NCBI GenBank assembly: GCA_035906055.1
Contig: JAMIFV010000016.1
Coordinates: 2,210-66,209 of the forward strand
Origin: Alphaproteobacteria bacterium
GTDB lineage: Bacteria; Pseudomonadota; Alphaproteobacteria; Rickettsiales; JABCZZ01
Direction: 5' to 3'
Length of the DNA: 64,000 nucleotides
Shown here: positions 1 to 64,000 of the stretch, one piece after another
How positions within the stretch are numbered: position 1 is the stretch's first letter
Layout: each line of letters opens with the position of its first letter
Notes under the pieces: model-generated
What the model was told of the DNA's origin: nothing
The model's database searches: none
What the model saw: only the letters and a program-made list of their open reading frames with translations
Position numbers and translations under genes: made by a program

Positions 1-66
1 CAGTCCGAGACTTACTGGCTTGCCCTGTTCCCGCATGTACTGGATGCGGCTCTTTCCTCGTCGCTT

Positions 67-1011
67 ATGAGTCTTGGGCTTCAGGTGATCGAAGGCGGTT
101 TTGCGCTGCGCTTAAGCAGGCCTTGGGCGGAAGGCTGGAAGAACGTGCGTGCCGCTATTGCGCAGCATGAATCCGCAGACACATGCGAGGTGGCGCTCAT
201 TCCTTCCGACGCTCCGCCGGGCCTGCAGGACTACCATATGGGCAAGACCACCGTGGCCGCGATCGACGCGCTGGCAGAGAGTTTATGGCTGGGTAATGCA
301 ATGCTTGAAGACCGCGTGGTCAGTTACATGCAGCCCATGCTGGATAAGCGCGGCAAAGTGTTCGGCTATGAAGCCTTCGCGCGTGTGGAAACAAAGGATG
401 GCCCGCCCATCGGCGGCGGCAAGATCATCGAGGCGAGCAAAGGCCTCAACGCGCAATACATACTCGACCGCCATCTGCATGTGAAAGCGGTGACGTCTTT
501 TATTTCCAGCGACCTTGAAGGATTCCTGTTTATCAATTTTGTGCCGGGTTTCATCCACCGCCCGGAAAAATACCTTGAAGGGCTTACCGACGCCGCCAAG
601 TTCAACGGCATGCCTGCCAAGCAGATCGTGCTGGATTTTACACGCTGCGAATCACCCAACGACCTGCACCAGATGAAGGCTATTTTTGATTATTGCCGCG
701 CCAAAGGCTATTCGCTGTCACTCGATGATATTTCATCCACGGCGCTTGCCAAGAAGATCCTTGATGCAATACGCCCCGACTTCATCAAGCTCGACATCGC
801 GCTGGTGCGTGGTGCGCTGGGCGGCGAGCAACAGAAAACCATTGCCGAACTGGTGAGGCTGGCCCATGGCGTGGGCGTTACGGTGGCTGCCGAAGGGGTG
901 GAATCCAAGGAGATACATAACGAGCTTATGAAAGCGGGCGTGGATCTCTTTCAGGGGTATTTGTTTTCTCCGCCCGTTGCCGTCTCAACCTTGAAAAAAG
1001 CAGTCGGCTAG
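67..1011 (+). CDS. EAL-domain protein (putative c-di-GMP phosphodiesterase)
   Basis: 314-aa ORF. EAL-family motifs are present: YEAF (EAL position), INF, LDDISS (DDFG position), IKLD, AAEGVESKE and QGYLFSPP. Confidence 0.85.
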   Translation: MSLGLQVIEGGFALRLSRPWAEGWKNVRAAIAQHESADTCEVALIPSDAPPGLQDYHMGKTTVAAIDALAESLWLGNAMLEDRVVSYMQPMLDKRGKVFGYEAFARVETKDGPPIGGGKIIEASKGLNAQYILDRHLHVKAVTSFISSDLEGFLFINFVPGFIHRPEKYLEGLTDAAKFNGMPAKQIVLDFTRCESPNDLHQMKAIFDYCRAKGYSLSLDDISSTALAKKILDAIRPDFIKLDIALVRGALGGEQQKTIAELVRLAHGVGVTVAAEGVESKEIHNELMKAGVDLFQGYLFSPPVAVSTLKKAVG

Positions 1012-1016
1012 GCTCC

Positions 1017-1075
1017 GGACTCATACATTTTCCTCTCCCTCTAAAGAGGAGGGGAAATGGTAGCATGAGTCCTGA
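1017..1075. repeat. Type B palindromic element (GGACTCAT ... ATGAGTCC ends, CCTCTCCC/GGGGA hairpin core)
   Basis: Reads ggactcatacattttcctctccctctaaagaggaggggaaatggtagcatgagtcctga. The inverted ends and hairpin core are shared with copies near 9003, 54155 and 63403. Confidence 0.75.
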
Positions 1076-1362
1076 CCCAGAGAGCTTTCCACATCCTCTT
1101 TATTCTTGCGCAGCGTCAGGCGCAGAACATCGGTTGCTAAAAAGCGCAGCAGCGTTTTTCCAAAACATCCCTGTACTCGAAGTTTTAAAAAATGCGTGGC
1201 ATGCATTCATATAATTTTAAATTCTCATGCATTTTAATATGCTTTTTATTAAAATTTGTTAAGCAAGCTGTTGATATTAAAACTTTTCTTTCCCATTTAA
1301 CCTGTGGTATATTTGGCACGTTCTTGATTTAACCTGAAGAGTAATGCGCTCGCATATTTAAT

Positions 1363-1377
1363 TTAACGTTATTTTAA
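1363..1377. promoter_or_regulatory. Candidate CtrA box (TTAA-N7-TTAA) upstream of cpaB
   Basis: ttaacgttattttaa is an exact match to the TTAA-N7-TTAA half-site pattern, about 60-75 bp upstream of the cpaB ATG. The intergenic region is AT-rich, so a chance match is possible. Confidence 0.25.
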
Positions 1378-1436
1378 GCCCGAAATGTTTACGTTGAAAT
1401 GTTGTTAACGCGGATCATTAAAAAAATTTTCTCTTT

Positions 1437-2309
1437 ATGAACGGACGCACCCTGGTTTTATTCGTTGTTGCGATCATGATTGCAGTCTCTGCGATCATCA
1501 TCGTGAAGAATCGCACGGGCAGCACGGCAGGCGCTAAAGTGCTGGTTGCCAAGGGCAACATAGATATGGGCGCGTTCGTCCGCGCTGACAAACAGCTCGG
1601 CTGGGTGGAATGGCAGGGCGAGATAGCTCCCTCGTTCATCACGTCCGAAAAATTCAGGATCGAAGATTTCAACGGCGCTGTCGCGCGCCGCCCCATCCTC
1701 TCTGGCGAGCCGGTGACGGCCATCTCCGTAGTGCGCGTGAATGAAGGCGGCTTCATGTCTGCCGTGCTCACGCCCGGCAAGCGTGCCGTTTCCATCGCGG
1801 TAAGCCCCACTTCCGGCAATGCGGGCTTCGTGTTTCCCGGTGACCATATTGACCTTATCCTCACGCACCGCATTCCCGTGCAGGAAGGCAACCGCGATGT
1901 GCTGGCAAGCGAGACATTCATCCGTGATGCGCGTATCCTCGCCGTGGACCAGATGCTTTCCAATCCTGAGAACGTAGCCGTGGTCGCCAAGACCCTCACG
2001 CTCGAAGTGACTCCCAAGCAGGCTGAAATGGTGAATGTTGCCATCAATCTTGGTTCCATATCCGTGAGCCTGCGCAGCCTCGCCGCCAAAACGGATGCTG
2101 CCGGTGCCGAAGAACCCAGAGGCGAAGGCACGCTGACATCCGCGCAGCCGCATCCGGTTCAGGCTAACGACAATCAGCCAAGCGATTTCTCTACTAATAA
2201 TGACGTCAGCAAGCTGATGGGTGAAAAAAGCGCCGTGCGTACGAAGGTGAACGTCATACGTGGCAGTACGGCAGAGGCCATAGACTTCAGCAAGGAAACC
2301 ACAGAATGA
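1437..2309 (+). CDS. cpaB: Flp pilus assembly protein CpaB
   Basis: 290 aa with an N-terminal TM segment (LVLFVVAIMIAVSAIIIV). Position directly before the secretin gene in cpa order; overall CpaB/RcpC-like layout. Confidence 0.8.
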   Translation: MNGRTLVLFVVAIMIAVSAIIIVKNRTGSTAGAKVLVAKGNIDMGAFVRADKQLGWVEWQGEIAPSFITSEKFRIEDFNGAVARRPILSGEPVTAISVVRVNEGGFMSAVLTPGKRAVSIAVSPTSGNAGFVFPGDHIDLILTHRIPVQEGNRDVLASETFIRDARILAVDQMLSNPENVAVVAKTLTLEVTPKQAEMVNVAINLGSISVSLRSLAAKTDAAGAEEPRGEGTLTSAQPHPVQANDNQPSDFSTNNDVSKLMGEKSAVRTKVNVIRGSTAEAIDFSKETTE

Positions 2310-2464
2310 GAGAATGTTCCGTAAGTCTACCATGCCTTGCTGCAAACCGCGTTTTCCTGCGCGTTGCTGCTCACGTACTGGCGTGTACGCTGCGCTGCAA
2401 TGCTCGCAAAACGCAGTTTTCGCTTTCGGCATGGCGGCTTCTGAAACAGTCTCTAAGACTCACT

Positions 2465-3853
2465 ATGGCGTTGAGCGTGATGTTTGCCGCTCCCGCGCTT
2501 GCGCAGGAAGAGATCGGGGCTGAGCGGAATTACAACATCGAAGTGAGCAAGGGTAAGCTTATCAAGCTCAGTTCGCCAGCTTCTGCGGTTATCGCAGCCG
2601 ACCCTACCATTGCCGACGTGCAGGTGATCTCGCCCACGATGGTCTATGTCAATGGCAGGGCCGTGGGTGAAACCACCGTATTCGCGGTGGATTCCGGCGA
2701 TAAGGAGATACTGCGCGCCGTGGTAAACGTTACCAATAACCTCAGCAAGCTGAACAGGGCTGTGAAAGCCCTCGTTCCCGATGCCAACGTAACCTTCCAG
2801 TCGATCGACGGTGCGCTGGTGATGAACGGCGAAGTGGACTCCCCCCTGCAGGCAGAAGACGTAAGGCGCCTCGCATCCTCATTCACCCGGCCCAACCAGC
2901 AACTGGTGAACATGATCCGTCCGCTGGGCTCCAACCAGGTGATGCTCAAGGTGCGTATCGCGGAAGTGAACCGCACCGAGCTGAAGCGCTTCGGCATCAG
3001 CCTGCAGAACCTTTCCAGCATGTCGAACTTCGCTTTCGGCCTGCTGCGCGGCAGGCAGATACTGGATGCGGATACCGGCGTGTTTACCCGCAACGGCACC
3101 GACAACAGCGTGTTCGGCCAGTTCAATGACGGCCAGACCAATATCAACGGCGTTATCGACGCGCTGGAAGACAACAACCTCGTTTCCACCCTTGCGGAAC
3201 CCACGCTCACCACGCAGTCCGGCCAGCCCGCCAGCTTTCTCGCCGGTGGCCAGTTCCCCGTTCCGCTCGTGACGGGCAGCGGAAGCAATGCGCAGGTATC
3301 CATCAGCTATCAGCCCTTCGGTGTGAGCCTTGCATTCACGCCGGTAGTGCTCTCCAAAGACCGCATCAGCCTGGTGGTGTCGCCTGAAGTCAGCTCGCTC
3401 TCGCAGACGGGCGCCGTGACCAATGCGGGCTTCAACATTCCTGCGCTGCAGACCCGCAGGGCTTCCACCACGGTGGAACTGGGCAGCGGCCAGAGCTTTG
3501 CCATCGCCGGTCTGTTGCAGAACGACCGCAGCAACGACATCAACAAATTTCCGTTCCTTGGCGACATGCCGGTGCTGGGCGCGCTGTTCCGCTCACGCCA
3601 GTTCCAGCATAACCAGTCGGAACTGGTGATCATCGTAACGCCCTACATCGTGGACGGCGTAAGCGACCCCAACAAGCTGAGCGATCCCACGCAGGGCCTT
3701 GTGCTGGCCAGCGAAGCGGAAAGCCTGCTGATGGGCAAGCTTTATAAAGACAAGCCTGTGCGTGAGAAGAACAACATGCCTGTTGCCAGTGACGAGCCGG
3801 TTTCCGCCGAAAGGCCGAGGCTCTATGGCAAGGCAGGGCATATTCTGAAATAG
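2465..3853 (+). CDS. cpaC: Tad/Flp pilus secretin CpaC (RcpA family)
   Basis: Secretin core LAEPTLTTQSGQPASFLAGGQFPVP, ALQTRRASTTVELGSGQSFAIAGL and LGDMPVLGALFRS. The track ORF opens at 2306. First ATG with a signal-like MALSVMFAAPALAQE is at 2465, so the start is uncertain. Confidence 0.88.
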   Translation: MALSVMFAAPALAQEEIGAERNYNIEVSKGKLIKLSSPASAVIAADPTIADVQVISPTMVYVNGRAVGETTVFAVDSGDKEILRAVVNVTNNLSKLNRAVKALVPDANVTFQSIDGALVMNGEVDSPLQAEDVRRLASSFTRPNQQLVNMIRPLGSNQVMLKVRIAEVNRTELKRFGISLQNLSSMSNFAFGLLRGRQILDADTGVFTRNGTDNSVFGQFNDGQTNINGVIDALEDNNLVSTLAEPTLTTQSGQPASFLAGGQFPVPLVTGSGSNAQVSISYQPFGVSLAFTPVVLSKDRISLVVSPEVSSLSQTGAVTNAGFNIPALQTRRASTTVELGSGQSFAIAGLLQNDRSNDINKFPFLGDMPVLGALFRSRQFQHNQSELVIIVTPYIVDGVSDPNKLSDPTQGLVLASEAESLLMGKLYKDKPVREKNNMPVASDEPVSAERPRLYGKAGHILK

Positions 3854-3872
3854 CCGGAACCGGGGTAAAGGT

Positions 3873-4235
3873 ATGAACAAGTATGTGATGATGGTGGCAG
3901 GTGCTCTGGCGGTGGTATTGGCAGGGTGCCACACTTCCCAGTCGCAGGGGATAACGAGCAAGACCGCGATCTCGCCCGAGGTCAGGCAATGCCCGGACTG
4001 GAGCTCCGACCCGGTATCCAATTACAGCAATGAGGATTTCAGCAATCTGGGCTGCGCGACATCCAATAACCTTTACGTGCAGTTGAAGGACAAAAAAGAC
4101 TATAAACATGGACGCAGTAAGTCAGGGATCACCGCAAGCAGGGACAGTGCCATCATGCAGAATTACATGAACGGCGCGGGCTCGGGTGCGGCGTCTTCCT
4201 CATCTGATGCGTCCGCAGCATCGACGAGTAGATAA
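3873..4235 (+). CDS. CpaD-like pilus lipoprotein
   Basis: 120 aa with a lipobox-type signal (VVLAGC). Sits in the cpaD slot between cpaC and cpaE. Confidence 0.55.
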   Translation: MNKYVMMVAGALAVVLAGCHTSQSQGITSKTAISPEVRQCPDWSSDPVSNYSNEDFSNLGCATSNNLYVQLKDKKDYKHGRSKSGITASRDSAIMQNYMNGAGSGAASSSSDASAASTSR

Positions 4236-4240
4236 AAGCC

Positions 4241-5494
4241 ATGAGCAATACGGCTGGCAGCGCCGCAGGCGGCGGACAGGGGACTGGTAAGAAACATCCG
4301 TTCATAGCATTTGTGTCCGATGCGGAGAGCGTCGCCCAATTGCAGCAATTCTGCGCAGCCAGAGGCTGGAACAACGCGGTCGTGCATCAGGGCGATACGG
4401 ACGCGGCCGTCACTTACCTCAAGAATTCCCCTTCGCCCGATGTGCTGCTGATTGATGTGGCTTCGGCGGAAAGCGCGCCCGCCGCATTCGACCGCCTCGC
4501 CGACGTGTGCGAGCCGGGCGTAAAGGTCATCGTCACCGGCAAGGTCAATGAATACAGTTTCTATTGCTGGCTGGTGGATATGGGCATTTCCAGCTACCTG
4601 CTGAAGCCCCTCACGGCGGCGGCGCTGGACGGCGCATACAAAAAAGCCACCGATATCCTCCCTGCCGCTCCCGTGGCCGCAGCCGCGCAGGCCGCGCGGG
4701 CGCCGAGCAAAGTGATTTCCATCATCGGCGCGCGGGGCGGTTCTGGCGCGACGACGGTTGCCACCAACCTTGCGTGGCTGCTGTCGCACCAGCTCAGCCA
4801 GAAAACCGCGCTGCTGGACTTTGACCCCCAGCTTGGCACCGTGGCTTTGTCGCTTGATCTCGAACCGGGAAGGGGCCTGCGTGAAGCGCTGGAGAAACCT
4901 GAGCGTATCGACGCGCTGTTCCTTGACAGGGTAATGGTGAAAGTAGACGACAACCTCTCCATCCTCAGCACCGAGGAGGGCATGGAGGAGCAGATAACCC
5001 CGAACGAAGCCGCCGCCGAGGCGCTCTTCAGGCAAACCCGCGCCAAATACACGCATATCGTGGTGGACGTTCCGCGCATGCTTTCGCCGTTCACGCGCTT
5101 TGCGCTTAAGGCTTCCGACCATGTGATCTGCGTGACCGAACTGAGCCTTATGGGGCTGCGTGAGTCGTTGCGTTATCTTGAATATTGCCGCGATGTGCTC
5201 AAGATCGCGCCGCCGGTTTTTGTAGCCAACCGCGTAGGCGTGGCAGGTAAACACCAGATGCCGCAATCGGAGTTTGAAAAAGGGCTTGGCGCCAAGGTGG
5301 AATACACCATTCCTCTGGTGCTTGACGCCCATGCCGCTGCGACCGAAGGCAAGGTGCTGGCGGAAAAAACCAAGAACTCTCCTGCGGTCAAGGCGTTCCA
5401 TATGCTGGCCCAGCGCTTTGTGGAAGCCGCCGACGGCGCAACGTCGAGGAAGCCGGAAAAAGGCGGGATATTATCTTTCATGAAAAAAGGATAA
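4241..5494 (+). CDS. cpaE: Pilus assembly protein CpaE (receiver-like domain plus MinD/ParA-type ATPase)
   Basis: 417 aa. Deviant Walker A region IISIIGARGGSGATTVATNLAW and an N-terminal REC-like fold. Located in the cpa gene order. Confidence 0.85.
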   Translation: MSNTAGSAAGGGQGTGKKHPFIAFVSDAESVAQLQQFCAARGWNNAVVHQGDTDAAVTYLKNSPSPDVLLIDVASAESAPAAFDRLADVCEPGVKVIVTGKVNEYSFYCWLVDMGISSYLLKPLTAAALDGAYKKATDILPAAPVAAAAQAARAPSKVISIIGARGGSGATTVATNLAWLLSHQLSQKTALLDFDPQLGTVALSLDLEPGRGLREALEKPERIDALFLDRVMVKVDDNLSILSTEEGMEEQITPNEAAAEALFRQTRAKYTHIVVDVPRMLSPFTRFALKASDHVICVTELSLMGLRESLRYLEYCRDVLKIAPPVFVANRVGVAGKHQMPQSEFEKGLGAKVEYTIPLVLDAHAAATEGKVLAEKTKNSPAVKAFHMLAQRFVEAADGATSRKPEKGGILSFMKKG

Positions 5495-5498
5495 GCAG

Positions 5499-6950
5499 AT
5501 GGCAGCATTCGGCCGGCGCAGTTCGGTGGATAATGCGTCTGCCCCGGCGGGGGCTGGGCCTGTCATACCCGCTGCAAACATGTCGTCTTCCCCGGCTGCT
5601 GCATCCGAGGCGGTGAAGCCGGCGGAAGAGCGCCTGAAGCCGCAGGTGCATGTTGAGGATTCCCCGGCGGATAATGAAAAGCTCAAGGCGCTTACGCAAG
5701 CCAGCGCCACCAAGGATAAGATTTACTCGCTGCTGATGGAGCAGATCGACCTTTCCAGCGCGTCGCGCCTTCCGCGCCCGGACCTGAAGCGCCAGATCAT
5801 CGACCTGATCGGTGAGATCGTGATGGAGCAGAAACTGCTCATCAACCAGACCGAGCAGCAGATGCTGGCCAACCAGATCGTGGACGACATGCTCGGCCTC
5901 GGCCCCCTTGAGCCGTTGCTGCAGGACGAGACCATTACGGATATCATGGTCAACGGCCCCAATCAGGTTTATGTGGAGCAGAAAGGCAAGCTGCGCCTGA
6001 CGGACGTGAAATTCCGCGATAACGGCCATGTAATGGCCATCGCCCAGCGCATCGTGACGGCGATCGGCAGGCGCGTGGACGAATCCAGCCCCATATGCGA
6101 CGCGCGCCTTATGGACGGCAGCCGCGTGAACGTGATAGCGCCGCCCCTTGCCATTCGCGGCTGCAGCGTCTCCATACGTAAATTCTCCAAGAAGAAGATC
6201 ACGCTGGATATCATGGCGTCGCAGAAGAATATCTCCGACAATCTCTGCAAGGTGCTGAAAATAGCCGGGGCGATACGCCTGAATATCATCATCTCCGGCG
6301 GTACGGGTTCGGGTAAAACTACCCTGCTTAACGCGCTCTCGCAGATGATCGACCACGGTGAGCGTATCGTGACCATTGAGGACGCCGCCGAGTTGCAGTT
6401 GCAGCAGCCCCACGTGGTGCCGCTGGAAACAAGGCCCGCCAACCTCGAAGGCGAGGGCGAAATCACCATGCGCGATCTTGTGAAGAACGCGCTGCGTATG
6501 CGGCCTGACCGTATTATCCTTGGCGAGGTGCGCGGCGCGGAATGTATTGATCTTCTGCAGGCCATGAACACGGGCCATGACGGTTCTTTCGGCACGCTGC
6601 ACGCCAACAGCCCGCGAGAAGCGCTCACGCGTATGGAAAACATGGTGGGCATGGCGGGCATCAACCTGCCCAGCAAGGCCGTGCGCACGCAGATAGCCAG
6701 CGCCGTGAACCTTATCGTGCAGATCAGCCGCATGCGCGACGGCATCCGCCGCATTACCCACGTTACCGAGCTGGTGGGCATGGAAGGCGACGTGATCGTG
6801 ACGCAGGATCTATTCCATTTTGAATTTCAGGGCGAAGATGAAAAAGGCAAGCTGGTGGGCGAGTTCAAATCCACCGGCCTGCGCCCCAACTGCATTGCGC
6901 AGGCAGCCTATTACGGCCTCGATAAAGCGTTGCTGGAGGCCATGGGATGA
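5499..6950 (+). CDS. cpaF: Tad secretion ATPase CpaF/TadA
   Basis: 483 aa. Walker A ISGGTGSGKTTLLNAL, RIILGEVRG, and His box GHDGSFGTLHANS. Confidence 0.95.
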   Translation: MAAFGRRSSVDNASAPAGAGPVIPAANMSSSPAAASEAVKPAEERLKPQVHVEDSPADNEKLKALTQASATKDKIYSLLMEQIDLSSASRLPRPDLKRQIIDLIGEIVMEQKLLINQTEQQMLANQIVDDMLGLGPLEPLLQDETITDIMVNGPNQVYVEQKGKLRLTDVKFRDNGHVMAIAQRIVTAIGRRVDESSPICDARLMDGSRVNVIAPPLAIRGCSVSIRKFSKKKITLDIMASQKNISDNLCKVLKIAGAIRLNIIISGGTGSGKTTLLNALSQMIDHGERIVTIEDAAELQLQQPHVVPLETRPANLEGEGEITMRDLVKNALRMRPDRIILGEVRGAECIDLLQAMNTGHDGSFGTLHANSPREALTRMENMVGMAGINLPSKAVRTQIASAVNLIVQISRMRDGIRRITHVTELVGMEGDVIVTQDLFHFEFQGEDEKGKLVGEFKSTGLRPNCIAQAAYYGLDKALLEAMG

Positions 6951-7858
6951 TATCCGCCATCCTGGGCAGCAAAGTAAGCGCAAAACGCATGGCAAGGGTG
7001 ACCCGCCGCCGGTCAACTGCCGTTGAGCGTTCATTCGACGCGCTCAGCTTGCGCCGCAAGGCGAAGGGCAGCTCCATCCCCGGACTCAACAAGCTGTTCA
7101 GCGGCTTTGAGCTTACGGCATCCCTGCGTGCCAAACTGGAGCGCGCGGGCATGAGTATCGGCGCGGAAATGTTTATCACGCTGTGCGTGTCTATTATCGT
7201 TGCGTTCGTGCTGCTGTTCGTGCTGCTCAAGAAAAAGATTATTATCGGCGTGGCGCTGGGCCTGTTCTTCGGGTTCCTGGTGCCGAGGTTTATCGTGAAC
7301 TTCCGCGCCAACAAGCGCATCAAGAAGTTCCTCATATTGTTCCCCGACGCGATCGATTTTATCGTGCGCGGCCTGCGCTCCGGCCTTCCGGTATCGGAAT
7401 CCATGAACATGGTAGGCAAGGAAATGGAACAGCCCATCGCGGGCATATTCGCCGATATAGGTGAATCGGTGAAACTGGGCGTCTCGCTGGAAAAAGCGCT
7501 GCAGGACACGGCAAAAAGGCTGAAATCCACGGAGTTCAACTTCTTCACCACCACCATCATCCTGCAGAGGGAAACAGGCGGCAATCTTTCGGAGATCCTC
7601 AACAACCTCGCCGATGTGCTGCGCAAGCGCTACATGATGCGCATGAAGATCAAGGCGATGTCTTCCGAAGCCAAGGCTTCGGCGATGATCGTGGGCTCGT
7701 TGCCGTTCATCGTTATCGCCGCGCTTACGTTCGTGGCGCCCGACTACCTGACGCCGCTGATAGAAACTTCCAGCGGCAATATCGCCGCCGGGTGCGCAGC
7801 GCTCAGCCTTACGCTTGGTATCACGATCATGATCAAAATGTCGCAGTTCGAGATATAG
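6947..7858 (+). CDS. tadB: Tad inner-membrane platform protein TadB (T2SS F family)
   Basis: 303-aa polytopic protein. ATGA overlap with the cpaF stop; T2SSF-like layout. Confidence 0.8.
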   Translation: MISAILGSKVSAKRMARVTRRRSTAVERSFDALSLRRKAKGSSIPGLNKLFSGFELTASLRAKLERAGMSIGAEMFITLCVSIIVAFVLLFVLLKKKIIIGVALGLFFGFLVPRFIVNFRANKRIKKFLILFPDAIDFIVRGLRSGLPVSESMNMVGKEMEQPIAGIFADIGESVKLGVSLEKALQDTAKRLKSTEFNFFTTTIILQRETGGNLSEILNNLADVLRKRYMMRMKIKAMSSEAKASAMIVGSLPFIVIAALTFVAPDYLTPLIETSSGNIAAGCAALSLTLGITIMIKMSQFEI

Positions 7859-7872
7859 GGGGCACCTTCCAG

Positions 7873-8841
7873 ATGTTTTCAAACCTGCTCGTAGGATTGC
7901 CAGTAGACTCCGCCATGTTCCTGTTCGTGGCGGTTATCACGATCATCGTGGTGTGGTTCTTCATCAAAAACGTGCTGCACCATAACAAGTTTGCCACCCG
8001 CGTGAAAGCACTGCAGGAACGCCGCACACAGTTGCGTGCCGAACTGGTCAACACCCGCAAGCGCACGCGCAGGCAACAGGCCCCGGTGGGCATGGGCATG
8101 ATGCGCGCCGTGGTGAACAAGTTCAACCTTCTGCAGAAATCGCAGGTCGGCAAGATCAATCATATGCTCATCAACGCGGGCTACCGTTCCAAGGACGCCA
8201 TCTTCATCTATGCGTTCTTCCAGCTTGTGCTGCCCATCTTCTTCCTTGTGATCGCCATTATCATCTCCAAGATTGATTTCTCCCAGCCGTTTGCTGTGAA
8301 GTGGAGGCCCCTGTTTGTGCTAGGCTCGGCCTATCTCGGCCTGAAGCTGCCCAGCATCCTTGTGCTCAACGCGCGCAACAAGCGCTATTATGAAGTTCAG
8401 AAGTCGCTTTCCGATACGCTTGACCTGCTCATGATCTGCGCGGAAGCGGGCTTAAGCCTTGCCGCCGCGCTGGACAGGGTATCGCGCGAATTGATGCTGG
8501 CCTATCCCGAAATGGCCGAGGAACTCATGCTCACCTCTATCGAGATAGGCTTCCTGCCGGACAGGAAGAAGGCGCTGCAAAACCTTGCGGAGCGTGTGGA
8601 TATGCCGGAAATACGAAACATTGTGGGCGTGCTTATCCAGACGGAGAAATACGGCACGCCGATCGCTCAGGCGCTGCGCGTGCTGGCCGCCGAATTCCGC
8701 ACTGCGCGCATGCTGCGCGCCGAACAGAAAGCGGCAAGGCTGCCTGCCATCATGACCGTGCCGATGATCATATTCATCCTGCCGACACTCTTTATAGTGG
8801 TGCTGTCACCCGCGCTTATACGCGTCTCGCATAATATGTGA
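7873..8841 (+). CDS. tadC: Tad inner-membrane platform protein TadC
   Basis: The track ORF opens at 7792. The ATG at 7873 (MFSNLLVGLP) follows the tadB stop. Polytopic, T2SSF-like (CAEAGLSLAAALDRV). Confidence 0.8.
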   Translation: MFSNLLVGLPVDSAMFLFVAVITIIVVWFFIKNVLHHNKFATRVKALQERRTQLRAELVNTRKRTRRQQAPVGMGMMRAVVNKFNLLQKSQVGKINHMLINAGYRSKDAIFIYAFFQLVLPIFFLVIAIIISKIDFSQPFAVKWRPLFVLGSAYLGLKLPSILVLNARNKRYYEVQKSLSDTLDLLMICAEAGLSLAAALDRVSRELMLAYPEMAEELMLTSIEIGFLPDRKKALQNLAERVDMPEIRNIVGVLIQTEKYGTPIAQALRVLAAEFRTARMLRAEQKAARLPAIMTVPMIIFILPTLFIVVLSPALIRVSHNM

Positions 8842-8969
8842 TAGCGCACTTTCCATTTAATCGTTCGCGTTGTTATCCATCGGTCTCGGTGTGCTCATGT
8901 ACTGCGCGTACACTGCGCGCACCTCGCCTCGGCTGCCTAGCGAACAATTAAAGCGAAAACGCTCTATAG
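8842..8969. mobile_element. MITE-like element, family A copy 1 (128 bp, about 30-bp imperfect terminal inverted repeats)
   Basis: Near-identical to 52411-52538: about ten substitutions and no indels by manual alignment. Left end is tagcgcactttccatttaatcgttcgc. Reverse complement of the right end is tagagcgttttcgctttaattgttcgc. Internal hairpin ggtgtgctcatgtac..gtacactgcgcgcacc. Confidence 0.85.
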
Positions 8970-9002
8970 TCATTTCCTGAATTGGCGCAGTGAATTGCGG
9001 GC

Positions 9003-9072
9003 TCAGCACTCAATAAACTGATGCTTTCTTTTCCTCTTCCGCTTTGCAGGAGGGGGAATGTATAAAATCAGA
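9003..9072. repeat. Degenerate type B palindromic element
   Basis: gcactcaataaactgatgctttcttttcctcttccgctttgcaggaggggga closely parallels the left half of the copies at 54155 and 63403. The ends are decayed. Confidence 0.6.
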
Positions 9073-9102
9073 GCAATCACGCGAAGCGAAAGCGTTCGAG
9101 AG

Positions 9103-10629
9103 TCACCAGTTGTCCGATTGCGCCGGTGCGGGTACGAGGGGTTTATCCTCATCCGCGAGCTTTGCCGCTTCCCTGCTGTTGAGCACATCGCTGGGCGACA
9201 TTCTGGCTTCCCTGGCGGATAAGGCCTTCTGCGAAACCTTAACCACTCTTGCCCTATTCTGTTCACCGGCGGCTGGCTGGAGGATGTGCACGTCTTCTGC
9301 TGGCATGGATTCCAGCAGCTTCGCCGCTTCCCTGCTGTTGAGTATGTCGCTGGGGGATGGTTTCACTACCACAGGCTTTTTATTGCCTCCGGCGGAAGGC
9401 TGCAGGTTCAGAACGTCTTCGTTCTTCAGGCCGTCTTCCTGAGCTTTGGGCAATTCGCTTTCAGGCACTGCCCCGGTTTCTTTCGGCGCAGGCATCGTGG
9501 TCAGCATTTTATGCTGTACGGCAGGTGCGGCAGGCTCCTCTGGCGGCAGCATGCGTATCGGCTCGATGGGTTTGGGCGAAGGCGTGTACTGGTCCACGTA
9601 GTTGGGATTGGCAATCTTAACGGGGATGCTTGCGGCAACCGGGGCGGTTTTTTCAGGAGGCGGGGACGGCGACTGTGCGACAGGGGCCTGCATTACCGGT
9701 GCTGCAACTGGCTGCACGGCGGCGGGGTATTGCGTCAGGTTCTTCATGGGGGGCGGCGGCGGTGGCGGAAGTTCGCCTTCTTCACCCGCGACCGACACAG
9801 TCACTGGCTTGCTGGCGATGCTGGCGGGCGGCATCGCGGGCATGTTCTTTTTCAGGGAGCTCATGCCTTTGGTTTCGGAGAAATGCTGATAGAAACGGAT
9901 ATTCTCTTTCATCTGTTTGAGCGAGATATCCTTGCTGCCGATACGCATGGCGGTTTCCATATCACCCAGAAGGCCGTAGGCGAGCGCAAGGTTCTGGCGC
10001 GACTGCGGGGTGGAACCCTTTGTCTTCATCATCGGTTCCAGTGTCTCAATGGCGGTATGGTATTCACCCGATAATATATAGGACATGGAGAGGTTGGTTT
10101 TGAAATCCGCTTCTTCCGAAGGGCTGAGCGATAATGCTTTCCTGTAGGATTGCTGCGCCTGCTTGTATTGCCCCAGCGTATCCAGCGCCACGCCCTGGCT
10201 GTTATAGACATAGGCGTTGCTGTTGCCGCTGGCGATAGCGCCGTCCAGAAGCTCCAGCGCGCTCGGCGCCTTGCCAGCGCTGATAAGGCTGTTGGCATAA
10301 GCGCGCATCAGGTCCGCATTGCCCGGATTGGCGCTGTAGGCTTTGTCAAGAATGGCAACCGCGCTTTCCGCCTTGTTATTGCGCGTATAGAAAGAGGCAA
10401 GCTCAATGGAGGATTGCGCGGAGCCGCTTTCAGCGAGCCTGGTAAACATGCGCTCGGCGGCGGCAAGGTCGCCACCGGCTTCAGACGCCATGGCAAGCTT
10501 TCGCTGCAAATCAGCGTTGTCGGAGACGATCGCTTCCTTGTTGTTTTTCTCTCCGGCATCGAATCCGGGCGAACATGCCGTGAGCATCGTGCTGCTGAGG
10601 GCAATGATCCAGAATGATGATGCGCGCAT
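9103..10629 (-). CDS. TadD-like TPR lipoprotein with long Pro-rich, repeat-containing C-terminal extension
   Basis: The ATG at 10629 gives MRASSFWIIALSSTMLTAC (lipobox), followed by TPR-like repeats (ALSLSPSEEADFKTNL, NLALAYGLLGDMETA). Convergent with tadC. The C-terminus has a PPPPPPP run and a duplicated SPSD(I/V)LNSREAAKL module. Confidence 0.55.
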   Translation of the reverse strand: MRASSFWIIALSSTMLTACSPGFDAGEKNNKEAIVSDNADLQRKLAMASEAGGDLAAAERMFTRLAESGSAQSSIELASFYTRNNKAESAVAILDKAYSANPGNADLMRAYANSLISAGKAPSALELLDGAIASGNSNAYVYNSQGVALDTLGQYKQAQQSYRKALSLSPSEEADFKTNLSMSYILSGEYHTAIETLEPMMKTKGSTPQSRQNLALAYGLLGDMETAMRIGSKDISLKQMKENIRFYQHFSETKGMSSLKKNMPAMPPASIASKPVTVSVAGEEGELPPPPPPPMKNLTQYPAAVQPVAAPVMQAPVAQSPSPPPEKTAPVAASIPVKIANPNYVDQYTPSPKPIEPIRMLPPEEPAAPAVQHKMLTTMPAPKETGAVPESELPKAQEDGLKNEDVLNLQPSAGGNKKPVVVKPSPSDILNSREAAKLLESMPAEDVHILQPAAGEQNRARVVKVSQKALSAREARMSPSDVLNSREAAKLADEDKPLVPAPAQSDNW

Positions 10630-10678
10630 AAAATCCCCTATAAGCAAAAACGCTTTAACTCGTGGGATAGTAACGTCT

Positions 10679-12697
10679 TTAGTTGTTTGCCGCAAGCGGC
10701 GCGCTGGAATGTTTCTTATCAATCTGCTGCACCGCGAAAGCAAACACATCGTCCGCATCCATGTACGACGTATCGATCTGTATCGCGTCGTCGGAAGGAA
10801 CCAGCGGCGCTGCCGCGCGCGTGGAATCGCGCTGGTCGCGTTCGCGCAGGTCTTCGAGCACGGAGCTGTATACTACTTCTATGCCCTCGCCCTGCAATTC
10901 GCGGTGGCGGCGGTCGGCGCGTGTTTCAAGGCTGGCGGTGATGAAGAACTTCACGTCGGCATCCGGGCAGACCACGGTGCCGATATCCCTGCCGTCCAGC
11001 ACGGCGCCTTTGCCGCTGGCGGCGAAGTTGCGCTGGAAGTCGAGCAATACGGCGCGCACTTCTGGTATGGCGGAAATGACTGAAGCCGCGTTACCCACGC
11101 GCTCCTGCCGCAGGCGCGGGTTGGTGAGGTCATTTTCGGTCAGGTCGCGCGCGGCGTCGATGGCAGCCTGTTTGTCGTAAGGGTCTTTCTCGGAATAGAC
11201 CAGCTTCAACCCCACCGCGCGGTAAAGGCTGCCTGTGTCGAGGTAGGGGATATCGTAATGCTCGCTGATGCGGCGTGCGAGCGTACCTTTGCCGGAAGCG
11301 GCGGGGCCGTCCACCGCAACGACAAAACTTTTTTTCGCCGTGTTCACTACGGCTGAATGCACAAGGCTTATCCTGGCACCTGCATTGTTGAACAGTTCCG
11401 CAAAGCTGGGGAAGCTGGTGGCGATGGCGGTGGTGTCGTCCACTTCCACGGGGTTTTCACTGGCCATGCCCATCACGAGGAAACTCATGGCGATGCGGTG
11501 GTCGAAATGGGTTTTAATAATTCCGCCGCCCACCGGGTGCCGGTTGCCGTGAACAATCAGCGTATCACCCTGAATCTCGGAGCTTACGCCGCAGGCCAGC
11601 AGCCCGTCATGCACCGACTGCAGGCGATTGCTTTCTTTGACCTTCAGTTCCGCAAGGCCGTGCATGGTGGTAGTGCCGCTGGCAAAGCTCGCCGCCACGG
11701 CGAGTATGGGGTATTCGTCGATCATGGAAGGCGCTACATGCGCGGGCACGTCCACACCGCGCAATGTGCTGTGACGCACCTGCAGGTCGGCAACTTCTTC
11801 ACCTGCGCTGATGCGCTTATTAAGGTAGGTTATGGATGCACCCATCTGCTGCAGCACGGTGAACAGGCCGGTACGCAGCGGGTTGATGCATATGTTGGGG
11901 ATGGTGATGTCAGAGCCCGCAACGATAAGCGCGGCAACGACCGGGAAGGCGGCGGAAGAGGGGTCAGACGGTACGAGCAGGTGCCGTTCCGCGCGCTCAA
12001 TCTTCTGATGGCCGTTGACGGAAATGACGGTGCCTCTGGCTTTGTCGTGTTCCACCGATACTTGCCAGCCGAAATGGCGCAGCATGCGTTCGGTATGGTC
12101 GCGCGTGGCTTCGGGCTCGATAACGGTGGTGGTGCCTGCGGTGTTGAGGCCCGCAAGCAGAATGGCGGACTTTACCTGCGCCGAAGCGACGGGCAGGGTG
12201 TAGCTGATGGGCATGGGACTGGCTGTGCCGGTAACGGCGGCGGGCAGTTTGCTGCCTTCGCGGGTTTCCACATGTGCGCCGATCTGTTCAAGCGGGGTTA
12301 TCACGCGCTTCATCGGGCGGGAGCGCAGGCTGTCATCGCCGGTGAAAAACACGCGGAACGGATAAGTGGAAACCAGCCCCATCAGCAGCCTTGTGCTGGT
12401 GCCGGAATTGCCCATGTCTAAAATATTGGCAGGTTCGCAAAGCCCGCCAGCCCCCACTCCATGGATGCACCAGCGGCCTGAGAGGTCTCGGGTCACGGTA
12501 ACGCCCATCTGGCGCAATGCCTCGGCGGTGCGCAGCACGTCTTCCCCTTCGAGCAGTCCTTCTATTGTGGTTCTGCCTAATGCCTGTGAGGAAAGGATGA
12601 GGGCGCGGTGCGAGATGGATTTATCGCCAGGCACGGCGATTTTTCCGCGGAAACTGGTGGCTTTGAGCGATCGTGCCGGTAGGGGGGGATGGTACAT
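10679..12697 (-). CDS. aroA: Bifunctional EPSP synthase / cytidylate kinase (AroA-Cmk fusion)
   Basis: The N-terminal part carries PGDKSISHRALILSSQA and LGNSGTSTRLL (AroA). The C-terminal part carries VAVDGPAASGKGTLARRI and DGRDIGTVV (Cmk). One uninterrupted ORF. The start at 12697 (MYHPPLPARSLK) is preferred over the track start at 12763. Confidence 0.9.
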   Translation of the reverse strand: MYHPPLPARSLKATSFRGKIAVPGDKSISHRALILSSQALGRTTIEGLLEGEDVLRTAEALRQMGVTVTRDLSGRWCIHGVGAGGLCEPANILDMGNSGTSTRLLMGLVSTYPFRVFFTGDDSLRSRPMKRVITPLEQIGAHVETREGSKLPAAVTGTASPMPISYTLPVASAQVKSAILLAGLNTAGTTTVIEPEATRDHTERMLRHFGWQVSVEHDKARGTVISVNGHQKIERAERHLLVPSDPSSAAFPVVAALIVAGSDITIPNICINPLRTGLFTVLQQMGASITYLNKRISAGEEVADLQVRHSTLRGVDVPAHVAPSMIDEYPILAVAASFASGTTTMHGLAELKVKESNRLQSVHDGLLACGVSSEIQGDTLIVHGNRHPVGGGIIKTHFDHRIAMSFLVMGMASENPVEVDDTTAIATSFPSFAELFNNAGARISLVHSAVVNTAKKSFVVAVDGPAASGKGTLARRISEHYDIPYLDTGSLYRAVGLKLVYSEKDPYDKQAAIDAARDLTENDLTNPRLRQERVGNAASVISAIPEVRAVLLDFQRNFAASGKGAVLDGRDIGTVVCPDADVKFFITASLETRADRRHRELQGEGIEVVYSSVLEDLRERDQRDSTRAAAPLVPSDDAIQIDTSYMDADDVFAFAVQQIDKKHSSAPLAANN

Positions 12698-12853
12698 TGC
12701 AAGAAAAGGTTGACTAAAAATTAATAAATTATAACGTGTTAATGCAGTATATTGGTAGTGCAAATGATACGGAAATTGAATAATATAAAAACTCGATTAT
12801 ACCTATACTGACGGAAAAACAATAATAATAGTCTATTACAGGGAGCCTCTATT

Positions 12854-13348
12854 GTGACTAATCCAGCCTTGGGTACCAAACGATCCTGTCCGCAATGCAA
12901 AGCAAACTACTATGACTTGAACAAGTCACCAGCCATCTGTCCCAAATGCACGCACCAGTTCGATCCCGCGTCGCTGGTGCGCAGTAAAAAGAAGGCAGTG
13001 CGCCGTTCGGCGGAAGATGAGGCTGCGATCAGGAAAGCGGCTGCCAAAAAAGACGAATTACAGAAAAAGAAGAAATCGTCCGATGATGGTGACGTGGATG
13101 GGCACGATATTGAGGAAATGGAGGACATGGACAGCATGGACGACGTGGACGAACTCAATAAACTTGAGGAAGACGAGGACGAACAGCTTGCCGAGGACGA
13201 TGCGGACGAAGAAGCCATCATCGAAGAGCTTGATACGGGCGGCAAGACCCTTGTCGATAATATCGAGGAAGAAGAAGCGCAGGCGCTTGTTGACGAGATA
13301 GAGGACGAGCGCAACGAATCCAGAAAACCGGCAAAACCTAAGAAGTAA
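12854..13348 (+). CDS. FYDLN-acid family zinc-ribbon protein
   Basis: N-terminus GTKRSCPQCKANYYDLNKSPAICPKC followed by a long acidic tail. GTG start. Confidence 0.8.
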   Translation: MTNPALGTKRSCPQCKANYYDLNKSPAICPKCTHQFDPASLVRSKKKAVRRSAEDEAAIRKAAAKKDELQKKKKSSDDGDVDGHDIEEMEDMDSMDDVDELNKLEEDEDEQLAEDDADEEAIIEELDTGGKTLVDNIEEEEAQALVDEIEDERNESRKPAKPKK

Positions 13349-13358
13349 TCACAGGCAG

Positions 13359-16268
13359 TTGACTATGACAGAAAAAGAACGCTTTGCACTTACCAGGCAG
13401 GATAAAAAGCTCATGGTCGGGGGGCTGGGACTGGTGCTGCTGGCGCTGACCCTCTTTCTGACATTACCGGCGCTTGTGGACACTAACGCGATCCAGAACC
13501 AGATCAAAACTTCTTTTAAAGCGTCCACCGGCCTTGACCTTGAGATACAGGACGGAGTGGAAGTCAGCATTTTTCCGTCGCCGCATGTGGTACTCAAAAA
13601 CCTCTATGTCGCCAACATTCCCGGCGCTTCATCCTCATTCCTCCTGTCCATCCGCACGATGGACATGAAATTGCAGACCACGTCGCTGTTCAGTGCCAAT
13701 CCTGCAGCGGACAGCATAACGCTTGACGGGGTCGTCATACAGATAGAACGCATGAAAAGCGGGCGGTTCAACTGGCAGGAGATCAGGCAATATATAGCCA
13801 ATAATGCGGTGAAAGACGCGGGAGAATCTCCCAAGATGGAGATCATCAGCAATGACGACGTGGGCCAGTTGGCGCTTGCCCGCCAGTTTGTGGATTTAGA
13901 CAGCCTTGTGCAGGGGCTTATCAAAGTATCCAACATCAGGGTGCAGGACGCGGAGTTGCATTATACGGACGGCCCGGCAGGCATCATAACGCATTACAAC
14001 GACATCGGGTTTGATTTCTTCAATAACCGCAGCGCCAAAACCGCCACGCTGACGGGAGGCCTTTATTACGGCGACTTTCCGGCAAGCATCAATGTTGAAC
14101 TTAACGATATCGAAGCATCGTATAAGCTCAAGACCACCACCGTTAAATTTCGTCTGGAGTCGGAACAGACCGCCTTTGAATATGAGGGCGATATCGGTTT
14201 CTCCGACACGCTGAGCATGAGGGGTAAAACAGTATTCCACTCCCCCAACCTTGCGCAGTGGGTCAAGCTTCTGAATGAAAAAGCCGGCGTAACAGTGAAG
14301 CTGCCAGCGAATGCCAGGCCCATCCCGGTTAAACTAAGCAGCAATGTGACGACTGAAGGCAAGAACATCCAGTTGCCTGAGATACTCGTGGAAGGTGGCA
14401 TTTTTAGCGGCAAGCTGGCTGCTATCATCAAGCCGCCTGCGAATATTGAGATCAAGGGTACGCTTGACAGTGTGGATATGGACAGCATCGTGGAGAGCGG
14501 GCTTTTCGCATCCGGGCAAGCTGTAAAGCAGGATAAGAAGTCCAGCAAAGATGACAGCAGCTCGGTTGCGCTCAACATGCTCGCGCAGAAGTCTTTCTGG
14601 AGTTATATCACCATCGGTGTCAGCGTGAAAGTAGCCGATGTAAGCTATAACAAGCAGAGGATCAAAAAAGGCCTTATCGAGTTTGACATGGCCGACGGCG
14701 ACATGGCGATCTCGCAGATATCCGGTTCATTCCCCGGCGAATCCAAGCTGCTCTTCACGGGGCTGGGCAAGGAAAGCTATCAGGGCTTCATGGTCGACGG
14801 CCAGCTTGACGGTTCCGGCGAGAATTTCGTGGATCTTATTTCGTTCTTCCGTACCGGTGGCACGACGTCATTGCCCAAGGATTTTAAACGTTTCCGTTTT
14901 AAGACCAATATGGTGCTCTCCAGCAAGGAGCTGCGCCTGACGGAACTATCCTCCCGCGTGGAAAACATGGCGTTTGTGGGAGGCGTTATCACCACGTTCG
15001 AGGATATCACAAAGGTGCAGGCCGCTATACGCATGGGGGGCGTGGATGTCGACCGCCTGATGCAGTCATGGGGCGTCAACAAGTTCATCGACAGCCTTTA
15101 TAACGAGGATATGAATACCGTAAAGGCAGATGATGAACTTTCGCGGTGGCTCAGGACTGCCGACTACGAGCTGGATGTACGAGTCTCCGCCGAGCAGTTC
15201 ACGCTGCATGGCAAGCAACAGGAAAAAGGCAAGATCCGTGTGGCCGTCACCAAGAACAGGCTGATGCTTACCGAACTTGAAGTGCTGTACGACGGCACAC
15301 AGTTCGGCGGTAAGGCCTCGCTGGATGTGGTAGGCAAGCTGCCCTATGTCGACATGGATATTTCCATGGATACGTTAGACCTGACCTCGAAAGCCGGGCA
15401 GAGGAACTGGGTATTCGATACAAAATCCGGCGGAGCGTCGGAAAAAGGCAAACGCATCTGGTCGCGCGAAGGCATCAGCTTCAGCTGGATGGATTTTCTT
15501 AATGCTACCCTGCATTTCAGGATTGGGCATATCAAGAACGGTGATTTTGAAGTCTCGTCACTGGATATTAAAGCGGCCATTGAAGACAGGACGCTGAACG
15601 TACCTACTCTTTCCGGTAACCTGATGGGCGCGCAGTTCACGGGCAAGGGCTTTATCAAGAACGGGCAAATTCCCACGCTTTCGCTCACGGGCGATCTTGT
15701 GGGCCTGGATGTCAACTACCTGACCGGCTTCATGCCAGCTCTTGCCGGGCTTTCGGGCAGGGTAAACTCGCAGCTTCGCGTCCATACCAGCGGTATCGAC
15801 GTCTATACGTGGCTCTACAACGCGCAGGGTACCGTCTTGTTATCGTCAAGGGATGCCACAATCGACGGCTTTAACCTTCCGGGCATTGTGAATGCGGTAG
15901 GCTATGTGCGCACGGTGGCGGACATTCTGGACGCGGTGAAAAGGGCATTCCCCGGCGGCAGCACGGTGTTCGACTCGATGGACGGAGAAATGACGCTGAG
16001 CAACGGCGTGATGAGAGTGCCGACCAGCGTCCTGAGGAACGACTTTGCCGAAGGCGAGTTCACCGGCCAGATCGACCTTATAAATTGGAAGATGGTGGGC
16101 AATCTCATGCTTGCCATCACCTACCTCGACAGGGTAACGCCGCCGAAAATGGCTATCAGCTATCGCGGCAATCTTGACGAGATAGAGAAAGAGCTGGATA
16201 CGAGCCTTCTTGAGCAGTACGTGGCGAACAAGACCTCGGAAAAACTGTTACAGTCCAACGAACAGTAA
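13359..16268 (+). CDS. AsmA-family envelope protein
   Basis: 969 aa with a single N-terminal TM (LGLVLLALTLFLTLPALV). Long beta-rich body, with C-terminal segments typical of AsmA-like proteins. Confidence 0.6.
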   Translation: MTMTEKERFALTRQDKKLMVGGLGLVLLALTLFLTLPALVDTNAIQNQIKTSFKASTGLDLEIQDGVEVSIFPSPHVVLKNLYVANIPGASSSFLLSIRTMDMKLQTTSLFSANPAADSITLDGVVIQIERMKSGRFNWQEIRQYIANNAVKDAGESPKMEIISNDDVGQLALARQFVDLDSLVQGLIKVSNIRVQDAELHYTDGPAGIITHYNDIGFDFFNNRSAKTATLTGGLYYGDFPASINVELNDIEASYKLKTTTVKFRLESEQTAFEYEGDIGFSDTLSMRGKTVFHSPNLAQWVKLLNEKAGVTVKLPANARPIPVKLSSNVTTEGKNIQLPEILVEGGIFSGKLAAIIKPPANIEIKGTLDSVDMDSIVESGLFASGQAVKQDKKSSKDDSSSVALNMLAQKSFWSYITIGVSVKVADVSYNKQRIKKGLIEFDMADGDMAISQISGSFPGESKLLFTGLGKESYQGFMVDGQLDGSGENFVDLISFFRTGGTTSLPKDFKRFRFKTNMVLSSKELRLTELSSRVENMAFVGGVITTFEDITKVQAAIRMGGVDVDRLMQSWGVNKFIDSLYNEDMNTVKADDELSRWLRTADYELDVRVSAEQFTLHGKQQEKGKIRVAVTKNRLMLTELEVLYDGTQFGGKASLDVVGKLPYVDMDISMDTLDLTSKAGQRNWVFDTKSGGASEKGKRIWSREGISFSWMDFLNATLHFRIGHIKNGDFEVSSLDIKAAIEDRTLNVPTLSGNLMGAQFTGKGFIKNGQIPTLSLTGDLVGLDVNYLTGFMPALAGLSGRVNSQLRVHTSGIDVYTWLYNAQGTVLLSSRDATIDGFNLPGIVNAVGYVRTVADILDAVKRAFPGGSTVFDSMDGEMTLSNGVMRVPTSVLRNDFAEGEFTGQIDLINWKMVGNLMLAITYLDRVTPPKMAISYRGNLDEIEKELDTSLLEQYVANKTSEKLLQSNEQ

Positions 16269-16421
16269 AAAAAGTCTGCTGTGCCCGGCTGCAAATCACA
16301 TTTTCTTGCGCTGCGCTGCGTATGCACCCCTTAAGCCATTGAACATTGGGGGCAGAACTGGTATGGCTCAAAAGCCTGCCTGTCGGGCTGTCCGTAATGT
16401 ATTCTACCTTTAGGCCCGCCT

Positions 16422-17687
16422 ATGCTGACCCACACGCGCGATGCAGAAACCAAGCTGGTTGACACCATGAACGGGCTTGCCGACGAGGCTCCCAGCTGGC
16501 GCGGTGTGTATTTCCGTTTTGAGCAACTGCTGGAGCAATACCGCAGCGACTACCAGATACAGATAGCGGTCAACCTGCTCAACGACCTGCTTACCACCAA
16601 TCAGGGCGGGGTGTTCGTCTGCTATGACCGCAGCATTATTCTGCTGTGCCGCAATGTGACGCGCAACAAATTGGAAAAGGCCATATTCCAGTTGCGCTAC
16701 CTGTTCATGGACGATCCGCTGGCTTATGACGCATCCGGCGATGAGAATCCAAATTTCTGCCGCGTGTATGATCTCGGCGTGGAATTCGCCGAGCTTTTCC
16801 AGTTATGCCGCAAGAAACATTCCCAGAGTGCGCAGGGCGACCACGCGAAAGAAAGCGCCGTGGCGTCCGTGCAGCCGCAGGGCAGGGAAGAGCCCGTGCA
16901 CAGCGCGGCAGCGGGGACGAAGCCGCCATCGGGCAAGCTGACGCTTACTCCCACGAAGCTCGCCCATATTGAACATGATCTTTACAAGGCCGACCTTAGC
17001 CGCGTATTCAGGCGCCAGCCTGTATGTGCTGTTACCATGGACATGAATACGCGCATGGTGTTCGACGAGTATTACATCCATATAGCGCATCTGCGACAGA
17101 TGTTGCATACCGACACGGACCTGCTGGGCAATCGCTGGCTGTTCAAATACCTGACCCAGTTGCTCGACGAACGCATGCTCGACATGCTGATGCTCACGCC
17201 GATGCGTTATTTCGATAAGCCGCTGAGCCTTAATTTCAATATTGAAACGCTGCTGTCGAAAAAATTCATCGAGTTCGACTCCACCATCAAGCTTATCATC
17301 AAGGTGCCGGTGGTCATTGAGATACAGGTGGGCGATGCTTTCTCCGACCTTGCAGGCTTCATGGCCGCGCGCAATATTCTTGAGCGCCTTGGCTACAAGA
17401 CCTGCCTCGACGGCGTAACCGGCTTCAGCATGATGCAGATAGACCGCGAAAAACTGGGGGTAGACCTTATCAAACTGCAATGGAATGCAGATCTGGAAGG
17501 GGATGCGAATAAAGTGGAGAACCGCCCCCTGAAGCGCGCCGTGGAGATTGCCGGAAGCGGGCGTGTTATACTCTGCCGCTGCGACACGAGGCAGGCAGTC
17601 AGCTATGGACAGGCCATGGGAATAAATTTATTTCAGGGCAGGTACATAGACCGGTTGGTTAATCCGAATCAGAAAGTAGAAAATTGA
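16422..17687 (+). CDS. Degenerate EAL-like protein (possible degenerate GGDEF-like N-terminal half)
   Basis: The C-terminal half follows EAL topology, but key motifs are altered: EYY for EAL, LDGVTG for DDFGTG, KLQ for KID, CRCDT for EGVE, QGRYI for QGY.F. The N-terminal half has a GGDEF-like beta-alpha-beta pattern with YDRS at the GGDEF position. Confidence 0.45.
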   Translation: MLTHTRDAETKLVDTMNGLADEAPSWRGVYFRFEQLLEQYRSDYQIQIAVNLLNDLLTTNQGGVFVCYDRSIILLCRNVTRNKLEKAIFQLRYLFMDDPLAYDASGDENPNFCRVYDLGVEFAELFQLCRKKHSQSAQGDHAKESAVASVQPQGREEPVHSAAAGTKPPSGKLTLTPTKLAHIEHDLYKADLSRVFRRQPVCAVTMDMNTRMVFDEYYIHIAHLRQMLHTDTDLLGNRWLFKYLTQLLDERMLDMLMLTPMRYFDKPLSLNFNIETLLSKKFIEFDSTIKLIIKVPVVIEIQVGDAFSDLAGFMAARNILERLGYKTCLDGVTGFSMMQIDREKLGVDLIKLQWNADLEGDANKVENRPLKRAVEIAGSGRVILCRCDTRQAVSYGQAMGINLFQGRYIDRLVNPNQKVEN

Positions 17688-18400
17688 TGGAATGGGCGAG
17701 TACGTTACAGGGGATCATCATTTCCGGCTTCATGGGGCTTGTTGCGGGCAACTTTGCCACCAGCCCCATTTTCCGCCTGCCGCGCAAAGAGTCGTTGTTT
17801 GGCCGCGACCCCTATTGCGGCGATTGCAACGCCATGCTGCAGCCCAGGGATCTTTTCCCGGTGCTGTCATGGCTTTCCACCAAAGGTAAATGCCGCTATT
17901 GCGGCGCGCCGGTGCCGGGCGCTTATACCTTCGCGGAGGCAGTAATCGCGGTATTGTTCGTGGTGTTCTTCCTGCAGCATGGTTTTTCGGAAACCTTCAT
18001 GCTGCTTTCCTTCAGCAGCGCCACGCTGATAGCGCTGGCGATGATGCTCTATATTGATAACTATTTTTCTGACCGGACGTTCGGCCTTGTGCTGGCGCTG
18101 GGGGCGGTATACCGGACGCTGACGGAGGCCACCATCTATGGCTTTGCCGGGGGCGTGTTCGCAGGCCTCATGCTGGGTGGGGCCATATGGAAACTCTCCA
18201 AAAAACCCATGGCGCGCGACTTCGGCGCTTTCCCGCCTTATATTAAGCTGCTGATAGCGTGCGCAGGGCTGCTGACCTTTCCGAAGTTCCTGGCCATCAT
18301 GCCGATATGCGCCTTTGCGGCGCTGGTAAGGGATCAGAAAAAATGGCTGCCGGAATATGCCATTATCGGCAGCACCATTGCCGTGCTGCTTGCAGCTTAA
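17687..18400 (+). CDS. PilD-type prepilin peptidase-like membrane protein
   Basis: N-terminal CGDC...CRYC Zn-finger segment with PVLSWLSTKGKCRYCGAPV, as in the DiS-P-DiS domain. Polytopic, with an IDNYFSD first-Asp region. Its ATG overlaps the upstream TGA (TGATG). Confidence 0.7.
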   Translation: MEWASTLQGIIISGFMGLVAGNFATSPIFRLPRKESLFGRDPYCGDCNAMLQPRDLFPVLSWLSTKGKCRYCGAPVPGAYTFAEAVIAVLFVVFFLQHGFSETFMLLSFSSATLIALAMMLYIDNYFSDRTFGLVLALGAVYRTLTEATIYGFAGGVFAGLMLGGAIWKLSKKPMARDFGAFPPYIKLLIACAGLLTFPKFLAIMPICAFAALVRDQKKWLPEYAIIGSTIAVLLAA

Positions 18401-18433
18401 ATAGTTCAGGGAAAATGCTTTCTCCGTGAAGAG

Positions 18434-19183
18434 TCATTCACACGTCACGACAAGCGTATAGTTGTCTTCCGCGTTGCCCAGCGTCACCGTGTTATGGCCA
18501 ATTGCCAGTGGCGCGATGTAAAGCCCATAACCACGCCCGATGATCGTATCGTTTACCTTGGTGCCGAAGCGGCTGCCGAGGTCCACTATTACCAGTGCGC
18601 CGTCTTCTATCGCTATCTCGCAGTGCTGACGTGATACCCTTAAGGGAGAGGGCTGCGCTGCGATGGACAGATGCACCATGTCGCGTTTGTTAGCTTCGCC
18701 GCCCTCCGGGTAACCGCCAATGCGGTAAGGCAGGTTGGCAAGGGGCACGCTCACCGGCTTGAATATGTCTTTTATGCGGTCGCCATGCGGGGCGATCCTG
18801 ATGGATTTAATGCTGGTGTTGATAGCCATTTCCGCCTTGGGTTTGGACTTCACCTTACCCAGTTTCATGCGTTCACCCATCATGGTGAACAAAGCCTGCA
18901 TGGACTGCGGCGCCTTATCGATAACGGCTTTGAATTCTTCCGGCGTAATGGCAACGATCGTGCAGGCTTCCAGCGCCCTGGCGGAATAAGGGCGAAGCGC
19001 AAGCGCATCAAAGATTGCCAGTTCACCGAATACTTCGTTCTCATTTACGGTGCGGATGGTGCTGGTCTGCCCACGGTCAGTCTGGTAAAGCTGCACTTTA
19101 CCCGCAATAAGGCAGTAAGCGGTATCAGGAGTATCGCCTTCCTGAAAAATCACAGCGTCTTTCTCAACGGTCTTCTGTGTCAT
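18434..19183 (-). CDS. Cyclic-nucleotide-binding domain plus FHA domain protein
   Basis: cNMP-binding features: VIFQEGDTPDTAYCLIAGKV and FGELAIF...RPYSARA. C-terminal FHA features: VSRQHCEIAIEDGALVIVDLGSRFGTKVND. Confidence 0.75.
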   Translation of the reverse strand: MTQKTVEKDAVIFQEGDTPDTAYCLIAGKVQLYQTDRGQTSTIRTVNENEVFGELAIFDALALRPYSARALEACTIVAITPEEFKAVIDKAPQSMQALFTMMGERMKLGKVKSKPKAEMAINTSIKSIRIAPHGDRIKDIFKPVSVPLANLPYRIGGYPEGGEANKRDMVHLSIAAQPSPLRVSRQHCEIAIEDGALVIVDLGSRFGTKVNDTIIGRGYGLYIAPLAIGHNTVTLGNAEDNYTLVVTCE

Positions 19184-19192
19184 GTGAAATGC

Positions 19193-21022
19193 TTATTCTA
19201 CTGTGACTGATTTTGCAAGATTTCTTGGCTGGTCGACGTCCGTTCCCTTGAGCACTGCCACCTGATACGCGATGAGCTGGATGGGCAGCGCATAGAGCAG
19301 CGGTGAGGAAAAGCTGTCGGTCGCAGGCATCTCAATGGAACAGGCGGTACTGGTGCCAAACTCGCGGCATCCCGCGGCGTCGCTGATGAGGATGATTTTG
19401 GCGCTGCGCGCGATCGCTTCCTGGATGTTGGAGGCGGTTTTCTCGAACTGCGTGCGGTCGCTGGTGGGGGCGATGGCAACCACGGGCACGTTTTCGTCCA
19501 GCAGCGCGATAGGGCCGTGTTTCAGTTCGCCTGCCGCATAGCCTTCGGCGTGGATATAGGATATCTCTTTTAGCTTCAGGGCGCCTTCCATGGCGATGAT
19601 GTTGCTGGTGCCACGACCAATATAAAGTATGTCGCGCGCTTCGAACAGTATCGCGGAGGCGGCAGTTGCCAGTTCAGGGTTGTGCAGTATCTCCACCATG
19701 CGCGAGGGCACTTCGGCAAGAGCCTGCTGCAATGAGCGGCATTGGTCAGCCGAACGCGTGCCTTTGGCTCTGGCAAGACCGATGGCAAGGCAGGCAAGCG
19801 TGGCAAGCTGCGTGGTGAAGCCCTTGGTGGACGCAACGCCTATCTCAGGGCCTGCGTGGGTCTGCATCACCACGTCCGCTTCGTTTGCCATGGTGCTTTC
19901 CGGTACGTTCACCACCGCGAGGCAGGTGTGTCCCGCCTGCCTCATGGTACGCATGGCGGCCAGCGTGTCCGCTGTTTCACCAGACTGCGAGATGAAGATG
20001 GCAAGCGTGTTCTTTGGCAGCGGGGTAGGGTGGTAGCGGTTTTCCGACGCGATATCCACATAAACCGGTACGTTCACCAGCTCCTGCATCCAGTAGCGCG
20101 CCACCTGCGCGGAGTAGTAGGACGTGCCGCAGGCGACAATGGAGATGGCCTGAATGTCATTAAGTCTGATGGGGAATGCGGGCAGCCTCACGTCGCCTTC
20201 GGCAATGTTGCACAGGCTTTGCACGATCTGGCCTATGACGGTGGGCTGCTCATGAATTTCTTTCAGCATGTAGTGGCGGAAGCCTTCCTTGCCGATGGCT
20301 TCGTTGGTGAGTGACGATATTTTTACTGCGCGCTCCACGCTCTGGCCGTTCTGGTCAAGGAAGCGGATGGTGCCCGGCGTAAGCACGGCGATATCGCCGT
20401 CTTCAAGGTAGCTGATGCGCGAGGTATAGGTGGAAAGGGCGATGGCGTCGGAACCGATATAGCATTCATCCTTGCCATAGCCCACTGCCAGCGGCGAACC
20501 TTTGCGCGCCGCAATGAGCAGTTCAGGGTGCTGGGCGAACACGATGCCGATCGCGAATGCGCCGTGCAGTTCCTTCACGGTCTTGATGACGGCCTGCTCT
20601 GGTGTGTCGCCGCTGGCCAGCGCCTGGTCGATAAGATGTACGATCACTTCCGTGTCGGTTTCGGACGTGAAAGTTACGCCCTTGCCGGTCAGCGCGGATT
20701 TGATCTCGCGGTAATTCTCGATAATGCCGTTATGCACCACGGCCACGCGTTGGGTGGCGTGGGGATGGGCATTTACTTCCGACGGTTTTCCATGGGTGGC
20801 CCAGCGCGTATGGCCGATGCCGGTGTGACCCTGCAGCGGATTTTTGGCGTGCAGTTGCTCTAATGCACCAAGCTTGCCTTCAGCGCGCAGGCGCGAGATG
20901 GCGCTGTCTTCGATAACAGCAATGCCAGCCGAGTCATAGCCACGATATTCCAGACGCTTAAGTCCGTCAATTAAACGCGCGGCTACACTGCTCTTGCCAA
21001 GGATGCCAACAATTCCACACAT
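19193..21022 (-). CDS. glmS: Glutamine--fructose-6-phosphate aminotransferase
   Basis: 609 aa with an MCGIVG N-terminal nucleophile, two SIS domains and a C-terminal KSVTVE. Confidence 0.95.
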   Translation of the reverse strand: MCGIVGILGKSSVAARLIDGLKRLEYRGYDSAGIAVIEDSAISRLRAEGKLGALEQLHAKNPLQGHTGIGHTRWATHGKPSEVNAHPHATQRVAVVHNGIIENYREIKSALTGKGVTFTSETDTEVIVHLIDQALASGDTPEQAVIKTVKELHGAFAIGIVFAQHPELLIAARKGSPLAVGYGKDECYIGSDAIALSTYTSRISYLEDGDIAVLTPGTIRFLDQNGQSVERAVKISSLTNEAIGKEGFRHYMLKEIHEQPTVIGQIVQSLCNIAEGDVRLPAFPIRLNDIQAISIVACGTSYYSAQVARYWMQELVNVPVYVDIASENRYHPTPLPKNTLAIFISQSGETADTLAAMRTMRQAGHTCLAVVNVPESTMANEADVVMQTHAGPEIGVASTKGFTTQLATLACLAIGLARAKGTRSADQCRSLQQALAEVPSRMVEILHNPELATAASAILFEARDILYIGRGTSNIIAMEGALKLKEISYIHAEGYAAGELKHGPIALLDENVPVVAIAPTSDRTQFEKTASNIQEAIARSAKIILISDAAGCREFGTSTACSIEMPATDSFSSPLLYALPIQLIAYQVAVLKGTDVDQPRNLAKSVTVE

Positions 21023-21168
21023 GAAGAACGCTCACTGAAAGGGGTGTAAAGGGGACAACACGTAACAGAAAATAGCGCAGGGTATAAGGTTTTACTTGAA
21101 ATAATTCCAGTCAATATTTAAACTGTGGATAGAAGTTGCAACATATTGAATTATAAAAATAAAAAATA

Positions 21169-21198
21169 TTACGTTTTCGGAATCATCCGTAAACGTAA
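21169..21198 (-). terminator. Orphan intrinsic-terminator-like hairpin (minus-strand orientation)
   Basis: ttacgttttcgga/atca/tccgtaaacgtaa pairs at 12 of 13 positions. On the minus strand it is followed by tattttttatttttataa. No minus-strand gene ends here. Confidence 0.4.
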
Positions 21199-21263
21199 CG
21201 AAAATAAGAAATCTGCGGTTGAAAAACCAGCAGCAAACAAACAAGGCTACGGGATGGGTATTT

Positions 21264-22031
21264 ATGTTGGACTTAAGCGAAACGGTGCCATCTACGGTGG
21301 TGCCACAGCACATACTTGTTAAAGCAATCAGGGAAGTCCCTACTTCCGTTTTCGATGCACAGAACGAAGAAGAAGTCCTCGCACTAAGGCACAGGCACAA
21401 GCGCCAGAACCGGCAGGCGCTCACCTTTGAATTTTCGCGTGACCCCGCGCTTCTGCATCAGTATTTTCGCCTGTATGAGTCGGAATGCCGCGTGGTGGAT
21501 GTGCCCCAGTTCTGCAATGCGGAAGAAGAATATAACCGCAAAGGGCATATCATTGTTGTGCGCAAGGGCAATCAGTGTATTGGCGGCGCACGAATCTCAG
21601 TGCGTTCCCCGCGCAATCCCGCGCCACTACCTCTGGAAATCGGCAATTTCAGGCTTGATAGCTTGTTTCCTGAACTCTGCGCAAAAGAGATGCATTATGC
21701 CGAGCTTTCCAGGCTGGTGCTGCTTCCGGAATTCCGCACCGGCGACATAACCCGTGAACTGTTCTATCACTTTTACCGCAAATCGCTGGCGATCGGCATT
21801 CATATGATGTTTGCCGCCGCCCCGCTTTCCAACGCGCGCATGTATCGTGTTAACTGCAAAGCGGTAGGGCTGCGGCAAACCACTATACATACCGAAATTG
21901 ACCTGCCGCCTTATCCGGGCTTTGAAGATGTGAAGGATTATCTGATCAGTGCGGTCATTGAGCAGAATGCAGTTGGGGACAATTTTGGATACTCGCCTGC
22001 GTTTGATGCTCTGGAGAGTATGGAAGCCTGA
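21264..22031 (+). CDS. OlsB-like / N-acyl amino acid synthase-like GNAT acyltransferase
   Basis: The pattern IGGARISV...AELSRLVLLPEFR...MMFAAAPL parallels the OlsB in this window (VGTYRLL...LELGRSCVDPNYR...LMFGCASF). First ATG is at 21264; the track ORF opens with TTG at 21219. Confidence 0.55.
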   Translation: MLDLSETVPSTVVPQHILVKAIREVPTSVFDAQNEEEVLALRHRHKRQNRQALTFEFSRDPALLHQYFRLYESECRVVDVPQFCNAEEEYNRKGHIIVVRKGNQCIGGARISVRSPRNPAPLPLEIGNFRLDSLFPELCAKEMHYAELSRLVLLPEFRTGDITRELFYHFYRKSLAIGIHMMFAAAPLSNARMYRVNCKAVGLRQTTIHTEIDLPPYPGFEDVKDYLISAVIEQNAVGDNFGYSPAFDALESMEA

Positions 22032-22070
22032 TTTCTGGTTGGCATCTCAACATGTGATACAGAGGCCGTT

Positions 22071-23075
22071 TTGAACACTTCAGTCGCTAAAGCCCCTCAA
22101 ACAACCGGTAACGGCAGCACAGATGCTCCAATAGGAAAATGTGAAGCCGATATCGCCTCCAAATTACTTTCAAAGGAAGAGATAAAATATTTTTCTCAGC
22201 TCAATGGCTGGAGATTTGCAGGCGCAGTGGCGCTTGAAGCAGTAACGCTTGCGCTTACAGTCTGGGTCTGCGAGGCTTACTGGAGCTTTCCGCTGTATGT
22301 CCTCGCGGTTATCATTATCGGTTCACGCCTGCATGCGTTGGCTATCCTCATGCATGACGCTGCGCATTTCCGTGCTTGCAGGAACCGCAAGGTGAATGAC
22401 ATTGTAGGAGAACTGCTTGCCTGGCCGGTTACCATGACGATGCAGGGATACCGCAACAGCCACTATTCGCATCACCGCGAACTCAACACCGAGAAGGATC
22501 TCGAATGGCTGAGGAAGATGGGGCAGGATGAGTTTAAATTTCCCAAGACCGGACTTGAGATTATCTGTGTGCTGGTTCAGTTCGCCACCGGCATCAAGGC
22601 CTATCAGGAATTGCGCGATGTACGAAAAGTGGAGGGGGCTGTTTATGTTTCCCCACGCCTGAAAAGAGTGCGCATGGCATGTTTTGCCGCATTGGTGGCG
22701 GCATCCGTCTATTTCACGTTCTGGAAAGGGCTGCTGCTCTATTGGGTGGTTCCGTTGTTCACCTCGTTGCTTTTTTTCGCTTATGTGCGCAGCGTCGCGG
22801 ATCATTTCTGCATCGAATATTCCCACCCCCTCAACCAGACGCGCACAGTGGTAGGGCCGTTCTGGGAAATGCACCTCTTCGCGCCGCATGGCATCAATTA
22901 TCATATTGAGCATCATATTTTCCCCGGTGTTCCCTGCCACCGTCTTGCAGAACTGCACCGCCACCTTATGACCAAGGAGACTTATGTACGTCATGCCCAT
23001 GTGACAAGGGGGTACGGTAAGTTACTGAAAGAATGTATGATTTCATCTTTGAGGGGTAATGCTCAGGCACTGTAG
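22071..23075 (+). CDS. Membrane fatty acid desaturase family protein
   Basis: Three histidine boxes, HDAAH, HYSHH and HIEHH, with TM segments. Apparent TTG start. Confidence 0.85.
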   Translation: MNTSVAKAPQTTGNGSTDAPIGKCEADIASKLLSKEEIKYFSQLNGWRFAGAVALEAVTLALTVWVCEAYWSFPLYVLAVIIIGSRLHALAILMHDAAHFRACRNRKVNDIVGELLAWPVTMTMQGYRNSHYSHHRELNTEKDLEWLRKMGQDEFKFPKTGLEIICVLVQFATGIKAYQELRDVRKVEGAVYVSPRLKRVRMACFAALVAASVYFTFWKGLLLYWVVPLFTSLLFFAYVRSVADHFCIEYSHPLNQTRTVVGPFWEMHLFAPHGINYHIEHHIFPGVPCHRLAELHRHLMTKETYVRHAHVTRGYGKLLKECMISSLRGNAQAL

Positions 23076-23137
23076 TATTTTTGCCTCAATCCCGTTTTGA
23101 TATAGCCTGAAACGTAGTCAAGCTCCTATTGAAACCA

Positions 23138-23172
23138 TTCCTTAGGTATTAATTAAGTCTTCCTTAGATATT
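23138..23172. promoter_or_regulatory. Direct repeat pair ttccttagRtatt spaced 22 bp, upstream of the TonB-dependent receptor gene
   Basis: ttccttaggtatt (23138-23150) and ttccttagatatt (23160-23172) differ at one position. The spacing is two helical turns, 35-70 bp before the ATG. Confidence 0.3.
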
Positions 23173-23207
23173 TAGGACTACTCGTTAACCATCGTGCAAA
23201 ACATACG

Positions 23208-25256
23208 ATGGAGACAGTTATGCATAAGCATCTATTTGCATTGCTCGTAATGACGACGGCGCTAACGGCAGTTCCCGTGCAAGGGCGTGCTGCTGATGAA
23301 ACGCCTTCGCAGGATACGGATATGCTTAACCTGTCCCTGCAGCAATTGTCTGATATCGAAGTGACCTCCGTATCCAAACGTTCGGAAAAAGCTTCGCAGG
23401 CCGCTGCGGCTATTTATGTTATCACGCAGGAAGACATCAGGCGTTCGGGATTGGAAAATGTGCCAGAACTGCTACGCATGGTGCCCGGTCTTCAGGTGGC
23501 TAAATCCGGCTCACAGAACTGGGTGGTGACCTCGCGCGGCTTCGCCAGCCAGTTCGCCAATAAGCTGTTGGTGCTGATAGACGGCAGGACGGTATACACC
23601 CCGGTATTCTCAGGCGTGTTTTGGGATTCCCACAACCTGATGCTTGAGGACATCGAGCGCATTGAGGTGATTCGTGGCCCGGGCGCCACTTTGTGGGGGG
23701 CAAATGCCGTAAACGGTGTGATCAACATTATTACCAAGAACGCAAAAGACACGCAGGGCAGTCTGGTTTCGGCAGGTGCGGGCAATCAGCAGCGTGCCAA
23801 GGCAGCTGGCCGTTATGGCGGCCAGCAGGGCGAGATGTCATACCGTGCCTATGCACAATACGTTAACCATGGCGAAGAAAAGCTGCTTTCAGGCGCTGAG
23901 GCCAATGATGATTGGTATAACATGCAGGGCGGCTTCCGCTTTGACTGGAATACTTCTGAAAAAGAACAGAAGACCCTTCAGGGCGATGTGTATAAAGCAC
24001 GCGAAGGCGCCAAGCGCTATCTACCGGTGACGTCTGCCGTTTCCTCCAGTTTCGGTCGTGAGGTAGACGATCGTGACAGCGCCAGCGGCGCTAACATCCT
24101 CGGGCGTTGGAAACATGAATTGAACAAGGGGTCTGATATCTCGCTACAGGCGTATTATGACGATGTGCGCAGGGATTTCGGTGAAGTGGGCGCAAGCATG
24201 CACACGCAAACCGTTGACATGGATTTCCAGCATAATTTAAAGTTGAGCCAGCGCCACGATATTACCTGGGGTATTGGCTACCGTTTTATTCGCAGCGGCT
24301 ATACGAACAGCTTTTACATTGGCTACGTGCCGGAAGACTTCAATTCCAATCTCTTCAGCAGTTTTATCCAGGATAAAGTAACACTAATTCCTGACGAGCT
24401 TTATTTTACATTCGGTACCAAGCTTGAGCATAACGGCTTCAGCGGGCTGGAATATGAACCCAGCGCACGTATGGCGTGGACGCCTACCGGCAACCAGACC
24501 ATATGGGCTTCCGTGTCGCGTTCCATTCGTGCGAAAACCCAGTCCGATGAGAATCTGCGGCTGGTGGCGGCGGGCTTTGCCACGCCCTCGCCGTATAACG
24601 TGATTGCCGACAGCACGTTGCTGGTGCAGGAGGGCGATTATGGCACCGAATCGGAAGAGGTGATAGCCTATGAGCTGGGTTACCGTATTCAGCCGGTTCC
24701 AAACGTATCGGTGGATATGACCGCCTTCGTGAATGAATACAAACGTCTTGCGTCATTCTCCTATGGCGACGCCACGCTGAAGAATGATCCTTTCCTTGGC
24801 GATTATCTGTATCAGCCGCTCATCAGTGAGAATAACAGCCACGGCGAAACGCACGGCTTTGAAGCCGCCGCCACGTGGGAGGTCACTCCCAGTGTAAAGC
24901 TGAGCGGCGGGTATACGCTGTTCTATTCAAACCTGAAGATCACGGGCGCAAGCCTCGTGACGGCAGAAGGCACAAGCCCTACCCAGCAGATTAATTTCAG
25001 GTCGTATATGGACCTGCCCTACGACTTCCAGTGGGATAACATGCTCTATATCGTCGATCCGGTTCCGGGTAAGGGCGTCAAGTCCTATACCCGTTATGAT
25101 ACACGCATCGGCTGGGTGCCCATACAGGGGCTGGACTTGAGCATAGTAGGCCAGAATCTTCTGGAAACCGATCATCAGGAATATAGCGGATTTCTCTACC
25201 AGGACGCTGAAAAGATCGGTAGAAGCGTGTTCGCCAAAGTCACAGCCAGGTTCTAG
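23208..25256 (+). CDS. TonB-dependent outer-membrane receptor
   Basis: Signal peptide and plug motifs (IEVTSVSKRSEK, AAAIYVITQEDIRRSG, IERIEVIRGPGATLWGANAVNGVINIITK). C-terminal aromatic residue (ARF). Confidence 0.9.
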   Translation: METVMHKHLFALLVMTTALTAVPVQGRAADETPSQDTDMLNLSLQQLSDIEVTSVSKRSEKASQAAAAIYVITQEDIRRSGLENVPELLRMVPGLQVAKSGSQNWVVTSRGFASQFANKLLVLIDGRTVYTPVFSGVFWDSHNLMLEDIERIEVIRGPGATLWGANAVNGVINIITKNAKDTQGSLVSAGAGNQQRAKAAGRYGGQQGEMSYRAYAQYVNHGEEKLLSGAEANDDWYNMQGGFRFDWNTSEKEQKTLQGDVYKAREGAKRYLPVTSAVSSSFGREVDDRDSASGANILGRWKHELNKGSDISLQAYYDDVRRDFGEVGASMHTQTVDMDFQHNLKLSQRHDITWGIGYRFIRSGYTNSFYIGYVPEDFNSNLFSSFIQDKVTLIPDELYFTFGTKLEHNGFSGLEYEPSARMAWTPTGNQTIWASVSRSIRAKTQSDENLRLVAAGFATPSPYNVIADSTLLVQEGDYGTESEEVIAYELGYRIQPVPNVSVDMTAFVNEYKRLASFSYGDATLKNDPFLGDYLYQPLISENNSHGETHGFEAAATWEVTPSVKLSGGYTLFYSNLKITGASLVTAEGTSPTQQINFRSYMDLPYDFQWDNMLYIVDPVPGKGVKSYTRYDTRIGWVPIQGLDLSIVGQNLLETDHQEYSGFLYQDAEKIGRSVFAKVTARF

Positions 25257-25270
25257 GGAAAGTCAGCATC

Positions 25271-25885
25271 GTGTCATACGCACATAAACATGGCTGGTCT
25301 GCATGTCTGCGCGAAACGGTTTCACGCGCGGGCCGGATGCTGTGCGCCATGTCGCTGCTCGTGCTGGTGTCGTTTTCCAGCACCGATGCGCAGGACGCCA
25401 GCGCCCTCAAGGTTGCCAAGGTAAAAGCGGCATTCCTCTATAACTTCATCAAGTTCGTGGAATGGCCGCAGCGCTCTCCTGCCGACACCCAGAAAGCTAC
25501 CATCTGCATCGCAGGCAGCCATCCGTTCGAGAATGCGCTGGATACGCTTAAATCGCAGCTTGCAGGCAAAATAGAACTTACCATAGCCATGAATGCGGAT
25601 GCCTCTGCACTTGGAAACTGCAATATCCTGTTCATCGGCACGGGCGCGCCCGACAGCATCGCCGAATTCATATCGCAGGCGAAGAAGCAGAATGTGCTCA
25701 CCGTAAGCGAAAGCAATGACTTTGCTGACAAGGGCGGCGTAATAGAAATGAAGACGGTGGAAAAGGCGATCGGCCTGTTCTCCTCGAACAAGATCAACCT
25801 CAGGGTCAACCTGAAGGCGGCGGAGGCTTCGTCACTGCGCATCAACGCGCAGCTGCTTGAGATCGCCGCGGAGGTAATCAAATGA
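25271..25885 (+). CDS. YfiR/DUF4154-like periplasmic protein
   Basis: VKAAFLYNFIKFVEWP motif plus a signal-like N-terminus. Start uncertain (GTG at 25271 or a later ATG). Confidence 0.7.
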   Translation: MSYAHKHGWSACLRETVSRAGRMLCAMSLLVLVSFSSTDAQDASALKVAKVKAAFLYNFIKFVEWPQRSPADTQKATICIAGSHPFENALDTLKSQLAGKIELTIAMNADASALGNCNILFIGTGAPDSIAEFISQAKKQNVLTVSESNDFADKGGVIEMKTVEKAIGLFSSNKINLRVNLKAAEASSLRINAQLLEIAAEVIK

Positions 25886-25903
25886 CGAAGGGAGGCGCAG
25901 GCA

Positions 25904-27415
25904 GTGTTTTCTAGCGGTTCGATAAAGCAGCGCCTTACCCTGCTTATTACCGCCGTCAGCGCCATTGCGGTGCTGCTGACCACGCTCGCGCTGACATTCA
26001 TCGACGTTTACAACCTCAAGGGCAACCTTGTGTCGGAGCTTGAGGTTACTGCCAAGGTGGTCGGCGAGCGCAACAAGGCGTTTATCAGCTTCGGTGAAGT
26101 GGAGCTGGCGCATGACAACCTGAAGATATTCACCAGCAAGCCCTCGATTGTGCTGGCATGCCTTTATAACGATCAGGGAAAGGTGTTTGCCGGTTACGCA
26201 CCTGACAATCACGATGAAACCTATGCATTCTGCCCGTCGGTGACGGATGCTCCTTCCACCGTAAAAAAAGGCAATGTGCGTTACGTCCATCAGCTCGATA
26301 GCGGCAACCTGCCGGTGGGGTATATCCTCATGGAATCCGACCTGAAGGAAATACCCGACTATATCAGCAGGCAGGTGGTGATAGCGTTACTGGTGGTCGT
26401 CGTGTTCAGCGGTGTGGCTTATGGCTTCGCATTGGCCGTGCAGCGCAGCATCTCCGGTCCGATTCTCGGTCTTGCCGATACGGCACGCAGGGTATCCAAC
26501 CAGAAAGACTACGCGTTACGCGCCGAGCAGGGGGGGGCTGAGAGTTCGGACGAAATGCGCACGCTTGTGGCTGCGTTCAATTCCATGCTTGATGAGATAC
26601 AGACGCGTGACCACCAGCTCCAGCGCAAGAATGAGGAACTGGGCAAAGCCAAGGAATTCGCGGAAGGCGCCAACCGCGCCAAATCGCATTTCCTTGCTAA
26701 TATCAGCCATGAACTGCGCACGCCCCTGAATGCTATTATCGGATTCTCGTCCATTCTCATCAATCAGCTTTTCGGCCCGCTGGGGCATGCCAAATATGGC
26801 GAGTATTCCAAGGACATCAACGAAGCGGGTGTGCACCTGCTCGATATCATCAACGATATTCTCGACCTTTCCAAGGCCGAAGCGGGCAGGTTGCAGATGG
26901 TGTTTGAGGACGTGTTCATCGAGCGCGCCATTAATAAGTGCATCTCTATTACCTCGGAACGCTCTTCGGAAGCAGGCGTTACTATCAGTACGGATATTCC
27001 CCGGGGGCTGCCACCTATCATGGCTGACCGCCTGCGCTTTATCCAGATCATGCTCAACGTGCTTTCCAACGCGGTTAAATTTACGCCCAGAGGCGGAAGC
27101 GTGCATATTACGGTCAATACGCAGTCACGCGGCAGCCACGTGACGGACTTCGTCATCAGCGTGCGTGATACCGGCATCGGCATGTCGCAGGAGCATATTG
27201 AGAAGGCGTTCCAGAGTTTCGGCCAGATCGATAGCGACCTCAACCGCAAATACGAAGGCACCGGCCTCGGCCTGCCGCTCACCAAGAAGCTGGTGGACCT
27301 GCATCATGGCAGCATACGCATCCAGAGTGAGCTCAATGTCGGCACGATGGTGGAATTGCATTTTCTTGCCAATCCCGTGCCCGTGAACGACCTGATCGAC
27401 CGCGGCCCGATTTGA
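25904..27415 (+). CDS. Sensor histidine kinase (two TM segments, HAMP, HisKA, HATPase)
   Basis: H-box SHELRTPLNAIIGFS and G-boxes DTGIGM and GTGLGLPLTKKLV. No response regulator gene is adjacent. Confidence 0.85.
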   Translation: MFSSGSIKQRLTLLITAVSAIAVLLTTLALTFIDVYNLKGNLVSELEVTAKVVGERNKAFISFGEVELAHDNLKIFTSKPSIVLACLYNDQGKVFAGYAPDNHDETYAFCPSVTDAPSTVKKGNVRYVHQLDSGNLPVGYILMESDLKEIPDYISRQVVIALLVVVVFSGVAYGFALAVQRSISGPILGLADTARRVSNQKDYALRAEQGGAESSDEMRTLVAAFNSMLDEIQTRDHQLQRKNEELGKAKEFAEGANRAKSHFLANISHELRTPLNAIIGFSSILINQLFGPLGHAKYGEYSKDINEAGVHLLDIINDILDLSKAEAGRLQMVFEDVFIERAINKCISITSERSSEAGVTISTDIPRGLPPIMADRLRFIQIMLNVLSNAVKFTPRGGSVHITVNTQSRGSHVTDFVISVRDTGIGMSQEHIEKAFQSFGQIDSDLNRKYEGTGLGLPLTKKLVDLHHGSIRIQSELNVGTMVELHFLANPVPVNDLIDRGPI

Positions 27416-27416
27416 C

Positions 27417-27968
27417 CTACATCATGCCGAATCCGGCCTCCTTGTCGCTGACAAGCGGGTAACTGCGTGAATTAAACAGCTGGTAGTGCCACCATTCATT
27501 GCGATAGAAATCCCATCCTGCGGCGCTCATGATGCCAAGCAGCACCAGCCTGTTGCGTTGGGCTTGCGGTGAAATATCTGTGCGGGCGTGGTGGGAAAGC
27601 GGTGTGAAAGCGTCGAACGGGGTTCCCATATCCACATCTTTTCCGTCCGGGCCGGTAAGGGTGAGGTCAATGGCCACGCCGCGCGAATGCGGGGAGCCTT
27701 TGGCGGGGTCGGTGAGGAAGTCGGGATCCGGCGAATGTTCCCATAATTTCCACTGCGCTTCGGTGGGGCGGTACGCATCGAATATGCGGAAGCTGTAGCC
27801 GAGCGGACGTGCTATATCACATGCTTTGCGCAACGCTTCCGCGGCGTCCTTATGCAGATAGCACAGGCCTTTTTTATAGACCGGCTTGCCGGTAAAATTG
27901 TCGGAAGTGGCGTAACGGATATCAATTTTAACGCCAAAATCAGCTTCGTTTATTAGCAATAGATCCAT
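27417..27968 (-). CDS. ddpX: D-alanyl-D-alanine dipeptidase (VanX/DdpX family, M15)
   Basis: IRYATSDNFTG, SPHSRGVAIDLTL and EWWHY. Confidence 0.85.
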   Translation of the reverse strand: MDLLLINEADFGVKIDIRYATSDNFTGKPVYKKGLCYLHKDAAEALRKACDIARPLGYSFRIFDAYRPTEAQWKLWEHSPDPDFLTDPAKGSPHSRGVAIDLTLTGPDGKDVDMGTPFDAFTPLSHHARTDISPQAQRNRLVLLGIMSAAGWDFYRNEWWHYQLFNSRSYPLVSDKEAGFGMM

Positions 27969-28030
27969 AATATATTGATATTTATAATTATAATTTTGTA
28001 AATATAGGTAACTATTTGTTAACCACTATA

Positions 28031-28130
28031 TGGTTAAATGATCTTGTGAGTGCTTCCTAGGAAGTACGACCTGATTACCCTCCATTGTTTGGTTTTTTGG
28101 CCCCCGTACGAAAGTCCGGGGGCTTTTTTT
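28031..28130 (+). ncRNA. Candidate small RNA (5' end unknown) ending at an orphan terminator
   Basis: Hairpin gtgcttcctaggaagtac (28050-28067), a single-stranded stretch containing ccctcc (28078-28083), then a strong plus-strand terminator. Both flanking genes are on the minus strand. Confidence 0.4.
28099..28130 (+). terminator. Rho-independent terminator
   Basis: gcccccg-tac-gaaa-gtc-cgggggc stem with a GAAA tetraloop, followed by seven T residues. Confidence 0.8.
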
Positions 28131-28244
28131 AAGTGGTATGCATTTTTTCTACCATGCCTGCAAAACGCTTTGCTTTATCCTCACAGCAGTTTCCCTTAAT
28201 CATAAGTGGCTATAGTGAAATTATATCAGGCGGTGCGGGGTTGT

Positions 28245-29021
28245 CTATGCCGTGCGATAGAGATTCGGCAGCATCTCAACGAACGGCTTTTCTATCTGCT
28301 GGCGGCAATACTGCGCCAGTTCTTTGCGCGACGCGAACCGGCTGCCGGTAACCGCTTCGTGGAATACCAGCGTCACATGCGCGCTTTTATGCTTCAGGAA
28401 CGCGGCGATATGTGGGAAAAAGAACGCGTCGCCATACCAGCCCACAACAGGCAACGCCGCTTCATCGAGCGGCTTGCCATTGAAATGCGTATAGACGACG
28501 GAAAGCGGTTGTACGGCTACATCGCCGGAGTCGGCCAGGCTGAAGAACGAGGACTTGAACGGCAGCATGCTTCTGCCTTCATTGGTGGTGCCTTCGGGAA
28601 ACAGGCTGATGACCTCGCCGCCTATGCGCGCTTCTTCCAGCAGCTTTTTATTTTCCAGCGTTTTGCTCGGGCGGCGGTCGATGAACACGCAGCCAGCCAT
28701 TGCGCATAACGTCCCGATCACCGGCCAGCCCGCGATCTCGCTTTTAGGAGTGAAGGCGGCGGGCACGATCTTGCCGATGGCGAACAGGTCAAGGTAAGAG
28801 AAGTGGTTGGAAACCAGCAGCAGCGGGCGCTCTGCCGATAATGCGCCCTTTACGCTCACACGCAGGCCCACGATTACGCAGCCCGTGGCAAACGACAGGC
28901 ACATGATGCGGCGATTGAGGCGCCGCAGCCCTAGCAGGCTGCAGATGCCCATCGCGCACAGCGTCATGAGCACGCACAGTATGACCAGTGGCGCTTTGAG
29001 GATGAAGCGGATGTACTGCAT
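28245..29021 (-). CDS. olsA: Lyso-ornithine lipid O-acyltransferase / 1-acyl-glycerol-3-phosphate acyltransferase family
   Basis: LLVSNHFSYLDL (HX4D-type box) and FPEGTTNEGRS. The ATG at 29021 overlaps the olsB stop (TAATG). The track ORF extends to 29117. Confidence 0.8.
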   Translation of the reverse strand: MQYIRFILKAPLVILCVLMTLCAMGICSLLGLRRLNRRIMCLSFATGCVIVGLRVSVKGALSAERPLLLVSNHFSYLDLFAIGKIVPAAFTPKSEIAGWPVIGTLCAMAGCVFIDRRPSKTLENKKLLEEARIGGEVISLFPEGTTNEGRSMLPFKSSFFSLADSGDVAVQPLSVVYTHFNGKPLDEAALPVVGWYGDAFFFPHIAAFLKHKSAHVTLVFHEAVTGSRFASRKELAQYCRQQIEKPFVEMLPNLYRTA

Positions 29022-29842
29022 TATTCGTCGGTGGTGGCGCGCGCCGTGTAGCGCTGGGAATAGCGGTCGGTGAGCAGGTCGGTCTTCACGATAATGCCCA
29101 CGTCTATGGTCTTGCAATGCGGGTCGATCACCGCGCCATGGCCGATATAGCCGCCCACACGCAGGTAACCTTTGATAAGCGCGGGTAACGAGGCAAACGC
29201 ACGCTTTTCGTTGATGTCTTCCTTGGGCACCAGGTTCATTTCGATATACTGGCCGGGCAGGGCCTTGCTGCGCATTTCCTCTGGTGCAAGATGGTAATGG
29301 TGCAGGTAGGAAAGCGGCATTTTATGCGCCTGCGGGTCGATGCCGAAAAAGCTGGCGCAACCGAACATGAGCTGTACGTTATACTGGGTTACATAGGCGC
29401 CGATGCCGCGCCACAGCAATGTCATCACAGCGCGGTTGCGGTAATTGGGGTCCACGCAGGAACGGCCAAGCTCCAGAAGTTCGCCCTTCATGCGCTTGAT
29501 GGCGGAAATATCGAATTCACTTTCACTGTAGAACGACGGAAGGTCCCGCAGCGCGCTGCGGCGCAGCAGGCGGTACGTGCCTACTACCTGTCCCGATTCC
29601 GCAGGAAGATCATAATCGCGCACCAGCAGGTGGTCGCAATAATCGTCGAACTGGTCGGAGTCGCGCCCGGTGCGTTTGGCTTCCTCAGAGGGAATGCCGC
29701 CCATCTCGTCAAAAAAGATGCGGTAACGCAGTTCCTGCGACCAGCGGATCTCTTCCGGCTTAGTGGCGATATGCACAGCGAGGTTGCCTGCGCGAATTTC
29801 GCCCCATCCTTCGATATTCTTCTTTTTAGCCAGGTTGTTCAT
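29021..29842 (-). CDS. olsB: Ornithine lipid N-acyltransferase (hemolysin-like GNAT)
   Basis: 273 aa. TYRLLRRS...FYSESEFDI...LELGRSCVDPNYRNR...LMFGCASF. Confidence 0.8.
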   Translation of the reverse strand: MNNLAKKKNIEGWGEIRAGNLAVHIATKPEEIRWSQELRYRIFFDEMGGIPSEEAKRTGRDSDQFDDYCDHLLVRDYDLPAESGQVVGTYRLLRRSALRDLPSFYSESEFDISAIKRMKGELLELGRSCVDPNYRNRAVMTLLWRGIGAYVTQYNVQLMFGCASFFGIDPQAHKMPLSYLHHYHLAPEEMRSKALPGQYIEMNLVPKEDINEKRAFASLPALIKGYLRVGGYIGHGAVIDPHCKTIDVGIIVKTDLLTDRYSQRYTARATTDE

Positions 29843-29845
29843 GCA

Positions 29846-30262
29846 TCAACGTTTGTTTTTAAGCGGCACACAGTATAGTTCCAGCCTGTGGTCCACCAGT
29901 TCATAGCCCAGCGATTCGGCGATTTCTTTTTGCAGGCGTTCGATCTCGTCGTTGCTGAACTCGATTACCTTGCCATTTTTTACATCGATCAGGTGGTCAT
30001 GGTGCACGTCACCGGATTCTTCATAGCGCGCACGCCCGTCCCCGAAATCATGCTTCTCGATGATGCCGGATTCCTCAAAAAGGCGCACCGTGCGGTAGAC
30101 CGTGGCAATGCTGATCTTGGGGTCAAGCTTGTGTGCCCGGCTGTGAAGCATTTCCACATCAGGATGGTCGTCAGACTCCGAGAGCACGCGGGCGATGATC
30201 CGGCGCTGCCCGGTGATCTTAAGGCCGGTTTCGGCACATTTCAGTTCAATACGTGATGGCAT
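29846..30262 (-). CDS. irr: Fur-family regulator, Irr-like
   Basis: ISIATVYRTVRLFEESGII, HHDHLIDVKNGKVIEF and DHRLELYCVPL. Its stop lies 3 nt before the olsB ATG. Confidence 0.8.
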   Translation of the reverse strand: MPSRIELKCAETGLKITGQRRIIARVLSESDDHPDVEMLHSRAHKLDPKISIATVYRTVRLFEESGIIEKHDFGDGRARYEESGDVHHDHLIDVKNGKVIEFSNDEIERLQKEIAESLGYELVDHRLELYCVPLKNKR

Positions 30263-30359
30263 CCAGTGGAATTTACACTTAATATGCCGTTAGGCAAGCG
30301 CTAAAGGCAAAATGCGGGAAATTATAGAAAAAGCATTTTTGTGCAGCGCGGGCAGAGTC

Positions 30360-31766
30360 TTACTGGCCGGTCATGATGCGATTGACTAATTCGCCGACCG
30401 TGGGTACGAAACCGTCTTTGTAGAAGGGATCGCTGGCGAATTTATATGCATTATGGCCGGAGAACATAAGCTGGTTCTCCACGTCCGAACTGTGGATAAC
30501 GGTCTGCAGGGTTTTCTGGATACAGAAGCTGCGCGGATCAGCTTTTTTTCCGGTGGTGAAATCGTCCTTGTCCTTCCAGTTGCTGAAGCGGCAATGGCTG
30601 AGGCAGCCCATGCAGTCCACCTGGTCGATGTGGATCTCCTGCGCTTTTTCCGGCGTCACGAACACCAGCGTATTGTCGGGAGTCTTGAGCGCATCGGTGT
30701 AACCTTCAGCGATGTAACCCTGCGCGCGGCTGAGGCAGTCGGGGCGCACATAAACCGGGCGGCCACGGGGACCGATGCGCAGTTCGGCGGTGAATTCGCC
30801 TTCGGCCATCGTATGGTATTCCACCTGACGTTCATTGCGCATCGTCAGTTCAACGATAAAGTCATTGCGCACCGCAGAAGAATAGAAGCCGGTGGGGCTA
30901 AAGCGGTTGAGGTAGACGTCGCCTTCCTTCAGCGTCATCAGTTTCTTTTTCCACTCGTCGGATACGGGGCTTTCTTTAGTGAGCAGCGGACGCGTGCCGA
31001 ACTGGAACGCGACAGGGCCGATCTCGGGGTTGTCCAGCCAGTGCTCCCAGTCCTTCAGGTGCCATGCGCCGCCCGCCATGATGATGGGGGTGTTCTGCAA
31101 GCCCACGATGTTCATGTATTTGCGGATCTCGGCCACACGAGGGTAGGGGTCCTGCGGTTTGAAGGGGTCTTCGTTGTTGGAGAGGCCGTTATGCCCTCCT
31201 GCCAGCCACGGGTCTTCATACACCACGCTGCCCAGGAGGTGCGGGATCTTGCCGTAAGAGCGCACCCACAGCGCGCGGAACGCACGCATGGAGGACACGA
31301 TGGGGTGATAATAGACGTTATACTCGGCGGCGATTTCCGCCAGCTTGTAAGGCATGCCCGCGCCGCAGGTTACGCCGTGAACGAGGCCTTTGGCGCCTTC
31401 AAGCACGCCGCGCATTACGCGTTCGGCGCCACCCATTTCCCACAATATGTTCATGTGGATGCGGCCATTGCCGTTAGATACTTCATGCGCAATTCTGGCT
31501 TGCGTGATACCGCCCTGAATGCCGTATTCCACCAGTTCCTCATGGCGGTCACGGCGGGTTTTGCTTTTGTAAATCTGCGGGATGGGATTGCCCTGCGCGT
31601 CGTAGCTGTCCGGATTAACGCCGGAGAAGGTGCCCACGGCTCCAGCGGCCGCAAAAGCGCCGCTGGTGACGCCGCTGCTGGCGGCAATACCCTTGCCGCC
31701 TTCAACGATGGGCAGCACTTCTTTGCCCGAAAGCACAACCGGCTTTAATTTATCAATAAATGCCAT
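30360..31766 (-). CDS. Nitronate monooxygenase / FabK-PfaD-like flavin oxidoreductase family protein
   Basis: 468 aa with a TIM-barrel-like NMO pattern (IVEGGKGIAAS, PIIMAGGAW). This is a family-level call only. Confidence 0.6.
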   Translation of the reverse strand: MAFIDKLKPVVLSGKEVLPIVEGGKGIAASSGVTSGAFAAAGAVGTFSGVNPDSYDAQGNPIPQIYKSKTRRDRHEELVEYGIQGGITQARIAHEVSNGNGRIHMNILWEMGGAERVMRGVLEGAKGLVHGVTCGAGMPYKLAEIAAEYNVYYHPIVSSMRAFRALWVRSYGKIPHLLGSVVYEDPWLAGGHNGLSNNEDPFKPQDPYPRVAEIRKYMNIVGLQNTPIIMAGGAWHLKDWEHWLDNPEIGPVAFQFGTRPLLTKESPVSDEWKKKLMTLKEGDVYLNRFSPTGFYSSAVRNDFIVELTMRNERQVEYHTMAEGEFTAELRIGPRGRPVYVRPDCLSRAQGYIAEGYTDALKTPDNTLVFVTPEKAQEIHIDQVDCMGCLSHCRFSNWKDKDDFTTGKKADPRSFCIQKTLQTVIHSSDVENQLMFSGHNAYKFASDPFYKDGFVPTVGELVNRIMTGQ

Positions 31767-31835
31767 AAAACCCTAGCTAAGAGAGCGCACTATAAGGGCA
31801 TTCTGAAACATTGCAACTTTTTATGTGCCTGTACC

Positions 31836-34709
31836 TTAATGCGCGTCGCCCCAGTTGGTGGCGAAGCTGGCTTCCACCGTAAGCGGCACGCTCAGATGCG
31901 CGGCGCTTTCCATGATTTTCCTTACATTCGCGGCGACGCTTTCTGCCTGCGCTTCCGGCGCTTCGATAATAAGTTCGTCATGCACCTGCAGCAACATGCG
32001 CGGACCCTCTCCCCCCGCCCTCTCCCTGAAGGGAGAGGGAGTTCCCTCCACCTTTAGGGGGAGGGGTAGGGAGAGGGTCAACTCATGTTCCACTGCTATC
32101 ATCGCGCGTTTGATAATGTCAGCGGCAGTGCCCTGCAACGGCGCATTGATGGCGGCGCGTTCGGAGAAGTTACGCATATTGGGGTTTTTATCGTTGATGC
32201 CCGGCACATGGCAGCGTCGGCCAAATAGCGTTTCCACATAGCCGTGTTCATGTGCGAATTTCTTGGTGCGCTCCATGTAAGCCTGAATGCCGGGATACTG
32301 GGCAAAATACTTTTCAATATACGCCCCCGCCTCGCTGCGCGAGATGCCAAGGCGTGCGGCGAGCCCATGCGCGCTGATGCCGTAGATGATGCCGAAATTG
32401 ATGGTCTTGGCTTTGCGGCGCAGGTCGCCGCTCACCTCCTGCACAGGCACGCCGAACATCTGGCTGGCCGTTATGGCGTGGATGTCGTCGCCGTTCTTAA
32501 ACGCCTCTTTCAGCACGGGAATATCGGCGATATGCGCAAGCAGGCGCAACTCGATCTGTGAATAGTCGGCTGAAATAAGCAGGTTGCCTTGCTCCGCAAC
32601 AAAAGCGTGGCGGATCTTGCGGCCCTCTTCGGTGCGGATGGGGATATTCTGCAGGTTCGGCGAGTTGGAGGAAAGCCTGCCGGTGGAGGTGAGCGCGAGG
32701 GAATAGGACGTATGCACGCGGCGGGTTTGGGGATTGATTTCCTCCGCCAGCGTATCCGTATAGGTGCTTTTGAGTTTGGCAAGCTGGCGCCAGTCGAGAA
32801 TTTTCTGAGCGATAGTATGGCCGCTATCCGCCAGCTCTTCCAGCACTTCGGCACCCGTGCCATAAGCGCCGGTCTTGCCTTTTTTGCCGCCGGGAATGCT
32901 CATTTCGTCGAACAGCACTTCGCCAAGTTGTTTGGGCGAGGCGATGTTGAACGGATGCCCGGCCAGCGCGTGCACTTCCTTTTCCAGTTTCTCCATGCGC
33001 GTGGCAAAGTCGCCAGAGAGTTCAGCGAGTGCCGACTGGTTCACCTTGATGCCGCGCTCTTCCATCGCCACCACCACCGGCACCAGCGGGCGCTCGATGG
33101 TTTCATACAAGGTGAGCATCATCGCATCGGCCACTTGCGGCTTGAGAACCTGCCAGAGGCGGAACGTGACGTCGGCGTCCTCCGCCGCGTAGGCCAGCGC
33201 TTTGTCCAGCGCCACTTCAGCGAACGGAATTCGCGCTTTGCCGGTTCCGGTCACTTGGTCATAGCTGATGGTCTTAAGGCCCAGATAGCGCTCTGCCAGT
33301 TCGTCCATATTATGGTTATGGCTGCCAGCGGCGAGTATGTAGGACAACAGCATCGTGTCTTCCAGCGGGGTAACGCCGATGCCGTATTTCTTCAGTACCA
33401 GCATATCATATTTGATGTTCTGGCCGATCTTGAGCACGGATGCGTCTTCGAGCAGCGGCTTGAGCAGGGAAATAGCGCGTTCAAGCGGCAGCTGTCCCGG
33501 CAGGAGGGGATTGGGCTTTGGGGATTGGACTTTGGGGGAGAACAGGTCCCCGCTGTCCGGGATAGACCCTAATACCTGTTCCCCAATGCCTGAGGCCTTA
33601 TGTGCCACGGGCACATAGCACGCCTTGCCTGCGGTGCTGCATAGCGAGAAGCCCACTAACTCAGCTTGCATGGCATTGAGTGAAGTCGTTTCCGTATCGA
33701 ACGCCACAACGCCTTTTGCGCGGGCGTCATCTATCCAGCGCGCAAGCGCCGCTTCATCCTGCACCAGCTCATAATTTTTAGTCGTGTCATCCCGGCGCAG
33801 GCCTGTATCTCCGGGTGAGGCACCGGCCTTCGCCGGGGTAACGGTGTTTACAAGCCCGAACTTCTCGCTGAATTTGGCGATGAGGGACTTAAAACCCATC
33901 GCGGTGAGGAACGGCATGAGTTTTTCGCTCTCAGGATCGCAGCATGCGAAGGATGTAATCGGCACGGGCAGGGGAATATCGCTCTTCAAACCCACCAGTT
34001 CATAAGACAGCCGCGCTTTGTCGCTGTTCTGTTCGATCGTTTCACGGCGCTTGTTCTGTTTAATGTTGGCAGCATTGGCCAGCACGCCTTCCAGTGTGCC
34101 GAAATTGCCGATGAGCTCCGCCGCTGTCTTAGGGCCGATGCCGGGCACGCCCGGGATATTATCCGACGAATCGCCCATAAGCGATAATACATCGCGCACT
34201 TTTTCCGGCGGCACGCCGAATTTTTCCATCACCTGCTCAGGGCCGATGCTCTTCTGCTTCATGCCGTCATACATGCTGATGCCGGGGCCGATAAGCTGCA
34301 TGAGGTCTTTGTCGGAAGATACGATCACCACTTCCATGCCTTCGGCGCGAGCCGCAGTGGCGTAGGTGGCGATGAGGTCGTCCGCCTCGAATCCGGGCAT
34401 CTCGATGGCGGGCAGGTTAAGCGCCTGCGTGGCCTCGCGCACCAGCGGGAACTGGGGGATAAGGTCTTCCGGCGGCGGCGGGCGGTGGGCTTTGTATTCG
34501 GGATAAATATCGTTGCGGAAGGTCTTGCGGCCCGCGTCGAATATCACGGCGATATGGTCGGCCTTCGCGCCTTCCATAAGCTTGAGCATCATATTGATAA
34601 AGCCATAAACCGCGCCCACGGGAGTGCCTGCCGGGTTGGTGAGCGGCGGCAGGGAATGGTAGGCCCGGAAAATGAAGCCGGAACCGTCGATAAGATAGAG
34701 TTTTTTCAT
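31836..34709 (-). CDS. polA: DNA polymerase I
   Basis: 957 aa. 5'-nuclease N-terminus (LIDGSGFIFRAYH), 3'-5' exonuclease (FDTETTSL), polymerase motifs (DYSQIELRLLAH, RRKAKTINFGIIYG, QVHDELIIE). Contains two palindromic-repeat insertions. Confidence 0.95.
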   Translation of the reverse strand: MKKLYLIDGSGFIFRAYHSLPPLTNPAGTPVGAVYGFINMMLKLMEGAKADHIAVIFDAGRKTFRNDIYPEYKAHRPPPPEDLIPQFPLVREATQALNLPAIEMPGFEADDLIATYATAARAEGMEVVIVSSDKDLMQLIGPGISMYDGMKQKSIGPEQVMEKFGVPPEKVRDVLSLMGDSSDNIPGVPGIGPKTAAELIGNFGTLEGVLANAANIKQNKRRETIEQNSDKARLSYELVGLKSDIPLPVPITSFACCDPESEKLMPFLTAMGFKSLIAKFSEKFGLVNTVTPAKAGASPGDTGLRRDDTTKNYELVQDEAALARWIDDARAKGVVAFDTETTSLNAMQAELVGFSLCSTAGKACYVPVAHKASGIGEQVLGSIPDSGDLFSPKVQSPKPNPLLPGQLPLERAISLLKPLLEDASVLKIGQNIKYDMLVLKKYGIGVTPLEDTMLLSYILAAGSHNHNMDELAERYLGLKTISYDQVTGTGKARIPFAEVALDKALAYAAEDADVTFRLWQVLKPQVADAMMLTLYETIERPLVPVVVAMEERGIKVNQSALAELSGDFATRMEKLEKEVHALAGHPFNIASPKQLGEVLFDEMSIPGGKKGKTGAYGTGAEVLEELADSGHTIAQKILDWRQLAKLKSTYTDTLAEEINPQTRRVHTSYSLALTSTGRLSSNSPNLQNIPIRTEEGRKIRHAFVAEQGNLLISADYSQIELRLLAHIADIPVLKEAFKNGDDIHAITASQMFGVPVQEVSGDLRRKAKTINFGIIYGISAHGLAARLGISRSEAGAYIEKYFAQYPGIQAYMERTKKFAHEHGYVETLFGRRCHVPGINDKNPNMRNFSERAAINAPLQGTAADIIKRAMIAVEHELTLSLPLPLKVEGTPSPFRERAGGEGPRMLLQVHDELIIEAPEAQAESVAANVRKIMESAAHLSVPLTVEASFATNWGDAH
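32003..32079. repeat. Nested palindromic element inserted in frame in the polA polymerase domain
   Basis: gaccctctcccc / ccctctccctgaagggagaggg / ccctccacctttagggggagggg / gggagagggtc. Encodes about TLSLPLPLKVEGTPSPFRERAGGEGP. Boundaries are accurate to a few nt. Confidence 0.8.
33786..33846. repeat. TGTCATCC-type palindromic element in frame in the polA inter-domain linker
   Basis: tgtcatcccggcgcaggcc ... ggccttcgccggggtaac. Encodes VTPAKAGASPGDTGLRRDD on the polA strand. Confidence 0.75.
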
Positions 34710-34715
34710 GATATG

Positions 34716-34750
34716 TCACTCGTCGTCCTGCGGCTCGACCGCAGGATATC
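34716..34750. repeat. Palindromic-repeat arm flanking the GIY-YIG remnant (polA-proximal)
   Basis: tgtcactcgtcgtcctgcggctcgaccgcaggatatc contains the hairpin tcctgcgg/ccgcagga. Confidence 0.65.
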
Positions 34751-34766
34751 AGGTAACAGGAAAATA

Positions 34767-34901
34767 CTATGCAACAATGGCTTCATATAAATCATTCCAT
34801 TCCGGATTCATCGTATCTATCAACTCCAGCTTCCATTGTCGCTTCCAAAATTTTAAGCGCTTCTCACGCCGGATAGCGGATTCTGCCGTGCATAAGGCAT
34901 G
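34767..34901 (-). pseudogene. Truncated GIY-YIG nuclease family gene (C-terminal about 45 codons only)
   Basis: HALCTAESAIRREKRLKFWKRQWKLELIDTMNPEWNDLYE matches the C-terminal REK..K.W.R.WK..LIE..NP.W.DLY region of small GIY-YIG (COG2827-type) proteins. The GIY and YIG motifs are absent. The ORF N-terminus (SAVILRESAGS) is repeat-derived. Confidence 0.7.
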
Positions 34902-34931
34902 AGATCCTGCGCTTTCGCGCAGGATGACGGC
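34893..34931. repeat. Palindromic-repeat arm flanking the GIY-YIG remnant (distal)
   Basis: gatcctgcgctttcgcgcaggatgacgg. The ...aggatgacgg terminus matches the end of the 63280-63366 element. Confidence 0.65.
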
Positions 34932-34956
34932 TGAAAGAGTTTTAAACACTCAAATA

Positions 34957-34970
34957 CCATTTGCAAATGG
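34957..34970. promoter_or_regulatory. Perfect 14-bp palindrome upstream of the esterase-hemB operon
   Basis: ccatttgcaaatgg is self-complementary and lies 26 bp before the ATG at 34996. Confidence 0.2.
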
Positions 34971-34995
34971 ATAGTGCCCGCCGTAAACCCTGCTT

Positions 34996-36629
<1,634 letters not shown>

Positions 36630-37046
36630 TTACTGGCGCCTCTGCGGTGCTGCCAGCGGGGCGATGGAAGCGCCCCATGTCTGGGCTTCCTGGGGGGAAA
36701 GCTTCTGGTCATCTTCATAAAACTTTTCCAGGTCCTTGATTTTGGCGTCAAGCTCTTCGGCCGGAAGCATGCCGCGATCCACCTTGTGCATTATTATGCC
36801 TACCGAAAAGAACAGGTCATTATAAGGTTTGCGCTCTTTCTCCGGCAGCGTCAGGGAATACTGCGCAATATAAGCGAGATGTTCCTGCGCGCGCGCCTTA
36901 ACCTCTGCCGGGTCAACCTTAGGCGTAGCCGTAGCACTGGCGGCGGTCTGCCCGTTCTGCTGGGCGGGAGCGGCGGCCTGTTGCGCCTGTGCGCTGGCGG
37001 CTAAGCCAATTATCAATATAAGAGAAGCAGCTTTTGACAGTTTCAT
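36630..37046 (-). CDS. Secreted hypothetical protein
   Basis: Signal peptide MKLSKAASLILIIGLAASAQA. No family recognised. Confidence 0.4.
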   Translation of the reverse strand: MKLSKAASLILIIGLAASAQAQQAAAPAQQNGQTAASATATPKVDPAEVKARAQEHLAYIAQYSLTLPEKERKPYNDLFFSVGIIMHKVDRGMLPAEELDAKIKDLEKFYEDDQKLSPQEAQTWGASIAPLAAPQRRQ

Positions 37047-37094
37047 AATTCCCCCTTTGAAAGCATGAGTGCAGTATAGCTTTGGTGACTGGTT

Positions 37095-38027
37095 TTAATC
37101 AATAGGCCTTATGTGGGATATGGCCAGTTCCTGCACAGCCTGCAAAACGCTGGAGACCGGCATTTTGAGCATATAGGAAACATCACGCTTTTCCGGCTCG
37201 CCGGGCATAAAATCATGGGTGGTGAGTATCTTTACATGCGTTGCGCGGGGAGCGTAGGTTTTGTCATTGGAGGGGCCGTAAATGCCCACCGCAGGCCTGC
37301 CCAGTGCCGCGGCCATATGCAGCAGGCCGGAATCATTGCCGATGAACAGTTTCGCCTTTTCCAGCACGGCGATGGCCGTGGGCAGGTCGGTGCTGCCGCA
37401 AAGGTCGATCATGTTCTCCTCAGGCAATGCTTCCACAAGCGGGCGCACGGATTCCCGCTGCTCTTTGGTAGCCAGCACAACGCAGGCGATGTCCGGGTGT
37501 TGCTGATGCAGATGCCGCGCCACTTCGGCAAAGCGCTCTATTGGCCAGTCCTTGGCGGTGGAATTGGTCTTGGGAGCTATTACATGAAACGGGCGGTCAG
37601 GCAGCAACGCATGCGCCCTGGCGCGGCCTTCTTCGCTTACCCATAGCCGTGTCGGCGGGGGAGTGATGCCCATCATGGCTGAGAGCTGCCCGGCCTTGGA
37701 AAGTGATTTATCAGGGCTGGTAAACACATAACGCTTTTTGCAGGGGATAAGATAGCTCAGAAGCGATCCGCGCAGATCCACCACGATGTCCCATTCCGTG
37801 CTGCGGGTCTGTTTCCATAAACTGATCCAGTGCCGGTTCATCGGCAGTTTGGTGATGGGCAGGACGTTTTTGACGCGGGGACAGGGTAAAAATAGTGGCG
37901 AAGATGCAACACCTGCGGCAATTGTGAATTCTGCTTCCGGGTGCTGATCCATCAGCCAACCGAGAATTCCCGTGGATATGACCGCATCTCCGATGCTTCC
38001 GCTGGTAACGAACAGTATGTGTTTCAT
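37095..38027 (-). CDS. Glycosyltransferase family 9 (heptosyltransferase-like)
   Basis: ILFVTSGSIGDAV and GNDSGLLHMAAALGRP. Confidence 0.8.
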   Translation of the reverse strand: MKHILFVTSGSIGDAVISTGILGWLMDQHPEAEFTIAAGVASSPLFLPCPRVKNVLPITKLPMNRHWISLWKQTRSTEWDIVVDLRGSLLSYLIPCKKRYVFTSPDKSLSKAGQLSAMMGITPPPTRLWVSEEGRARAHALLPDRPFHVIAPKTNSTAKDWPIERFAEVARHLHQQHPDIACVVLATKEQRESVRPLVEALPEENMIDLCGSTDLPTAIAVLEKAKLFIGNDSGLLHMAAALGRPAVGIYGPSNDKTYAPRATHVKILTTHDFMPGEPEKRDVSYMLKMPVSSVLQAVQELAISHIRPID

Positions 38028-38105
38028 CGCGCAGCATTATAGCGCGGGCTTGACGTTGCTTCGACAAAAAATTTTAATACTTGCGTTAATTCTCTGGAAG
38101 AAAAT

Positions 38106-38732
38106 ATGAACGCGAATTCTATGGTTGCCACCGATTTTTCCGACCCCCTGTCTGGCAGGCATGCGGGGTTCTGGGTGCGCTGTGTCGCCGCACATATCGA
38201 CATCATGTTAATCCTTCCCGTTTACTGGGGCATCCGCGCTGTTGTGGGGTACGATCAGCTACTGCTGGCGCAATGCTTTTTTGCAGTGATCGCCATATTC
38301 TTCTATGCGTGTTTTTTCTCCAGCAGGTGGCATGCAACGCCGGGTCTTAAGCTGCTGGGTGTGCATGTGGTAGACCGTCAGGGACAGGCCGTTGGCTTTT
38401 CGCAGGCGCTTAAATGGGGCATTGTCACTACGATCTGCGTTGTGATCTGTTGCGGCGGGTTTCTGTATATGCAGTACCGCTTCGACCTTTACGGCGTGCT
38501 CCAGCTCCTGCAAAGCTGTTACGAAGAAAACGTAATGATGGAAGATTGCCTGGCGGAAGTGGATAATATCATTGACGTGCCCTTCGACACTTTCCAGATA
38601 ATGCTGCAGGGATCCTCGCTGCTTACCGCGTTCATGCTGCTCATCTGGACGCTCTCAGTGGCGTTGACGCAGGATAAAAGCGGGTTCCATAATTTGATCA
38701 GCAATACGCGCTTTATAAAAGGCAGGGCCTGA
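38106..38732 (+). CDS. RDD-family membrane protein
   Basis: GFWVRCVAAHIDIMLILP with a later RWHATPG..VVDRQG pattern. Polytopic. Confidence 0.55.
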   Translation: MNANSMVATDFSDPLSGRHAGFWVRCVAAHIDIMLILPVYWGIRAVVGYDQLLLAQCFFAVIAIFFYACFFSSRWHATPGLKLLGVHVVDRQGQAVGFSQALKWGIVTTICVVICCGGFLYMQYRFDLYGVLQLLQSCYEENVMMEDCLAEVDNIIDVPFDTFQIMLQGSSLLTAFMLLIWTLSVALTQDKSGFHNLISNTRFIKGRA

Positions 38733-38863
38733 ATTATTGGGGGGCACGCTGCCCCCTCTCGGCTCCGCCGATTCACCCCTGCGAGGTCGTCGCTACGCTC
38801 CTCCATACCTACGGCTACACACTGGAATAGACACCGTTGCCGTAAGCGCGGAGGGGTCCTAAA

Positions 38864-41800
38864 TCAATTCAAAGATTTTACAGGTTCATCCGGTGCGGTG
38901 AGTGTAGCAGCTTCGGATTTTCCCTTGGCCTCCTTCCTCGCATTATCAATGAAGGATTTCACCGTGCTGATGTCCTTATCGAGGTTGGAGAGGTTATTGT
39001 AGTCGATGCTGCCCGATTCGCTGGTGATGAACAGGAAGCTTTCCTTATTGGGATTATTCTTCAGAAGAGGCGTGAAATAATCCCTCAGATACTGGATCTG
39101 GCCGGAATCCTGTTCATAGACATATGCGGTGGCAAGCTTGAGCAGCACTTCGGACTCCGGCAGCGTCAGCGCGGCGCTGGGGTCGTTGCGGTTGCTGAGG
39201 ATTTCCTCCGCCATGGCCACCACGTTGGGCCAGTCCCAGTTTGTCCAGTAGACTGACAGCCTGAGCAGGTTACCCTCCGCGCTGGCGTCGCTGCTGAGTA
39301 CCTCAATGGCTTTATCAAGCTGCCCTTGCTGCGCCAGCGCCTGCGCGGTGAGGCGGATGCGCGAAAGCTGGATATCCGCACCAAGGTCGCCATAGCCGGA
39401 TATTTTAAGTATCTCCAGCGCCTGTTTGGGCTGGCGGTTCATGAGGTATATCTCGGCCAGCCTTGCGCCGACGCGGCTGCGTTCGGCCCCCTGCAGGCGG
39501 TTTTTTATCTGGTGGCTGAGCAATTGCGACGCGCGTTCGAGCAGATCCATCTTCACCAGTCTTTCGGCAAGGTTGCGGATCATGAGGTCGCCTTCAGTGC
39601 CGGTGGGTACAAGGTCCCTGAATTCATAGAAAAGGGAGAGTCCTGTAAGCGGCGGCATTTCGCTGGCGGCACCTTTATTGAACAGTTTCACGAATACGGA
39701 TTGCATCTTGCGCGCGGTGGTGATGGCTTCAGGCATGTCGGAGTAATAGGCGACGATATCCCTCCATGCGCGCAGCGCCCTCACATAGTCTTTCTGCTCA
39801 AGATAAAGGTTGCCCAGCAGCGTGAGCACGTTGAGTTCCAGCGCGTCGCCGCGCCAGACGATGCGTAGTTTTTCAAGGCGTTTTACCGCTTCGTCATAGG
39901 GAATCTTTTCTTCGCGCAGGTACATGTTGACCAGCGAGAACTCCGCGCGCGCCCTTATCAGCGGGTCGTTCACATCGCCCGCCTGGCGTTCCCATATTTT
40001 GGCGGCTTCTTCTTCATCGCCGGTTTCCGAAAGTATCTTGGCGCGCATGAAGTCGAAATATTTCTTCACCGGCTCGTCCAGCGCGTCCTTCTGCAGTGCA
40101 AGAAACACGGCGCTGGCATGTTCGTAATGTTTACGCTCCACGAGCTTGTCCGTCACCAGAAGCGCCAGTTTCTGGATAAAGGTGGGGGGATAATAGGCGA
40201 TAGTGGTGTTGTAATACTTGCTGAAATCGAACGTATCCCTGCTTTCTCCCGTAGCCATGGCAATAAGGTCCTGCCACATTTTAACCTCAGGCAGGCCTGC
40301 CAGTTCTCCCGCTGTAAAATCGCGCTCCGCTTCGGGGTAACGCTGGCGGAAGAAATTGGCCGCGCCGCGCATGGTGGCGACCTTGTTTTCTTTGTAGAAC
40401 GTATCGCTGCTGCGCAATATGTCGTTGGCCATGCCGTTGGCTTCGGCAAAAAGCCCTTCGGCGAGGAATATCTGCAGCAGGCGCAGGCGCGCTTTATTGG
40501 CAGCGTCCGGCTTGGCCGAATATATGGTTTTGAACAGGTCTTTCTGCGTCTGCACGAACTGTCTGGGATCATCCAGCTTCCACACGGCATAAGGAAACAA
40601 TACCGGGGGGATCTTACGCGAGAGTGAAGCCGATTTGATGTCTTCCAGCTCTTTCTTGAATTCCGCCGAGATGGCGAGCCCATTGCCGGAAGTGATGCTG
40701 ATGGCGTGGTCTTCCTGCGCCACGGCCACATCGTCGGTGATCTTGTGCACCACCACACCCTGCGCGGTTACCGGCAGCGCAAATTCAACGAACCTGCGTT
40801 CGGTATCAATACCGGTGCCAGCGCCTGATACCGGCACCATGTAGAGCGTAGCGCCGGTTTGCGGGTCGGATGCGGAAACGACCTTGCCGGTTTTGGCGGC
40901 TTCAATGCTGATGCTGTTTTTGTTTTCTGCCGTAGTAAGCGAGGGTATCAGCAATTTGCCGGGGGAAGCAGGGCGTTCGGAGAGGATGAGGGCGAGTTTT
41001 CCATCCGCTTGCGCTGTTACATAGGGCTCTACCTGTTTGCCGGGGGCGATCTCAAGGATGCTGCCCTGCTGCGCCTGAATCACCTTTACCGGATAACTGA
41101 GTTGCCTGTTCTCATTCCTGAGCTGGCTTTCCGACAGTTTGAGTGTGTCGTCGGCGACGATCCATATATTCTGTCCCTGCGTGAACACCGCAACCGGGTC
41201 GTCAGCAAGCAGGGGCAGCATTATCTTCTCGCCCGTTATTTCCGCAGCGGGCATGGCCTGTGCTATCTGGGCAGCACTGGCCGCAGGCAGAGGTTCAGCT
41301 TTCACGGCTGCTTCGGACTCCTCAGTATGCCCTGCGGCAGGGCTGAGCCGGGTAAGCGAGATATAGTCATCCACAAGCGCGGGGGAGGCGGCGATTTCGC
41401 TTTCCACTGGCTTGCTGAGCGGTGTGGCTGCCTCAGCAGGCGCAGGCACGGGAGCGGGCGGAATTGCCGTGGGGGAAAGCGAGGGTATGGCGACAGCGGC
41501 CACGGCGCTGGCTACCGGCGCGGCTACAGGCGCAAGGGGGGCGGCCACGGGGGCTAAGGATGTGGCGATCGTCGCTAAAGACGTCGCAGGAGCCGCCGGG
41601 GCGGGTTTGGTGAATGTTGGAGAGGCGGAAGCAACAGGAGGTGTTTTTTCGGCCTTTTTCTTCGGCTCTTTTTTAGCCGGATCCCTGGTCTTTTTTGACT
41701 TTCTGGATTCCGGCGGTGTCATCGTGCTGATGGGGCGCGGTTTTCTTGGTCTGGTTTTGAGGTCAACACCGTTCTTGGCGAAGTCTATGCCGTCACGTTT

Positions 41801-42142
41801 ATACACCAGAAAGCTTTTGGCATCCGCCGGGTTGCTGAGCGTAAGCACCACGGTCCTGCCGCCGTTTTTAGATTCCACTTCCCTGAGCACAGGCGTGAGC
41901 GCGGCGAGGGCACGGTCCCATTTGAGTTTTACCGGGTTTTTGAAATTGAGGATAACCTTGTCGTCACGCGTCTCGGTCTTGAAATCGACTTTGGAGCGTG
42001 AGTCCCAGCTGAATACGAGCTTTGCGCCTTTTTCCGTGATTTCAGAACTGACATAGCCGGTATCTTCAGCAAATGCCGCAGCCGTCATCCCCGACAGGAT
42101 AAACAAAGATAAAGCCACGATTTTTGAAAGCCCTGCGCGCAT
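38864..42142 (-). CDS. Large secreted repeat protein (Pro/Ala-rich linker, helical TPR-like C-terminal half)
   Basis: 1092 aa with signal peptide MRAGLSKIVALSLFILSGMTAAAFA. Low-complexity run LAPVAAPLAPVAAPVASAVAAVA. The C-terminal region is rich in TPR-like helices. No confident family call. Confidence 0.4.
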   Translation of the reverse strand: MRAGLSKIVALSLFILSGMTAAAFAEDTGYVSSEITEKGAKLVFSWDSRSKVDFKTETRDDKVILNFKNPVKLKWDRALAALTPVLREVESKNGGRTVVLTLSNPADAKSFLVYKRDGIDFAKNGVDLKTRPRKPRPISTMTPPESRKSKKTRDPAKKEPKKKAEKTPPVASASPTFTKPAPAAPATSLATIATSLAPVAAPLAPVAAPVASAVAAVAIPSLSPTAIPPAPVPAPAEAATPLSKPVESEIAASPALVDDYISLTRLSPAAGHTEESEAAVKAEPLPAASAAQIAQAMPAAEITGEKIMLPLLADDPVAVFTQGQNIWIVADDTLKLSESQLRNENRQLSYPVKVIQAQQGSILEIAPGKQVEPYVTAQADGKLALILSERPASPGKLLIPSLTTAENKNSISIEAAKTGKVVSASDPQTGATLYMVPVSGAGTGIDTERRFVEFALPVTAQGVVVHKITDDVAVAQEDHAISITSGNGLAISAEFKKELEDIKSASLSRKIPPVLFPYAVWKLDDPRQFVQTQKDLFKTIYSAKPDAANKARLRLLQIFLAEGLFAEANGMANDILRSSDTFYKENKVATMRGAANFFRQRYPEAERDFTAGELAGLPEVKMWQDLIAMATGESRDTFDFSKYYNTTIAYYPPTFIQKLALLVTDKLVERKHYEHASAVFLALQKDALDEPVKKYFDFMRAKILSETGDEEEAAKIWERQAGDVNDPLIRARAEFSLVNMYLREEKIPYDEAVKRLEKLRIVWRGDALELNVLTLLGNLYLEQKDYVRALRAWRDIVAYYSDMPEAITTARKMQSVFVKLFNKGAASEMPPLTGLSLFYEFRDLVPTGTEGDLMIRNLAERLVKMDLLERASQLLSHQIKNRLQGAERSRVGARLAEIYLMNRQPKQALEILKISGYGDLGADIQLSRIRLTAQALAQQGQLDKAIEVLSSDASAEGNLLRLSVYWTNWDWPNVVAMAEEILSNRNDPSAALTLPESEVLLKLATAYVYEQDSGQIQYLRDYFTPLLKNNPNKESFLFITSESGSIDYNNLSNLDKDISTVKSFIDNARKEAKGKSEAATLTAPDEPVKSLN

Positions 42143-42207
42143 ATGCTGCAGAGATTATTCCTCTGCGTGGTAAGCAGCAAGCGATAAATGAAAATTCGTT
42201 TTCCGGC

Positions 42208-42855
42208 TTAGTTACTTAGCTTGCCGAACATGGCGTCGATTTCGGCTTGTGAAGGGGCGTGTCCCGGAAGCTGCGGTCCGTTGAGCAGGCTGTCATCTTC
42301 CTTAGCGGCGGAGGTGATTGCTTCCGGTGCGATAGTGCCGTCGCTGGAGAACAGGCCAATGAGCTTGCGGATCTTTGCCTCGGTAAAATCAAGGGCCGTC
42401 ATCACTTTTTTGATACGCTGGCCGGTCAGGTCCTGGAAGTTGCAGGCCTCATAGATGCGTGCGGTGATATCGGTGATCTGGTTCTTCAGCGCGTCATCCG
42501 CTTTGGAAGCGCCGACCGTATTTTGTATCTCGTCGGCGGCGTCCATGATGGTATGGGCCGCTTCTTCGGTGGCTTTCACCACGGCATCGAGCTGCACGGC
42601 GGCGCCGCCGATGGTATGCGTTTCTTCGGCACCGGGGGAGAGCGCCAGTATCTCGTTCTTGGTGGCCTGGATATGGTTGGCGATCTTGGTGATCTCGTCC
42701 CTGAGGAACACTTCGGTAGCGGAGCTGCCGGGAGTGATGGCGGAAACCAGCTTCTCAAGGATGCCGCTTACGTCTTCAATGGGGACCACGCCTTTTTCAC
42801 CCTTGATGGTGGCGAGTTCCTGGGCGATGGTCGCGCGAAGGTCATTACTGGACAT
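42208..42855 (-). CDS. cheZ: CheZ-like CheY-P phosphatase
   Basis: Active-site region NFQDLTGQRIKKV. Sits next to cheY. Confidence 0.8.
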   Translation of the reverse strand: MSSNDLRATIAQELATIKGEKGVVPIEDVSGILEKLVSAITPGSSATEVFLRDEITKIANHIQATKNEILALSPGAEETHTIGGAAVQLDAVVKATEEAAHTIMDAADEIQNTVGASKADDALKNQITDITARIYEACNFQDLTGQRIKKVMTALDFTEAKIRKLIGLFSSDGTIAPEAITSAAKEDDSLLNGPQLPGHAPSQAEIDAMFGKLSN

Positions 42856-42872
42856 GGGGAGCGTCTCTGTTG

Positions 42873-43259
42873 TTAGAACTGGCCAAGCACTGCGGTAAGC
42901 TTAGACTTAAGCGTTTCCGCGTTGAACGGCTTGACGATATAGTTGCTCACGCCTGCCTTAACGGCGGCGGCCACGTTCTCGGCCTTGCTTTCAGCGGTGA
43001 TGAGGATGAAAGGCACAGCCTTGTATTTTTCGTCGGCGCGCACGTTTTTCAGCAGGTCGAAACCGGTCATCGGCTCCATGTTCCAGTCGGAGATAACGAG
43101 GCCGTAGGTCTTCTCCTTGAGCTTCTCTAACGCCATGGTGCCGTCGGTCGCTTCATCGACGTTTTCAAAGCCGATCTGCTTGAGAAGGTTGCGGATGATA
43201 CGCAGCATGGTCTTGTAATCATCCACAATAAGGATATTCATGTTTTTATCGACAGCCAT
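42873..43259 (-). CDS. cheY: Chemotaxis response regulator CheY
   Basis: 128-aa single receiver domain: ILIVDDYKTM, VISDWNMEPMTG, ITAESK, YIVKPF. Confidence 0.9.
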   Translation of the reverse strand: MAVDKNMNILIVDDYKTMLRIIRNLLKQIGFENVDEATDGTMALEKLKEKTYGLVISDWNMEPMTGFDLLKNVRADEKYKAVPFILITAESKAENVAAAVKAGVSNYIVKPFNAETLKSKLTAVLGQF

Positions 43260-43319
43260 AGTTACTCCAGAAAGACAAAAAATAACGGTTTCAATTGAGG
43301 TTACTTTAGGGAATAATAT

Positions 43320-43334
43320 TTAAGGCTTGGTTAA
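43320..43334. promoter_or_regulatory. Candidate CtrA box (TTAA-N7-TTAA) upstream of cheY
   Basis: ttaaggcttggttaa is an exact pattern match, 61-75 bp upstream of the cheY start codon. Confidence 0.3.
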
Positions 43335-43477
43335 GAACCTGTTCATCATCTCTGCTGTGGCTGGCTGCAACCAGTGATTTTCTGCGATCCGCTACTCATG
43401 TACCGCTATGTACATTGCGTTGCGGTTCTTAAAAATCCCTGTTTTCGCTACGCCCCAGCGAAATCATGAACAGGCTC
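43335..43477. mobile_element. MITE-like element related to family A (about 22-bp terminal inverted repeats)
   Basis: Left end is gaacctgttcatcatctctgctg. Reverse complement of the right end is gagcctgttcatgatttcgctg. The core ctcatgtaccgctatgtacattgcg resembles the family A core. Confidence 0.65.
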
Positions 43478-43528
43478 CGAGTGAATAGTTGTATTTTTGC
43501 ACCAATTTTTAAGGATTGCAGAGGGGTT

Positions 43529-43723
43529 ATGCGGTGGACGGACGTGCGGGAAATAGCGATTGCGCTTGAGGATGCGCACCCGGAAAAGGACAATGTGAAC
43601 CTTCGTTTCACCGACCTGCGCGGCTGGGTTCTGGCGCTGCCGGGTTTTGCCGACAAGCCCGACGGCTGTAATGAAAAGATACTGGAAGCTATCCAGTCCT
43701 GCTGGATTGAAGAACGTGACTGA
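43529..43723 (+). CDS. iscX: IscX-like Fe-S assembly protein
   Basis: MRWTDVREIAIALEDAHPEKDNVNLRFTDLRGWV...NEKILEAIQSCWIEE closely parallels E. coli IscX as I recall it. The ATG at 43529 is preferred over the track start at 43466. Confidence 0.8.
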   Translation: MRWTDVREIAIALEDAHPEKDNVNLRFTDLRGWVLALPGFADKPDGCNEKILEAIQSCWIEERD

Positions 43724-44216
43724 ACTTCAAAAACTGCCCCATATTAAGACAATAGAAGGCCTCACGTTACATGCGTCGGGTGAAATTGCCGCAGCGATAG
43801 CCATGCTTCTGATTGCAGGCGACTTGGTGACGCTGCGCGGCGAGGTGGGGGCAGGCAAAACCAGTTTTGCGCAGAAGCTTATTTACGCGCTGGCCCCGGA
43901 TGCGGGCGATGTGACCAGCCCTACCTTCAACCTCATGCAATCCTATGATGTTACGCTTGCCTCAGGGCAAGGGGATATCCTCTGGCATCTGGACCTTTAC
44001 CGGCTGGAAGAGGCAAGCGAGGCTGCGGCGCTGGGACTCGATGAACTGGAAGCGCATATCATGCTCATCGAATGGCCGGAAATAATCGAGAAGCAGTTAC
44101 CCGGAGCAAGGCTGGATATTTATTTTACGTTTGGCGATGACGCGGAAAAGCGCACGCTGCTATTGCATGGAAACGAGGGCTGGCGAAAACGGCTTGGCGC
44201 ATTACGTGCGGCATGA
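43716..44216 (+). CDS. tsaE: tRNA t6A biosynthesis ATPase TsaE
   Basis: LRGEVGAGKTSFAQ, SPTFNLMQSY and HLDLYRL. Start uncertain: GTG at 43716, or earlier in the track ORF from 43647. Confidence 0.8.
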   Translation: MTELQKLPHIKTIEGLTLHASGEIAAAIAMLLIAGDLVTLRGEVGAGKTSFAQKLIYALAPDAGDVTSPTFNLMQSYDVTLASGQGDILWHLDLYRLEEASEAAALGLDELEAHIMLIEWPEIIEKQLPGARLDIYFTFGDDAEKRTLLLHGNEGWRKRLGALRAA

Positions 44217-44234
44217 CAGAAAGAGAATAGGCTT

Positions 44235-45257
44235 ATGACACGTTCTGAACAGATCAATGCATTTCTTGCCTCTGCCGGATGGGGCAGTGCCTCGCGTGTG
44301 CCGCTCGCGGGCGATGCGTCTTTCCGCCGTTATGAACGGGTGCATATGGACGGCAAACAGGCCGTGCTGATGGATGCGCCGCCGCCGCAAGAGGACGTGC
44401 GGCCATTCATCCGGGCGGGCGAGGCCTTGCAGGCGCTGGCCTTAAGTGCTCCGCGCATATTGCATGCGGATGTGGAGAAGGGGTTTTTGCTGCTGGAAGA
44501 TTTAGGCGACGATCTTTATTCCCGCGTGCTGCGTGAAAACCCGGAACCGGAGCTGGAGCTTTACCGCGAAGCATCGCGCGTGCTGGAGCAATTATATCAT
44601 GAAGAACATAAAGCGGAGCTTTCCGCGTTCCCGGCATATGATGAGGCGTTGCTCCTGCGCGAATGTATGCTGCTGGCCGAGTGGTTCCTGCCTGCCGTGA
44701 TGAAGCAGGAGCAGGCGGCAACGCTTGCCGAAGAATACCGCCAGCTATGGATGAAGCTGCTGAAGGCGTTGCCGCCGCTGAAGCCCGTGCTGGTGATGCG
44801 TGACTATCACGCCGACAACCTGCTGTGGATGCCTGAACGCGAAGGCACGCGAAAAGTCGGCCTGCTGGATTTTCAGGATGCGGTAGCCGGTTCGCCTGCG
44901 TATGATATGGTTTCGTTCCTTGAAGATGCGCGGCGCGATGTGTCCAGTGCCACGGTCGCCGCCATAATCGAACAATATGTGAATTCCACAGGTATAAGGA
45001 AGGATGACTTCATGACGTCGTATGCGCTACTGGGGGCGCAGCGCAACTGCAAGATCATCGGCATCTTCGTGCGTTTGTGCGTGCGTGACGGTAAGCAGAA
45101 TTACCTCTCTTTCCTGCCGCGCGTGTGGGGGCATTTGCAGGCTGACCTGAAGCACCCGCAGATGAAAGAGCTGGCGCAGTGGATGGATAAACATATTAAA
45201 CCGCAATGGCGCGGGGTGATCAGTGCGCAACCTGCAAAGAAACAGGCGAGCGCATGA
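44235..45257 (+). CDS. Phosphotransferase family kinase (AmgK-like)
   Basis: APH-type fold (DASFRRYERV, RDYHADNLLW, LDFQDA). Conserved position between tsaE and a MurU-like gene. Confidence 0.7.
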   Translation: MTRSEQINAFLASAGWGSASRVPLAGDASFRRYERVHMDGKQAVLMDAPPPQEDVRPFIRAGEALQALALSAPRILHADVEKGFLLLEDLGDDLYSRVLRENPEPELELYREASRVLEQLYHEEHKAELSAFPAYDEALLLRECMLLAEWFLPAVMKQEQAATLAEEYRQLWMKLLKALPPLKPVLVMRDYHADNLLWMPEREGTRKVGLLDFQDAVAGSPAYDMVSFLEDARRDVSSATVAAIIEQYVNSTGIRKDDFMTSYALLGAQRNCKIIGIFVRLCVRDGKQNYLSFLPRVWGHLQADLKHPQMKELAQWMDKHIKPQWRGVISAQPAKKQASA

Positions 45258-45964
45258 GCATGGTAGTCACCAAAGGCATGGTGCTGGCGGCGGGCAGGGG
45301 CGAGCGCATGCGCCCGCTGACCGACCATATGCCAAAGCCCATGATAGAAGTGGCGGGGCGCTGTATGGCCGACCGCGCTATCGACCGGCTACTGGAAGCC
45401 CGCGTTACTGATATAGTGGTGAACACATCCTATAAGGCTGAGATGCTCGAAGCGCATCTGGGAAAACGCGGCAATATAACCTTCTCGCGTGAGGAAACGG
45501 CGCTGGAAACCGGCGGCGGCATAGCCAGGGCGCTGCCGCATTTCGGGCAGGAGCCGTTCTTCGTGGTGAATGGCGACATTATCTGGCTGGATACAAAACA
45601 ACCTGCATTGCTGCGTCTGGCGGCGTCATGGGATGATAATGTGGACGCGGTGCTGCTACTGCACCCGACCGGAAAAGCGGTTGGTTATGCCGGTGCAGGT
45701 GACTTTTTTTATGATGATAAAGGTTTTGCGCGCAGAGGAAGCAATGCTTCAGCGCCTTATGTTTTCGCTGGCGTTCAGTTGCTGCATCCAAGATTGTTCA
45801 GGGATGTGCCGCAGGGGGCCTTCTCCATGAACCTGCTATATGACCGGCTTATCAGCGCATCCCCGCAGCGGATTAAAGGGGTGATTCATGACGGAGAGTG
45901 GCTGCATGTGGGAGATGTGGGCGGTAAACAAAAGGCAGAAGCGATTCTCAGTTCTTTGAAATAA
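45254..45964 (+). CDS. Nucleotidyltransferase (MurU-like)
   Basis: GMVLAAGRGERMRPLTDHMPKPM. ATGA overlap with the upstream gene. Confidence 0.75.
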   Translation: MSMVVTKGMVLAAGRGERMRPLTDHMPKPMIEVAGRCMADRAIDRLLEARVTDIVVNTSYKAEMLEAHLGKRGNITFSREETALETGGGIARALPHFGQEPFFVVNGDIIWLDTKQPALLRLAASWDDNVDAVLLLHPTGKAVGYAGAGDFFYDDKGFARRGSNASAPYVFAGVQLLHPRLFRDVPQGAFSMNLLYDRLISASPQRIKGVIHDGEWLHVGDVGGKQKAEAILSSLK

Positions 45965-46170
45965 TTGTCATGCCGTACAAGCGGTCAGTAGACCGCGCGA
46001 TACGGTATCTATATTTCATCCGCAAGGAAGAAACATGACGCGGCAGCAGGCGCGTCGTGTACGATACTTCTCACACAGCAGGTCTGCTGACCTGCTACTA
46101 CACGTTCCAGCATGTGAAAGATGGATTCCAGATAAGCTCGCCTGCTGACTCGCTTTCTGGAATGACAATT
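45963..46170. repeat. 208-bp element with 12-bp terminal inverted repeats filling a convergent intergenic gap
   Basis: Left end aattgtcatgcc; reverse complement of the right end aattgtcattcc. Internal hairpins gcggtc/gaccgc and gcaggt/acctgc. The ends abut both flanking stop codons. Confidence 0.6.
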
Positions 46171-46974
46171 TTAAGGTTGTTTCCTGAACGGATAGGCCAA
46201 CTGCCCGGTGATATGGTCGGGCACGGGATCGCCTTCAATGCCGAACACTTCCGGCTGTTTGCCCTTGGGCATGTAGAATGTGCCGAACATCACATCGAGG
46301 AAGGAGAAGGTCGGCGCGAAGTTCATGTTGCCGCCTTCGCTGGGGTAGGTATGGTGCCAGCGGTGGAACACGGGGCTGGCGAGGAAATATTTGAACGGCC
46401 CGAACGTCCACGGTACGTTGGCATGCACCAGCGGCGAGAAGATGGCGTTGAAAGGTATCAGCAGCAGGAACGCTTCGACGCGGAAGCCCATGCACAATAC
46501 CAGCGCGTTTACCGATGTGGAATAAAGGATGATATTCACCGGATGGAAGCGTGCCGACGAAAGCCAGTCCACATGTTTGGAAGAATGATGGATGGCGTGG
46601 TACTTCCACAACGGGTCGCGGTGGAAAAGACGGTGCAGCCAGTATTGGAAGAAATCGGAAACGAGCAGGATCAGGAAAGCCTGCACGAGTATGGGCAGCG
46701 TGGCGAGGCTGCTCTCACCGGCAAGGTTCATGTAGCGCACGACGGCGACAGTGCCCAGGAACCCGATGAAGAACCGCAGCAGCGGATTGTAGAAGAACGG
46801 GCCGACAAAGAAGTAAAACATGTCAGCCTTCATGTCCTTGCGGAACAAGGGCTGCGTTTTTTTATCGGGCAATGCGTAGGAGAGGGGGATGAAGATGATA
46901 AGCGAAATGAGAAACCACTTCGCTATATCTAGGAACATGTGTACGAGGGGGTGGATCTGTGCCGTTTCTTCCAT
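46171..46974 (-). CDS. Fatty acid hydroxylase / sterol desaturase superfamily membrane protein
   Basis: Histidine motifs HRLFH, HAIHH and HRWHH, with TM segments. Confidence 0.75.
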   Translation of the reverse strand: MEETAQIHPLVHMFLDIAKWFLISLIIFIPLSYALPDKKTQPLFRKDMKADMFYFFVGPFFYNPLLRFFIGFLGTVAVVRYMNLAGESSLATLPILVQAFLILLVSDFFQYWLHRLFHRDPLWKYHAIHHSSKHVDWLSSARFHPVNIILYSTSVNALVLCMGFRVEAFLLLIPFNAIFSPLVHANVPWTFGPFKYFLASPVFHRWHHTYPSEGGNMNFAPTFSFLDVMFGTFYMPKGKQPEVFGIEGDPVPDHITGQLAYPFRKQP

Positions 46975-46987
46975 AATTAGAACGATT

Positions 46988-48175
46988 CTAACCTAAAGCC
47001 TGCTTAATATCAGCAATTAAATCGTCCGGATCTTCAATGCCTGAGGAAATTCTTATAAGTGAGTCACTTACGCCCATTTTGGCGCGTTCCGCAGGCCCGA
47101 TATTAAAGTGTGTGGTGGAAGCCGGATGCGTGGCAAGGCTCTTGGCGTCGCCTAGGTTATTGGAAATGTCGATGATGCCCAGCTTATTCATAAAGCTGAA
47201 TGCCGCCTTCTTTCCGCCCTTCGCCTCGAACGCCACCAGCGGGCCGCCCTTCTTCATCTGCTTTTTGGCCACGCTGTAATGCTGGTGGCTGGCAAGGCCG
47301 GGGTAAATAACGCGTGTAATCCTGGGGTGCTTTTCCAGCCACTTGGCAATGGCCAGCGCATTGCTGCAATGGCGCTCCACACGCAGCTCCAGCGTTTCAA
47401 GCCCTTTGAGTATCACCCATGCATTGAACGGGCTGAGCGACGGGCCGGTATGGCGGTGGAACGGCATCAGCTTTTCTTCGATGAACTGCTTCGTGGAAAG
47501 CACCGCACCGCCAAGGCTGCGGCCTTGCCCGTCAATATGCTTGGTGGTGGAATAGACCACGATATCCGCGCCCAGTTCCAGCGGATGCTGCAGCAGCGGG
47601 GTAGAGAACACGTTGTCGACGATAAGCTTTGCACCGGCTTTTTTGCACAGCTTCGCGACGGCGGCGATGTCCACGATATCGAGCGTGGGATTGGCGGGCG
47701 TTTCGATGAATGCCAGCGCCGTGTTTTTGCGGAAGGCTTGCTTCCACTGGCCGTGGTCGGCACCGTCCACGAGGGTATATTCAATGCCGAAGCGCGGCAA
47801 TATCTGCGTGATGATGTAATGGCATGAACCGAACAGCACGCGGCTTGCCACCACATGGTCGCCTGCCTTGAGCTGGCACATCATGGAAGAGAACACGGCG
47901 GCCATGCCGCTGGCTACCACGCAGGCGCGCTCAGCGCCTTCCATCAACGCGAGGCGGTCTTCCAGCATGGCGCAGGTGGGGTTGGCGTAGCGCGAGTAAA
48001 CAAAGCCCGGTTCCGTGCCGTTAAAGCGGTTTTCTGCTGTTTCGGCAGAATCATAGCAGAAGCCGGAATTCATGAAGATGGCTTCGCTTGTCTCGCCGAA
48101 CTGGCTGCGGCGGGTGCCGCCGCGCACGAGTTTAGTGGCTAATTTCCATGATTTTGGGTCTTGTTTCTTATGCAT
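46988..48175 (-). CDS. metZ: O-succinylhomoserine sulfhydrylase (Cys/Met PLP enzyme)
   Basis: TRRSQFGETSEAIFMNSGF and YSTTKHIDGQGR (PLP lysine). The ATG at 48175 (MHKKQDPKSW) is preferred; the track ORF extends to 48427. Confidence 0.85.
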   Translation of the reverse strand: MHKKQDPKSWKLATKLVRGGTRRSQFGETSEAIFMNSGFCYDSAETAENRFNGTEPGFVYSRYANPTCAMLEDRLALMEGAERACVVASGMAAVFSSMMCQLKAGDHVVASRVLFGSCHYIITQILPRFGIEYTLVDGADHGQWKQAFRKNTALAFIETPANPTLDIVDIAAVAKLCKKAGAKLIVDNVFSTPLLQHPLELGADIVVYSTTKHIDGQGRSLGGAVLSTKQFIEEKLMPFHRHTGPSLSPFNAWVILKGLETLELRVERHCSNALAIAKWLEKHPRITRVIYPGLASHQHYSVAKKQMKKGGPLVAFEAKGGKKAAFSFMNKLGIIDISNNLGDAKSLATHPASTTHFNIGPAERAKMGVSDSLIRISSGIEDPDDLIADIKQALG

Positions 48176-48217
48176 TGCTGAGAGATAAAGCAGCATCAGG
48201 CTATAAGCAACGGATTT

Positions 48218-48874
48218 ATGCACGGAAACAACCCGATACGCCCCCCTGCAAAGGGCGATGGCAGCACGCTGGACGTGCAGGCGATATTCCCCACCTTGCA
48301 GGGCGAAGGCCCCTATGCGGGCTGGCCTGCCGTGTTCGTGCGCCTTGGCGGATGCAATCTGGCCTGTGAATTCTGTGATACGGAATTTGAAAGCTTCAGC
48401 AGTTTTTCCGTGGCGGATATTGTACATGAGGTTAAAGCCAAAGCTGGCAGGGCAATGCTGGTGGTCATCACGGGCGGCGAACCACTGCGCCAGCCCATCG
48501 CGCCGTTATGCACGGCACTGATAGGGGCAGGGTTCAAGATACAGATAGAGACTAACGGCACGTTGTGGCGTGAGCTGCCGCAGGAAGTGGAAATCATCTG
48601 CTCGCCCAAGAACACCGGCAAGGGCTATGCCTCCATCAGGCCGGACGTGCTGGCGCGCACCAGGGCACTCAAGTTTATTATCTCGGAGCAGGCGGAAGGT
48701 TATCGCGATATTGCCGATGTGGGACAGGGTGCGGATATACCAGTCTATGTGCAGCCGATGGACGAATATGACCTTGCAAAGAATGCCGCCAACCTCAAGC
48801 GCGCAACGGAGATAGCGATGCAGAAAGGTTGCCGCCTTTCGCTGCAGCTTCACAAGATAGCGGGGATAGAATAA
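48218..48874 (+). CDS. queE: 7-carboxy-7-deazaguanine synthase (radical SAM)
   Basis: IFPTLQGEGPYAG and GGCNLACEFCDT. Confidence 0.85.
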   Translation: MHGNNPIRPPAKGDGSTLDVQAIFPTLQGEGPYAGWPAVFVRLGGCNLACEFCDTEFESFSSFSVADIVHEVKAKAGRAMLVVITGGEPLRQPIAPLCTALIGAGFKIQIETNGTLWRELPQEVEIICSPKNTGKGYASIRPDVLARTRALKFIISEQAEGYRDIADVGQGADIPVYVQPMDEYDLAKNAANLKRATEIAMQKGCRLSLQLHKIAGIE

Positions 48875-48880
48875 AGCAGC

Positions 48881-49243
48881 CTAGCGTGCGTTGCGGGCAG
48901 CTTGTCCAGCGGATACTTCAAGAAGCTTTGCTTGGTTCTCCAGTTCTGCAGTCAGGATGTTGAATGATTTGCCATGATCCCTGGCCTCTCGTACTGCAAA
49001 GGTAAGAGCCCCGTTGGAAGGGGCTTCACCTTTACCGCTTACCGCATTACGCACGTATACAACATCCTCTAATGCTTTAGAGGCATCAAACTCTTCGCCA
49101 CTGAGCAGCCTGTTAACCTTCTTCAAAGCAATGAGCGGAGTGTTTGTACCGTTCCACTGCGGTGCTGCCAAATCAATATTATCCCTTATGGTAGCCAACT
49201 GTTGCTTGGCTTCATCAGAAAGAATTACAGCATGTTTTGTCAT
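48881..49243 (-). CDS. Hypothetical protein
   Basis: 120-aa ORF, no recognisable motifs. Visibly AT-richer than its neighbours. Confidence 0.35.
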   Translation of the reverse strand: MTKHAVILSDEAKQQLATIRDNIDLAAPQWNGTNTPLIALKKVNRLLSGEEFDASKALEDVVYVRNAVSGKGEAPSNGALTFAVREARDHGKSFNILTAELENQAKLLEVSAGQAARNAR

Positions 49244-49384
49244 CGGGTGAACCTCTTAAGGATGTTTGAGCATAATATGGCATAATATACGATATGTCGG
49301 ATAGCTTTAAAAATTAAGATTTGATGACAGTAGCGGGAGATTTATATTTACTTATGAGTCAATATGTTATAAATCGCACTCATC

Positions 49385-50071
49385 ATGAAAAAAGCGGTGG
49401 TGCTCTTAAGCGGCGGGCTTGATTCCGCAACGGTGCTGGCGATTGCGAGGTCACAGGGCTTTGCGCCCTACGCGCTCTCCTTCCGTTACGGCCAGCGCCA
49501 TAAGGTGGAAATTGAAGCGGCGAAGAAAGTGGCCCAGTCCATCGGCGTGCAGGAACATAAAATCGCCGATATCGATTTGCGTCTGTTCGGCGGCTCCGCA
49601 CTCACGGCGGATATCGCCGTGCCAAAGCATGCGAACGTGGATGAGATAGGGCAGGACATACCCGTTACCTATGTGCCTGCGCGCAACACCATCTTTCTTT
49701 CCTTTGCGCTTGCATGGGCGGAAGTGTTGCAGGCGTATGATATCTTCATCGGCGTGAATGCGCTCGATTACAGCGGATACCCGGATTGCCGCCCGGAGTT
49801 CATCATCTCCTTCGAACAGACCGCCAACCTTGCCACTGCCTACGCGGTGCAGGCAAAAACGCGTGTGAGCATACATGCTCCGCTCATCAGCCTGACCAAG
49901 GCCGATATCATCCGTAAAGGGCGGGAGCTTGGCGTGGATTATGCCAATACCATCAGCTGTTACGATCCCGCGCCCGACGCCGGGGCCTGTGGCCGCTGCG
50001 ACAGCTGCCTGCTGCGTGCCAGGGGGTTTAAGGAAAACGCGATTCCCGATCCCGCCGCGCGATTTGTTTAA
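49385..50071 (+). CDS. queC: 7-cyano-7-deazaguanine synthase
   Basis: [14 protein letters not shown], a C-terminal Cys cluster [17 protein letters not shown]. Confidence 0.9.
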
Positions 50072-50141
50072 AATTAGTAGTGCTTTGCTCCGCAGAAGTG
50101 CTAAAATACTGCCAGCCGTATACATTCAGCAGGAGAAAAAC

Positions 50142-50627
50142 ATGCGCTCTTCACGCCTGCCATTCCTCGCCGCGTTACTCATTCCTTCCATTGGCTTTGC
50201 GTCTGATTCTTTTGTGTCCAGCGGCATTCCGTATGTGTCGCCGACAAATGCGCGGGAGCGCGAAAATCTGGTGGACCTGCAGGAGCAGAAGATTCGCCAG
50301 TATGAGCCCGAACGGCAGGAGTCAGACGTGAACGCACAGGATATGGTGCGTCCTCCTTCTGACCTGCAACAGCATTTGCTGAATCAGCAGGGTACGTATA
50401 ACCCGCAACAGCAGCACTCAACAGAGCAGCAAAGAGCGCTGGCGCAGGGGATGGCAGACTATCACCGGGTGCTGCGTGAGAGAAATATTGACCCCAACGC
50501 GATGCGTGCCGTCATCCCCCCGCCGCAGAGCTCTTACCCTCCCGGCCCCGATTCCGTATATTACGACCCGAATAAGGATTATTCGCCTGAGAGGCATTAT
50601 ATGCCCACTATGCCCAGCCCCAGATAG
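50142..50627 (+). CDS. Secreted Gln/Pro-rich hypothetical protein
   Basis: aggaga RBS. Signal MRSSRLPFLAALLIPSIGFASDSFV. The ATG at 50142 lies within a longer track ORF. Confidence 0.5.
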   Translation: MRSSRLPFLAALLIPSIGFASDSFVSSGIPYVSPTNARERENLVDLQEQKIRQYEPERQESDVNAQDMVRPPSDLQQHLLNQQGTYNPQQQHSTEQQRALAQGMADYHRVLRERNIDPNAMRAVIPPPQSSYPPGPDSVYYDPNKDYSPERHYMPTMPSPR

Positions 50628-50663
50628 CCTGCGCCGCAGCGTCCATTGTTTGCAGGAGAAACT

Positions 50664-51308
50664 ATGCGCTTTTATTGTTTGCCGTTCGTTGTGGCTATGC
50701 TCATTCCCGTCATTGCCGGTGCCGATGACAGTTTCGTATATACCCGCAGGCCCGCACCCGTGGCCGAGCAGCAGGAAACGGCACCCCGGCAGGAAATGCA
50801 GCCGCAGGGCGTTATCAGTAATGGCGGCAATGTCCACGAGGTGCCAGCCACCCCGCCGGGATGGGACTCGCTGACCACCGGCACGGCTAATGGCGGCGGC
50901 GTGCTGGGGAACGGCAATGGCATGAATGGCGGCTATGGCAGCCCGCTTGGTACGCTGAGCGGCAATAATATCATCACTAACGGCAATGCGGCGAACGACC
51001 TGCTGAACAGCATGGCTTCCGGCGGAGCGCGCCAGAGCTTCGGTGATGTAAGCGTCAGCAGCGACGGCGATGTTTCGCCCCAGGAGCGCGCCATGTATGC
51101 GGCATTCCTGGGTTCGTTGCTGCAGACCGTGCGTGCCCAGCCTGATACGGCTCCCGGGACCGCTACCAGCTATAATGGCGGCGGCTGGAAGCCGGTGACA
51201 CCGGCATTCAACACCGGCGTTCCGGCGCATAGCGGCAGCATGGGCGTATCCGCCCCGGCAGTGCCTTGCCCGAACGGTGCGCGCGGCGTTGCAGGCGTAG
51301 GCTGCTGA
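50664..51308 (+). CDS. Secreted Gly/Asn-rich hypothetical protein (signal peptide paralogous to the upstream gene)
   Basis: aggaga RBS. Signal MRFYCLPFVVAMLIPVIAGADDSFVY. Confidence 0.5.
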   Translation: MRFYCLPFVVAMLIPVIAGADDSFVYTRRPAPVAEQQETAPRQEMQPQGVISNGGNVHEVPATPPGWDSLTTGTANGGGVLGNGNGMNGGYGSPLGTLSGNNIITNGNAANDLLNSMASGGARQSFGDVSVSSDGDVSPQERAMYAAFLGSLLQTVRAQPDTAPGTATSYNGGGWKPVTPAFNTGVPAHSGSMGVSAPAVPCPNGARGVAGVGC

Positions 51309-51315
51309 CACATCT

Positions 51316-51768
51316 ATGGGCACGCAGCATATTCACGGCACATGTGTGGCTATCGGGCAGTGCGCAGTGCTGTTGCTGGGAGATTCGGGAAGCGGCAAAT
51401 CCGATCTGGCATTGCGCCTGATAGATCGTGGCGCCGTGCTGGTGGCGGACGACCAGATACAACTGACTGCGGATAACGGCGTATTACACGCCTCCGCTCC
51501 CGCCAGTATCAGGGGGCTGCTGGAGGTACGGGGCATAGGCCTTATCAAAATGCCGTGTAAGGATTCAATACCGGTAGCGCTGGTGGTGCAGTTAGTGCCG
51601 CCTGCTCAGGTGGAAAGATTGCCCCTGCCGCAGTCGCGGGAATTCCTCGGGATCACACTTGCTGTATGTGAATTATCCGCATTTGAAGCTTCCGCCCCCA
51701 TCAAAGTGGAAGGTGCAATTTCCGCTTTTCAGGACAGAAGGTTACAGGTGGGATTTTTAAGGGAATAG
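51316..51768 (+). CDS. hprK: Short HPr kinase/phosphorylase (C-terminal domain type)
   Basis: 150 aa. HGTCVAI....LLLGDSGSGKSDLALRLI and EVRGIG. Confidence 0.8.
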   Translation: MGTQHIHGTCVAIGQCAVLLLGDSGSGKSDLALRLIDRGAVLVADDQIQLTADNGVLHASAPASIRGLLEVRGIGLIKMPCKDSIPVALVVQLVPPAQVERLPLPQSREFLGITLAVCELSAFEASAPIKVEGAISAFQDRRLQVGFLRE

Positions 51769-51887
51769 TCCCTGGCGCTGTGGATAACTCGATGTGGTAA
51801 CAGCATAAATTGTCACAAAATATTCACATTACAAATCCAAAACCTCTGTATGATGTAAGCTGAAACGTATTCAGAAAGTGCGCGCGC

Positions 51888-52163
51888 ATGGGATACTGGC
51901 GGGAAGAATTAAAAGACAATCCTGAACTGTATGTGGCCTACGCCAATCTTCTGGATGCGAGTGAAAATAATATTCCTGCGTTCGAGCGTGAAGTTCGCCG
52001 TCAGGGACTTTGGGATGAATACCAGCACTGGCGTCGCGCCAAGAAAAGTGAAGCTAAAAACGGCATTAATGAGAAAGGGCCCGTGGTCTTTTCAGCAGGA
52101 AAAAAGATTATCAGCGGCGTGGTGGCGTTGCTGACAGGAAAAGAAAAAGAGTATGACGAATGA
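51888..52163 (+). CDS. Hypothetical protein
   Basis: 91-aa ORF in an AT-richer insert between hprK and rapZ. No motif recognised. Confidence 0.35.
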   Translation: MGYWREELKDNPELYVAYANLLDASENNIPAFEREVRRQGLWDEYQHWRRAKKSEAKNGINEKGPVVFSAGKKIISGVVALLTGKEKEYDE

Positions 52164-52353
52164 TGATTTAGATAAATTAGATCCGTTTCTTGCCAAGATG
52201 GCGGCTGTGCAAGCTGCGGATAAAGCTAGAGAACGCATGTTGCAAGTCGCAGGTATCAGCAATGGTTCCTGGGGTGATCATGTCGTGTCCTCCGGCAGCT
52301 ATATCGAATCTGCGCACGCTCCCAAAGCCAAGGGCGGACGCGGCATGGGCTGA
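52153..52353 (+). CDS. Hypothetical protein
   Basis: 66-aa ORF overlapping the previous ORF by 11 nt. No motif recognised. Confidence 0.3.
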   Translation: MTNDDLDKLDPFLAKMAAVQAADKARERMLQVAGISNGSWGDHVVSSGSYIESAHAPKAKGGRGMG

Positions 52354-52410
52354 CCGGCCCTGTACTGCCCAAATCCGTTGCGCTCCCTGTATTTTAAAGT
52401 ACATTGCATT

Positions 52411-52538
52411 TAGAGCATTTCCCATTTAATCGTTCGCGTCGTTATCCTTCGGTCTCGGTGTGCTCATGTACTACGTGTACACTCCGCGCACCTTGCCTCG
52501 GCTGCCTAGCGAACAATTAAAGCGAAAACGCTCTAGAG
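52411..52538. mobile_element. MITE-like element, family A copy 2
   Basis: Same 128-bp element as 8842-8969. It ends 14 nt before the rapZ ATG, just before the aaggag RBS. Confidence 0.85.
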
Positions 52539-52552
52539 TATTAAAGGAGTCT

Positions 52553-53404
52553 ATGCGCGTTCTGCTGATTACAGGGTTGTCAGGTGCCGGTCGCTCCGTG
52601 GCGCTGCGCGCGCTGGAGGATATGGGCTATGAGGCGATAGATAACGCACCGCTTGCGCTTATCCCTTCGCTGCTGGCGTCCGGCAGTGCCGACCCGTTGC
52701 ACCGGCTGGTGATAGGCACCGATGCGCGCAGCCGCGATTTCTCCGTCGCGCATTTTCAGGAGATGCTGCTAACGCTAAAGGGGCAAAGCGCGCATGAGGT
52801 GAAAGTGCTCTTCCTCAATTGCGACAATGAAGTGTTGCAGCGCCGTTTCACCGAGACGCGCCGCAAGCATCCGCTGGCGCTCGACAGGCCCGTGATGGAC
52901 GGCATACGCCACGAACGCAGCCTTACACTGCCGGTACGCGATATGGCGGACATCGTGCTGGACACCACCGAATGGTCAAACGCCCAGCTGCGCGACGTGC
53001 TGCGCGAATACTTCAGCGAAGAGCGCAAAGCGCTTTCCATATTCGTAACGTCGTTTTCCTTCAAGCGCGGTGTGCCGCGCGATGCCGACCTCGTGTTTGA
53101 CGTGCGCTTCCTGCGTAACCCTTTTTATGACGACGCGCTGCGTGAGCTGACCGGGCTGGACCCCAAAGTGGTGGCGCATGTGGAAGCCGACCCCGATTTC
53201 GCCGGTTTCTTTGAACGGCTCACCCAGTTGGTGGCGCCGCTGCTGCCGCGTTACCTGCTGGAAGGCAAAAGCTATCTGACGATCAGTATCGGCTGCACGG
53301 GGGGCTGGCATCGCTCGGTAATGGTGGCTGAAAAGCTTGCTGGCTTTTTGAAAAAGAAAGAGTATAAGGTGGGCGTTCGGCACCGCGAATTAGTGGATAA
53401 ATAG
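52553..53404 (+). CDS. rapZ: RNase adapter / nucleotide-binding protein RapZ (YhbJ family)
   Basis: MRVLLITGLSGAGRSVALRALEDMGY, FSFKRGVP and CTGGWHRSV. The ATG at 52553 has an aaggag RBS. The track ORF from 52460 reads through the repeat. Confidence 0.9.
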   Translation: MRVLLITGLSGAGRSVALRALEDMGYEAIDNAPLALIPSLLASGSADPLHRLVIGTDARSRDFSVAHFQEMLLTLKGQSAHEVKVLFLNCDNEVLQRRFTETRRKHPLALDRPVMDGIRHERSLTLPVRDMADIVLDTTEWSNAQLRDVLREYFSEERKALSIFVTSFSFKRGVPRDADLVFDVRFLRNPFYDDALRELTGLDPKVVAHVEADPDFAGFFERLTQLVAPLLPRYLLEGKSYLTISIGCTGGWHRSVMVAEKLAGFLKKKEYKVGVRHRELVDK

Positions 53405-53435
53405 GCTGTATAACTACGGGAAAGAGTTTTCGGAA

Positions 53436-53846
53436 ATGATTGGTCTGGTAGTGGTTACTCATGGAAAGCTGGCTCTGGAATTCATAGCCGCGACGGAGCA
53501 TGTGGTAGGCAAGCAGAAAGACATCGAAGCGATCTGCATCGAGCCTGAAGACGATATGGAAAAACGCCGTGAAGATATTATGGCTGCGGTGCAGAAAGTG
53601 GATTCCGGCGGCGGCGTCGCCATCCTTACCGACATGTTCGGCGGCACACCCTCCAACCTCGCTATCTCCATCATGGGCAAGGCCCCGGTGGAAGTGGTGG
53701 CGGGCATCAACCTGCCGATGATGGTGAAGCTTGCCAGCATCCGCAATAACATGCCGCTTGCGCAAGCCGTTCTTGCCGCGCAGGAGGCAGGCCGCAAGTA
53801 CATCAACGTCGCCAGCAACCTGCTGACAAAGGACCCTGCGGCGTGA
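53436..53846 (+). CDS. manX: PTS EIIA component, mannose family
   Basis: MIGLVVVTHGKLA (phospho-His context) and DMFGGTPSN. Confidence 0.85.
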   Translation: MIGLVVVTHGKLALEFIAATEHVVGKQKDIEAICIEPEDDMEKRREDIMAAVQKVDSGGGVAILTDMFGGTPSNLAISIMGKAPVEVVAGINLPMMVKLASIRNNMPLAQAVLAAQEAGRKYINVASNLLTKDPAA

Positions 53847-54145
53847 GCGCGGACATTACGGTTCCCGTTACCAATAAAAAAGGGCTGCATGCCCGTGCCG
53901 CCGCTAAGTTTGTTAAAACCGCAAGCCAGTTCGAGGCGGTGGTCAGGGTATCCAAAGTTGCAGGGGCGGGCGTAACCGACGCTTCCGCGCAGGTGGAGGC
54001 ATCTGGCGGCTCCATCCTCGGGCTGATGATGCTGGGGGCGGAATGCGGCTCAACGATACGCATGCGCTCGGAATGCGAGCAGGGCAGCGCCGCTGTTGAC
54101 GCGCTGCGCAAGCTGGTGGAAGAGAAATTTCAGGAAAGCGAATAA
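53843..54145 (+). CDS. HPr-like phosphocarrier protein (NPr/HPr)
   Basis: KKGLHARAAAKFV (His-15 context). The start overlaps the upstream stop. Confidence 0.85.
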   Translation: MSADITVPVTNKKGLHARAAAKFVKTASQFEAVVRVSKVAGAGVTDASAQVEASGGSILGLMMLGAECGSTIRMRSECEQGSAAVDALRKLVEEKFQESE

Positions 54146-54154
54146 AAGCAAGGC

Positions 54155-54225
54155 TCAGGACTGATTAAACTCTTGCTTGCTTTTCCTCTCCCGCTTTGCA
54201 AGAGGAAAAGAGTCATGAGTCCTGA
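54155..54225. repeat. Type B palindromic element
   Basis: tcaggactgattaaactcttgcttgcttttcctctcccgctttgcaagaggaaaagagtcatgagtcctga. Contains the 10-bp stem cttttcctct/agaggaaaag, immediately after the HPr stop. Confidence 0.8.
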
Positions 54226-54400
54226 TCCTAGCGGCTGATCTGGCCTTATTGCGCAATTTTCTGATGATTATCCATACAGAATAATAAGTTAGGTTTATCA
54301 GGCGATAAAGCGGCGATTGGATTGCGGTCAATGGAAGTTGTGAATGGCATGCCGTTGAGTTACAATGGGTTCTTGCTTTTACGGTAGAAGGAGTATGCCC

Positions 54401-56329
54401 ATGTCGGAAGTTGTGATTCCCGTAAATTCCGCATTGAATACAAAGGACAGCATTGATGCCGGGCGTTATCAGCAGCTATACCGGCAGTCTGTTTCCGACC
54501 CCGAAGGCTTCTGGGGCGAGCAGGCCGGACGCCTGCTGTGGCGAAAACGCTGGGTAAAGGTGAAGAATACGCGCTACGCGCCGGATGTTTCCATCAAGTG
54601 GTTCGAGGGCGGCGAGCTCAACATCGCTGAGAACTGCATCGACCGTCACCTCGCTACCAAGGCAGATAAAACCGCTATCATCTGGGAAGGGGACGATCCT
54701 GCGGAATCGCGCCATATCACTTACCGCGAACTGCATGAGCAGGTATGCAGGCTGGCCAACGTGCTTACAAAACATGGCGTGAAAAAAGGCGACCGCGTAA
54801 CGGTCTACATGCCCATGATACCTGAGGCCGCATATGCGATGCTTGCCTGTGCCCGTATCGGTGCGGTGCATTCGGTAGTTTTCGGCGGATTCTCCGCGCA
54901 GTCGCTCAAAGGCCGTATCGAGGATTGCGGCAGCACGTTCGTCATCACCGCCGACGAAGGCGTGCGCGGTGGCAAGAAGATCCCTCTGAAGGCCAATGTG
55001 GATGAAGCGGTGAAGGAGCTTCCCTTCGTCAGCAAGGTGCTGGTGGCGCGCCGCACGGGCGGCAATGTGGCCTGGCAGGCCGGGCGTGACCTGTGGTACC
55101 ATGAAGAAGTGGAAGCCGCTTCACCGCAGCATCAGGCACAGGCGTTCGATGCGGAAACGCCTTTGTACATTCTCTATACCTCCGGCTCCACGGGCAGGCC
55201 CAAGGGCGTGCTGCATACGACTGCGGGTTATCTCCTGTATGTGAACCTGACCTTCGCCACCATATTCGATTATCGCGACGGCGAAGTTTACTGGTGCTCG
55301 GCGGATGTGGGCTGGGTAACCGGGCATAGCTATATTGTGTATGGCCCGCTTTCCAGCGGCGCCACCACGCTCATGTTTGAGGGTGTTCCCAATTATCCGG
55401 ACGCCTCGCGCTTCTGGCAGGTGATCGACAAGCACAAAGTGAACATATTCTACACAGCGCCCACGGCGTTGCGCGCGCTGATGCGTGAAGGCGACGAGCA
55501 TGTGGCGGCATCCTCGCGCGCGTCACTACGCATACTTGCTAGCGTGGGCGAGCCTATCAATCCTGAAGCGTGGCTATGGTATTACAACGTGGTGGGCGAA
55601 AAACGCTGTCCGGTCATGGACACATGGTGGCAGACCGAAACCGGGGGCATACTCATAGCGCCCATACCCGGTGCGACGCCGCTGAAACCCGGTTCGGCCA
55701 CGTGGCCGTTCTTTGGCGCGCAGCCTGTTATCGTGGATGCCGGCGGCAGCCCGCTGGAAGGTGAATGTGAGGGCTTCCTCTGCATGAAAGACTCGTGGCC
55801 GGGGCAGGCGCGCACGCTCTGGGGCGACCATGAGCGTTTTGAACAGACTTATTTTTCCACTTATAAGGGGTATTATTTCAGCGGCGATGGCTGCCGCCGC
55901 GATAAAGACGGTTATTACTGGATAACAGGACGTGTGGACGACGTTATCAACGTTTCCGGCCACCGCCTCGGCACGGCGGAGATAGAAAGCGCGCTGGTGG
56001 GGCATGAAGCCGTGGCGGAGGCGGCGGTAGTGCCCATCCCGCATGATATTAAAGGACAAGGTATTTATGCCTATGTGACCGTGAAGGCAAAAATCCAGCC
56101 TGATGAAACCCTTAACAAGGCGCTCATAGCGTGGGTGCGCAAGGCAATAAGCCCCATTGCCACGCCGGACGTGATCCATTTTACCCCGGCGCTGCCCAAG
56201 ACCCGCTCCGGCAAGATCATGCGCAGGATATTGCGCAAGATCGCGGAGGGTGATACATCCACCCTCGGCGACGTAAGCACCCTGGCCAATCCCGAAGCGG
56301 TGCAGGCGCTGATAGACAGTAAGAAGTGA
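54401..56329 (+). CDS. acs: Acetyl-CoA synthetase
   Basis: [20 protein letters not shown] and [14 protein letters not shown], with a C-terminal [14 protein letters not shown]. The ATG at 54401 is preferred on aaggag spacing. Confidence 0.95.
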
Positions 56330-56337
56330 TGTAGCAC

Positions 56338-56772
56338 ATGCAAAACGAACCCAGGGCTAATGGTGATGCCTCAGTAACCGGCCTGCCAAAAGCGTCAGGC
56401 CATCAGATCGCCGATATGCGCAGCCTTAATGAAGGCATTTTGAAAGTGATAGGATTACTGAACCGGGATGCGCATGCGCCCGGCATCAGTCAGTATGAAA
56501 TGCTGCGCCGCCTTGTGCGTGACGACGGGCGGCTGAAAGAGCTGTATCACGGTGTGGTGAATCCCAGCAAAATCATACATGACGCAGTGCGGGTATTTGC
56601 AATGCAGGCCTCCTCCGGCGCAGAAGCTTCAGGCGGAAAAAGGCTGGATGATGTGTTGAAAGAGACCACGCCGCAAGACGTGTTTGATACGATCGTAAAG
56701 GACATCCTGCCCGCCGTAATCACTAATCATGTGCAGGGCTACATGACTGTTGGACGCGCCGCGCAACGTTAA
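56338..56772 (+). CDS. Hypothetical protein
   Basis: 144-aa ORF, no motif recognised. Confidence 0.35.
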   Translation: MQNEPRANGDASVTGLPKASGHQIADMRSLNEGILKVIGLLNRDAHAPGISQYEMLRRLVRDDGRLKELYHGVVNPSKIIHDAVRVFAMQASSGAEASGGKRLDDVLKETTPQDVFDTIVKDILPAVITNHVQGYMTVGRAAQR

Positions 56773-56773
56773 A

Positions 56774-57964
56774 TCAGCCTGTAAAGGACTGTAGCCCCGT
56801 TATGGCACGACCAAGTATCAGCGCATGGATGTCGTGCGTGCCCTCATAGGTGTTCACGCTTTCAAGGTTCATCACATGGCGGATGATATGGTATTCATCG
56901 GCGATGCCGTTGCCCCCGTGCATGTCACGCGCGATACGGGCGATGTCCAGTGCCTTGCCCGCCGAGTTGCGCTTGATGATGGAGATCATCTCCGGCGCGT
57001 AATTATTCTCGTCGATCAGGCGGCCAACGCGCAGGCAGGCCTGCAGGCCGAGCGTGATATCCACCAGCATATCGGCGAGTTTTTTCTGGATGAGCTGGTT
57101 GGCGGCAAGGGGCCTTCCGAACTGCTTGCGTTCCAGCACATAGGAACGTGCCGCCCCGTAGCAGAATTCCGCAGCGCCCAGCGCGCCCCAGCCAATGCCG
57201 TAACGCGCCTTGTTGAGGCAGGAGAACGGCCCCTTTAGGCCGGAAACGTTGAGCATATTGCCTGCGGGCACGAACACGTCGTCCAGCATGATGCCGCCGG
57301 TGGTGGAAGCGCGCAGCGACATCTTGCCTTCAATATGCGGCGTGGAGATGCCTTTCATGGAGCGCTCAAGGATAAACCCGCGTATCGTGCCGTCGGGAAT
57401 CTCCTTGTCGCCGTAAAGCTTGGCCCATACCACGAAGATGTCGGCGATAGGGGAGTTGGTGATCCACATCTTGCTGCCACTGAGTTTATAGCCGCCGTCC
57501 ACCTTCGCGGCGCGCGTCACCATGCTGCCGGGGTCGGAGCCGTGGTCAGGCTCGGTGAGGCCGAAGCAGCCGATGAGTTCCGCCGTGGCAAGGCGCGGCA
57601 GGTATTGCTGTTTTACCTCTTCGCTGCCGAACGTATGGATCGGGTGCATCACGAGGCTCGATTGCACCGAGAGCGCCGAGCGGTAGCCGCTATCCACCCA
57701 TTCCACTTCACGCGCGATGAGGCCGTAAGCCACATGGCTGGTGCCCGCGCAGCCATAGCCTTCGATAGTGGAGCCGAGCATGCCCATTTTACCCATTTCA
57801 CGCAGTATCTGCGGATCGAACTTCTCATGGCGGTTGGCTTCAATGATGCCGGGGAACAGCACATCACGCGCAAAGCGGCGCGCGGCGTCCTGCACCAGTT
57901 TTTCTTCTTCCGTCAGTTGCTCGTGGAGCAAAAGCGGGTCATCCCACAACAGAGCCTGTTTCAT
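56774..57964 (-). CDS. gcdH: Glutaryl-CoA dehydrogenase-type acyl-CoA dehydrogenase
   Basis: 396 aa. [13 protein letters not shown] and [18 protein letters not shown]. Confidence 0.85.
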
Positions 57965-58215
57965 AATACGATATTCACAATCGAACCACGGTCCCAGTAA
58001 AGACCGCGGGCAAGCGCGGCGAGCGCACGTTCCACCAGCGACTGCATGGCTTCCGGCGTAGGGATGACATTGCGCGCAGGCCTTGGCGGCGGCATCAGTT
58101 CTTCGCGGTCGAATTCCTTGCTGCCGTCTTTGTCGGCGGATTTTCCCGTCACCGGCTTGCGCACGGCAGGCTTTACACTTAAGCCGCCTAGTCCAGTAGA
58201 AATAAACTCAGCCAT
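57961..58215 (-). CDS. Hypothetical small protein translationally coupled to gcdH
   Basis: 84-aa ORF whose TGA overlaps the gcdH ATG (ATGA). No family recognised. Confidence 0.35.
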
Positions 58216-58284
58216 ATATTCCTCGCCGTGATTATATACTTCCTACTTGTGAATGTATTTAAAAATTATTAACGTTAAGGCATC

Positions 58285-59085
58285 ATGAAAACAGGCACTA
58301 TCGTTATTCTCACCGGCGCAGGTATTTCGGCGGAGTCGGGTGTATCGACCTTCCGCGACAATAACGGCCTGTGGTGCAACCACCGCATTGAAGATGTGGC
58401 GACGCCGGAAGGATTCATGCGCAACCCTGCGCTGGTGCAGCAATTCTATAACCAGCGTCGCGCGCAGCTTGCTGAGGTAAAGCCCAACCTTGCGCATGAA
58501 GCACTGGCGGAACTGGCAGAGAAATGGCCGGGCAGGTTTTTGCTCATCACCCAGAATGTAGATGATCTGCATGACCGCGCATTATTAGGGCGCTGCATCA
58601 CCCCCTCACCCCAACCCTCTCCCCGCCGGGGAGAGGGAGGCGAGCAAAGCGAGCGGGCGAGGGGGCATTTCGAGCTTATCCATCTGCATGGTGAACTGGG
58701 CAAGGTGCGCTGCACCGATACAGGCTCCATTTTTGACTGGACGGGTGATGTTAAGGCGGAATCACAATGCGGTTGTTGCAATGAGATAGGCACGCTGCGC
58801 CCGCATATCGTGTGGTTCGGCGAGATGCCGCTGGAAATGCCAAAAATATACAATGCGCTGGCGCAGTGCGACCTGTTTATCTCCATCGGCACGTCGGGTA
58901 ATGTGTACCCGGCAGCAGGCTTCGTGCAGGAAGTGCGCCGCAACGGGCGCAATGCGCGCACGGTGGAGCTAAACCTTGAACCTTCGCAGGGTTATTCGCT
59001 GTTCGAGGAACGCATCTACGGCAAAGCCACCGAGATAGTGCCGGAGTTTGTAAGAGCGGTGCTTGCAAATGTATCACAATTGTGA
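58285..59085 (+). CDS. cobB: NAD-dependent protein deacylase (Sir2/CobB)
   Basis: [28 protein letters not shown], a Cys pair (CGCC) and [14 protein letters not shown]. Carries an in-frame repeat insertion. Confidence 0.9.
58583..58672. repeat. Palindromic element inserted in frame in cobB
   Basis: ccccctcaccccaaccctctccccgccggggagagggaggcgagcaaagcgagcgggcgaggggg. Encodes about [30 protein letters not shown] between [10 protein letters not shown] and ELIHLHGEL. Boundaries are approximate. Confidence 0.75.
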
Positions 59086-59097
59086 TACGTTAAGTTT

Positions 59098-59358
59098 ATG
59101 GAAAAAACACAAGTTATTCATGCGCGCATCGATCCTTCCCTCAAGCTTGCCTCGGAAGAGGTGTTTGCCGCGCTTGGCTTGACAATGGCGGACGCTATCC
59201 GCCTTTTCCTTAAGCAGGTGCAATTGCATGAGGGGCTGCCGTTTGACGTTAAAATTCCCAATGCGGCCAGCCGCAAGGCGCTAAAAGAGGCGCGAAGCAG
59301 AAAAACTGTTAACCGTTATAATGATTTTGCAGCATTGCGTAAGAAACTAAAGGTTTGA
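59098..59358 (+). CDS. RelB/DinJ-family antitoxin
   Basis: 86 aa. IHARIDPSLKLASEEVFAALGLTMADAIRLFLKQV...LPFDVKIPN. Confidence 0.8.
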   Translation: MEKTQVIHARIDPSLKLASEEVFAALGLTMADAIRLFLKQVQLHEGLPFDVKIPNAASRKALKEARSRKTVNRYNDFAALRKKLKV

Positions 59359-59627
59359 GTATGCAGGTGCGTTCAACGAAGCAGTTTGAACGTGACCTGA
59401 AGCGTGTATCGAAACGCCATAAAAATATAGATAAGCTGCATGTAGTGGTGGATATGCTGCAATCTGGCAGAATGCTGCCAGCACGCTACAGGCTGCATGC
59501 CTTGAAAGGTGAATGGGTGCCTGCGCTTGAATGCCATATCGAGCCTGATTGGTTGCTGGTATTTGAAGCGTACGATGAATACATCATGCTCCTGCGCACT
59601 GGCACGCATTCGGACTTATTCGGATAA
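59355..59627 (+). CDS. YafQ/RelE-family mRNA interferase toxin
   Basis: 90 aa. FERDLKR...HALKGEW...ECHIEPDWLLVF...LLRTGTHSDLF. The start overlaps the antitoxin stop. Confidence 0.8.
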   Translation: MSMQVRSTKQFERDLKRVSKRHKNIDKLHVVVDMLQSGRMLPARYRLHALKGEWVPALECHIEPDWLLVFEAYDEYIMLLRTGTHSDLFG

Positions 59628-59756
59628 TTTTATGAGCAGCAATATTCGTGTGCGGTCAGCCAGCTTTGACGATATGCCTCAATGTTAAAGATCGTGCGCA
59701 AAAATGGGCAGCACCACCCTAAACCAGCGAAGGCCGATCTGTGCGCGAGGTAGCGC

Positions 59757-60254
59757 TTACTTAAGCGCCTTAGCCGCTTCCAGCACTTCGGCGGCGTGGC
59801 CTTCCACTTTTACTTTCGGCCATGTCCTTGCAATTTTGCCGTCCTTGCCGATAAGGAAGGTTACACGGTCGATGCCCATGTATTTCTTGCCGTACATGCT
59901 CTTTTCCACCCATGTGCCATAAGCTTCGCACACGGCACCGTCCGTGTCAGATGCCAGCGTGAAGGGAAGGCAGAATTTTTCCACGAATTTGTCGTGGCTT
60001 TTCACATCGTCCTTGGAGAGGCCGATGATAACGGTATTGGCGTTTTTGAAATCGCCCATCAGGTCGCGGAAGTCCTTGGCTTCAATAGTGCAGCCGGGCG
60101 TGTCGTCCTTGGGATAAAAATACAGTACCACATTCTGGCCTTTGAGGGCGGAAAGGGTGACGCTGCCATTGCCCTGCGTGGGCAGGGTGAAATCCGGCGC
60201 GGTGGAACCTTCTGCGGGATGATTGGGCGTTTTAGCGGCTGGTGCGGTGCTCAT
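59757..60254 (-). CDS. bcp: Thiol peroxidase Bcp (peroxiredoxin)
   Basis: VVLYFYPKDDTPGCT. Confidence 0.9.
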   Translation of the reverse strand: MSTAPAAKTPNHPAEGSTAPDFTLPTQGNGSVTLSALKGQNVVLYFYPKDDTPGCTIEAKDFRDLMGDFKNANTVIIGLSKDDVKSHDKFVEKFCLPFTLASDTDGAVCEAYGTWVEKSMYGKKYMGIDRVTFLIGKDGKIARTWPKVKVEGHAAEVLEAAKALK

Positions 60255-60276
60255 GTGATTCTCCTTATGTATAAAC

Positions 60277-60336
60277 TGTCATTCCCCGAATTTTGTATAG
60301 CTAAATTATAGGGGAATCCACCTTGCTGCAAGGTGG
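60277..60336. repeat. TGTCATTCC-type palindromic repeat upstream of bcp
   Basis: tgtcattcccc...ggggaatcc followed by the ccacctt/gctgc/aaggtgg hairpin. Confidence 0.55.
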
Positions 60337-60398
60337 TTCGCCCTAGAATTGCTGGCGCAATTCAGGCGATGACGAAAGCATGCAAGACGATAACATGG

Positions 60399-61319
60399 TT
60401 AAATGCGCTTGCCAATCCATTCGATGACGGTCTTGGGCTTCAGGTCGGCAAGGCGCGTTTCCCGCAGTATGGTGACGTCCCTGCCGCGAGGCGCGCACAG
60501 TGCGGGATTGGAAAATTCTGAGAATAATATCAGTGAAGGGCAGCCAGCCGTGGCTATCAGATGCATGGGGCCGGTGTCGTTGCCGATGGCAAACGCGGCG
60601 CTGCGTGCCAGCGTCGTGATCTCGGCAAAGCCCGTTTTTCCCAGCAGGTTAATGGCGCCGGGACAGAGCGATTCAATGGTGGAAAGCACCGAGGCTTCCG
60701 CGTGCGTGCCCAGCAGCACGGGGGTATACCCTTTTTCACTTGCCCATTTGCACGCTTCGCCAAAATGGATGGCGGGCCAGCGCTTGCCGCAGCGATGCGC
60801 GGAACCGCCCGCCGCCACGAGGAAATAGTGTTCCGGCAGGTTGAAGGAAGAGATATCCGCCGTGAGCCAGTCTAGGCTTGGGGCAGGGGAGGTGGGGATG
60901 CCTGCGATCTCCAGCTGCTGCCGTTCACGATCCACCGTGTGCAGCGACGTGCGTTCCGGCGTGTTGTGACGGTGCGAACTGCCCGGCGCGATGCCCGACC
61001 ATTGCGGCGCTTTGTTACCCAGCAGGCGGAAATACCACGATGTGCGCTCCGAGGTCTGCAGGTCATAGATGCGCGAGAACCCGCCATTGCGGATGCGCGC
61101 CACAACGCCCAGGAAGGCGGGTATGTTGAACAGCTTCGGGCGGTTGTCGATCCAGACTTCGTTGAAATATACGCTGGAACCCAGCAGCCCGGCATAAGGT
61201 TTGGTTGTCATCAGCACGATATGGTCGTCAGGGTGATGTTTCCTGATCGCGGCAAATGACGCCGTCGCCTGTACGATGTCGCCGAGCGCGCCGTGCTTGA
61301 TAACGAGGATTCTATTCAT
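60399..61319 (-). CDS. Glycosyltransferase family 9 (heptosyltransferase-like)
   Basis: ILVIKHGALGDIV and GNDTGPMHLIATAGCP. Confidence 0.8.
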   Translation of the reverse strand: MNRILVIKHGALGDIVQATASFAAIRKHHPDDHIVLMTTKPYAGLLGSSVYFNEVWIDNRPKLFNIPAFLGVVARIRNGGFSRIYDLQTSERTSWYFRLLGNKAPQWSGIAPGSSHRHNTPERTSLHTVDRERQQLEIAGIPTSPAPSLDWLTADISSFNLPEHYFLVAAGGSAHRCGKRWPAIHFGEACKWASEKGYTPVLLGTHAEASVLSTIESLCPGAINLLGKTGFAEITTLARSAAFAIGNDTGPMHLIATAGCPSLILFSEFSNPALCAPRGRDVTILRETRLADLKPKTVIEWIGKRI

Positions 61320-62454
61320 ACTTGCTGTGTATCAGTTCCCAGTAGGTTTCCATGGTCTTGGCGCACATCACCTCTGCTGAGAAATGGCTGCGCACATGCT
61401 GCATCGCCTGAATGCCGATGCGGTTCTTTTCCAGGTTGCTGAGCGAAAGCGCATGGGTGATTATTTTGCTCAGTTCATCGCAATCACCGGGGCTGGCGAG
61501 CCAGCCCGTTTCACCGTCTATCACCGTTTCGCAGGCCCCGCCATGGCTGGTGGCTATGGCCAGCTTGCCCATGGCCTGCGCTTCCACCGGCACGCGGCCA
61601 AAGGCCTCGGGTTCGATGGAGGGGGAGACTACTATTTCCGCCAGCATATAGGCTTCCGGCATATGCACGGTGGGTGCCACCATGCGGATATTCTCGCCAA
61701 GCCCGCGGCGCATGATGTCCTGCTCCAGTTCGCGGTGATAGTCCTTGTGGCCCACATTGTCGCCAAGCATCAGGCAGAAGAAATTGCGATGCGGCACCTT
61801 GTCCAGCGCGTCGACCACCACATGGTGCCCTTTCCAGCGCGTGATGCGCCCGGGCATGAGGATAACGGGCAGATCGTCCGGCAAACGCCATTTGGTGGCC
61901 AGTTCCACCATGCGCTGCGGCAGCACGCGCACGGGGTCGAACACGTTGAGGTCAACACCGCGATGGATGGTGCGGATAATCGAGCTATCAAGCCTGTAAT
62001 TGGCAGTGATATGGTCGGCCACGAAGTTGGAAACGGCGATCACGCGCTCGCCTTTGGTCATCACCTCGTTATAACGCTTCTTCCAGTCATGTTTAAAATT
62101 ATAGACGCCGTGGAAGGTGGTGACGAAATGCGCGCCGGTATTCTTGGCGGCATAAAACGCGCTCCATGCCGGGGCGCGCGAGCGCGCATGGACGATATCC
62201 ACCTTGCGTTCACGGATAATTTTTTCCAATGCTTTGGAATTGCGCCACATGATCAGCGGGTTTTTAGTGGCCAGCGGCAGGTTGATATGTTCGCCGCCGA
62301 CGAAAGTAACGTTGGAGACCAGCGCGCCGCCTTCGGAGGCTACCAGCGGTTTCCAGCGGCTGCGTGCCAGCGCGCCGGTGACCTCCACCGTGCCGCGCTC
62401 AACGCCGCCGGAGCGCAGTGCGGGCAAAACCTGTAATACAACGGGCTGTTTCAT
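61312..62454 (-). CDS. Glycosyltransferase family 4 (group 1)
   Basis: EPEAFGRVPVEAQAMGKLAIATSHGGACETVIDGETGWL. Overlaps the downstream GT9 gene by 8 nt. Confidence 0.8.
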   Translation of the reverse strand: MKQPVVLQVLPALRSGGVERGTVEVTGALARSRWKPLVASEGGALVSNVTFVGGEHINLPLATKNPLIMWRNSKALEKIIRERKVDIVHARSRAPAWSAFYAAKNTGAHFVTTFHGVYNFKHDWKKRYNEVMTKGERVIAVSNFVADHITANYRLDSSIIRTIHRGVDLNVFDPVRVLPQRMVELATKWRLPDDLPVILMPGRITRWKGHHVVVDALDKVPHRNFFCLMLGDNVGHKDYHRELEQDIMRRGLGENIRMVAPTVHMPEAYMLAEIVVSPSIEPEAFGRVPVEAQAMGKLAIATSHGGACETVIDGETGWLASPGDCDELSKIITHALSLSNLEKNRIGIQAMQHVRSHFSAEVMCAKTMETYWELIHSKYE

Positions 62455-62528
62455 GTTCGTTATTGCTACGGAATCAGTTCGAGTGTTATGACAGTTTATA
62501 TCTGTAATCCAATCTTTTTTTGCGACCT

Positions 62529-63290
62529 ATGGAAAAGCCTTCGATTCTTAAGACCGCCGATGGCGGCAGCATCGCCTACCACCGGCTTGCCGGGGTATCT
62601 CCGGGGATAATTTTTCTCGGTGGCTTCCGTTCCGACATGACCGGGGTAAAGGCGACCGCGCTTGAAGGATTCTGCAAGGAGCGGGGGCAGGCGTTCATCC
62701 GGTTCGATTATCGCGGGCATGGCCAGTCCTCCGGTAAATTCGGGGATTGCACGCTCAGCACGTGGCTGGAAGACGCTTTGCTGGTGCTCACCAAGCTCGC
62801 CAAAGGGCCGCAGATAATAGTTGGCTCGTCCATGGGCGGGTGGCTTTCATTGTTGCTGGCGATACAGAAACCGCGCCGTATCGAAGGCATTATCGGCATA
62901 GCGGCAGCACCCGACTTCACCGAGCACCTCATCTGGGATAAGCTCACCGATAAGCAGAAGACGCAGTTAAAAGAGGATGGCAAGATTCTGGTGCCGTCCG
63001 ATTATGGTGATCCTTACCCCATTACCGCTGACCTGATATTGGATGGTCGCAATCATCTGATATTACATAGGGATATTCCCGTATATTGCCCCATACGTCT
63101 GCTGCACGGCATGAAAGACGACGACGTGCCGTGGGAGGTTTCGATGGCCGTAAACGAGAAGGTGGGCAGCAGCGACGTGAAAACCATCCTCATCGAAAAC
63201 GGCAATCACCGCCTGAGCGAGCCGGACGACATTAAAAAACTGCTGAGTGTTACGGCCAAGCTGCTGGGTTCTATTGAGCCGTCATCCTGA
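62529..63290 (+). CDS. Alpha/beta hydrolase
   Basis: FLGGFRSDM, GSSMGGW nucleophile elbow and LLHGMKDDDVPW. The ATG at 62529 lies within a track ORF that opens with TTG at 62520. The last codons and the stop come from a palindromic repeat. Confidence 0.75.
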   Translation: MEKPSILKTADGGSIAYHRLAGVSPGIIFLGGFRSDMTGVKATALEGFCKERGQAFIRFDYRGHGQSSGKFGDCTLSTWLEDALLVLTKLAKGPQIIVGSSMGGWLSLLLAIQKPRRIEGIIGIAAAPDFTEHLIWDKLTDKQKTQLKEDGKILVPSDYGDPYPITADLILDGRNHLILHRDIPVYCPIRLLHGMKDDDVPWEVSMAVNEKVGSSDVKTILIENGNHRLSEPDDIKKLLSVTAKLLGSIEPSS

Positions 63291-63366
63291 GCGCAACGAA
63301 GGATCCTCTTGCTTTGGTATAGATAGCAAGTAGATCCTTCGTCGCTATGCTCCTCAGGATGACGGT
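63280..63366. repeat. CCGTCATCCTGAGCG-type long palindromic element
   Basis: ccgtcatcctgagcgcaacgaaggatc ... gatccttcgtcgctatgctcctcaggatgacgg, a near-perfect long hairpin. Confidence 0.85.
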
Positions 63367-63402
63367 TCTGCCAAAAACGACCCCGTGACAAGTCTAGGCT
63401 AA

Positions 63403-63608
63403 GGACTCATTAAATTATTGCTTTCTTTTCCTCTCCCTTTGAGGGAGAGGACGCGTTTGCCTTGGGTTTAGCTTTAGCTAAGCCCTTAGGCAAACCGAGG
63501 TGAGGGGGCATTTACATTCACCCTCACCCAGCTTCGGCTAAGCTGCTGCGCTGCAAAGCCTGCGCAACCCTCTCCCGCTTTGCAGGAGAGGGGATTTATG
63601 AGTCCTGA
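63403..63608. repeat. Composite type B element: four consecutive hairpins bracketed by GGACTCAT/ATGAGTCC
   Basis: The four hairpins are cctctccctttgagggagagg, gtttgccttgg..cccttaggcaaac, ggtgagggggcatttacattcaccctcacc and ccctctcccgctttgcaggagagggg. Confidence 0.8.
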
Positions 63609-63857
63609 CCCTAGGGCTGACAAGAGAAGTTTATTTCTTCTACCCATCAACTGATTTTTCGGCAGCGGGCGTTGGTTGCAAGTCGTTATGGGATTTTACA
63701 TCGTTGCCGCCGGTGACAGGTTCCGCAAGCGCTTTGAAGTCTCTGACATAGAAATTTTTAATACCGCTCGCCGCTTAAGGTTTTGTGACGACGTTGTTCC
63801 TTGACTTATAGCTGAAATAGCTGTAACATATGTTATGTAATTAAATTAAGGAATAAC

Positions 63858-64000
63858 ATGCAGATAATGACATCTCTTGAAGCCCAGAATCATTTTGGCG
63901 AGATGATTGACTCTTCCCAGCGCGAACCTGTGCTCATTACGCGCAGGGGGCGGCCTGTATCCATAGTAATTTCTCCCTGCGGGGATGTAACCAAGGCGAT
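63858..64000 (+). CDS. Phd/YefM-family antitoxin (partial, runs off the window)
   Basis: Manual translation: MQIMTSLEAQNHFGEMIDSSQREPVLITRRGRPVSIVISP... Confidence 0.7.
   Translation, partial: MQIMTSLEAQNHFGEMIDSSQREPVLITRRGRPVSIVISPCGDVTKA

Follow-up and report, generated by a model that had tools for sequence, protein, structure and literature searches.

Two overlapping genes in the 64,000-nucleotide stretch of alphaproteobacterial DNA analysed here (the window) raise the question of whether a prepilin peptidase has come under the control of a second-messenger receptor. The initial annotation had read the upstream gene (ORF A) as a degenerate GGDEF/EAL protein with the architecture of LapD or FimX and the downstream gene (ORF B) as a PilD-type peptidase with an atypical active site, and had proposed that the pair controls, or replaces, prepilin processing for a tad locus about 8 kb away. 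All motifs on which this reading was built are present at their places in A and B, and the features are collected in Table 1. The reading that we prefer, tentatively and with somewhat less than even confidence, is that A and B are a conserved module of two translationally coupled pseudoenzymes that acts as a membrane-anchored signalling pair.

Table 1. Features of the A-B locus, with positions in the window and the basis of each assignment.
Feature	Position	Strand	Description	Basis
AsmA-family gene	13359..16268	+	Upstream context; link frequent, not universal	Pfam AsmA, 136.5 bits
ORF A	16422..17687	+	421 aa, cytoplasmic degenerate GGDEF-like and EAL-like protein	ORF list, AF2, Foldseek
A, N-terminal domain (aa 1-147)	16422..16862	+	Minimal GGDEF-like beta-alpha-alpha-beta-beta-alpha-beta fold, long helix at the end	
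A, YDRS (aa 68-71)	16623..16634	+	Turn of beta-hairpin E62-66/E72-77, position of the GGDEF motif	Predicted structures
A, FQLRYLFMDDPLAY (aa 89-102)	16686..16727	+	Most conserved stretch of the A family; end of helix alpha3 and next loop	
A, EAL-like domain (aa 177-415)	16950..17666	+	Catalytic positions substituted	Sub-threshold Pfam match, Foldseek
TGATG	17685..17689	+	One-base overlap of A stop and B start	Sequence TTGATGGAA
ORF B	17687..18400	+	237 aa, polytopic membrane PilD paralogue without the peptidase dyad	
B, A24_N_bact (methylase) domain (aa 17-98)	17732..17977	+	Methylase domain	Pfam PF06750 (IPR010627), 75.8 bits
B, C4 zinc finger	17816..17902	+	CGDC-X21-CRYC, G68-K69 ahead of Cys3	Motif positions
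B, YIDNYFSD (aa 123-130)	18050..18073	+	Region of the first catalytic Asp	Gapless alignment with canonical PilDs
B, ARDFGAFPPYIKLL (aa 177-190)	18212..18253	+	Degenerate GxGD(V)KLL site	Alignment with canonical PilDs

The stop codon of A (TGA, 17685-17687) and the start codon of B (ATG, 17687-17689) have one base in common (TTGATGGAA), which confirms the overlap noted initially. In the ORF list B begins at a TTG at 17684, giving the 238-aa numbering used for all residues of B in the motifs and alignments below, and the public gene call (P0219) starts at the ATG at 17687 and gives 237 aa. With start codons picked heuristically, 36 of the 64 listed B homologues begin within -1 to +5 nt of the stop of A. 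No natural A-B fusion was found among the homologues of A; two long matches considered as fusions were rejected, one (P0287) having an acidic low-complexity tail and the other (P0230) carrying the A module twice in tandem. In the 64-kb window neither an Rfam nor a tRNA scan gave a match, c-di-GMP riboswitches included, and a promoter and terminator scan gave sites not above the level of shuffled sequences, with the gap between AsmA and A empty.

The N-terminal part of B is PilD-like, as had been claimed on the basis of its paired CxxC motifs. CGDC (45-48) and CRYC (70-73) have a spacing identical to that of the PilD zinc finger, CXXC-X21-CXXC (PMC3584216). C45, C70 and C73 are found in all 64 members of the B family, and C48 in 56, the remaining eight being without it. 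A Gly and a basic residue before the third Cys contribute to methylation in PilD (PMC3584216); in the B family, position 68 is Gly in 47 of the 64 members and His in 14, and position 69 is Lys or Arg in 59. The residues G18, G22, R31, P33, C45, C48, D56, P59, C70, R71, C73 and E85 of B are invariant along with canonical PilDs, and the N-domain is better conserved than the membrane half (45% against 22% identity). Because the peptidases of Tad (T4c) systems lack the methylase N-domain that is typical of T4a and T2SS peptidases (PMC10191384) and B has it, B is, judged by its sequence, of the PilD type and not of the Tad type.

The peptidase half of B, with about 7-8 hydrophobic segments in the protein, is degenerate. 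Pfam gives no Peptidase_A24 (PF01478, IPR000045) match in B at E<=1, and precomputed Pfam assignments list PF06750 alone in all of the about 62 clusters of the close B family, whereas the canonical PilDs of the same search carry PF01478 and PF06750. Homology to canonical PilD members covers 62-79% of the length of B, and the C-terminal PFGP motif is absent. YIDNYFSD had been taken as the region of the first catalytic Asp. A gapless alignment sets L122 against the canonical Asp, and D125, three residues downstream, could be equivalent after a shift. The catalytic residue is not conserved there, the D125 column containing Asp in 9 of the 64 family members and Glu, Gln or His in the others. For the second Asp, the initial annotation had left open D179 or a loss. 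Alignment with PilDs finds no intact GxGD Asp, since FPPYIKLL of B stands against GLGDVKFL of canonical PilDs with Y186 at the catalytic position; the second Asp is lost, and D179 is kept in just six of 64. Among the 64 A-linked B proteins this column is Trp in 22, Tyr in 20 and Asp in none. In the subclade of the window itself, IDNFFSD and RD..AFP.Y.KLL are both conserved.

Because neither catalytic Asp is kept across the A-linked B family, its conserved function cannot be aspartyl proteolysis, and the alignments indicate that B cannot be an ordinary prepilin peptidase. B is nevertheless not a decaying gene, because its ORF length is kept across 64 genomes and dN/dS is low in both halves (for two unsaturated pairs, the N-domain gives 0.09-0.13 and the membrane domain 0.15-0.23). 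B-type proteins are named "prepilin peptidase" in public records, and this name is probably wrong.

A belongs to a large family of uniform length, with 846 homologues in a word-indexed search and 586 cluster representatives at 50% identity and E<=1e-30. Its AF2 model (mean pLDDT 88.6) has two domains and a disordered linker (aa 144-170); the maximum 19-aa hydropathy is 1.44, and both the TM-periplasmic-HAMP module of the LapD type and the REC-PAS module of the FimX type are absent. When the full model was compared with PDB by Foldseek, GGDEF-EAL dual-domain structures matched at E 3e-12 to 1e-9 (at the top MorA 4rnf at 3e-12, LapD 3pjw, RbdA, V. cholerae LapD and DosP) and EAL-only structures ranked below them, which agrees with the receptor architecture initially assigned to A. 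Searching PDB sequences with profiles of the two proteins turned up no solved relative of relevance and, for A, no EAL chain; CTCF zinc fingers and ApRick (E about 0.8) were chance matches.

The C-terminal domain of A has the TIM-barrel-like EAL fold. It matched the EAL domains of FimX, YahA, MorA, LapD, BifA and PA3825 with E between 1e-8 and 1e-6 and a target TM of about 0.55-0.63, including the FimX EAL structures 3hv9 (1.6e-8), 4fok and 4j40. Pfam also sees the EAL homology of A, below its cut-off (PF00563, 24.6 against 31.3 bits, E 1.9e-5), and a PF00563 match is on record for many homologues. The motifs quoted initially as catalytic substitutions lie at 215-218 (DEYY), 329-334 (LDGVTG), 351-353 (KLQ) and 385-389 (CRCDT). 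Kept are Q199-P200, E216, N271, E300, D330, K351 and Q405; replaced are the Arg of EALxR (H220), the second Asp of DD (G331), the Asp of KxD (Q353) and the general-base Glu of EGVE (R386). The substitutions in the C-terminal half were placed by profile-profile alignment to the canonical EAL family, in which hhalign gave a probability of only 30% and aligned the C-terminal half alone, and the residues of the N-terminal half were assigned by motif reading rather than by a scored alignment. The catalytic substitutions are invariant or nearly so in 42 diverse homologues, so that the initial claim of an EAL topology with a substituted active site stands. Since several residues that read as metal-site and substrate positions are kept and residues needed for hydrolysis (G331, Q353 and R386) are replaced, A is most likely noncatalytic, serving as a nucleotide receptor or a scaffold and not as an enzyme. 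The Arg of EALxR touches a c-di-GMP phosphate in known EAL receptors; because this position is His220 in A, and Asn or His across the family, ligand binding is uncertain.

The N-terminal domain of A is a much reduced GGDEF-like domain of about 120 aa plus a helix. Modelled alone (pLDDT 91.7, pTM 0.84), it has GGDEF domains, PelD and LapD among them, in 40 of its top 50 PDB matches, each of them weak (E 0.03-0.2, TM 0.35-0.47), and Pfam finds no GGDEF (PF00990) match in A. The hairpin reads C-YDRS without a GG(D/E)EF motif, and D69 is kept in at least 90% of the sequences; direct reading of the sequence finds no RxxD I-site five residues upstream of YDRS. The predicted fold and the place of YDRS at the hairpin turn are in keeping with the GGDEF-like assignment that had been made for this half. 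In FQLRYLFMDDPLAY, the residues F89, Q90, R92, Y93, L94, D97, D98, P99, L100 and Y102 are invariant across 42 sequences, and the variants RLRYLFRDDP and RLRFLVPDDP are still found in distant members. The C-terminal tail of A (...NPxxKVEN) occurs throughout the close lineage, whether B is next to A or not, and is missing in distant members; as a marker of the presence of B it was rejected, showing no correlation with adjacency.

Co-occurrence of the two genes, which had been suggested as a check, is strong. Of 74 evaluable genome loci centred on A, 65 have B as the next gene downstream, and an independent metagenome scan centred on B found A immediately upstream in nine of ten B-family loci; canonical PilDs of that scan are never found with A. 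The adjacency extends over A identities of 41% to 63%, and it is the most persistent one at the locus, compared with AsmA ahead of A in 45 of 80 loci and glmS in 38 of 80 (the housekeeping neighbours aroA-cmk and glmS are syntenic in 35-38 loci); in 17 loci A-B is kept without AsmA. All carriers are uncultured Alphaproteobacteria, and because these genomes are related, shared descent adds to the synteny. About nine loci of the same lineage have A without an adjacent B, one locus (L100) has B without A, and more distant A-family members occur without any B, with a RegB/RegA-like two-component system, a LapG-like peptidase or T1SS genes as neighbours; an adjacent B is therefore not a strict requirement for A.

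The tad locus lies at 1437-8841, about 8 kb upstream of A, with about 8.8 kb and five genes between the operon and B. It had been described as lacking its own peptidase and pilin genes, and this is true of the whole 64-kb window, in which no gene for Flp or a type IV pilin and no canonical GxGD motif was found; a relative with the same arrangement agrees, having no Flp or A24 gene in the 10 kb preceding the tad operon or within the operon up to aroA. A canonical EAL gene adjoins the tad operon. Among the genomes examined, tad is near A-B in the window and one close relative only; the neighbourhood was examined with 10-kb flanks in three genomes, and tad was not near A-B in L096 and L097, whose A proteins are 59% and 52% identical. 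A tblastn search for tad within 6 kb on either side of A (80 loci) is uninformative because the tad locus of the window itself is 8 kb away. The proposal that A-B controls or replaces tad prepilin processing is not borne out, since the dyad is not conserved, B is of the PilD type, the proximity to tad is not conserved and distant A proteins occur without B. The data do not support A-B as a component dedicated to the tad locus nearby.

What the pair may do instead can be outlined from its parts. A would be a soluble cytoplasmic protein, most likely a receptor for a nucleotide, probably c-di-GMP or a related one, or else a scaffold. B would be an inner-membrane PilD paralogue of the eight-helix type that has lost its dyad, its membrane body and cytoplasmic C4 methylase domain staying under purifying selection. 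We propose that A docks on the cytoplasmic face of B, and that B would therefore act as membrane anchor and transducer for A, so that the pair would link the second-messenger state to an envelope process without cleaving prepilins. Physical contact between A and B, the identity of the ligand and the output are the parts of this scheme that we infer.

By analogy, the pair may be likened to a LapD-like receptor split over two polypeptides. LapD of Pseudomonas fluorescens and Vibrio cholerae, an inside-out c-di-GMP receptor, has, like A, a tandem of degenerate GGDEF and EAL domains that is noncatalytic by sequence, and LapD dual-domain structures are among the best matches of A (3pjw ranks second, 6pwk and 6pwj fifth to eighth); a membrane function is plausible for A by way of B, and a LapG-like Peptidase_C93 gene stands directly upstream of one distant A homologue. 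A differs from LapD in having 421 aa without TM, periplasmic or HAMP parts, so that a membrane part, if there is one, would have to come from a separate protein derived from PilD, in its much smaller GGDEF-like domain and in the His at the EALxR Arg, and there is no LapG or adhesin gene near A-B in the window. FimX of Pseudomonas and Xanthomonas, a c-di-GMP receptor that governs the assembly of type IV pili, likewise has degenerate GGDEF-EAL domains and shares with A, through the ancestry of B, a thematic tie to the type IV pilus machinery. However, FimX has N-terminal REC and PAS domains and targets the PilB ATPase, directly or via PilZ, rather than a peptidase homologue, and no PilB, PilZ or pilin genes lie beside A-B.

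On the side of B, PilD/GspO/XcpA (MEROPS A24A, peptidase and N-methyltransferase) have in common with it the N-terminal methylase domain, the C4 spacing and the polytopic layout. They differ from B in that its peptidase domain is unrecognised by Pfam, Tyr or Trp stands in place of its GxGD Asp, its first Asp is unconserved and PFGP is missing; B is also not encoded with pilin, T4P or T2SS genes and is coupled to a GGDEF-EAL-like gene. With CpaA/TadV of the Tad (type IVc) systems the likeness is that the tad operon about 8 kb upstream has no peptidase gene, whereas B has the methylase N-domain that Tad peptidases lack (PMC10191384), has no dyad and is not conserved near tad. As an analogy for a protease fold kept for another use, B may be compared with membrane pseudoproteases. 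The iRhoms and Derlins are inactive homologues of rhomboids; as in B, an intramembrane protease fold is under selection after catalytic loss, presumably for binding or scaffolding, although their fold and kingdom are other than those of B.

Three other explanations were weighed against the signalling pair. B might be a stand-alone pilin-type N-methyltransferase acting on pilin-like proteins that another peptidase cleaves, with A gating it through a second messenger. The PilD-identical zinc finger, the Gly and basic residue ahead of the third Cys and the better conserved N-domain (dN/dS about 0.1) speak for this, and the non-Cys residues invariant with genuine PilDs (R31, P33, D56, P59, R71 and E85) would agree with a continuing methylase chemistry no less than with pure anchoring; since Tad peptidases have no methylase domain (PMC10191384), a separate methylase is conceivable. 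Against it, no pilin gene is found in the window or in any locus adjoining A-B, the part of PilD that would position the pilin N-terminus, around the two Asp, is the degenerate part of B, and eight of 64 B proteins lack Cys48 while 14 have His for Gly68. Flp pilins are not known to be N-methylated. The SAM-binding residues of PilD are not defined (PMC3584216). We regard this explanation as unlikely. We consider it rather improbable that there is no partnership at all, A being a solo alphaproteobacterial regulator, B an independent membrane protein and their adjacency an inherited order in one lineage. The distant A homologues beside other genes, the lineage members in which either gene stands alone and the likewise syntenic aroA-cmk and glmS would fit such inheritance, but the A-B adjacency outlasts the others, survives the loss of AsmA, spans the whole range of A identities given above, and joins genes on the same strand that overlap by 1 nt or are at most 5 nt apart in more than half of the listed B homologues.

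The reading of the initial annotation, B as an active atypical peptidase (D125 with D179 or D130) serving tad under c-di-GMP control by A, has in its favour the two motifs conserved in the subclade of the window, the tad operon without flp and cpaA, in the window and within 10 kb upstream of the operon in the relative, and the canonical EAL gene adjoining the operon. We nonetheless judge it very improbable, because PF01478 is not matched and Tyr occupies the GxGD position, because D179 and D125 are rarely kept although the pair is conserved and B is under purifying selection, because B is of the methylase-bearing T4a/T2SS type, unlike Tad peptidases (PMC10191384), and because tad is not near A-B in L096 and L097. 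A broader idea takes in both the preferred signalling pair and the methyltransferase, namely that a GxGD-type intramembrane protease fold has turned into a non-proteolytic partner of a second-messenger receptor, either as a "split LapD", in which B would pass on the nucleotide-bound state of A across or along the inner membrane, or as a nucleotide-gated stand-alone N-methyltransferase; we put it forward as a possibility that is on the doubtful side.

In the literature searched, we found no description of a conserved partnership between a degenerate GGDEF-EAL protein and a PilD paralogue that has lost catalysis. Degenerate GGDEF-EAL proteins are well known as receptors for c-di-GMP, each known one having a different output partner, and the A family, with its 586 representatives, is a sizeable uncharacterised alphaproteobacterial signalling family whose members are called "hypothetical" even in Azospirillum. 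The role of the zinc-finger methylase domain of PilD has been unclear for decades (PMC10191384, PMC3584216). Since B keeps this domain under strong selection and has discarded the protease, it offers a route to study the domain in isolation. If the pair is indeed a split LapD or a gated methyltransferase, B would be the first pseudo-prepilin-peptidase to which a role in signalling is assigned, and it would offer a way into explaining the methylase domain of PilD.

The best-supported reading of ORF A and ORF B is a conserved pseudoenzyme pair. A would be a receptor-type GGDEF-EAL protein, and B, directly 3' of it, would be a PilD paralogue in which proteolysis has been lost while the membrane body and the zinc-finger methylase domain have been kept; we tentatively propose that the two form a putative membrane-anchored signalling complex. 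The initial annotation had described A as a degenerate GGDEF-EAL-type protein and B as PilD-like, and this anatomy proved right: both ORFs are borne out in the ORF listing, and the motifs quoted for them were all found in place by a sequence check. In the ORF listing B begins at TTG 17684, the next codon being the ATG of the public gene call (238-aa numbering is used for its residues), and one base is common to the TGA of A and this ATG ('TTGATGGAA').

Positions of the features and EAL-like catalytic residues of A (window coordinates unless a locus or A residues are named)
Feature	Position	Strand	Remarks
Canonical EAL gene, 5' of tad operon	1-1011	+	clipped by window's left edge
tad operon (cpaB, cpaC, cpaE, cpaF, tadB, tadC)	1437-8841	+	
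EPSP synthase (AroA) + cytidylate kinase (Cmk) fusion	10679-12763	-	single ORF, 694 aa
ORF A	16422-17687	+	421 aa, ORF listing
C-terminal tail of A	17661-17684		residues 414-421
ORF B	17687-18400	+	from ATG, 237 aa, public gene call P0219
cNMP-binding + FHA domain protein gene	18434-19183	-	249 aa, convergent with B
TonB-dependent receptor (Plug), YfiR/HmsC-like DUF4154 protein, CHASE8-HAMP histidine kinase	23208-27415	+	gene cluster
1092-aa ORF	38864-42855	-	weak TPR match only; adjoins CheZ-like phosphatase gene (215 aa)
Platform gene cluster	L096 12410-17179	+	
PilD-like, metagenome contig	L111 2992-3744		
PilD-like, metagenome contig	L133 2965-3834		
Q199-P200, E216, N271, E300, D330, K351, Q405	A residues		invariant; read as canonical EAL metal-site and substrate positions
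H220	A residue		replaced; canonical EAL: Arg of EALxR
G331	A residue		replaced; canonical EAL: second Asp of DD
Q353	A residue		replaced; canonical EAL: Asp of KxD
R386	A residue		replaced; canonical EAL: general-base Glu of EGVE

Homologues of A numbered 846 in a word-indexed search, and, with clustering at 50% identity, an exhaustive profile search yielded 586 representatives at E<=1e-30; nearly all members are 390-440 aa long and align end to end. The Pfam match to EAL was sub-threshold (24.6 bits vs a cut-off of 31.3, E 1.9e-5, aa 243-409), and neither a GGDEF match in Pfam nor any match in NCBIfam was obtained. The AlphaFold2 model (42 homologues as input, mean pLDDT 88.6) has two domains with a disordered linker between them (aa 144-170), and its top PDB matches by Foldseek are tandem GGDEF-EAL structures (MorA 4rnf, 3e-12; LapD 3pjw, 1.2e-11; RbdA 5xgb; V. 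cholerae LapD 6pwk; DosP; PA0575), with the isolated EAL domains of FimX (3hv9, 1.6e-8) and YahA ranking below them. Modelled separately, the N-terminal 150 residues reached a pLDDT of 91.7; their PDB matches are weak (E 0.03-0.2, TM 0.35-0.47), and GGDEF domains occur in 40 of the 50 best-ranked chains, among them the degenerate ones of PelD and LapD. YDRS (residues 68-71) is the turn of a beta-hairpin (62-66/72-77), the position of GGDEF in cyclases. On structural evidence of moderate strength, the N-domain is predicted to be a much reduced GGDEF-like fold. It contains FQLRYLFMDDPLAY (residues 89-102), the most strongly conserved stretch of the whole protein, which distant family members still carry. 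One member, P0230 (712 aa), has the whole module in tandem duplicate, with two GGDEF-like + EAL-like units in a single chain.

Catalytic positions were mapped by motif reading in the N-terminal half of the EAL-like part and, in its C-terminal half, with hhalign, the target being a canonical EAL profile derived from the family of the window's own EAL gene (E 5e-4, probability 30%). Since homologues carry G331 and R386 without exception and Q353 nearly always, the EAL-like pocket appears constrained but not hydrolytic. The tail, ...(I/L)NPxxKVEN-COOH, is conserved, with a near-invariant terminal Asn and a pLDDT of about 41; it is found throughout the close lineage with or without adjacent B, is missing from distant members, and resembles a short linear docking motif.

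B matched the prepilin-peptidase N-terminal domain PF06750 in Pfam (75.8 bits) and gave no Peptidase_A24 match at E<=1. This domain content is shared by each of the roughly 62 clusters in its family, and canonical PilDs from the same query have both domains. In the alignment with canonical PilDs, Y186 stands at the Asp of GxGD (FPPYIKLL vs GLGDVKFL); among the 64 A-linked B proteins this column holds W in 22, Y in 20, other residues in the rest and Asp in none. D179, offered in the initial annotation as a possible second Asp, is present in only six of the 64. The first-Asp region is not conserved in the family, D125 being found in nine of the 64 and lying three residues off the canonical column, and residual peptidase activity of B is very improbable. 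The main rival, itself unlikely, is that B is a stand-alone N-methyltransferase regulated by A. The zinc-finger spacing of PilD, CXXC-X21-CXXC, is identical in B (CGDC-X21-CRYC), G68-K69 directly precedes Cys3, and R31, P33, D56, P59, R71 and E85 are invariant jointly with real PilDs; in PilD, the Gly-basic pair and zinc site are needed for N-methylation and dispensable for cleavage (PMC3584216; PMC10191384). Beyond this domain B has a membrane body, with about 7-8 hydrophobic segments in the protein, and two unsaturated pairs gave dN/dS ratios of 0.09-0.13 (N-domain) and 0.15-0.23 (membrane domain), so the degenerate half is being maintained and is not decaying. The PilD-like proteins of L111 and L133 have an intact Cys4 N-domain, a degenerate GxGD (GFSLRYVKLL in L111, with TDIERLVIPD kept) and no A upstream; protease-dyad loss in PilD paralogues may have occurred more than once.

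That the adjacency of A and B is merely inherited is a less likely alternative as well. The 80 loci of the A-centred scan (one genome per species) are all from MAGs of uncultured Alphaproteobacteria, mostly labelled 'Rickettsiales bacterium'; B is directly downstream in 65 and missing from about nine, and five contigs end too early to judge. Among the 64 B homologues listed, 36 have a spacing between A stop and B start of -1 to +5 nt, and the pair is kept in 17 loci where the upstream AsmA gene is absent. In a second, independent scan of metagenome contigs centred on B, resemblance to B across more than half of its length was confined to the ten best matches; all ten lack GxGD and nine have A immediately upstream, and A was never found beside the canonical PilDs lower in that list. 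Distant A-family members (L083-L085, L087-L091, L093) stand alone without B, and a remote homologue in Azospirillum is annotated 'hypothetical protein'. A RegB/RegA-like two-component system (6TM_PilS-type kinase and roughly 185-aa response regulator) adjoins four of six sampled distant homologues, a LapG-like Peptidase_C93 gene is directly upstream of one, and a type I secretion HlyD/ABC-C39 pair lies beside another.

As the initial annotation had stated, the tad locus is without its own peptidase and pilin genes: flp and cpaA are absent from the operon, and neither Flp nor a type IV pilin nor a GxGD motif was found anywhere in the 64-kb window. The canonical EAL gene (314 aa in the window vs about 351 aa in homologues) occupies the usual place of flp and cpaA. 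The order EAL-cpaB-cpaC-(cpaD)-cpaE-cpaF-tadB-tadC is also present in one close relative, where neither Flp nor A24 genes lie in the tad operon or within 10 kb upstream of it, which suggests a lineage-specific tad operon tied to a c-di-GMP phosphodiesterase, with pilin and peptidase genes elsewhere. The further proposal that A-B controls or replaces Tad prepilin processing was not supported. Near A-B in the two more distant relatives L096 and L097 (A 59% and 52% identical), tad is absent and other genes lie upstream of aroA-cmk: one genome has SPOR and ilvD there, the second rpsA and sppA. The methylase domain present in B is missing from Tad peptidases (PMC10191384).

In L096, about 460 bp separate B from a gene 3' of it for a 400-aa PilC/GspF-like platform protein (T2SSF_N + T2SSF), which is followed by three ORFs of 542, 221 and 392 aa with no Pfam match; no counterpart was found in the window or the other loci searched (L001-L097). 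These genes may be what is left of a type IV filament cluster, or a divergent one, and may point to the ancestry of B. AroA-Cmk is also fused in relatives (674 aa in L097), and L096 has separate ORFs of 500 and 169 aa in its place, adjoining an IS1595-family transposase gene. The cNMP-binding/FHA gene is kept at the same position in only three of 80 related loci, and the TonB-dependent receptor cluster is a YfiR-type periplasmic sensing module with no obvious diguanylate cyclase.

No description of a dead PilD paired with a degenerate GGDEF-EAL protein was found in the literature searched, and both proteins are from known superfamilies. The A-B pair, whose function we only infer, is real and conserved.

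Follow-up and report, generated by a model that had tools for sequence, protein, structure and literature searches.

Linkage of a putative N-acyl amino acid synthase gene with TonB-dependent receptor, YfiR-like protein, and sensor histidine kinase genes

Gene layout and upstream DNA

The window, the whole 64,000-nucleotide stretch of DNA that was analyzed, carries the genes of a putative fatty-acyl amino acid synthase (ORF1), a predicted membrane oxygenase (ORF2), an outer-membrane receptor, a periplasmic protein, and a sensor kinase in one co-directional run, with a conserved block of DNA upstream and the ornithine-lipid genes of the same window further downstream. The features are as follows.

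21077..21148, plus strand: conserved promoter/operator-like block 5′ of ORF1, detected with nhmmer and containing a σ70-like TTGAAA-17-TAAACT arrangement
[quoted passage not shown]
22071..23075, plus strand: ORF2, predicted membrane di-iron oxygenase, GntB-like and 334 residues long, of the FA_desaturase superfamily, from PF00487 and its His boxes
23208..25256, plus strand: TonB-dependent outer-membrane receptor of the TOL_0244 family with a Plug domain (NF053590, 664.8 bits against a cut-off of 645)
25271..25885, plus strand: YfiR-like periplasmic protein, DUF4154 (PF13689, 121 bits)
25904..27415, plus strand: sensor histidine kinase of the membrane, composed of a periplasmic CHASE8 domain of the YfiN type plus HAMP, HisKA, and HATPase domains (Pfam)
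28245..29842, minus strand: olsBA ornithine-lipid genes, 5 kb downstream

From ORF1 to the kinase gene, the intergenic gaps measure 39, 132, 14, and 18 bp, and a terminator-like site is predicted in none of them. A sequence-only reading of this DNA had described ORF1 and ORF2 as a same-strand pair 39 bp apart, in an AT-richer block followed by a TonB-dependent receptor and a sensor module. This layout is borne out: the ORF1–ORF2 gap is exactly 39 bp, the receptor, the YfiR-like gene, and the kinase gene follow, and the computed GC contents of ORF1 (0.517, z −1.9) and ORF2 (0.510, z −2.1) lie below the gene mean of 0.564 (standard deviation 0.025). The AT-richness of the two genes is real and modest, with a GC3 z-score of about −1.3. 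Since ORF1 is syntenic in relatives, recent horizontal acquisition is plausible for ORF2 only, and a GC deviation of ∼2 standard deviations is too weak to decide the matter.

The longest form of ORF1 begins at a TTG codon at 21219, and the stop codon ends at 22031. The ATG codon at 21264 (MLDLSE..) is the start that matches the N termini of the homologues, and the public gene call agrees (255 residues). ORF2 begins at the TTG codon at 22071, which is preceded by AGAGG and is the sole in-frame start upstream of the conserved region; the alignment to the homologue in locus L011 begins at residue 2.

An nhmmer model of the upstream block, built from six loci, places it upstream of the ORF1 homologues in the window and in L001, L003, L005, L020, and L026 (E values of 1e-13 to 1e-19). 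The match is weaker in L004 (E = 1.7e-5), where the neighboring gene is not glmS. The promoter-like block accompanies the synthase gene and not the neighboring glmS. RNAalifold predicts no RNA structure for the conserved block, and an Rfam scan returned zero RNA families throughout the window.

Family assignments of ORF1, ORF2, and the downstream module

ORF1 is probably an enzyme that makes a fatty-acyl amino acid, a prediction from profile matches and a modeled fold that passes no curated threshold. FeeM is its single Pfam match (21.8 bits, under the gathering score of 27), no NCBIfam model matches, and every curated family threshold is missed. The AF2 model, with pLDDT above 90 across residues 50–235, adopts a GNAT fold of the type found in FeeM and the acyl-homoserine-lactone (AHL) synthases. 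In a Foldseek search with this model, FeeM (2g0b) is the top PDB match (E = 2.6e-8) and LasI is third, and FeeM is barely ahead of the generic GNAT acetyltransferases, which rank 2–14 and score alike, with similar E values. The resemblance of ORF1 to LasI and TofI is confined to the general fold. A PDB sequence search with the ORF1-family profile gave nothing useful.

More consistent assignments emerge from a sample of 42 family members, in which FeeM is matched by 30 (best E = 2.8e-7), the exosortase-associated NAS model TIGR03694 by 19 (best E = 1.2e-8), and Acetyltransf_5 likewise by 19, all of these matches being weak. Acetyltransf_1 is matched by only three members, and Autoind_synth (PF00765) by none at E ≤ 0.01. 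On the last count, together with the fold-level nature of the LasI and TofI likeness, a LuxI-type AHL synthase is not supported as an identity for ORF1, and neither is the LuxI-like enzyme considered in the sequence-only reading. A word-index homology search from ORF1 yielded 14 proteins, and the 42-sequence profile retrieved nothing more from a word-index search. A full profile scan returned ∼700 clusters at 50% identity, which makes this a family of modest size and not an ultra-rare one; the plasmid collection holds no relative of ORF1.

ORF1 had been said to share the motif layout of the OlsB encoded in the same window. The true OlsB scores 117.9 bits on PF13444 (Acetyltransf_5) and 287 bits on the OlsB model, whereas ORF1 matches neither model, and BLASTP of ORF1 against this OlsB finds nothing significant. 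With the ORF1-family profile, hhalign aligns ORF1 residues 87–188 to OlsB residues 62–165 (E = 3e-5, probability 73.5%). The shared layout thus holds at the profile level, over the motif region and the catalytic core, and not at the level of pairwise sequence. Like the OlsB/OlsA pathway in this remote homology, ORF1 differs from it in having no Acetyltransf_5 match and, by the gene list of the window, no adjoining PlsC-type or OlsA-type O-acyltransferase, and its assignment as an OlsB ornithine N-acyltransferase was rejected on these grounds. Its lineage and its cluster are separate from those of the olsBA genes, in agreement with the earlier description of ORF1 as distinct from OlsB.

The closest known enzymes are the FeeM/NAS-type synthases, with which ORF1 shares the GNAT fold, FeeM as best structural match, a length of ∼250 residues, a conserved E-x-S-R core motif, weak but consistent profile matches across the family, and envelope and signaling genes as neighbors. 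It differs in falling under all curated thresholds and in forming its own subfamily. The exosortase-linked NAS enzymes differ in context, ORF1 having the TonB-dependent receptor, the YfiR-like protein, and the kinase as its linked genes instead.

ORF2 belongs to the membrane fatty acid desaturase superfamily, scoring 123.7 bits on PF00487 against a gathering score of 29.7. The three His boxes described earlier are present, HDAAH at residue 95, HYSHH at 131, and HIEHH at 278, and two hydrophobic hairpins (∼48–96 and 200–243) give a four-helix enzyme. The eight box histidines, His245, and His296 are invariant in 24 homologues. The AF2 model (pLDDT 90) has a desaturase-like subunit, AlkB, and SCD1 as structural matches; a PDB sequence search with ORF2 found nothing.

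Within this superfamily, the best NCBIfam model for ORF2 is GntB (NF041365), the transmembrane L-arginine γ-hydroxylase of guanitoxin biosynthesis. GntB is likewise a membrane enzyme of the FA_desaturase superfamily, and its model is the best one, at near full length, for ORF2 and all tested relatives, with subfamily scores of 135–160 bits against 21–37 bits for the DesA and DesB models. ORF2 itself scores 135.3 bits on GntB, 28.7 bits on DesB, and 21.3 bits on DesA. Two identities are not supported: that of a bona fide acyl-lipid or acyl-CoA desaturase, the DesA and DesB scores being far under their cut-offs of 500, and that of a GntB equivalog, the GntB score being far under the equivalog cut-off of 380 and the gnt pathway genes being absent from the neighborhood. 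Because the nearest curated model is GntB and not a true fatty acid desaturase, hydroxylation by ORF2 is predicted to be at least as likely as desaturation. The earlier assignment as a desaturase therefore stands for the superfamily, and the unsaturated product that had been expected of it is not the favored prediction. Ornithine lipids are tailored by the hydroxylases OlsC, OlsD, and OlsE; OlsE belongs to the FA_hydroxylase family, from which ORF2, a PF00487 protein, differs.

ORF2 is predicted to be an accessory tailoring enzyme and not a conserved partner of the synthase. Its homologues, at ∼48% identity, also occur as solitary genes in unrelated contexts, and for this reason the substrate of ORF2 may be a housekeeping lipid. 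An unannotated gene of 237 codons just upstream of the ORF2 homologue in L035 was tested as a hidden synthase and ruled out. The plasmid collection contains only distant relatives of ORF2, at ∼30% identity.

The three downstream genes follow the order of the NF053590–NF053592 module, in which NCBI curators treat the TOL_0244 receptor, a YfiR-like protein, and a kinase as a conserved unit, and the receptor model alone passes its cut-off. The YfiR-like protein scores 103.5 bits on NF053591 (TOL_0243 family; cut-off 125) and the kinase 162.4 bits on NF053592, “HK near YfiR-like” (cut-off 194). The CHASE8 domain of the kinase scores 31.6 bits against a threshold of 27; the kinase is not a hybrid, and no response regulator adjoins it or the cluster. 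The receptor has an N terminus weakly similar to those of siderophore and B12 receptors and no FecA-type N-terminal signaling domain in the Pfam results. No export transporter for a product was seen adjoining the cluster. A published function or ligand for the TOL_0244 receptor module was not found in the literature.

The module is reminiscent of YfiBNR (TpbB), with a YfiR-family DUF4154 protein, an inner-membrane sensor containing CHASE8 and HAMP domains, and an outer-membrane partner encoded alongside. In YfiN, the periplasmic domain is a CHASE8 domain (PMC8085984), and YfiN is controlled through the sequestration of YfiR by the outer-membrane partner (PMC4655355; PMC8085984). The main differences are that the outer-membrane partner is here a TonB-dependent receptor rather than the Pal-like lipoprotein YfiB, that the output is a histidine kinase rather than a diguanylate cyclase, and that a biosynthetic enzyme is attached.

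Conservation of the synthase–receptor linkage

Linkage was counted over 18 distinct ORF1-family loci with flanking DNA, from related, mostly uncultured Alphaproteobacteria-like metagenome-assembled genomes (MAGs). A scan of genome contigs gave four loci, and a metagenome scan with a narrower alignment gave 16, several of which were duplicates or too short.

A TOL_0244-type receptor gene lies within or adjoins the cluster of the ORF1 homologue in 16 of the 18 loci and is absent from L025 and L026. The YfiR-like protein is encoded beside the receptor in 13 loci and the CHASE8 histidine kinase in 11, whereas an ORF2-type gene is found in only three. The synthase and the receptor form the most persistent pair, found even where kinase or YfiR-like genes are missing (L008, L010, L004, L023, and L024); L008 and L010 lack both and retain the receptor only. 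Glycosyltransferase-like and epimerase-like ORFs, recognized by eye from N-terminal sequences, stand beside the synthase and receptor genes of these last two loci.

There is considerable variability in how the two genes are arranged. The linkage spans at least eight architectures, among them synthase and receptor on the same strand after glmS, convergent (L004 and L006) or divergent (L027) genes, a duplicated receptor (L007), an IS element between synthase and receptor (L024), and a receptor placed upstream (L021), and it persists down to ∼31% synthase identity. The identities of synthase and receptor to their counterparts in the window co-vary (Spearman 0.92 without L004 and 0.53 with it). 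Inherited synteny could account for part of the linkage, the loci being from related MAGs. Among the conserved links of the synthase, that to the receptor and sensor genes is the strongest and most informative, and this comparison speaks against the view that these genes are mere neighbors of an ORF1–ORF2 pair.

Tailoring genes vary more widely, and most ORF1-family loci have a synthase without any tailoring partner. In L001, a P450 gene takes the position of ORF2. In L012, the ORF2 homologue (55% identity) sits between the YfiR-like gene and the kinase gene, with gaps of 9 and 5 bp, and the stretch between synthase and receptor contains genes for a P450, an LCM methyltransferase, and a fusion of a haem-oxygenase-like part with a methyltransferase. 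Two genes of the FA_desaturase family come after the synthase in L027. L013, an Afipia MAG, has the gene of a true FeeM-family synthase clustered with those of a PAS-GGDEF-EAL protein and an ORF2 homologue; this FeeM protein has no significant profile match to the ORF1 family and belongs to a different NAS subfamily. ORF2-family and NAS genes thus occur together in L012, L027, and L013, in a different arrangement each time, so that the proposed pairing does recur in other genomes, contrary to what would have refuted it, while extending to few of the ORF1-family loci.

Proposed working of the cluster and its alternatives

The region from ORF1 to the kinase (21.08–27.4 kb) can be read as a single, variably tailored lipoamino-acid cluster whose product is tied to the receptor, the relay, and the kinase, likeliest as the ligand of the receptor; the case for this reading is about evenly balanced. 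From its fold and remote homology, ORF1 would be expected to acylate the amine of an amino acid, with acyl-ACP as the probable donor of the fatty acyl group, as in FeeM. The GntB-like oxygenase ORF2 would tailor this lipoamino acid or its amino-acid precursor. In relatives, the tailoring slot is empty or holds P450, methyltransferase, or second desaturase-type genes, and given this variable gene content, different lineages would make different variants of the product.

The amphiphilic product would then most likely be recognized by the TOL_0244 receptor, through binding or uptake at the outer membrane, and may in this way serve as the receptor's self-made ligand. We know of no TonB-dependent receptor that takes up simple lipoamino acids, which counts against this assignment. 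By analogy with YfiB, YfiR, and YfiN, the YfiR-like protein and the CHASE8 kinase would convert receptor occupancy, or ligand in the periplasm, into phosphorylation, with the receptor in the role of YfiB; the genes are observed to be linked, and the direction of signaling and the identity of the ligand are predicted. A more specific proposal, which is tentative and rather unlikely, is that the four-gene core of synthase, receptor, relay, and kinase is an undescribed cell-to-cell or autocrine signaling system, in which the receptor would recognize a self-made lipoamino acid, the YfiR-like repressor would be released, and tailoring would be lineage-specific. No paper linking these four components was found in the literature.

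Known systems share parts of this logic. LuxI/LuxR and LuxM/LuxN also place a small-molecule synthase beside its sensor, with the difference that ORF1 lacks a LuxI-family signature. In FecA-FecR-FecI, an outer-membrane TonB-dependent receptor likewise signals to an inner-membrane transducer; here the receptor lacks the FecA-type signaling domain, and the relay would run through a YfiR-like protein to a two-component kinase rather than through an anti-sigma factor. In gene content, the stieleriacine cluster of Stieleria maiorica is also alike: its NAS genes occur together with the gene of a putative fatty acid desaturase, for which modification of the N-acyl amino acid has been proposed, and stieleriacines affect community behavior (PMC7293339). 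That cluster resembles ORF1 and ORF2 in bringing together NAS and desaturase-type genes, and differs in being planctomycetal, in having four NAS genes and PEP-CTERM genes, and in having no TonB-dependent receptor/YfiR-like module.

The stieleriacine precedent (PMC7293339), the adjoining, co-directional placement of ORF1 and ORF2, and the co-occurrence of such genes in L012, L027, and L013 speak for a pathway of these two genes alone, leading to an unsaturated N-acyl amino acid or a membrane aminolipid, with the receptor and sensor genes as unrelated neighbors. This is unlikely, given how much rarer the ORF2-type gene is than the receptor across the loci, the position of the L012 homologue within the sensor operon, and the closeness of ORF2 to the GntB hydroxylase model rather than to the fatty acid desaturase models. 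Moreover, because no OlsA-like second acyltransferase lies beside ORF1 or ORF2, a two-tailed, membrane-forming aminolipid of the ornithine-lipid kind is not expected. The gene linkage itself would fit equally a lipid that is the output of the module and not its ligand: the module would sense an external nutrient or envelope stress and control ORF1, whose product would remodel the outer membrane or act as a surfactant. The operator-like block 5′ of ORF1, the responsiveness of YfiBNR to envelope stress (PMC8085984), and the glycosyltransferase-like and epimerase-like neighbors in L008 and L010 are in keeping with such an envelope lipid, which is nevertheless improbable, since synthase and receptor persist where the kinase and YfiR-like genes are missing, as fits a maker and its receptor better, and since the cluster has no linked response regulator.

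That the tailored acyl amino acid is a metallophore, chelating a metal and re-imported by its dedicated TonB-dependent receptor, is highly improbable. Siderophore loci typically pair a synthase with a receptor, chelating groups could arise through oxygenase tailoring, and the receptor N terminus bears its weak similarity to siderophore and B12 receptors, but a Fur-box scan upstream of ORF1 and of the receptor gene found nothing above background, so iron regulation is not supported. A periplasmic binding protein, an ABC importer, and a reductase are also absent from the cluster, most synthases have no tailoring partner, and what defines the receptor family in NCBIfam is that it is associated with YfiR-like proteins and kinases and not with siderophore uptake. 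It is very unlikely that ORF1 is another kind of GNAT enzyme, be it a LuxI-like AHL synthase or a protein or small-molecule acetyltransferase. Its sub-threshold FeeM score and the crowd of LasI and generic acetyltransferases just behind FeeM in the fold search would allow this, but family members match the FeeM, Acetyltransf_5, and exosortase-associated NAS models far more often than Autoind_synth or Acetyltransf_1, and the family profile aligns to the catalytic core of OlsB.

Expression of environmental DNA brought most bacterial long-chain N-acyl amino acids to light. To our knowledge, their natural role is still largely open, and the link to envelope systems that has been proposed for them has come without a mechanistic explanation. 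On the reading of a lipoamino-acid cluster tied to the receptor and kinase, both sides gain a testable partner from the link between synthase and module: the lipid becomes a candidate ligand of the sensor, and the TonB-dependent receptor a candidate receptor of the lipid. The swappable tailoring genes suggest that the chemistry of the signal would differ by lineage. Even with a purely regulatory link, the locus would still represent a lipoamino-acid gene cluster, new and compact, of uncultured Alphaproteobacteria-like bacteria.

The putative synthase and its adjoining oxygenase

The cluster and the ornithine-lipid-type genes of the window are arranged as follows.

21264-22031, + strand: ORF1, N-acyltransferase-like GNAT gene (the synthase)
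22071-23075, + strand: ORF2, three-His-box membrane oxygenase
23208-25256, + strand: TOL_0244 TonB-dependent receptor
25271-25885, + strand: YfiR-like protein
25904-27415, + strand: CHASE8 histidine kinase
28245-29117, - strand: olsA (Pfam/NCBIfam matches)
29021-29842, - strand: olsB (Pfam/NCBIfam matches)

The ORF table places ORF1 and ORF2 co-directionally within 21219-23075, where the sequence-only reading had put them, with a spacing of 39 bp that holds no terminator-like site. The three His boxes of ORF2 lie at residues 95 (HDAAH), 131 (HYSHH) and 278 (HIEHH); ORF2 also contains two hydrophobic hairpins. The longest form of ORF1 starts at TTG 21219, an alignment of 13 homologues favours ATG 21264 (“MLDLSE...”), and the public gene call P0001 is the identical ORF1 protein of 255 residues. 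ORF2 starts at TTG 22071, the sole in-frame start 5' of the conserved part, which is preceded by AGAGG; the alignment of its homologues begins at residue 2. The AT-richness perceived by eye is real but only mild: GC is 0.517 in ORF1 and 0.510 in ORF2, where genes average 0.564 (sd 0.025), which puts both ~2 sd low; GC3 is ~1.3 sd low.

The only Pfam match of ORF1 is FeeM, a synthase (NAS) of N-acyl amino acids, at 21.8 bits and thus under the gathering score of 27, and no NCBIfam model matches. ORF1 and the OlsB of the window are not significantly similar by BLASTP; a 42-member family profile pairs ORF1 residues 87-188 with OlsB residues 62-165 (hhalign E 3e-5, probability 73.5%). Because this alignment spans the motifs noted by eye (G..R, ELSR/ELGR, P.FR/P.YR and MF.A), the likeness is genuine remote homology, and the label of paralog falls away. 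The AlphaFold model of ORF1, built with the family alignment as input, has pLDDT >90 over residues 50-235; its best match in the PDB is FeeM (2g0b, E 2.6e-8), with LasI third. Scanning the profile against all 1.84 billion representatives gave 702 relatives at E <= 1e-3, 526 of them at E <= 1e-10. Among 42 sampled members, 30 match FeeM, 19 match Acetyltransf_5 and 19 match TIGR03694, the exosortase-associated NAS model, all weakly; none of the 42 matches the LuxI family, so that the LuxI-like enzyme once considered gains no support from sequence. The profile, fold and family-sample results thus make ORF1 a distinct, uncurated branch of the NAS/OlsB clade, with a predicted activity.

ORF2 clearly matches the FA_desaturase superfamily (PF00487, 123.7 bits). 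Its AlphaFold model (pLDDT 90) most resembles the desaturase-like subunit of the Ycf2-FtsHi complex (TM 0.65), followed by AlkB and SCD1, and all eight box histidines, H245 and H296 are invariant across 24 homologues. The nearest curated model for ORF2 and for every relative tested is GntB (135-160 bits, near full-length), a transmembrane enzyme whose product is gamma-hydroxy-L-arginine (bioRxiv 10.1101/2023.03.21.533663), whereas the fatty-acid desaturase models DesA/DesB reach just 21-37 bits. “Desaturase”, the reaction assumed in the sequence-only reading, is therefore a family label that predicts no reaction; hydroxylation, whether of the head group, of its precursor or of the chain, is at least as likely as desaturation. 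ORF2 is distinct from GntB itself, since the scores on the GntB model stay well short of the equivalog cut-off of 380. A 2025 review (PMC12371840) describes GntB as an alpha-ketoglutarate-dependent non-haem iron enzyme and the GntC study (the same preprint) as transmembrane; the NCBIfam GntB model aligns full-length to FA_desaturase-family proteins, and the description in the review looks inconsistent with the sequence family.

Constant partners and a variable tailoring slot

ORF1-family loci were gathered by exact-protein look-ups, a genome scan and a metagenome scan, and the window proteins were then mapped onto them by tblastn. With duplicates removed, 18 distinct loci had usable flanks. 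All loci (with handles such as L001, holding ORF1-family or ORF2-family relatives) derive from metagenome-assembled or unassembled data, some labelled “uncultured Rickettsiales” or Pseudomonadota by NCBI.

Genes found with an ORF1 homologue in the 18 loci
TOL_0244 TonB-dependent receptor: 16/18 (all but L025 and L026)
YfiR-like protein: 13/18
CHASE8 histidine kinase: 11/18
ORF2-type oxygenase: 3/18 (window, L012, L027)
P450: 2/18 (L001, L012)
LCM methyltransferase: 2/18 (L006, L012)
Second synthase: 1/18 (L006)

Pfam/NCBIfam matches bear out the receptor and sensor module read downstream of the pair. The window receptor exceeds the NCBI curated cut-off (664.8 vs 645 bits); the YfiR-like protein (DUF4154) and the kinase (CHASE8, HAMP, HisKA and HATPase domains) score just under their NCBIfam cut-offs, yet pass those of Pfam DUF4154 and CHASE8. 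The linkage of synthase and receptor survives many rearrangements. The 16 receptors, 40-62% identical to that of the window, adjoin or lie within the synthase cluster. A same-strand layout after glmS is found in the window, L001, L003, L005 and L009; synthase and receptor are convergent in L004 and L006 and divergent in L027, and the receptor is duplicated in L007 and upstream in L021. An IS-type integrase gene (rve) has come to lie between the two in L024 (11093-11899), a cluster that may be disrupted in that genome. L008 and L010 have the receptor alone, without YfiR-like gene or kinase, and L007 and L028 keep the linkage in unrelated housekeeping contexts. The identities of synthase and receptor to their counterparts in the window rise and fall together (Spearman 0.92 without L004, 0.53 with it). 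The receptor is absent from L025. In L026 (9929-12467), receptor and YfiR-like gene were not detected and the kinase directly follows the synthase, with glmS synteny otherwise kept; a natural deletion variant and a rearrangement are the two readings of this layout.

The pairing is not confined to the window, since ORF2-type genes also accompany NAS-type genes in L012, L027 and L013, but the standing of the oxygenase is that of an accessory tailoring gene and not of a core partner. L012 (1-9486) carries the cluster in its richest form, in the order synthase (C-terminus confirmed by translation), P450, LCM methyltransferase, haem-oxygenase-like di-iron/methyltransferase fusion, receptor, YfiR-like gene, ORF2 homologue (55% identity) and kinase, followed, as in L001, L003 and L005, by MarR, an NMT1_3 binding protein and an SDF symporter. 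In L027, two FA_desaturase-family genes follow the synthase, the second 40% identical to ORF2, and these genes are divergent from those for receptor, YfiR-like protein and kinase. L013 (3398-7984, Afipia sp. MAG GCA_016201045.1) has an ORF2 homologue (49% identity) near a synthase of the true FeeM family (157.9 bits) and a PAS-GGDEF-EAL protein, all within the tol-pal region, and is a second, independent cluster of lipoamino-acid synthase, GntB-like oxygenase and signalling protein. Further ORF2 homologues (~48% identity) are solitary in housekeeping contexts, and no synthase stands beside one of 38%. A P450 occupies the ORF2 position in L001, L006 has a second synthase besides an LCM methyltransferase, and the slot is empty in many loci (L003, L005, L007, L009, L028). 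In L006 (6831-8768), two divergently oriented ORF1-family paralogues adjoin the methyltransferase, with a convergent receptor and, on the opposite side, the genes for the YfiR-like protein and the kinase.

Upstream block and chromosomal surroundings

21077-21148, + strand: conserved block, ~70 nt in length, 5' of ORF1

The block reads GGTATAAGGTTTTnCTTGCnAA...CCAG...TGTGGATnAA...TAAGT, sigma-70-like hexamers included, and contains no RNA structure. It is kept in six syntenic loci and, as a weaker match, in L004, where the upstream neighbour is not glmS; the block therefore travels with the synthase gene, of which it is probably the promoter/operator. Ahead of it, 13359-21022 encodes an AsmA-family protein, an EAL-like protein, an A24_N_bact membrane protein, a cNMP-binding/FHA protein and glmS. 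This order recurs in L001, L003, L006 (inverted) and L026 and so anchors the cluster stably in the chromosome of this lineage. In longest-ORF calls, olsB and olsA share 97 bp; both score under the NCBIfam equivalog cut-offs (287 vs 320 and 176 vs 300 bits), yet these are clearly their best matches; a Fur-family gene follows (29846-30262).

A proposed lipid maker and its receptor

From the observed gene content, linkage, folds and variable tailoring slot, a pathway can be proposed in which ORF1 would join an acyl group, supplied by a carrier, to an amino acid and so form a lipoamino acid, and ORF2 would oxidise this product or its amino-acid precursor. The resulting lipid would be functionally tied to the receptor. 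Since synthase and receptor are the most persistent pair, even in loci without the kinase, a maker-and-receptor relation is favoured, with the lipid as the receptor's putative ligand. In YfiN, CHASE8 forms the periplasmic domain (PMC8085984), and within YfiBNR the sequestration of YfiR by an outer-membrane partner sets YfiN free (PMC4655355). By analogy, the ligand-loaded receptor, or the imported ligand, would strip the YfiR-like protein from the kinase.

Conversely, the lipid could be the output of the sensor, acting as a surfactant or in envelope remodelling, a reading that the persistence of synthase with receptor where the kinase is missing makes less attractive. ORF1 and ORF2 as a stand-alone two-gene pathway, as originally proposed, would fit the recurrence of the pair but not the accessory standing of the oxygenase. 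A metallophore is unlikely, as a Fur-like site, an importer and a reductase are all absent. ORF1 might also be a GNAT enzyme other than an NAS: generic GNAT acetyltransferases match its model almost as well as FeeM does, but the combined profile, fold and family results place it with the NAS/OlsB enzymes. The maker-and-receptor relation remains the preferred reading.

NAS enzymes and their link to envelope systems are already known or proposed, as is a cluster of NAS and desaturase, that of the stieleriacines (PMC7293339), and the trio of receptor, YfiR-like protein and kinase is recognised in NCBIfam. No publication was found that joins an N-acyl amino acid with a TonB-dependent receptor, or a YfiR-like protein with a TonB-dependent one; the literature naming both YfiR and TonB-dependent is unrelated, judging by titles and abstracts. 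The locus is of interest because it supplies testable partners for two poorly understood components.

What the first reader, a model, noticed from the sequence alone, without database searches (positions are those of the whole stretch)
32003..32079. Nested palindromic repeat inserted in frame in the DNA polymerase I catalytic domain
Between RAMIAVEHEL and RMLLQVHDELIIE (the family A QVHDE motif) polA encodes TLSLPLPLKVEGTPSPFRERAGGEGP.
- The DNA is a set of nested hairpins: gaccctctcccc..., ccctctccctgaagggagaggg, ccctccacctttagggggagggg, ...gggagagggtc.
- The same CCTCTCCC-loop-GGGAGAGG core occurs in intergenic repeats at about 1030, 9030, 54190, 63430 and 63570.
- As I recall it, E. coli Pol I has only a short loop at this position.
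- The reading frame stays open.

This resembles the in-frame Rickettsia palindromic elements, here in an essential replication enzyme.
Basis: partly seen in the sequence, partly recalled or inferred. Interest (0 to 1): 0.72.

Follow-up and report, generated by a model that had tools for sequence, protein, structure and literature searches.

The report
Triplex-motif repeat pair inside polA
A small selfish DNA repeat of the BoxC/"triplex motif" family, which sits between genes in E. coli, has landed in frame inside the DNA polymerase I gene of an unnamed alphaproteobacterium, adding a floppy 26-residue loop next to the active site; other bacteria have independently acquired palindromic inserts at the same loop.

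Summary
polA (31836-34709, minus strand) encodes 26 residues (aa 878-903, nt 32001-32078) where the closest orthologs have about 4. The loop is 18-23 residues in 72 representative genomes and 40 here. The DNA is a nested palindrome (DNA fold z about -6).

It is not an RPE. It is an inverted pair of BoxC/PIT/TMECO intrastrand-triplex motifs (CCCTCNCCC-N3-6-GGGNGAGGG-N3-GGGNGAGGG; Holder 2015), a family described as intergenic in E. coli. A perfect copy also sits in frame in cobB (58582-58662).

Five other alphaproteobacterial PolAs carry independent palindromic inserts at this loop, at least two of them triplex-type, and each has an insert-free sister. One sister pair differs by exactly 66 nt between near-identical flanks. 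AlphaFold2 leaves the insert disordered.

Best reading: a repeat pair landed in a permissive surface loop and persists as an in-frame passenger, as RPEs and GTAG/CGTC REPs do. REP dimers in PolA linkers are already published, and this PolA appears to have one too. This is a known kind in a new variant, of moderate interest.

The parts
31836..34709 (-). polA, a full-length DNA polymerase I ORF of 957 aa. It has the 5'-nuclease, 3'-5' exonuclease (FDTETT aa 337, NIKYD 431, YAAEDA 507) and polymerase motifs (DYSQIELR 715, RRKAKTINFGIIYG 764, QVHDE 908).
   Evidence: ORF list. Klenow and Taq matches at E 1e-126. Motif positions.
32001..32078 (-). In-frame extra segment of 26 codons (TLSLPLPLKVEGTPSPFRERAGGEGP, aa 878-903). 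The closest orthologs have about 4 residues here, so the net gain is about 22 aa.
   Evidence: Translation. Ortholog loop lengths. Klenow alignment gap of 19. AF2 blocks of pLDDT 53-56, no secondary structure at model residues 353-376.
32005..32039 (-). Triplex motif 1, read on the minus strand: CCCTCTCCC TTCA GGGAGAGGG CGGG GGGAGAGGG. Stems are perfect. The second loop is 4 nt, where the published definition has 3.
   Evidence: Pattern scan. Generalised triplex finder.
32040..32043 (.). 4-nt spacer (AGTT) at the centre of the inverted pair.
   Evidence: Sequence.
32044..32077 (+). Triplex motif 2, read on the plus strand: CCCTCCACC TTTA GGGGGAGGG GTA GGGAGAGGG. It meets the published TMECO definition with the one stem mismatch that definition allows.
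   Evidence: Pattern scan. Definition in PMC4666352.
31974..31988 (-). Codons for QVHDE (motif C, aa 908-912), four residues downstream of the insert. This corresponds to E. coli Pol I Q879-E883, with the carboxylates D882 and E883.
   Evidence: Translation. Klenow alignment. The E. coli numbering comes from established knowledge plus counting in that alignment.
33783..33842 (-). Probable second in-frame repeat in the same gene: VTPAKAGASPGDTGLRRDDT (aa 290-309) in the linker between the 5'-nuclease and 3'-5' exonuclease domains. It resembles CGTC-type REP dimers.
   Evidence: DNA folds as a hairpin at -18.3 kcal/mol. Published CGTC-1 dimer SIPAKAGIQTGPSMDSRLRGNA at aa 304-325 of Micavibrio PolA, and a CGTC-3 dimer in R. 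palustris PolA. The same peptide pattern occurs in P0198 and P0154. The linker varies in length among orthologs, so insertion cannot be proved by length alone.
58285..59085 (+). cobB, a Sir2-family NAD-dependent deacylase ORF of 266 aa.
   Evidence: ORF. E 3e-85 to E. coli CobB 1s5p.
58582..58662 (+). In-frame 27-codon insertion in cobB ([27 protein letters not shown], aa 100-126). It lies between residues that are adjacent in E. coli CobB (chain residues 99 and 100), just before the HxHG strand.
   Evidence: Alignment split into two stretches with a clean gap. Coordinates.
58603..58637 (-). Triplex motif 3: CCCTCTCCC CGGCG GGGAGAGGG TTG GGGTGAGGG. It matches the TMECO definition with no mismatch.
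   Evidence: Pattern scan. BLAST matches in all 5426 E. coli genomes, median 15 places per genome, 83-94% identity.

Best explanation
The block in polA is an inverted pair of BoxC/PIT/TMECO "intrastrand triplex motif" repeats. Each motif is a pyrimidine stem, a loop, a purine stem, a loop and a second purine stem, about 35 nt in all, and the two are joined head to head by AGTT.

A copy of this pre-existing repeat family entered the gene in the window's lineage. How BoxC elements move is unknown. By analogy with REP/REPIN elements, I infer that a single-stranded hairpin intermediate at a replication fork is mobilised in trans. Template switching onto another copy is the alternative route.

The insertion survived for three reasons:
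1. It added a multiple of three bases.
2. The frame in use has no stop codon; three of the six frames are open.
3. It hit the surface loop between the long palm helix (helix Q of Klenow) and the beta-strand that carries the motif-C carboxylates. That loop tolerates extra length.

The encoded Pro/Leu/Gly/Glu-rich peptide is a disordered excursion, and the enzyme is most likely still active. The same filter explains the second copy in cobB and the independent palindromic inserts at the same PolA loop in other lineages.

What is shown: the identity of the element, its lineage-specific presence, the open frame, its recurrence at the loop, and clean gain or loss in a related pair. What is inferred: the mode of mobilisation, neutrality, and retained activity.
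For: **Identity.** Under the published definition the window has strict matches only at polA 32044-77 and cobB 58603-37, plus polA 32005-39 with a 4-nt second loop. Shuffled windows give none (definition). The cobB copy hits the E. coli BoxC sites in 5426 of 5426 genomes.

**Architecture.** An outer stem enclosing two hairpins recurs in more than 120 metagenome contigs, with a CCCTCACCC flank that the search pattern did not require.

**Lineage-specific gain.** The loop is 18-23 aa in 72 genomes and 26-31 aa, by the longer measure in which the window scores 48, in most of 57 homologs. The sisters of the window sequence lack the insert.

**Permissive site.**
- Five of the seven insertions of 8 aa or more in the last 430 aa of 120 PolAs fall at this loop.
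- The inserts come from at least three element types: triplex pairs (window, L081, L082), a triplex-like hairpin (L084), a long purine/pyrimidine hairpin (L083) and a GTCATCC-terminated palindrome (L205). Their fold z-scores are -3.4 to -10, against -0.2 to -1.4 for short loops.
- L081 and its sister L208 differ by 93 versus 27 nt between near-identical flanks.

**Structure.** The AF2 model has mean pLDDT 92, but the insert has blocks of 53-56 with no secondary structure between H316-352 and E377-382.

**Frames.** Three of six frames are open in the polA element and five of six in the cobB block.

**Same behaviour elsewhere.** Triplex motifs lie in frame in a KS-AT-FabA synthase (L136, three copies), an E2 acyltransferase linker (L126) and an HlyD-family protein (L091).

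**Precedent.** RPEs and GTAG/CGTC REP dimers that encode 20-30 aa inside genes, including DNA polymerase I.
Against: - No empty-site allele from a close relative of the window organism is available. The nearest PolA is 67-71% identical, so the boundaries and any target duplication cannot be read.
- The 77-nt composite has no second full-length copy in the 64 kb, and the rest of the genome could not be retrieved.
- BoxC/TMECO mobility has never been demonstrated. Holder et al. found no link to transposons.
- No target-site duplication is visible at the polA or cobB junctions.
- The L081/L208 pair can also be read as growth in place rather than collapse.
- Activity and expression of the insert-bearing enzyme are untested.
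Confidence: 0.8

Rival explanations
1. Growth in place. The palindrome arose at this site by template switching or slippage that duplicated and inverted a short pre-existing hairpin. No copy came from elsewhere, and the likeness to BoxC reflects convergent sequence preferences of that process.
For: L208 carries a single 27-nt hairpin where its sister L081 has a 93-nt pair between near-identical flanks, which could be a seed and its expansion. The two halves of the polA element are about 70-75% alike, as an inverted duplication that later diverged would be (sequence). No target duplication and no transposase link are known.
Against: The cobB copy matches a definition drawn up on E. coli with no mismatch, and is 83-94% identical to E. 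coli copies. The same three-block architecture, with its extra CCCTCACCC flank, recurs in contigs of 42-72% GC. Convergence to that degree is unlikely. Holder et al. describe collapse of inverted pairs to a single hairpin, which explains L208 equally well.
Confidence: 0.1
2. Targeted insertion. This polA loop is a preferred integration site for palindromic elements because of some DNA feature, and is not simply one of the few sites where insertions are tolerated.
For: Six independent inserts at one loop, and five of seven long insertions in the polymerase domain. Two other lineages have triplex pairs immediately downstream of polA (L021, L005).
Against: At least three unrelated element types use the site. 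Empty orthologous sites have no unusual structure, with z from -0.2 to -1.4. Loop length already varies from 18 to 23 aa, as expected of an unconstrained surface loop. Published REP insertions in genes of the same functional category are mostly at different sites.
Confidence: 0.15
3. Adaptive insert. The added peptide, or the strong DNA/mRNA structure, has been co-opted. It might act as a partner-binding loop on Pol I or as a brake on polA transcription or translation.
For: The mRNA hairpin is very stable (-68 kcal/mol). The structure is still nearly intact, and both triplex motifs keep their stems. According to Holder's account of earlier work, PIT elements can block DNA polymerases in vitro.
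Against: The peptide is low-complexity and modelled as disordered. Inserts at the same loop in other lineages are unrelated in sequence. The nearest relatives do without it. PIT/TMECO elements showed no promoter or terminator activity and no in vivo effect in E. coli. The cobB copy has no plausible shared function.
Confidence: 0.07
4. Artefact or dead gene. The block is an assembly chimera at a repeat, or polA is a decaying pseudogene.
For: Repeats are classic sites of misassembly, and only one contig is on record.
Against: The exact 957-aa protein is held by two sources, NCBI and a Logan assembly of reads. The ORF is uninterrupted with all three domains and every catalytic motif. The insertion is a whole number of codons. 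Analogous inserts occur in independent assemblies from other samples.
Confidence: 0.03

Closest known systems
BoxC / PIT / TMECO intrastrand triplex motifs (named BoxC in E. coli in the 1990s, per PMC4666352; Hoyne & Maher 2000, 2002; Holder et al. 2015, PMC4666352)
   Same: - Same sequence pattern and block order: C-stem, loop, G-stem, 3-nt loop, G-stem.
- 83-94% identity to E. coli copies.
- Occurs as inverted pairs.
- One member of the polA pair has a TTA-like second loop (GTA) and the other a CCG-like one (CGGG), echoing the E. coli type A plus type B pairs.
   Different: - In E. coli K-12 all 23 copies are intergenic. In a 60-record sample, 58 matches lie under no feature and 2 clip only the last ~8 codons of ycjD. 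Here all three copies are internal to conserved enzymes and translated.
- The two motifs of the polA pair are 4 nt apart, against about 16 nt or more in E. coli.
- The third strands in polA read GGGAGAGGG rather than GGGTGAGGG.
- One second loop is 4 nt.
Rickettsia palindromic elements, RPE (Ogata 2000, 2002; Claverie & Ogata 2003)
   Same: Palindromic repeats found both between and within genes. They are inserted in frame in conserved genes that stay functional, and are interpreted as selfish DNA filtered by selection for tolerated positions.
   Different: RPEs are 105-146 bp elements described from Rickettsia and, from my own knowledge, AT-rich. This element is 73-77 nt, 68% G+C, built of triplex-type modules, and belongs to a family that is widespread across Proteobacteria.
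GTAG/CGTC-tagged REPs inside genes (Di Nocera et al. 2013, PMC3733652)
   Same: - Dimers in inverted orientation encode 20-30 aa inside ORFs.
- They are over-represented in DNA synthesis and repair genes.
- DNA polymerase I is hit in Micavibrio aeruginosavorus (aa 304-325) and R. palustris (aa 338-367).
- The window's PolA linker segment VTPAKAGA...GLRRDDT fits this class.
   Different: The palm-loop element has no terminal GTAG or CGTC tag and is a three-block triplex motif rather than a simple REP hairpin. The published PolA cases are in the inter-domain linker, not next to motif C.
REPIN / RAYT system (REP doublets forming hairpins; recalled from Bertels & Rainey 2011 and Nunvar 2010, not read here)
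   Same: The unit is an inverted doublet of short palindromic repeats that folds into one long hairpin.
   Different: REPINs are almost entirely extragenic and tied to a RAYT transposase gene. No such association is known for BoxC, and none could be tested here.

Membership tests
BoxC / PIT / TMECO triplex motif | Sequence pattern 5'-CCCTCNCCC N3-6 GGGNGAGGG N3 GGGNGAGGG[GTC-], with one stem mismatch allowed | tested here: met
   polA 32044-77 has 1 mismatch and cobB 58603-37 has none. polA 32005-39 fits except for a 4-nt second loop. Shuffled windows give no hits (definition).
BoxC / PIT / TMECO triplex motif | Direct sequence similarity to catalogued E. coli copies | tested here: met
   The cobB motif matches all 5426 E. 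coli genomes, with a median of 15 places per genome (range 1-29) at 83-94% identity. This fits the published 1-29 copies per strain.
BoxC / PIT / TMECO triplex motif | Third block is the mirror of the purine stem (a purine-motif, class II triplex geometry) | tested here: met
   A generalised finder with that rule picks out polA and cobB only in the window, and none in shuffles.
BoxC / PIT / TMECO triplex motif | Multi-copy dispersed repeat within the host genome | tested here: inconclusive
   Three copies in 64 kb, against 7 in 1.48 Mb of related loci. The rest of the source genome could not be obtained.
BoxC / PIT / TMECO triplex motif | Intergenic location. This is a described property in E. 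coli and is not part of the sequence definition. | tested here: not met
   All three window copies are internal to ORFs with strong homologs. In E. coli the motif is "always located intergenically".
BoxC / PIT / TMECO triplex motif | The single strand folds into a stable intrastrand triplex | not testable with these tools
   This needs CD, NMR or melting experiments on the oligonucleotide. The folding tools used here model only Watson-Crick hairpins.
Rickettsia palindromic elements (RPE) | Member of an RPE sequence family: 105-146 bp, described from Rickettsia | tested here: not met
   The element is 73-77 nt, 68% G+C, and identified as BoxC/TMECO. No RPE sequence was aligned directly.
Rickettsia palindromic elements (RPE) | In-frame insertion in a conserved gene that keeps an intact ORF | tested here: met
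Rickettsia palindromic elements (RPE) | The insert lies at a position compatible with the fold (a surface loop) | tested here: met
   In the AF2 model the rest of the domain is confident, and the insert is unstructured between a helix and a strand. Loop length is naturally variable.
GTAG/CGTC-tagged REP (RAYT-type) | A GTAG or CGTC tetranucleotide at one end of the palindrome | tested here: not met
   For the palm-loop element, GTAG occurs only internally (32066-69, in the second loop of motif 2) and not at a terminus (sequence). For the linker element the tags are degenerate (CGTT / CGTGTC), which is inconclusive.
GTAG/CGTC-tagged REP (RAYT-type) | Association with a RAYT (Y1 transposase) gene | not tested
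   The window's ORFs were not screened for Y1 transposases, and the genome is unavailable.
MITE | Terminal inverted repeats plus a target-site duplication | tested here: inconclusive
   The outer arms pair, but no direct repeat flanks the polA or cobB block by eye, and no empty allele exists to define the ends.

The most novel reading that the evidence does not exclude
BoxC/TMECO triplex-motif pairs are truly mobile units that can enter coding DNA. The PolA loop before motif C would then be a natural trap that records their arrivals and collapses across alphaproteobacterial lineages. That would give the first filled-site/empty-site series for a repeat family whose mode of spread has been unknown since the 1990s. 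It would also show that sequences able to stall DNA polymerases in vitro can be carried inside the polymerase gene itself.
Probability: 0.3. Interest if true: 0.65.

Novelty: new variant of a known kind. Interest (0 to 1): 0.47.

Why it matters
In-frame palindromic repeats are a known route by which selfish DNA lengthens proteins. BoxC/PIT/TMECO elements, however, have been treated as strictly intergenic and of unknown mobility and function.

Finding them translated inside two conserved enzymes, together with repeated independent palindromic inserts at one loop beside the Pol I active site, does three things:
- It extends the RPE/REP phenomenon to another repeat family.
- It supplies natural gain and loss events that bear on whether these motifs move.
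- It marks a loop of family A polymerases that tolerates about 20-28 extra residues, which is useful for enzyme engineering.

There is also a practical point for annotation. P/S/L...G/E/R-rich low-complexity stretches in otherwise conserved proteins of repeat-rich genomes can be repeat-derived rather than errors.

Tried and rejected
- **Second copy in the window.** BLAST with a short word size found only the 9-11 nt core, not a second full-length copy of the 77-nt composite.
- **Source genome.** An exact look-up shows the proteins exist in NCBI and Logan on an 80,286-nt contig with no name. The contig look-up failed. The genome is absent from the GTDB representatives, where the best PolA is 67% identical. 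A second protein search with the less conserved linker and exonuclease region still found nothing above 55%. A genome-wide genic versus intergenic count and an empty-site allele were therefore impossible.
- **Intergenic repeats as family members.** I rejected the idea that the copies at 1030, 9030, 54190, 63430 and 63570 belong to the same family. They align as a separate element with termini CTAGGnTCAGGACTCAT...ATGAGTCCTGAnCCTAG and no third block, and they fail the triplex definition.
- **Other GTCATCCC sites.** The sites at 42084, 50511, 57938 and 58061 are not copies of the linker element.
- **Rfam.** No family matches anywhere in the window.
- **Key RPE paper.** Ogata 2002 (PMC186582) is not held. 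My first literature query was too loose to be useful.
- **Ambiguous metagenome cases.** L117, L157, L116 and L154 have the motif upstream of the first recognised domain, so they were not counted as genic. L206 has a 28-aa loop that is not palindromic, so it was not counted as an element insertion.
- **Translational bypass and inteins.** I considered a bypass like T4 gene 60, and an intein. Neither fits: the frame is open, the segment is far too short for an intein, and no matched take-off and landing codons would preserve the conserved RMLL.


Full report
**1. The observation.** polA is a 957-codon ORF on the minus strand, 31836-34709. Between RAMIAVEHEL and RMLLQVHDE it encodes TLSLPLPLKVEGTPSPFRERAGGEGP (aa 878-903, nt 32001-32078). 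There is an outer pair (31993-2013 / 32069-89) and two internal hairpins (32018-27 / 32030-39, perfect; 32044-53 / 32056-65). It folds at -32 kcal/mol as DNA (z -5.4 to -6.2) and -68 kcal/mol as RNA (z -7.5). It is among the three strongest local-folding outliers in the window. The core is over-represented: GGGAGAGGG occurs 8 times against 0.23 expected, and the hairpin pattern 3 times against 0.

**2. It is an insertion.** Klenow aligns across the site with a 19-residue gap. From the conserved ...AADIIK to QVHDE the loop is 18-23 residues (mode 21) in 72 representative genomes and 40 here. By a slightly longer measure it is 26-31 in most of 57 metagenomic homologs and 48 here. The nearest sequences (P0001-3 and L001, 67-71% identical) have about four residues where the window has 26. 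In a neighbour-joining tree they are the window's sisters. The gene is otherwise complete, with the exonuclease motifs, motifs A and B, and QVHDE all present. An AlphaFold2 model of the last 430 residues is confident (mean pLDDT 92). The exception is the insert, which has 10-residue blocks of 56 and 53 and no secondary structure between helix 316-352 and strand 377-382. By the Klenow alignment the site corresponds to the loop around E. coli Pol I residues 866-873, ahead of the strand that ends in D882/E883. That numbering comes from established knowledge plus counting.

**3. What the element is.** A three-module search pattern taken from the element hit more than 120 metagenome contigs of 42-72% GC. 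Many of these had an extra conserved flank (CCCTCACCC...GGGTGAGGG) that the pattern did not ask for, and the same layout of an outer stem enclosing two hairpins.

A literature search on the motif strings led to Holder et al. 2015 (PMC4666352). They describe the TMECO/BoxC/PIT intrastrand triplex motif, 5'-CCCTCNCCC N3-6 GGGNGAGGG N3 GGGNGAGGG, as follows:
- 3610 copies in 262 proteobacterial genomes;
- 23 copies in E. coli K-12, "always located intergenically";
- five sites with tandem inverted pairs;
- no promoter or terminator activity, and no link to transposons;
- raised local genomic variability.

Applying that definition to the window gives exactly these hits:
- cobB 58603-37, minus strand, no mismatch;
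- polA 32005-39, minus strand, second loop of 4 nt.

Shuffled windows give none. A generalised mirror-rule finder agrees. The cobB copy matches repeats in all 5426 complete E. coli genomes, with a median of 15 places per genome at 83-94% identity. The polA block is therefore an inverted pair of triplex motifs separated by AGTT.

**4. The cobB copy.** The Sir2-family ORF 58285-59085 aligns to E. coli CobB in two stretches. Window residues 100-126 ([27 protein letters not shown], nt 58582-58662) are unmatched, between residues that are adjacent in the E. coli chain. All three triplex motifs in the window are thus internal to conserved genes and translated. In a spread sample of 60 E. coli records, 58 matches lie under no feature. 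Two overlap only the last ~8 codons of ycjD, next to fabI.

The repeats at about 1030, 9030, 54190, 63430 and 63570 align with one another as a separate element. It has termini CTAGGnTCAGGACTCAT...ATGAGTCCTGAnCCTAG around a TTTTCCTCTCCC-loop-GGAGAGGGGAAA hairpin. The 63393-63615 copy is split by about 110 nt of other palindromic DNA. These repeats lack the third block and fail both triplex scans. They share the hairpin core but are not the same family.

**6. A recurrent landing site.** Other PolAs have long loops at the same position. I fetched their DNA:

| Locus (protein) | Loop DNA (nt) | Element type | Fold z |
|---|---|---|---|
| L081 (P0007) | 123 | Inverted triplex pair built on CCCCTCCCC | -5.4 |
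| L082 (P0039) | 147 | Long palindrome; the strict finder confirms one triplex motif, built on CTTCCCCC | -6.2 |
| L084 (P0010) | 108 | CCTCTCCC-ACC-GGGAGAGG hairpin, a second hairpin, then GGTGAGGG | -3.4 |
| L083 (P0043) | 120 | Long purine/pyrimidine hairpin | -10.1 |
| L205 (P0056) | 123 | Palindrome with CGTCATCCTG...CAGGATGACG ends | -4.6 |

Short-loop orthologs give z from -0.2 to -1.4. Each insert-bearing sequence has an insert-free sister. Within the last 430 residues of 120 PolAs, five of the seven lineage-specific insertions of 8 aa or more are at this loop.

L081 and its sister L208 have near-identical flanks. Between them they carry 93 and 27 nt respectively, a 66-nt (22-codon) difference, and L208 retains a single hairpin. 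That matches the collapse of inverted pairs to a hairpin noted by Holder et al., although growth in place is the alternative reading. Several unrelated element types use the site, and empty sites have no special structure. I therefore favour tolerance over targeting.

**7. Triplex motifs in genes elsewhere.** Among the metagenome hits, three pairs lie in frame in a KS-AT-FabA synthase ORF (L136). One lies in the lipoyl-to-E3-binding linker of an E2 acyltransferase (L126), and one inside an HlyD-family protein (L091). Four further cases are ambiguous. In 1.48 Mb around polA in 80 related genomes the generalised finder sees only seven motifs, none of them in the polA loop.

**8. Precedent and novelty.** In-frame palindromic repeats are well documented: RPEs, ERIC/RU-3, RUP/BOX and BRE. 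Di Nocera et al. 2013 list many intragenic GTAG/CGTC REPs, mostly dimers encoding 20-30 aa and enriched in DNA synthesis and repair genes. The list includes DNA polymerase I of Micavibrio aeruginosavorus (aa 304-325, SIPAKAGIQTGPSMDSRLRGNA) and R. palustris (aa 338-367).

The window's PolA has VTPAKAGASPGDTGLRRDDT at aa 290-309 in the same linker, encoded by hairpin-forming DNA. P0198 and P0154 show the same pattern. This gene therefore probably carries two repeat-derived segments from two families.

As far as I could find, three things are new. BoxC/TMECO motifs are translated inside conserved enzymes. An insert lies four residues from motif C. Independent inserts accumulate at that one loop.

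**9. Mechanism and limits.**
- Shown: the identity of the element, lineage-specific presence, the open frame (three of six frames open), disorder in the model, recurrence at the loop, and in-frame length polymorphism in a related pair.
- Inferred: entry of a pre-existing pair by an unknown mobilisation route, selection as the filter, neutrality, and retained Pol I activity.
- Missing: the source genome, a close empty-site allele, and any expression or enzymology.

Noticed in passing
window 58582-58662 (cobB ORF 58285-59085, + strand): A 27-codon in-frame insertion in the Sir2-family deacylase, just before the catalytic HxHG strand. It contains a perfect BoxC/TMECO motif (58603-58637, minus strand).
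   Followed up: yes
window 33783-33842 (polA aa 290-309): The linker segment VTPAKAGASPGDTGLRRDDT is encoded by hairpin-forming DNA and closely resembles the published CGTC-1 REP dimer in the Micavibrio PolA linker (SIPAKAGIQTGPSMDSRLRGNA). It is probably a second repeat-derived segment in the same gene. The linker varies in length among orthologs, so length alone does not prove an insertion.
   Followed up: partly
window 1005-1085, 8985-9075, 54150-54235, 63393-63615: An intergenic MITE-like family of about 80 nt, with termini CTAGGnTCAGGACTCAT...ATGAGTCCTGAnCCTAG around a TTTTCCTCTCCC hairpin. The 9030 copy is degenerate. The 63393-63615 copy is split by about 110 nt of other palindromic DNA, which includes a GGTGAGGG...CCCTCACC hairpin.
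   Followed up: partly
window 63281-63365 and about 34900-34935: Another palindrome type with GTCATCCTGAGCG...CCTCAGGATGAC ends, a strong folding outlier at z -5.3. A CAGGATGAC hairpin lies just upstream of polA. The same terminal motif bounds the insert in the PolA loop of L205.
   Followed up: partly
L136:2958-8801 (minus strand): A 1948-codon KS-AT-FabA (PUFA/polyketide synthase-like) open frame carries three in-frame triplex-motif pairs, at about aa 314, 1048 and 1116. The first lies between the N- and C-terminal ketosynthase Pfam matches.
   Followed up: partly
L126:2363-3697 (minus strand): A triplex motif is translated in the linker between the lipoyl and E3-binding domains of an E2 acyltransferase. 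This parallels the published GTAG-17 REP dimers in Opitutus terrae E2 subunits.
   Followed up: partly
L081:1054-1176 versus L208:2272-2370: Closely related PolA genes differ by exactly 66 nt at the loop. One has a 93-nt triplex pair and the other a 27-nt single hairpin, between near-identical flanks. This is a natural gain or collapse event.
   Followed up: yes
L021:12829-12924; L005:4323-4356: Triplex motifs lie immediately downstream of the polA stop codon in two other alphaproteobacterial MAGs: an inverted pair in L021 and a single motif in L005.
   Followed up: no
L083:5042-5935 and 6001-7521: In this syntenic relative, polA is called as two ORFs (5'-nuclease, then exonuclease plus polymerase). 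The cause is either a frameshift or stop in the linker, or a natural split.
   Followed up: no
L207:601-641 (E. coli NZ_CP070048.1, fabI-ycjD-sapF region): An E. coli BoxC copy overlaps the last ~8 codons of ycjD. This is the only genic overlap among 60 sampled E. coli records.
   Followed up: yes
P0104 (PolA homolog), aligned at window PolA residue 624: A 27-residue tandem duplication (YLAAQGHDLPARVLDWRQLSKLKSTYT) in the polymerase domain. It is the only other long insertion found in the last 430 residues and is not palindromic.
   Followed up: no
whole window: No Rfam family reaches threshold anywhere in the 64 kb. The nearest PolA in three large collections is only 67-71% identical, so the window comes from a poorly sampled, repeat-rich alphaproteobacterial lineage of about 55% G+C.
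   Followed up: partly
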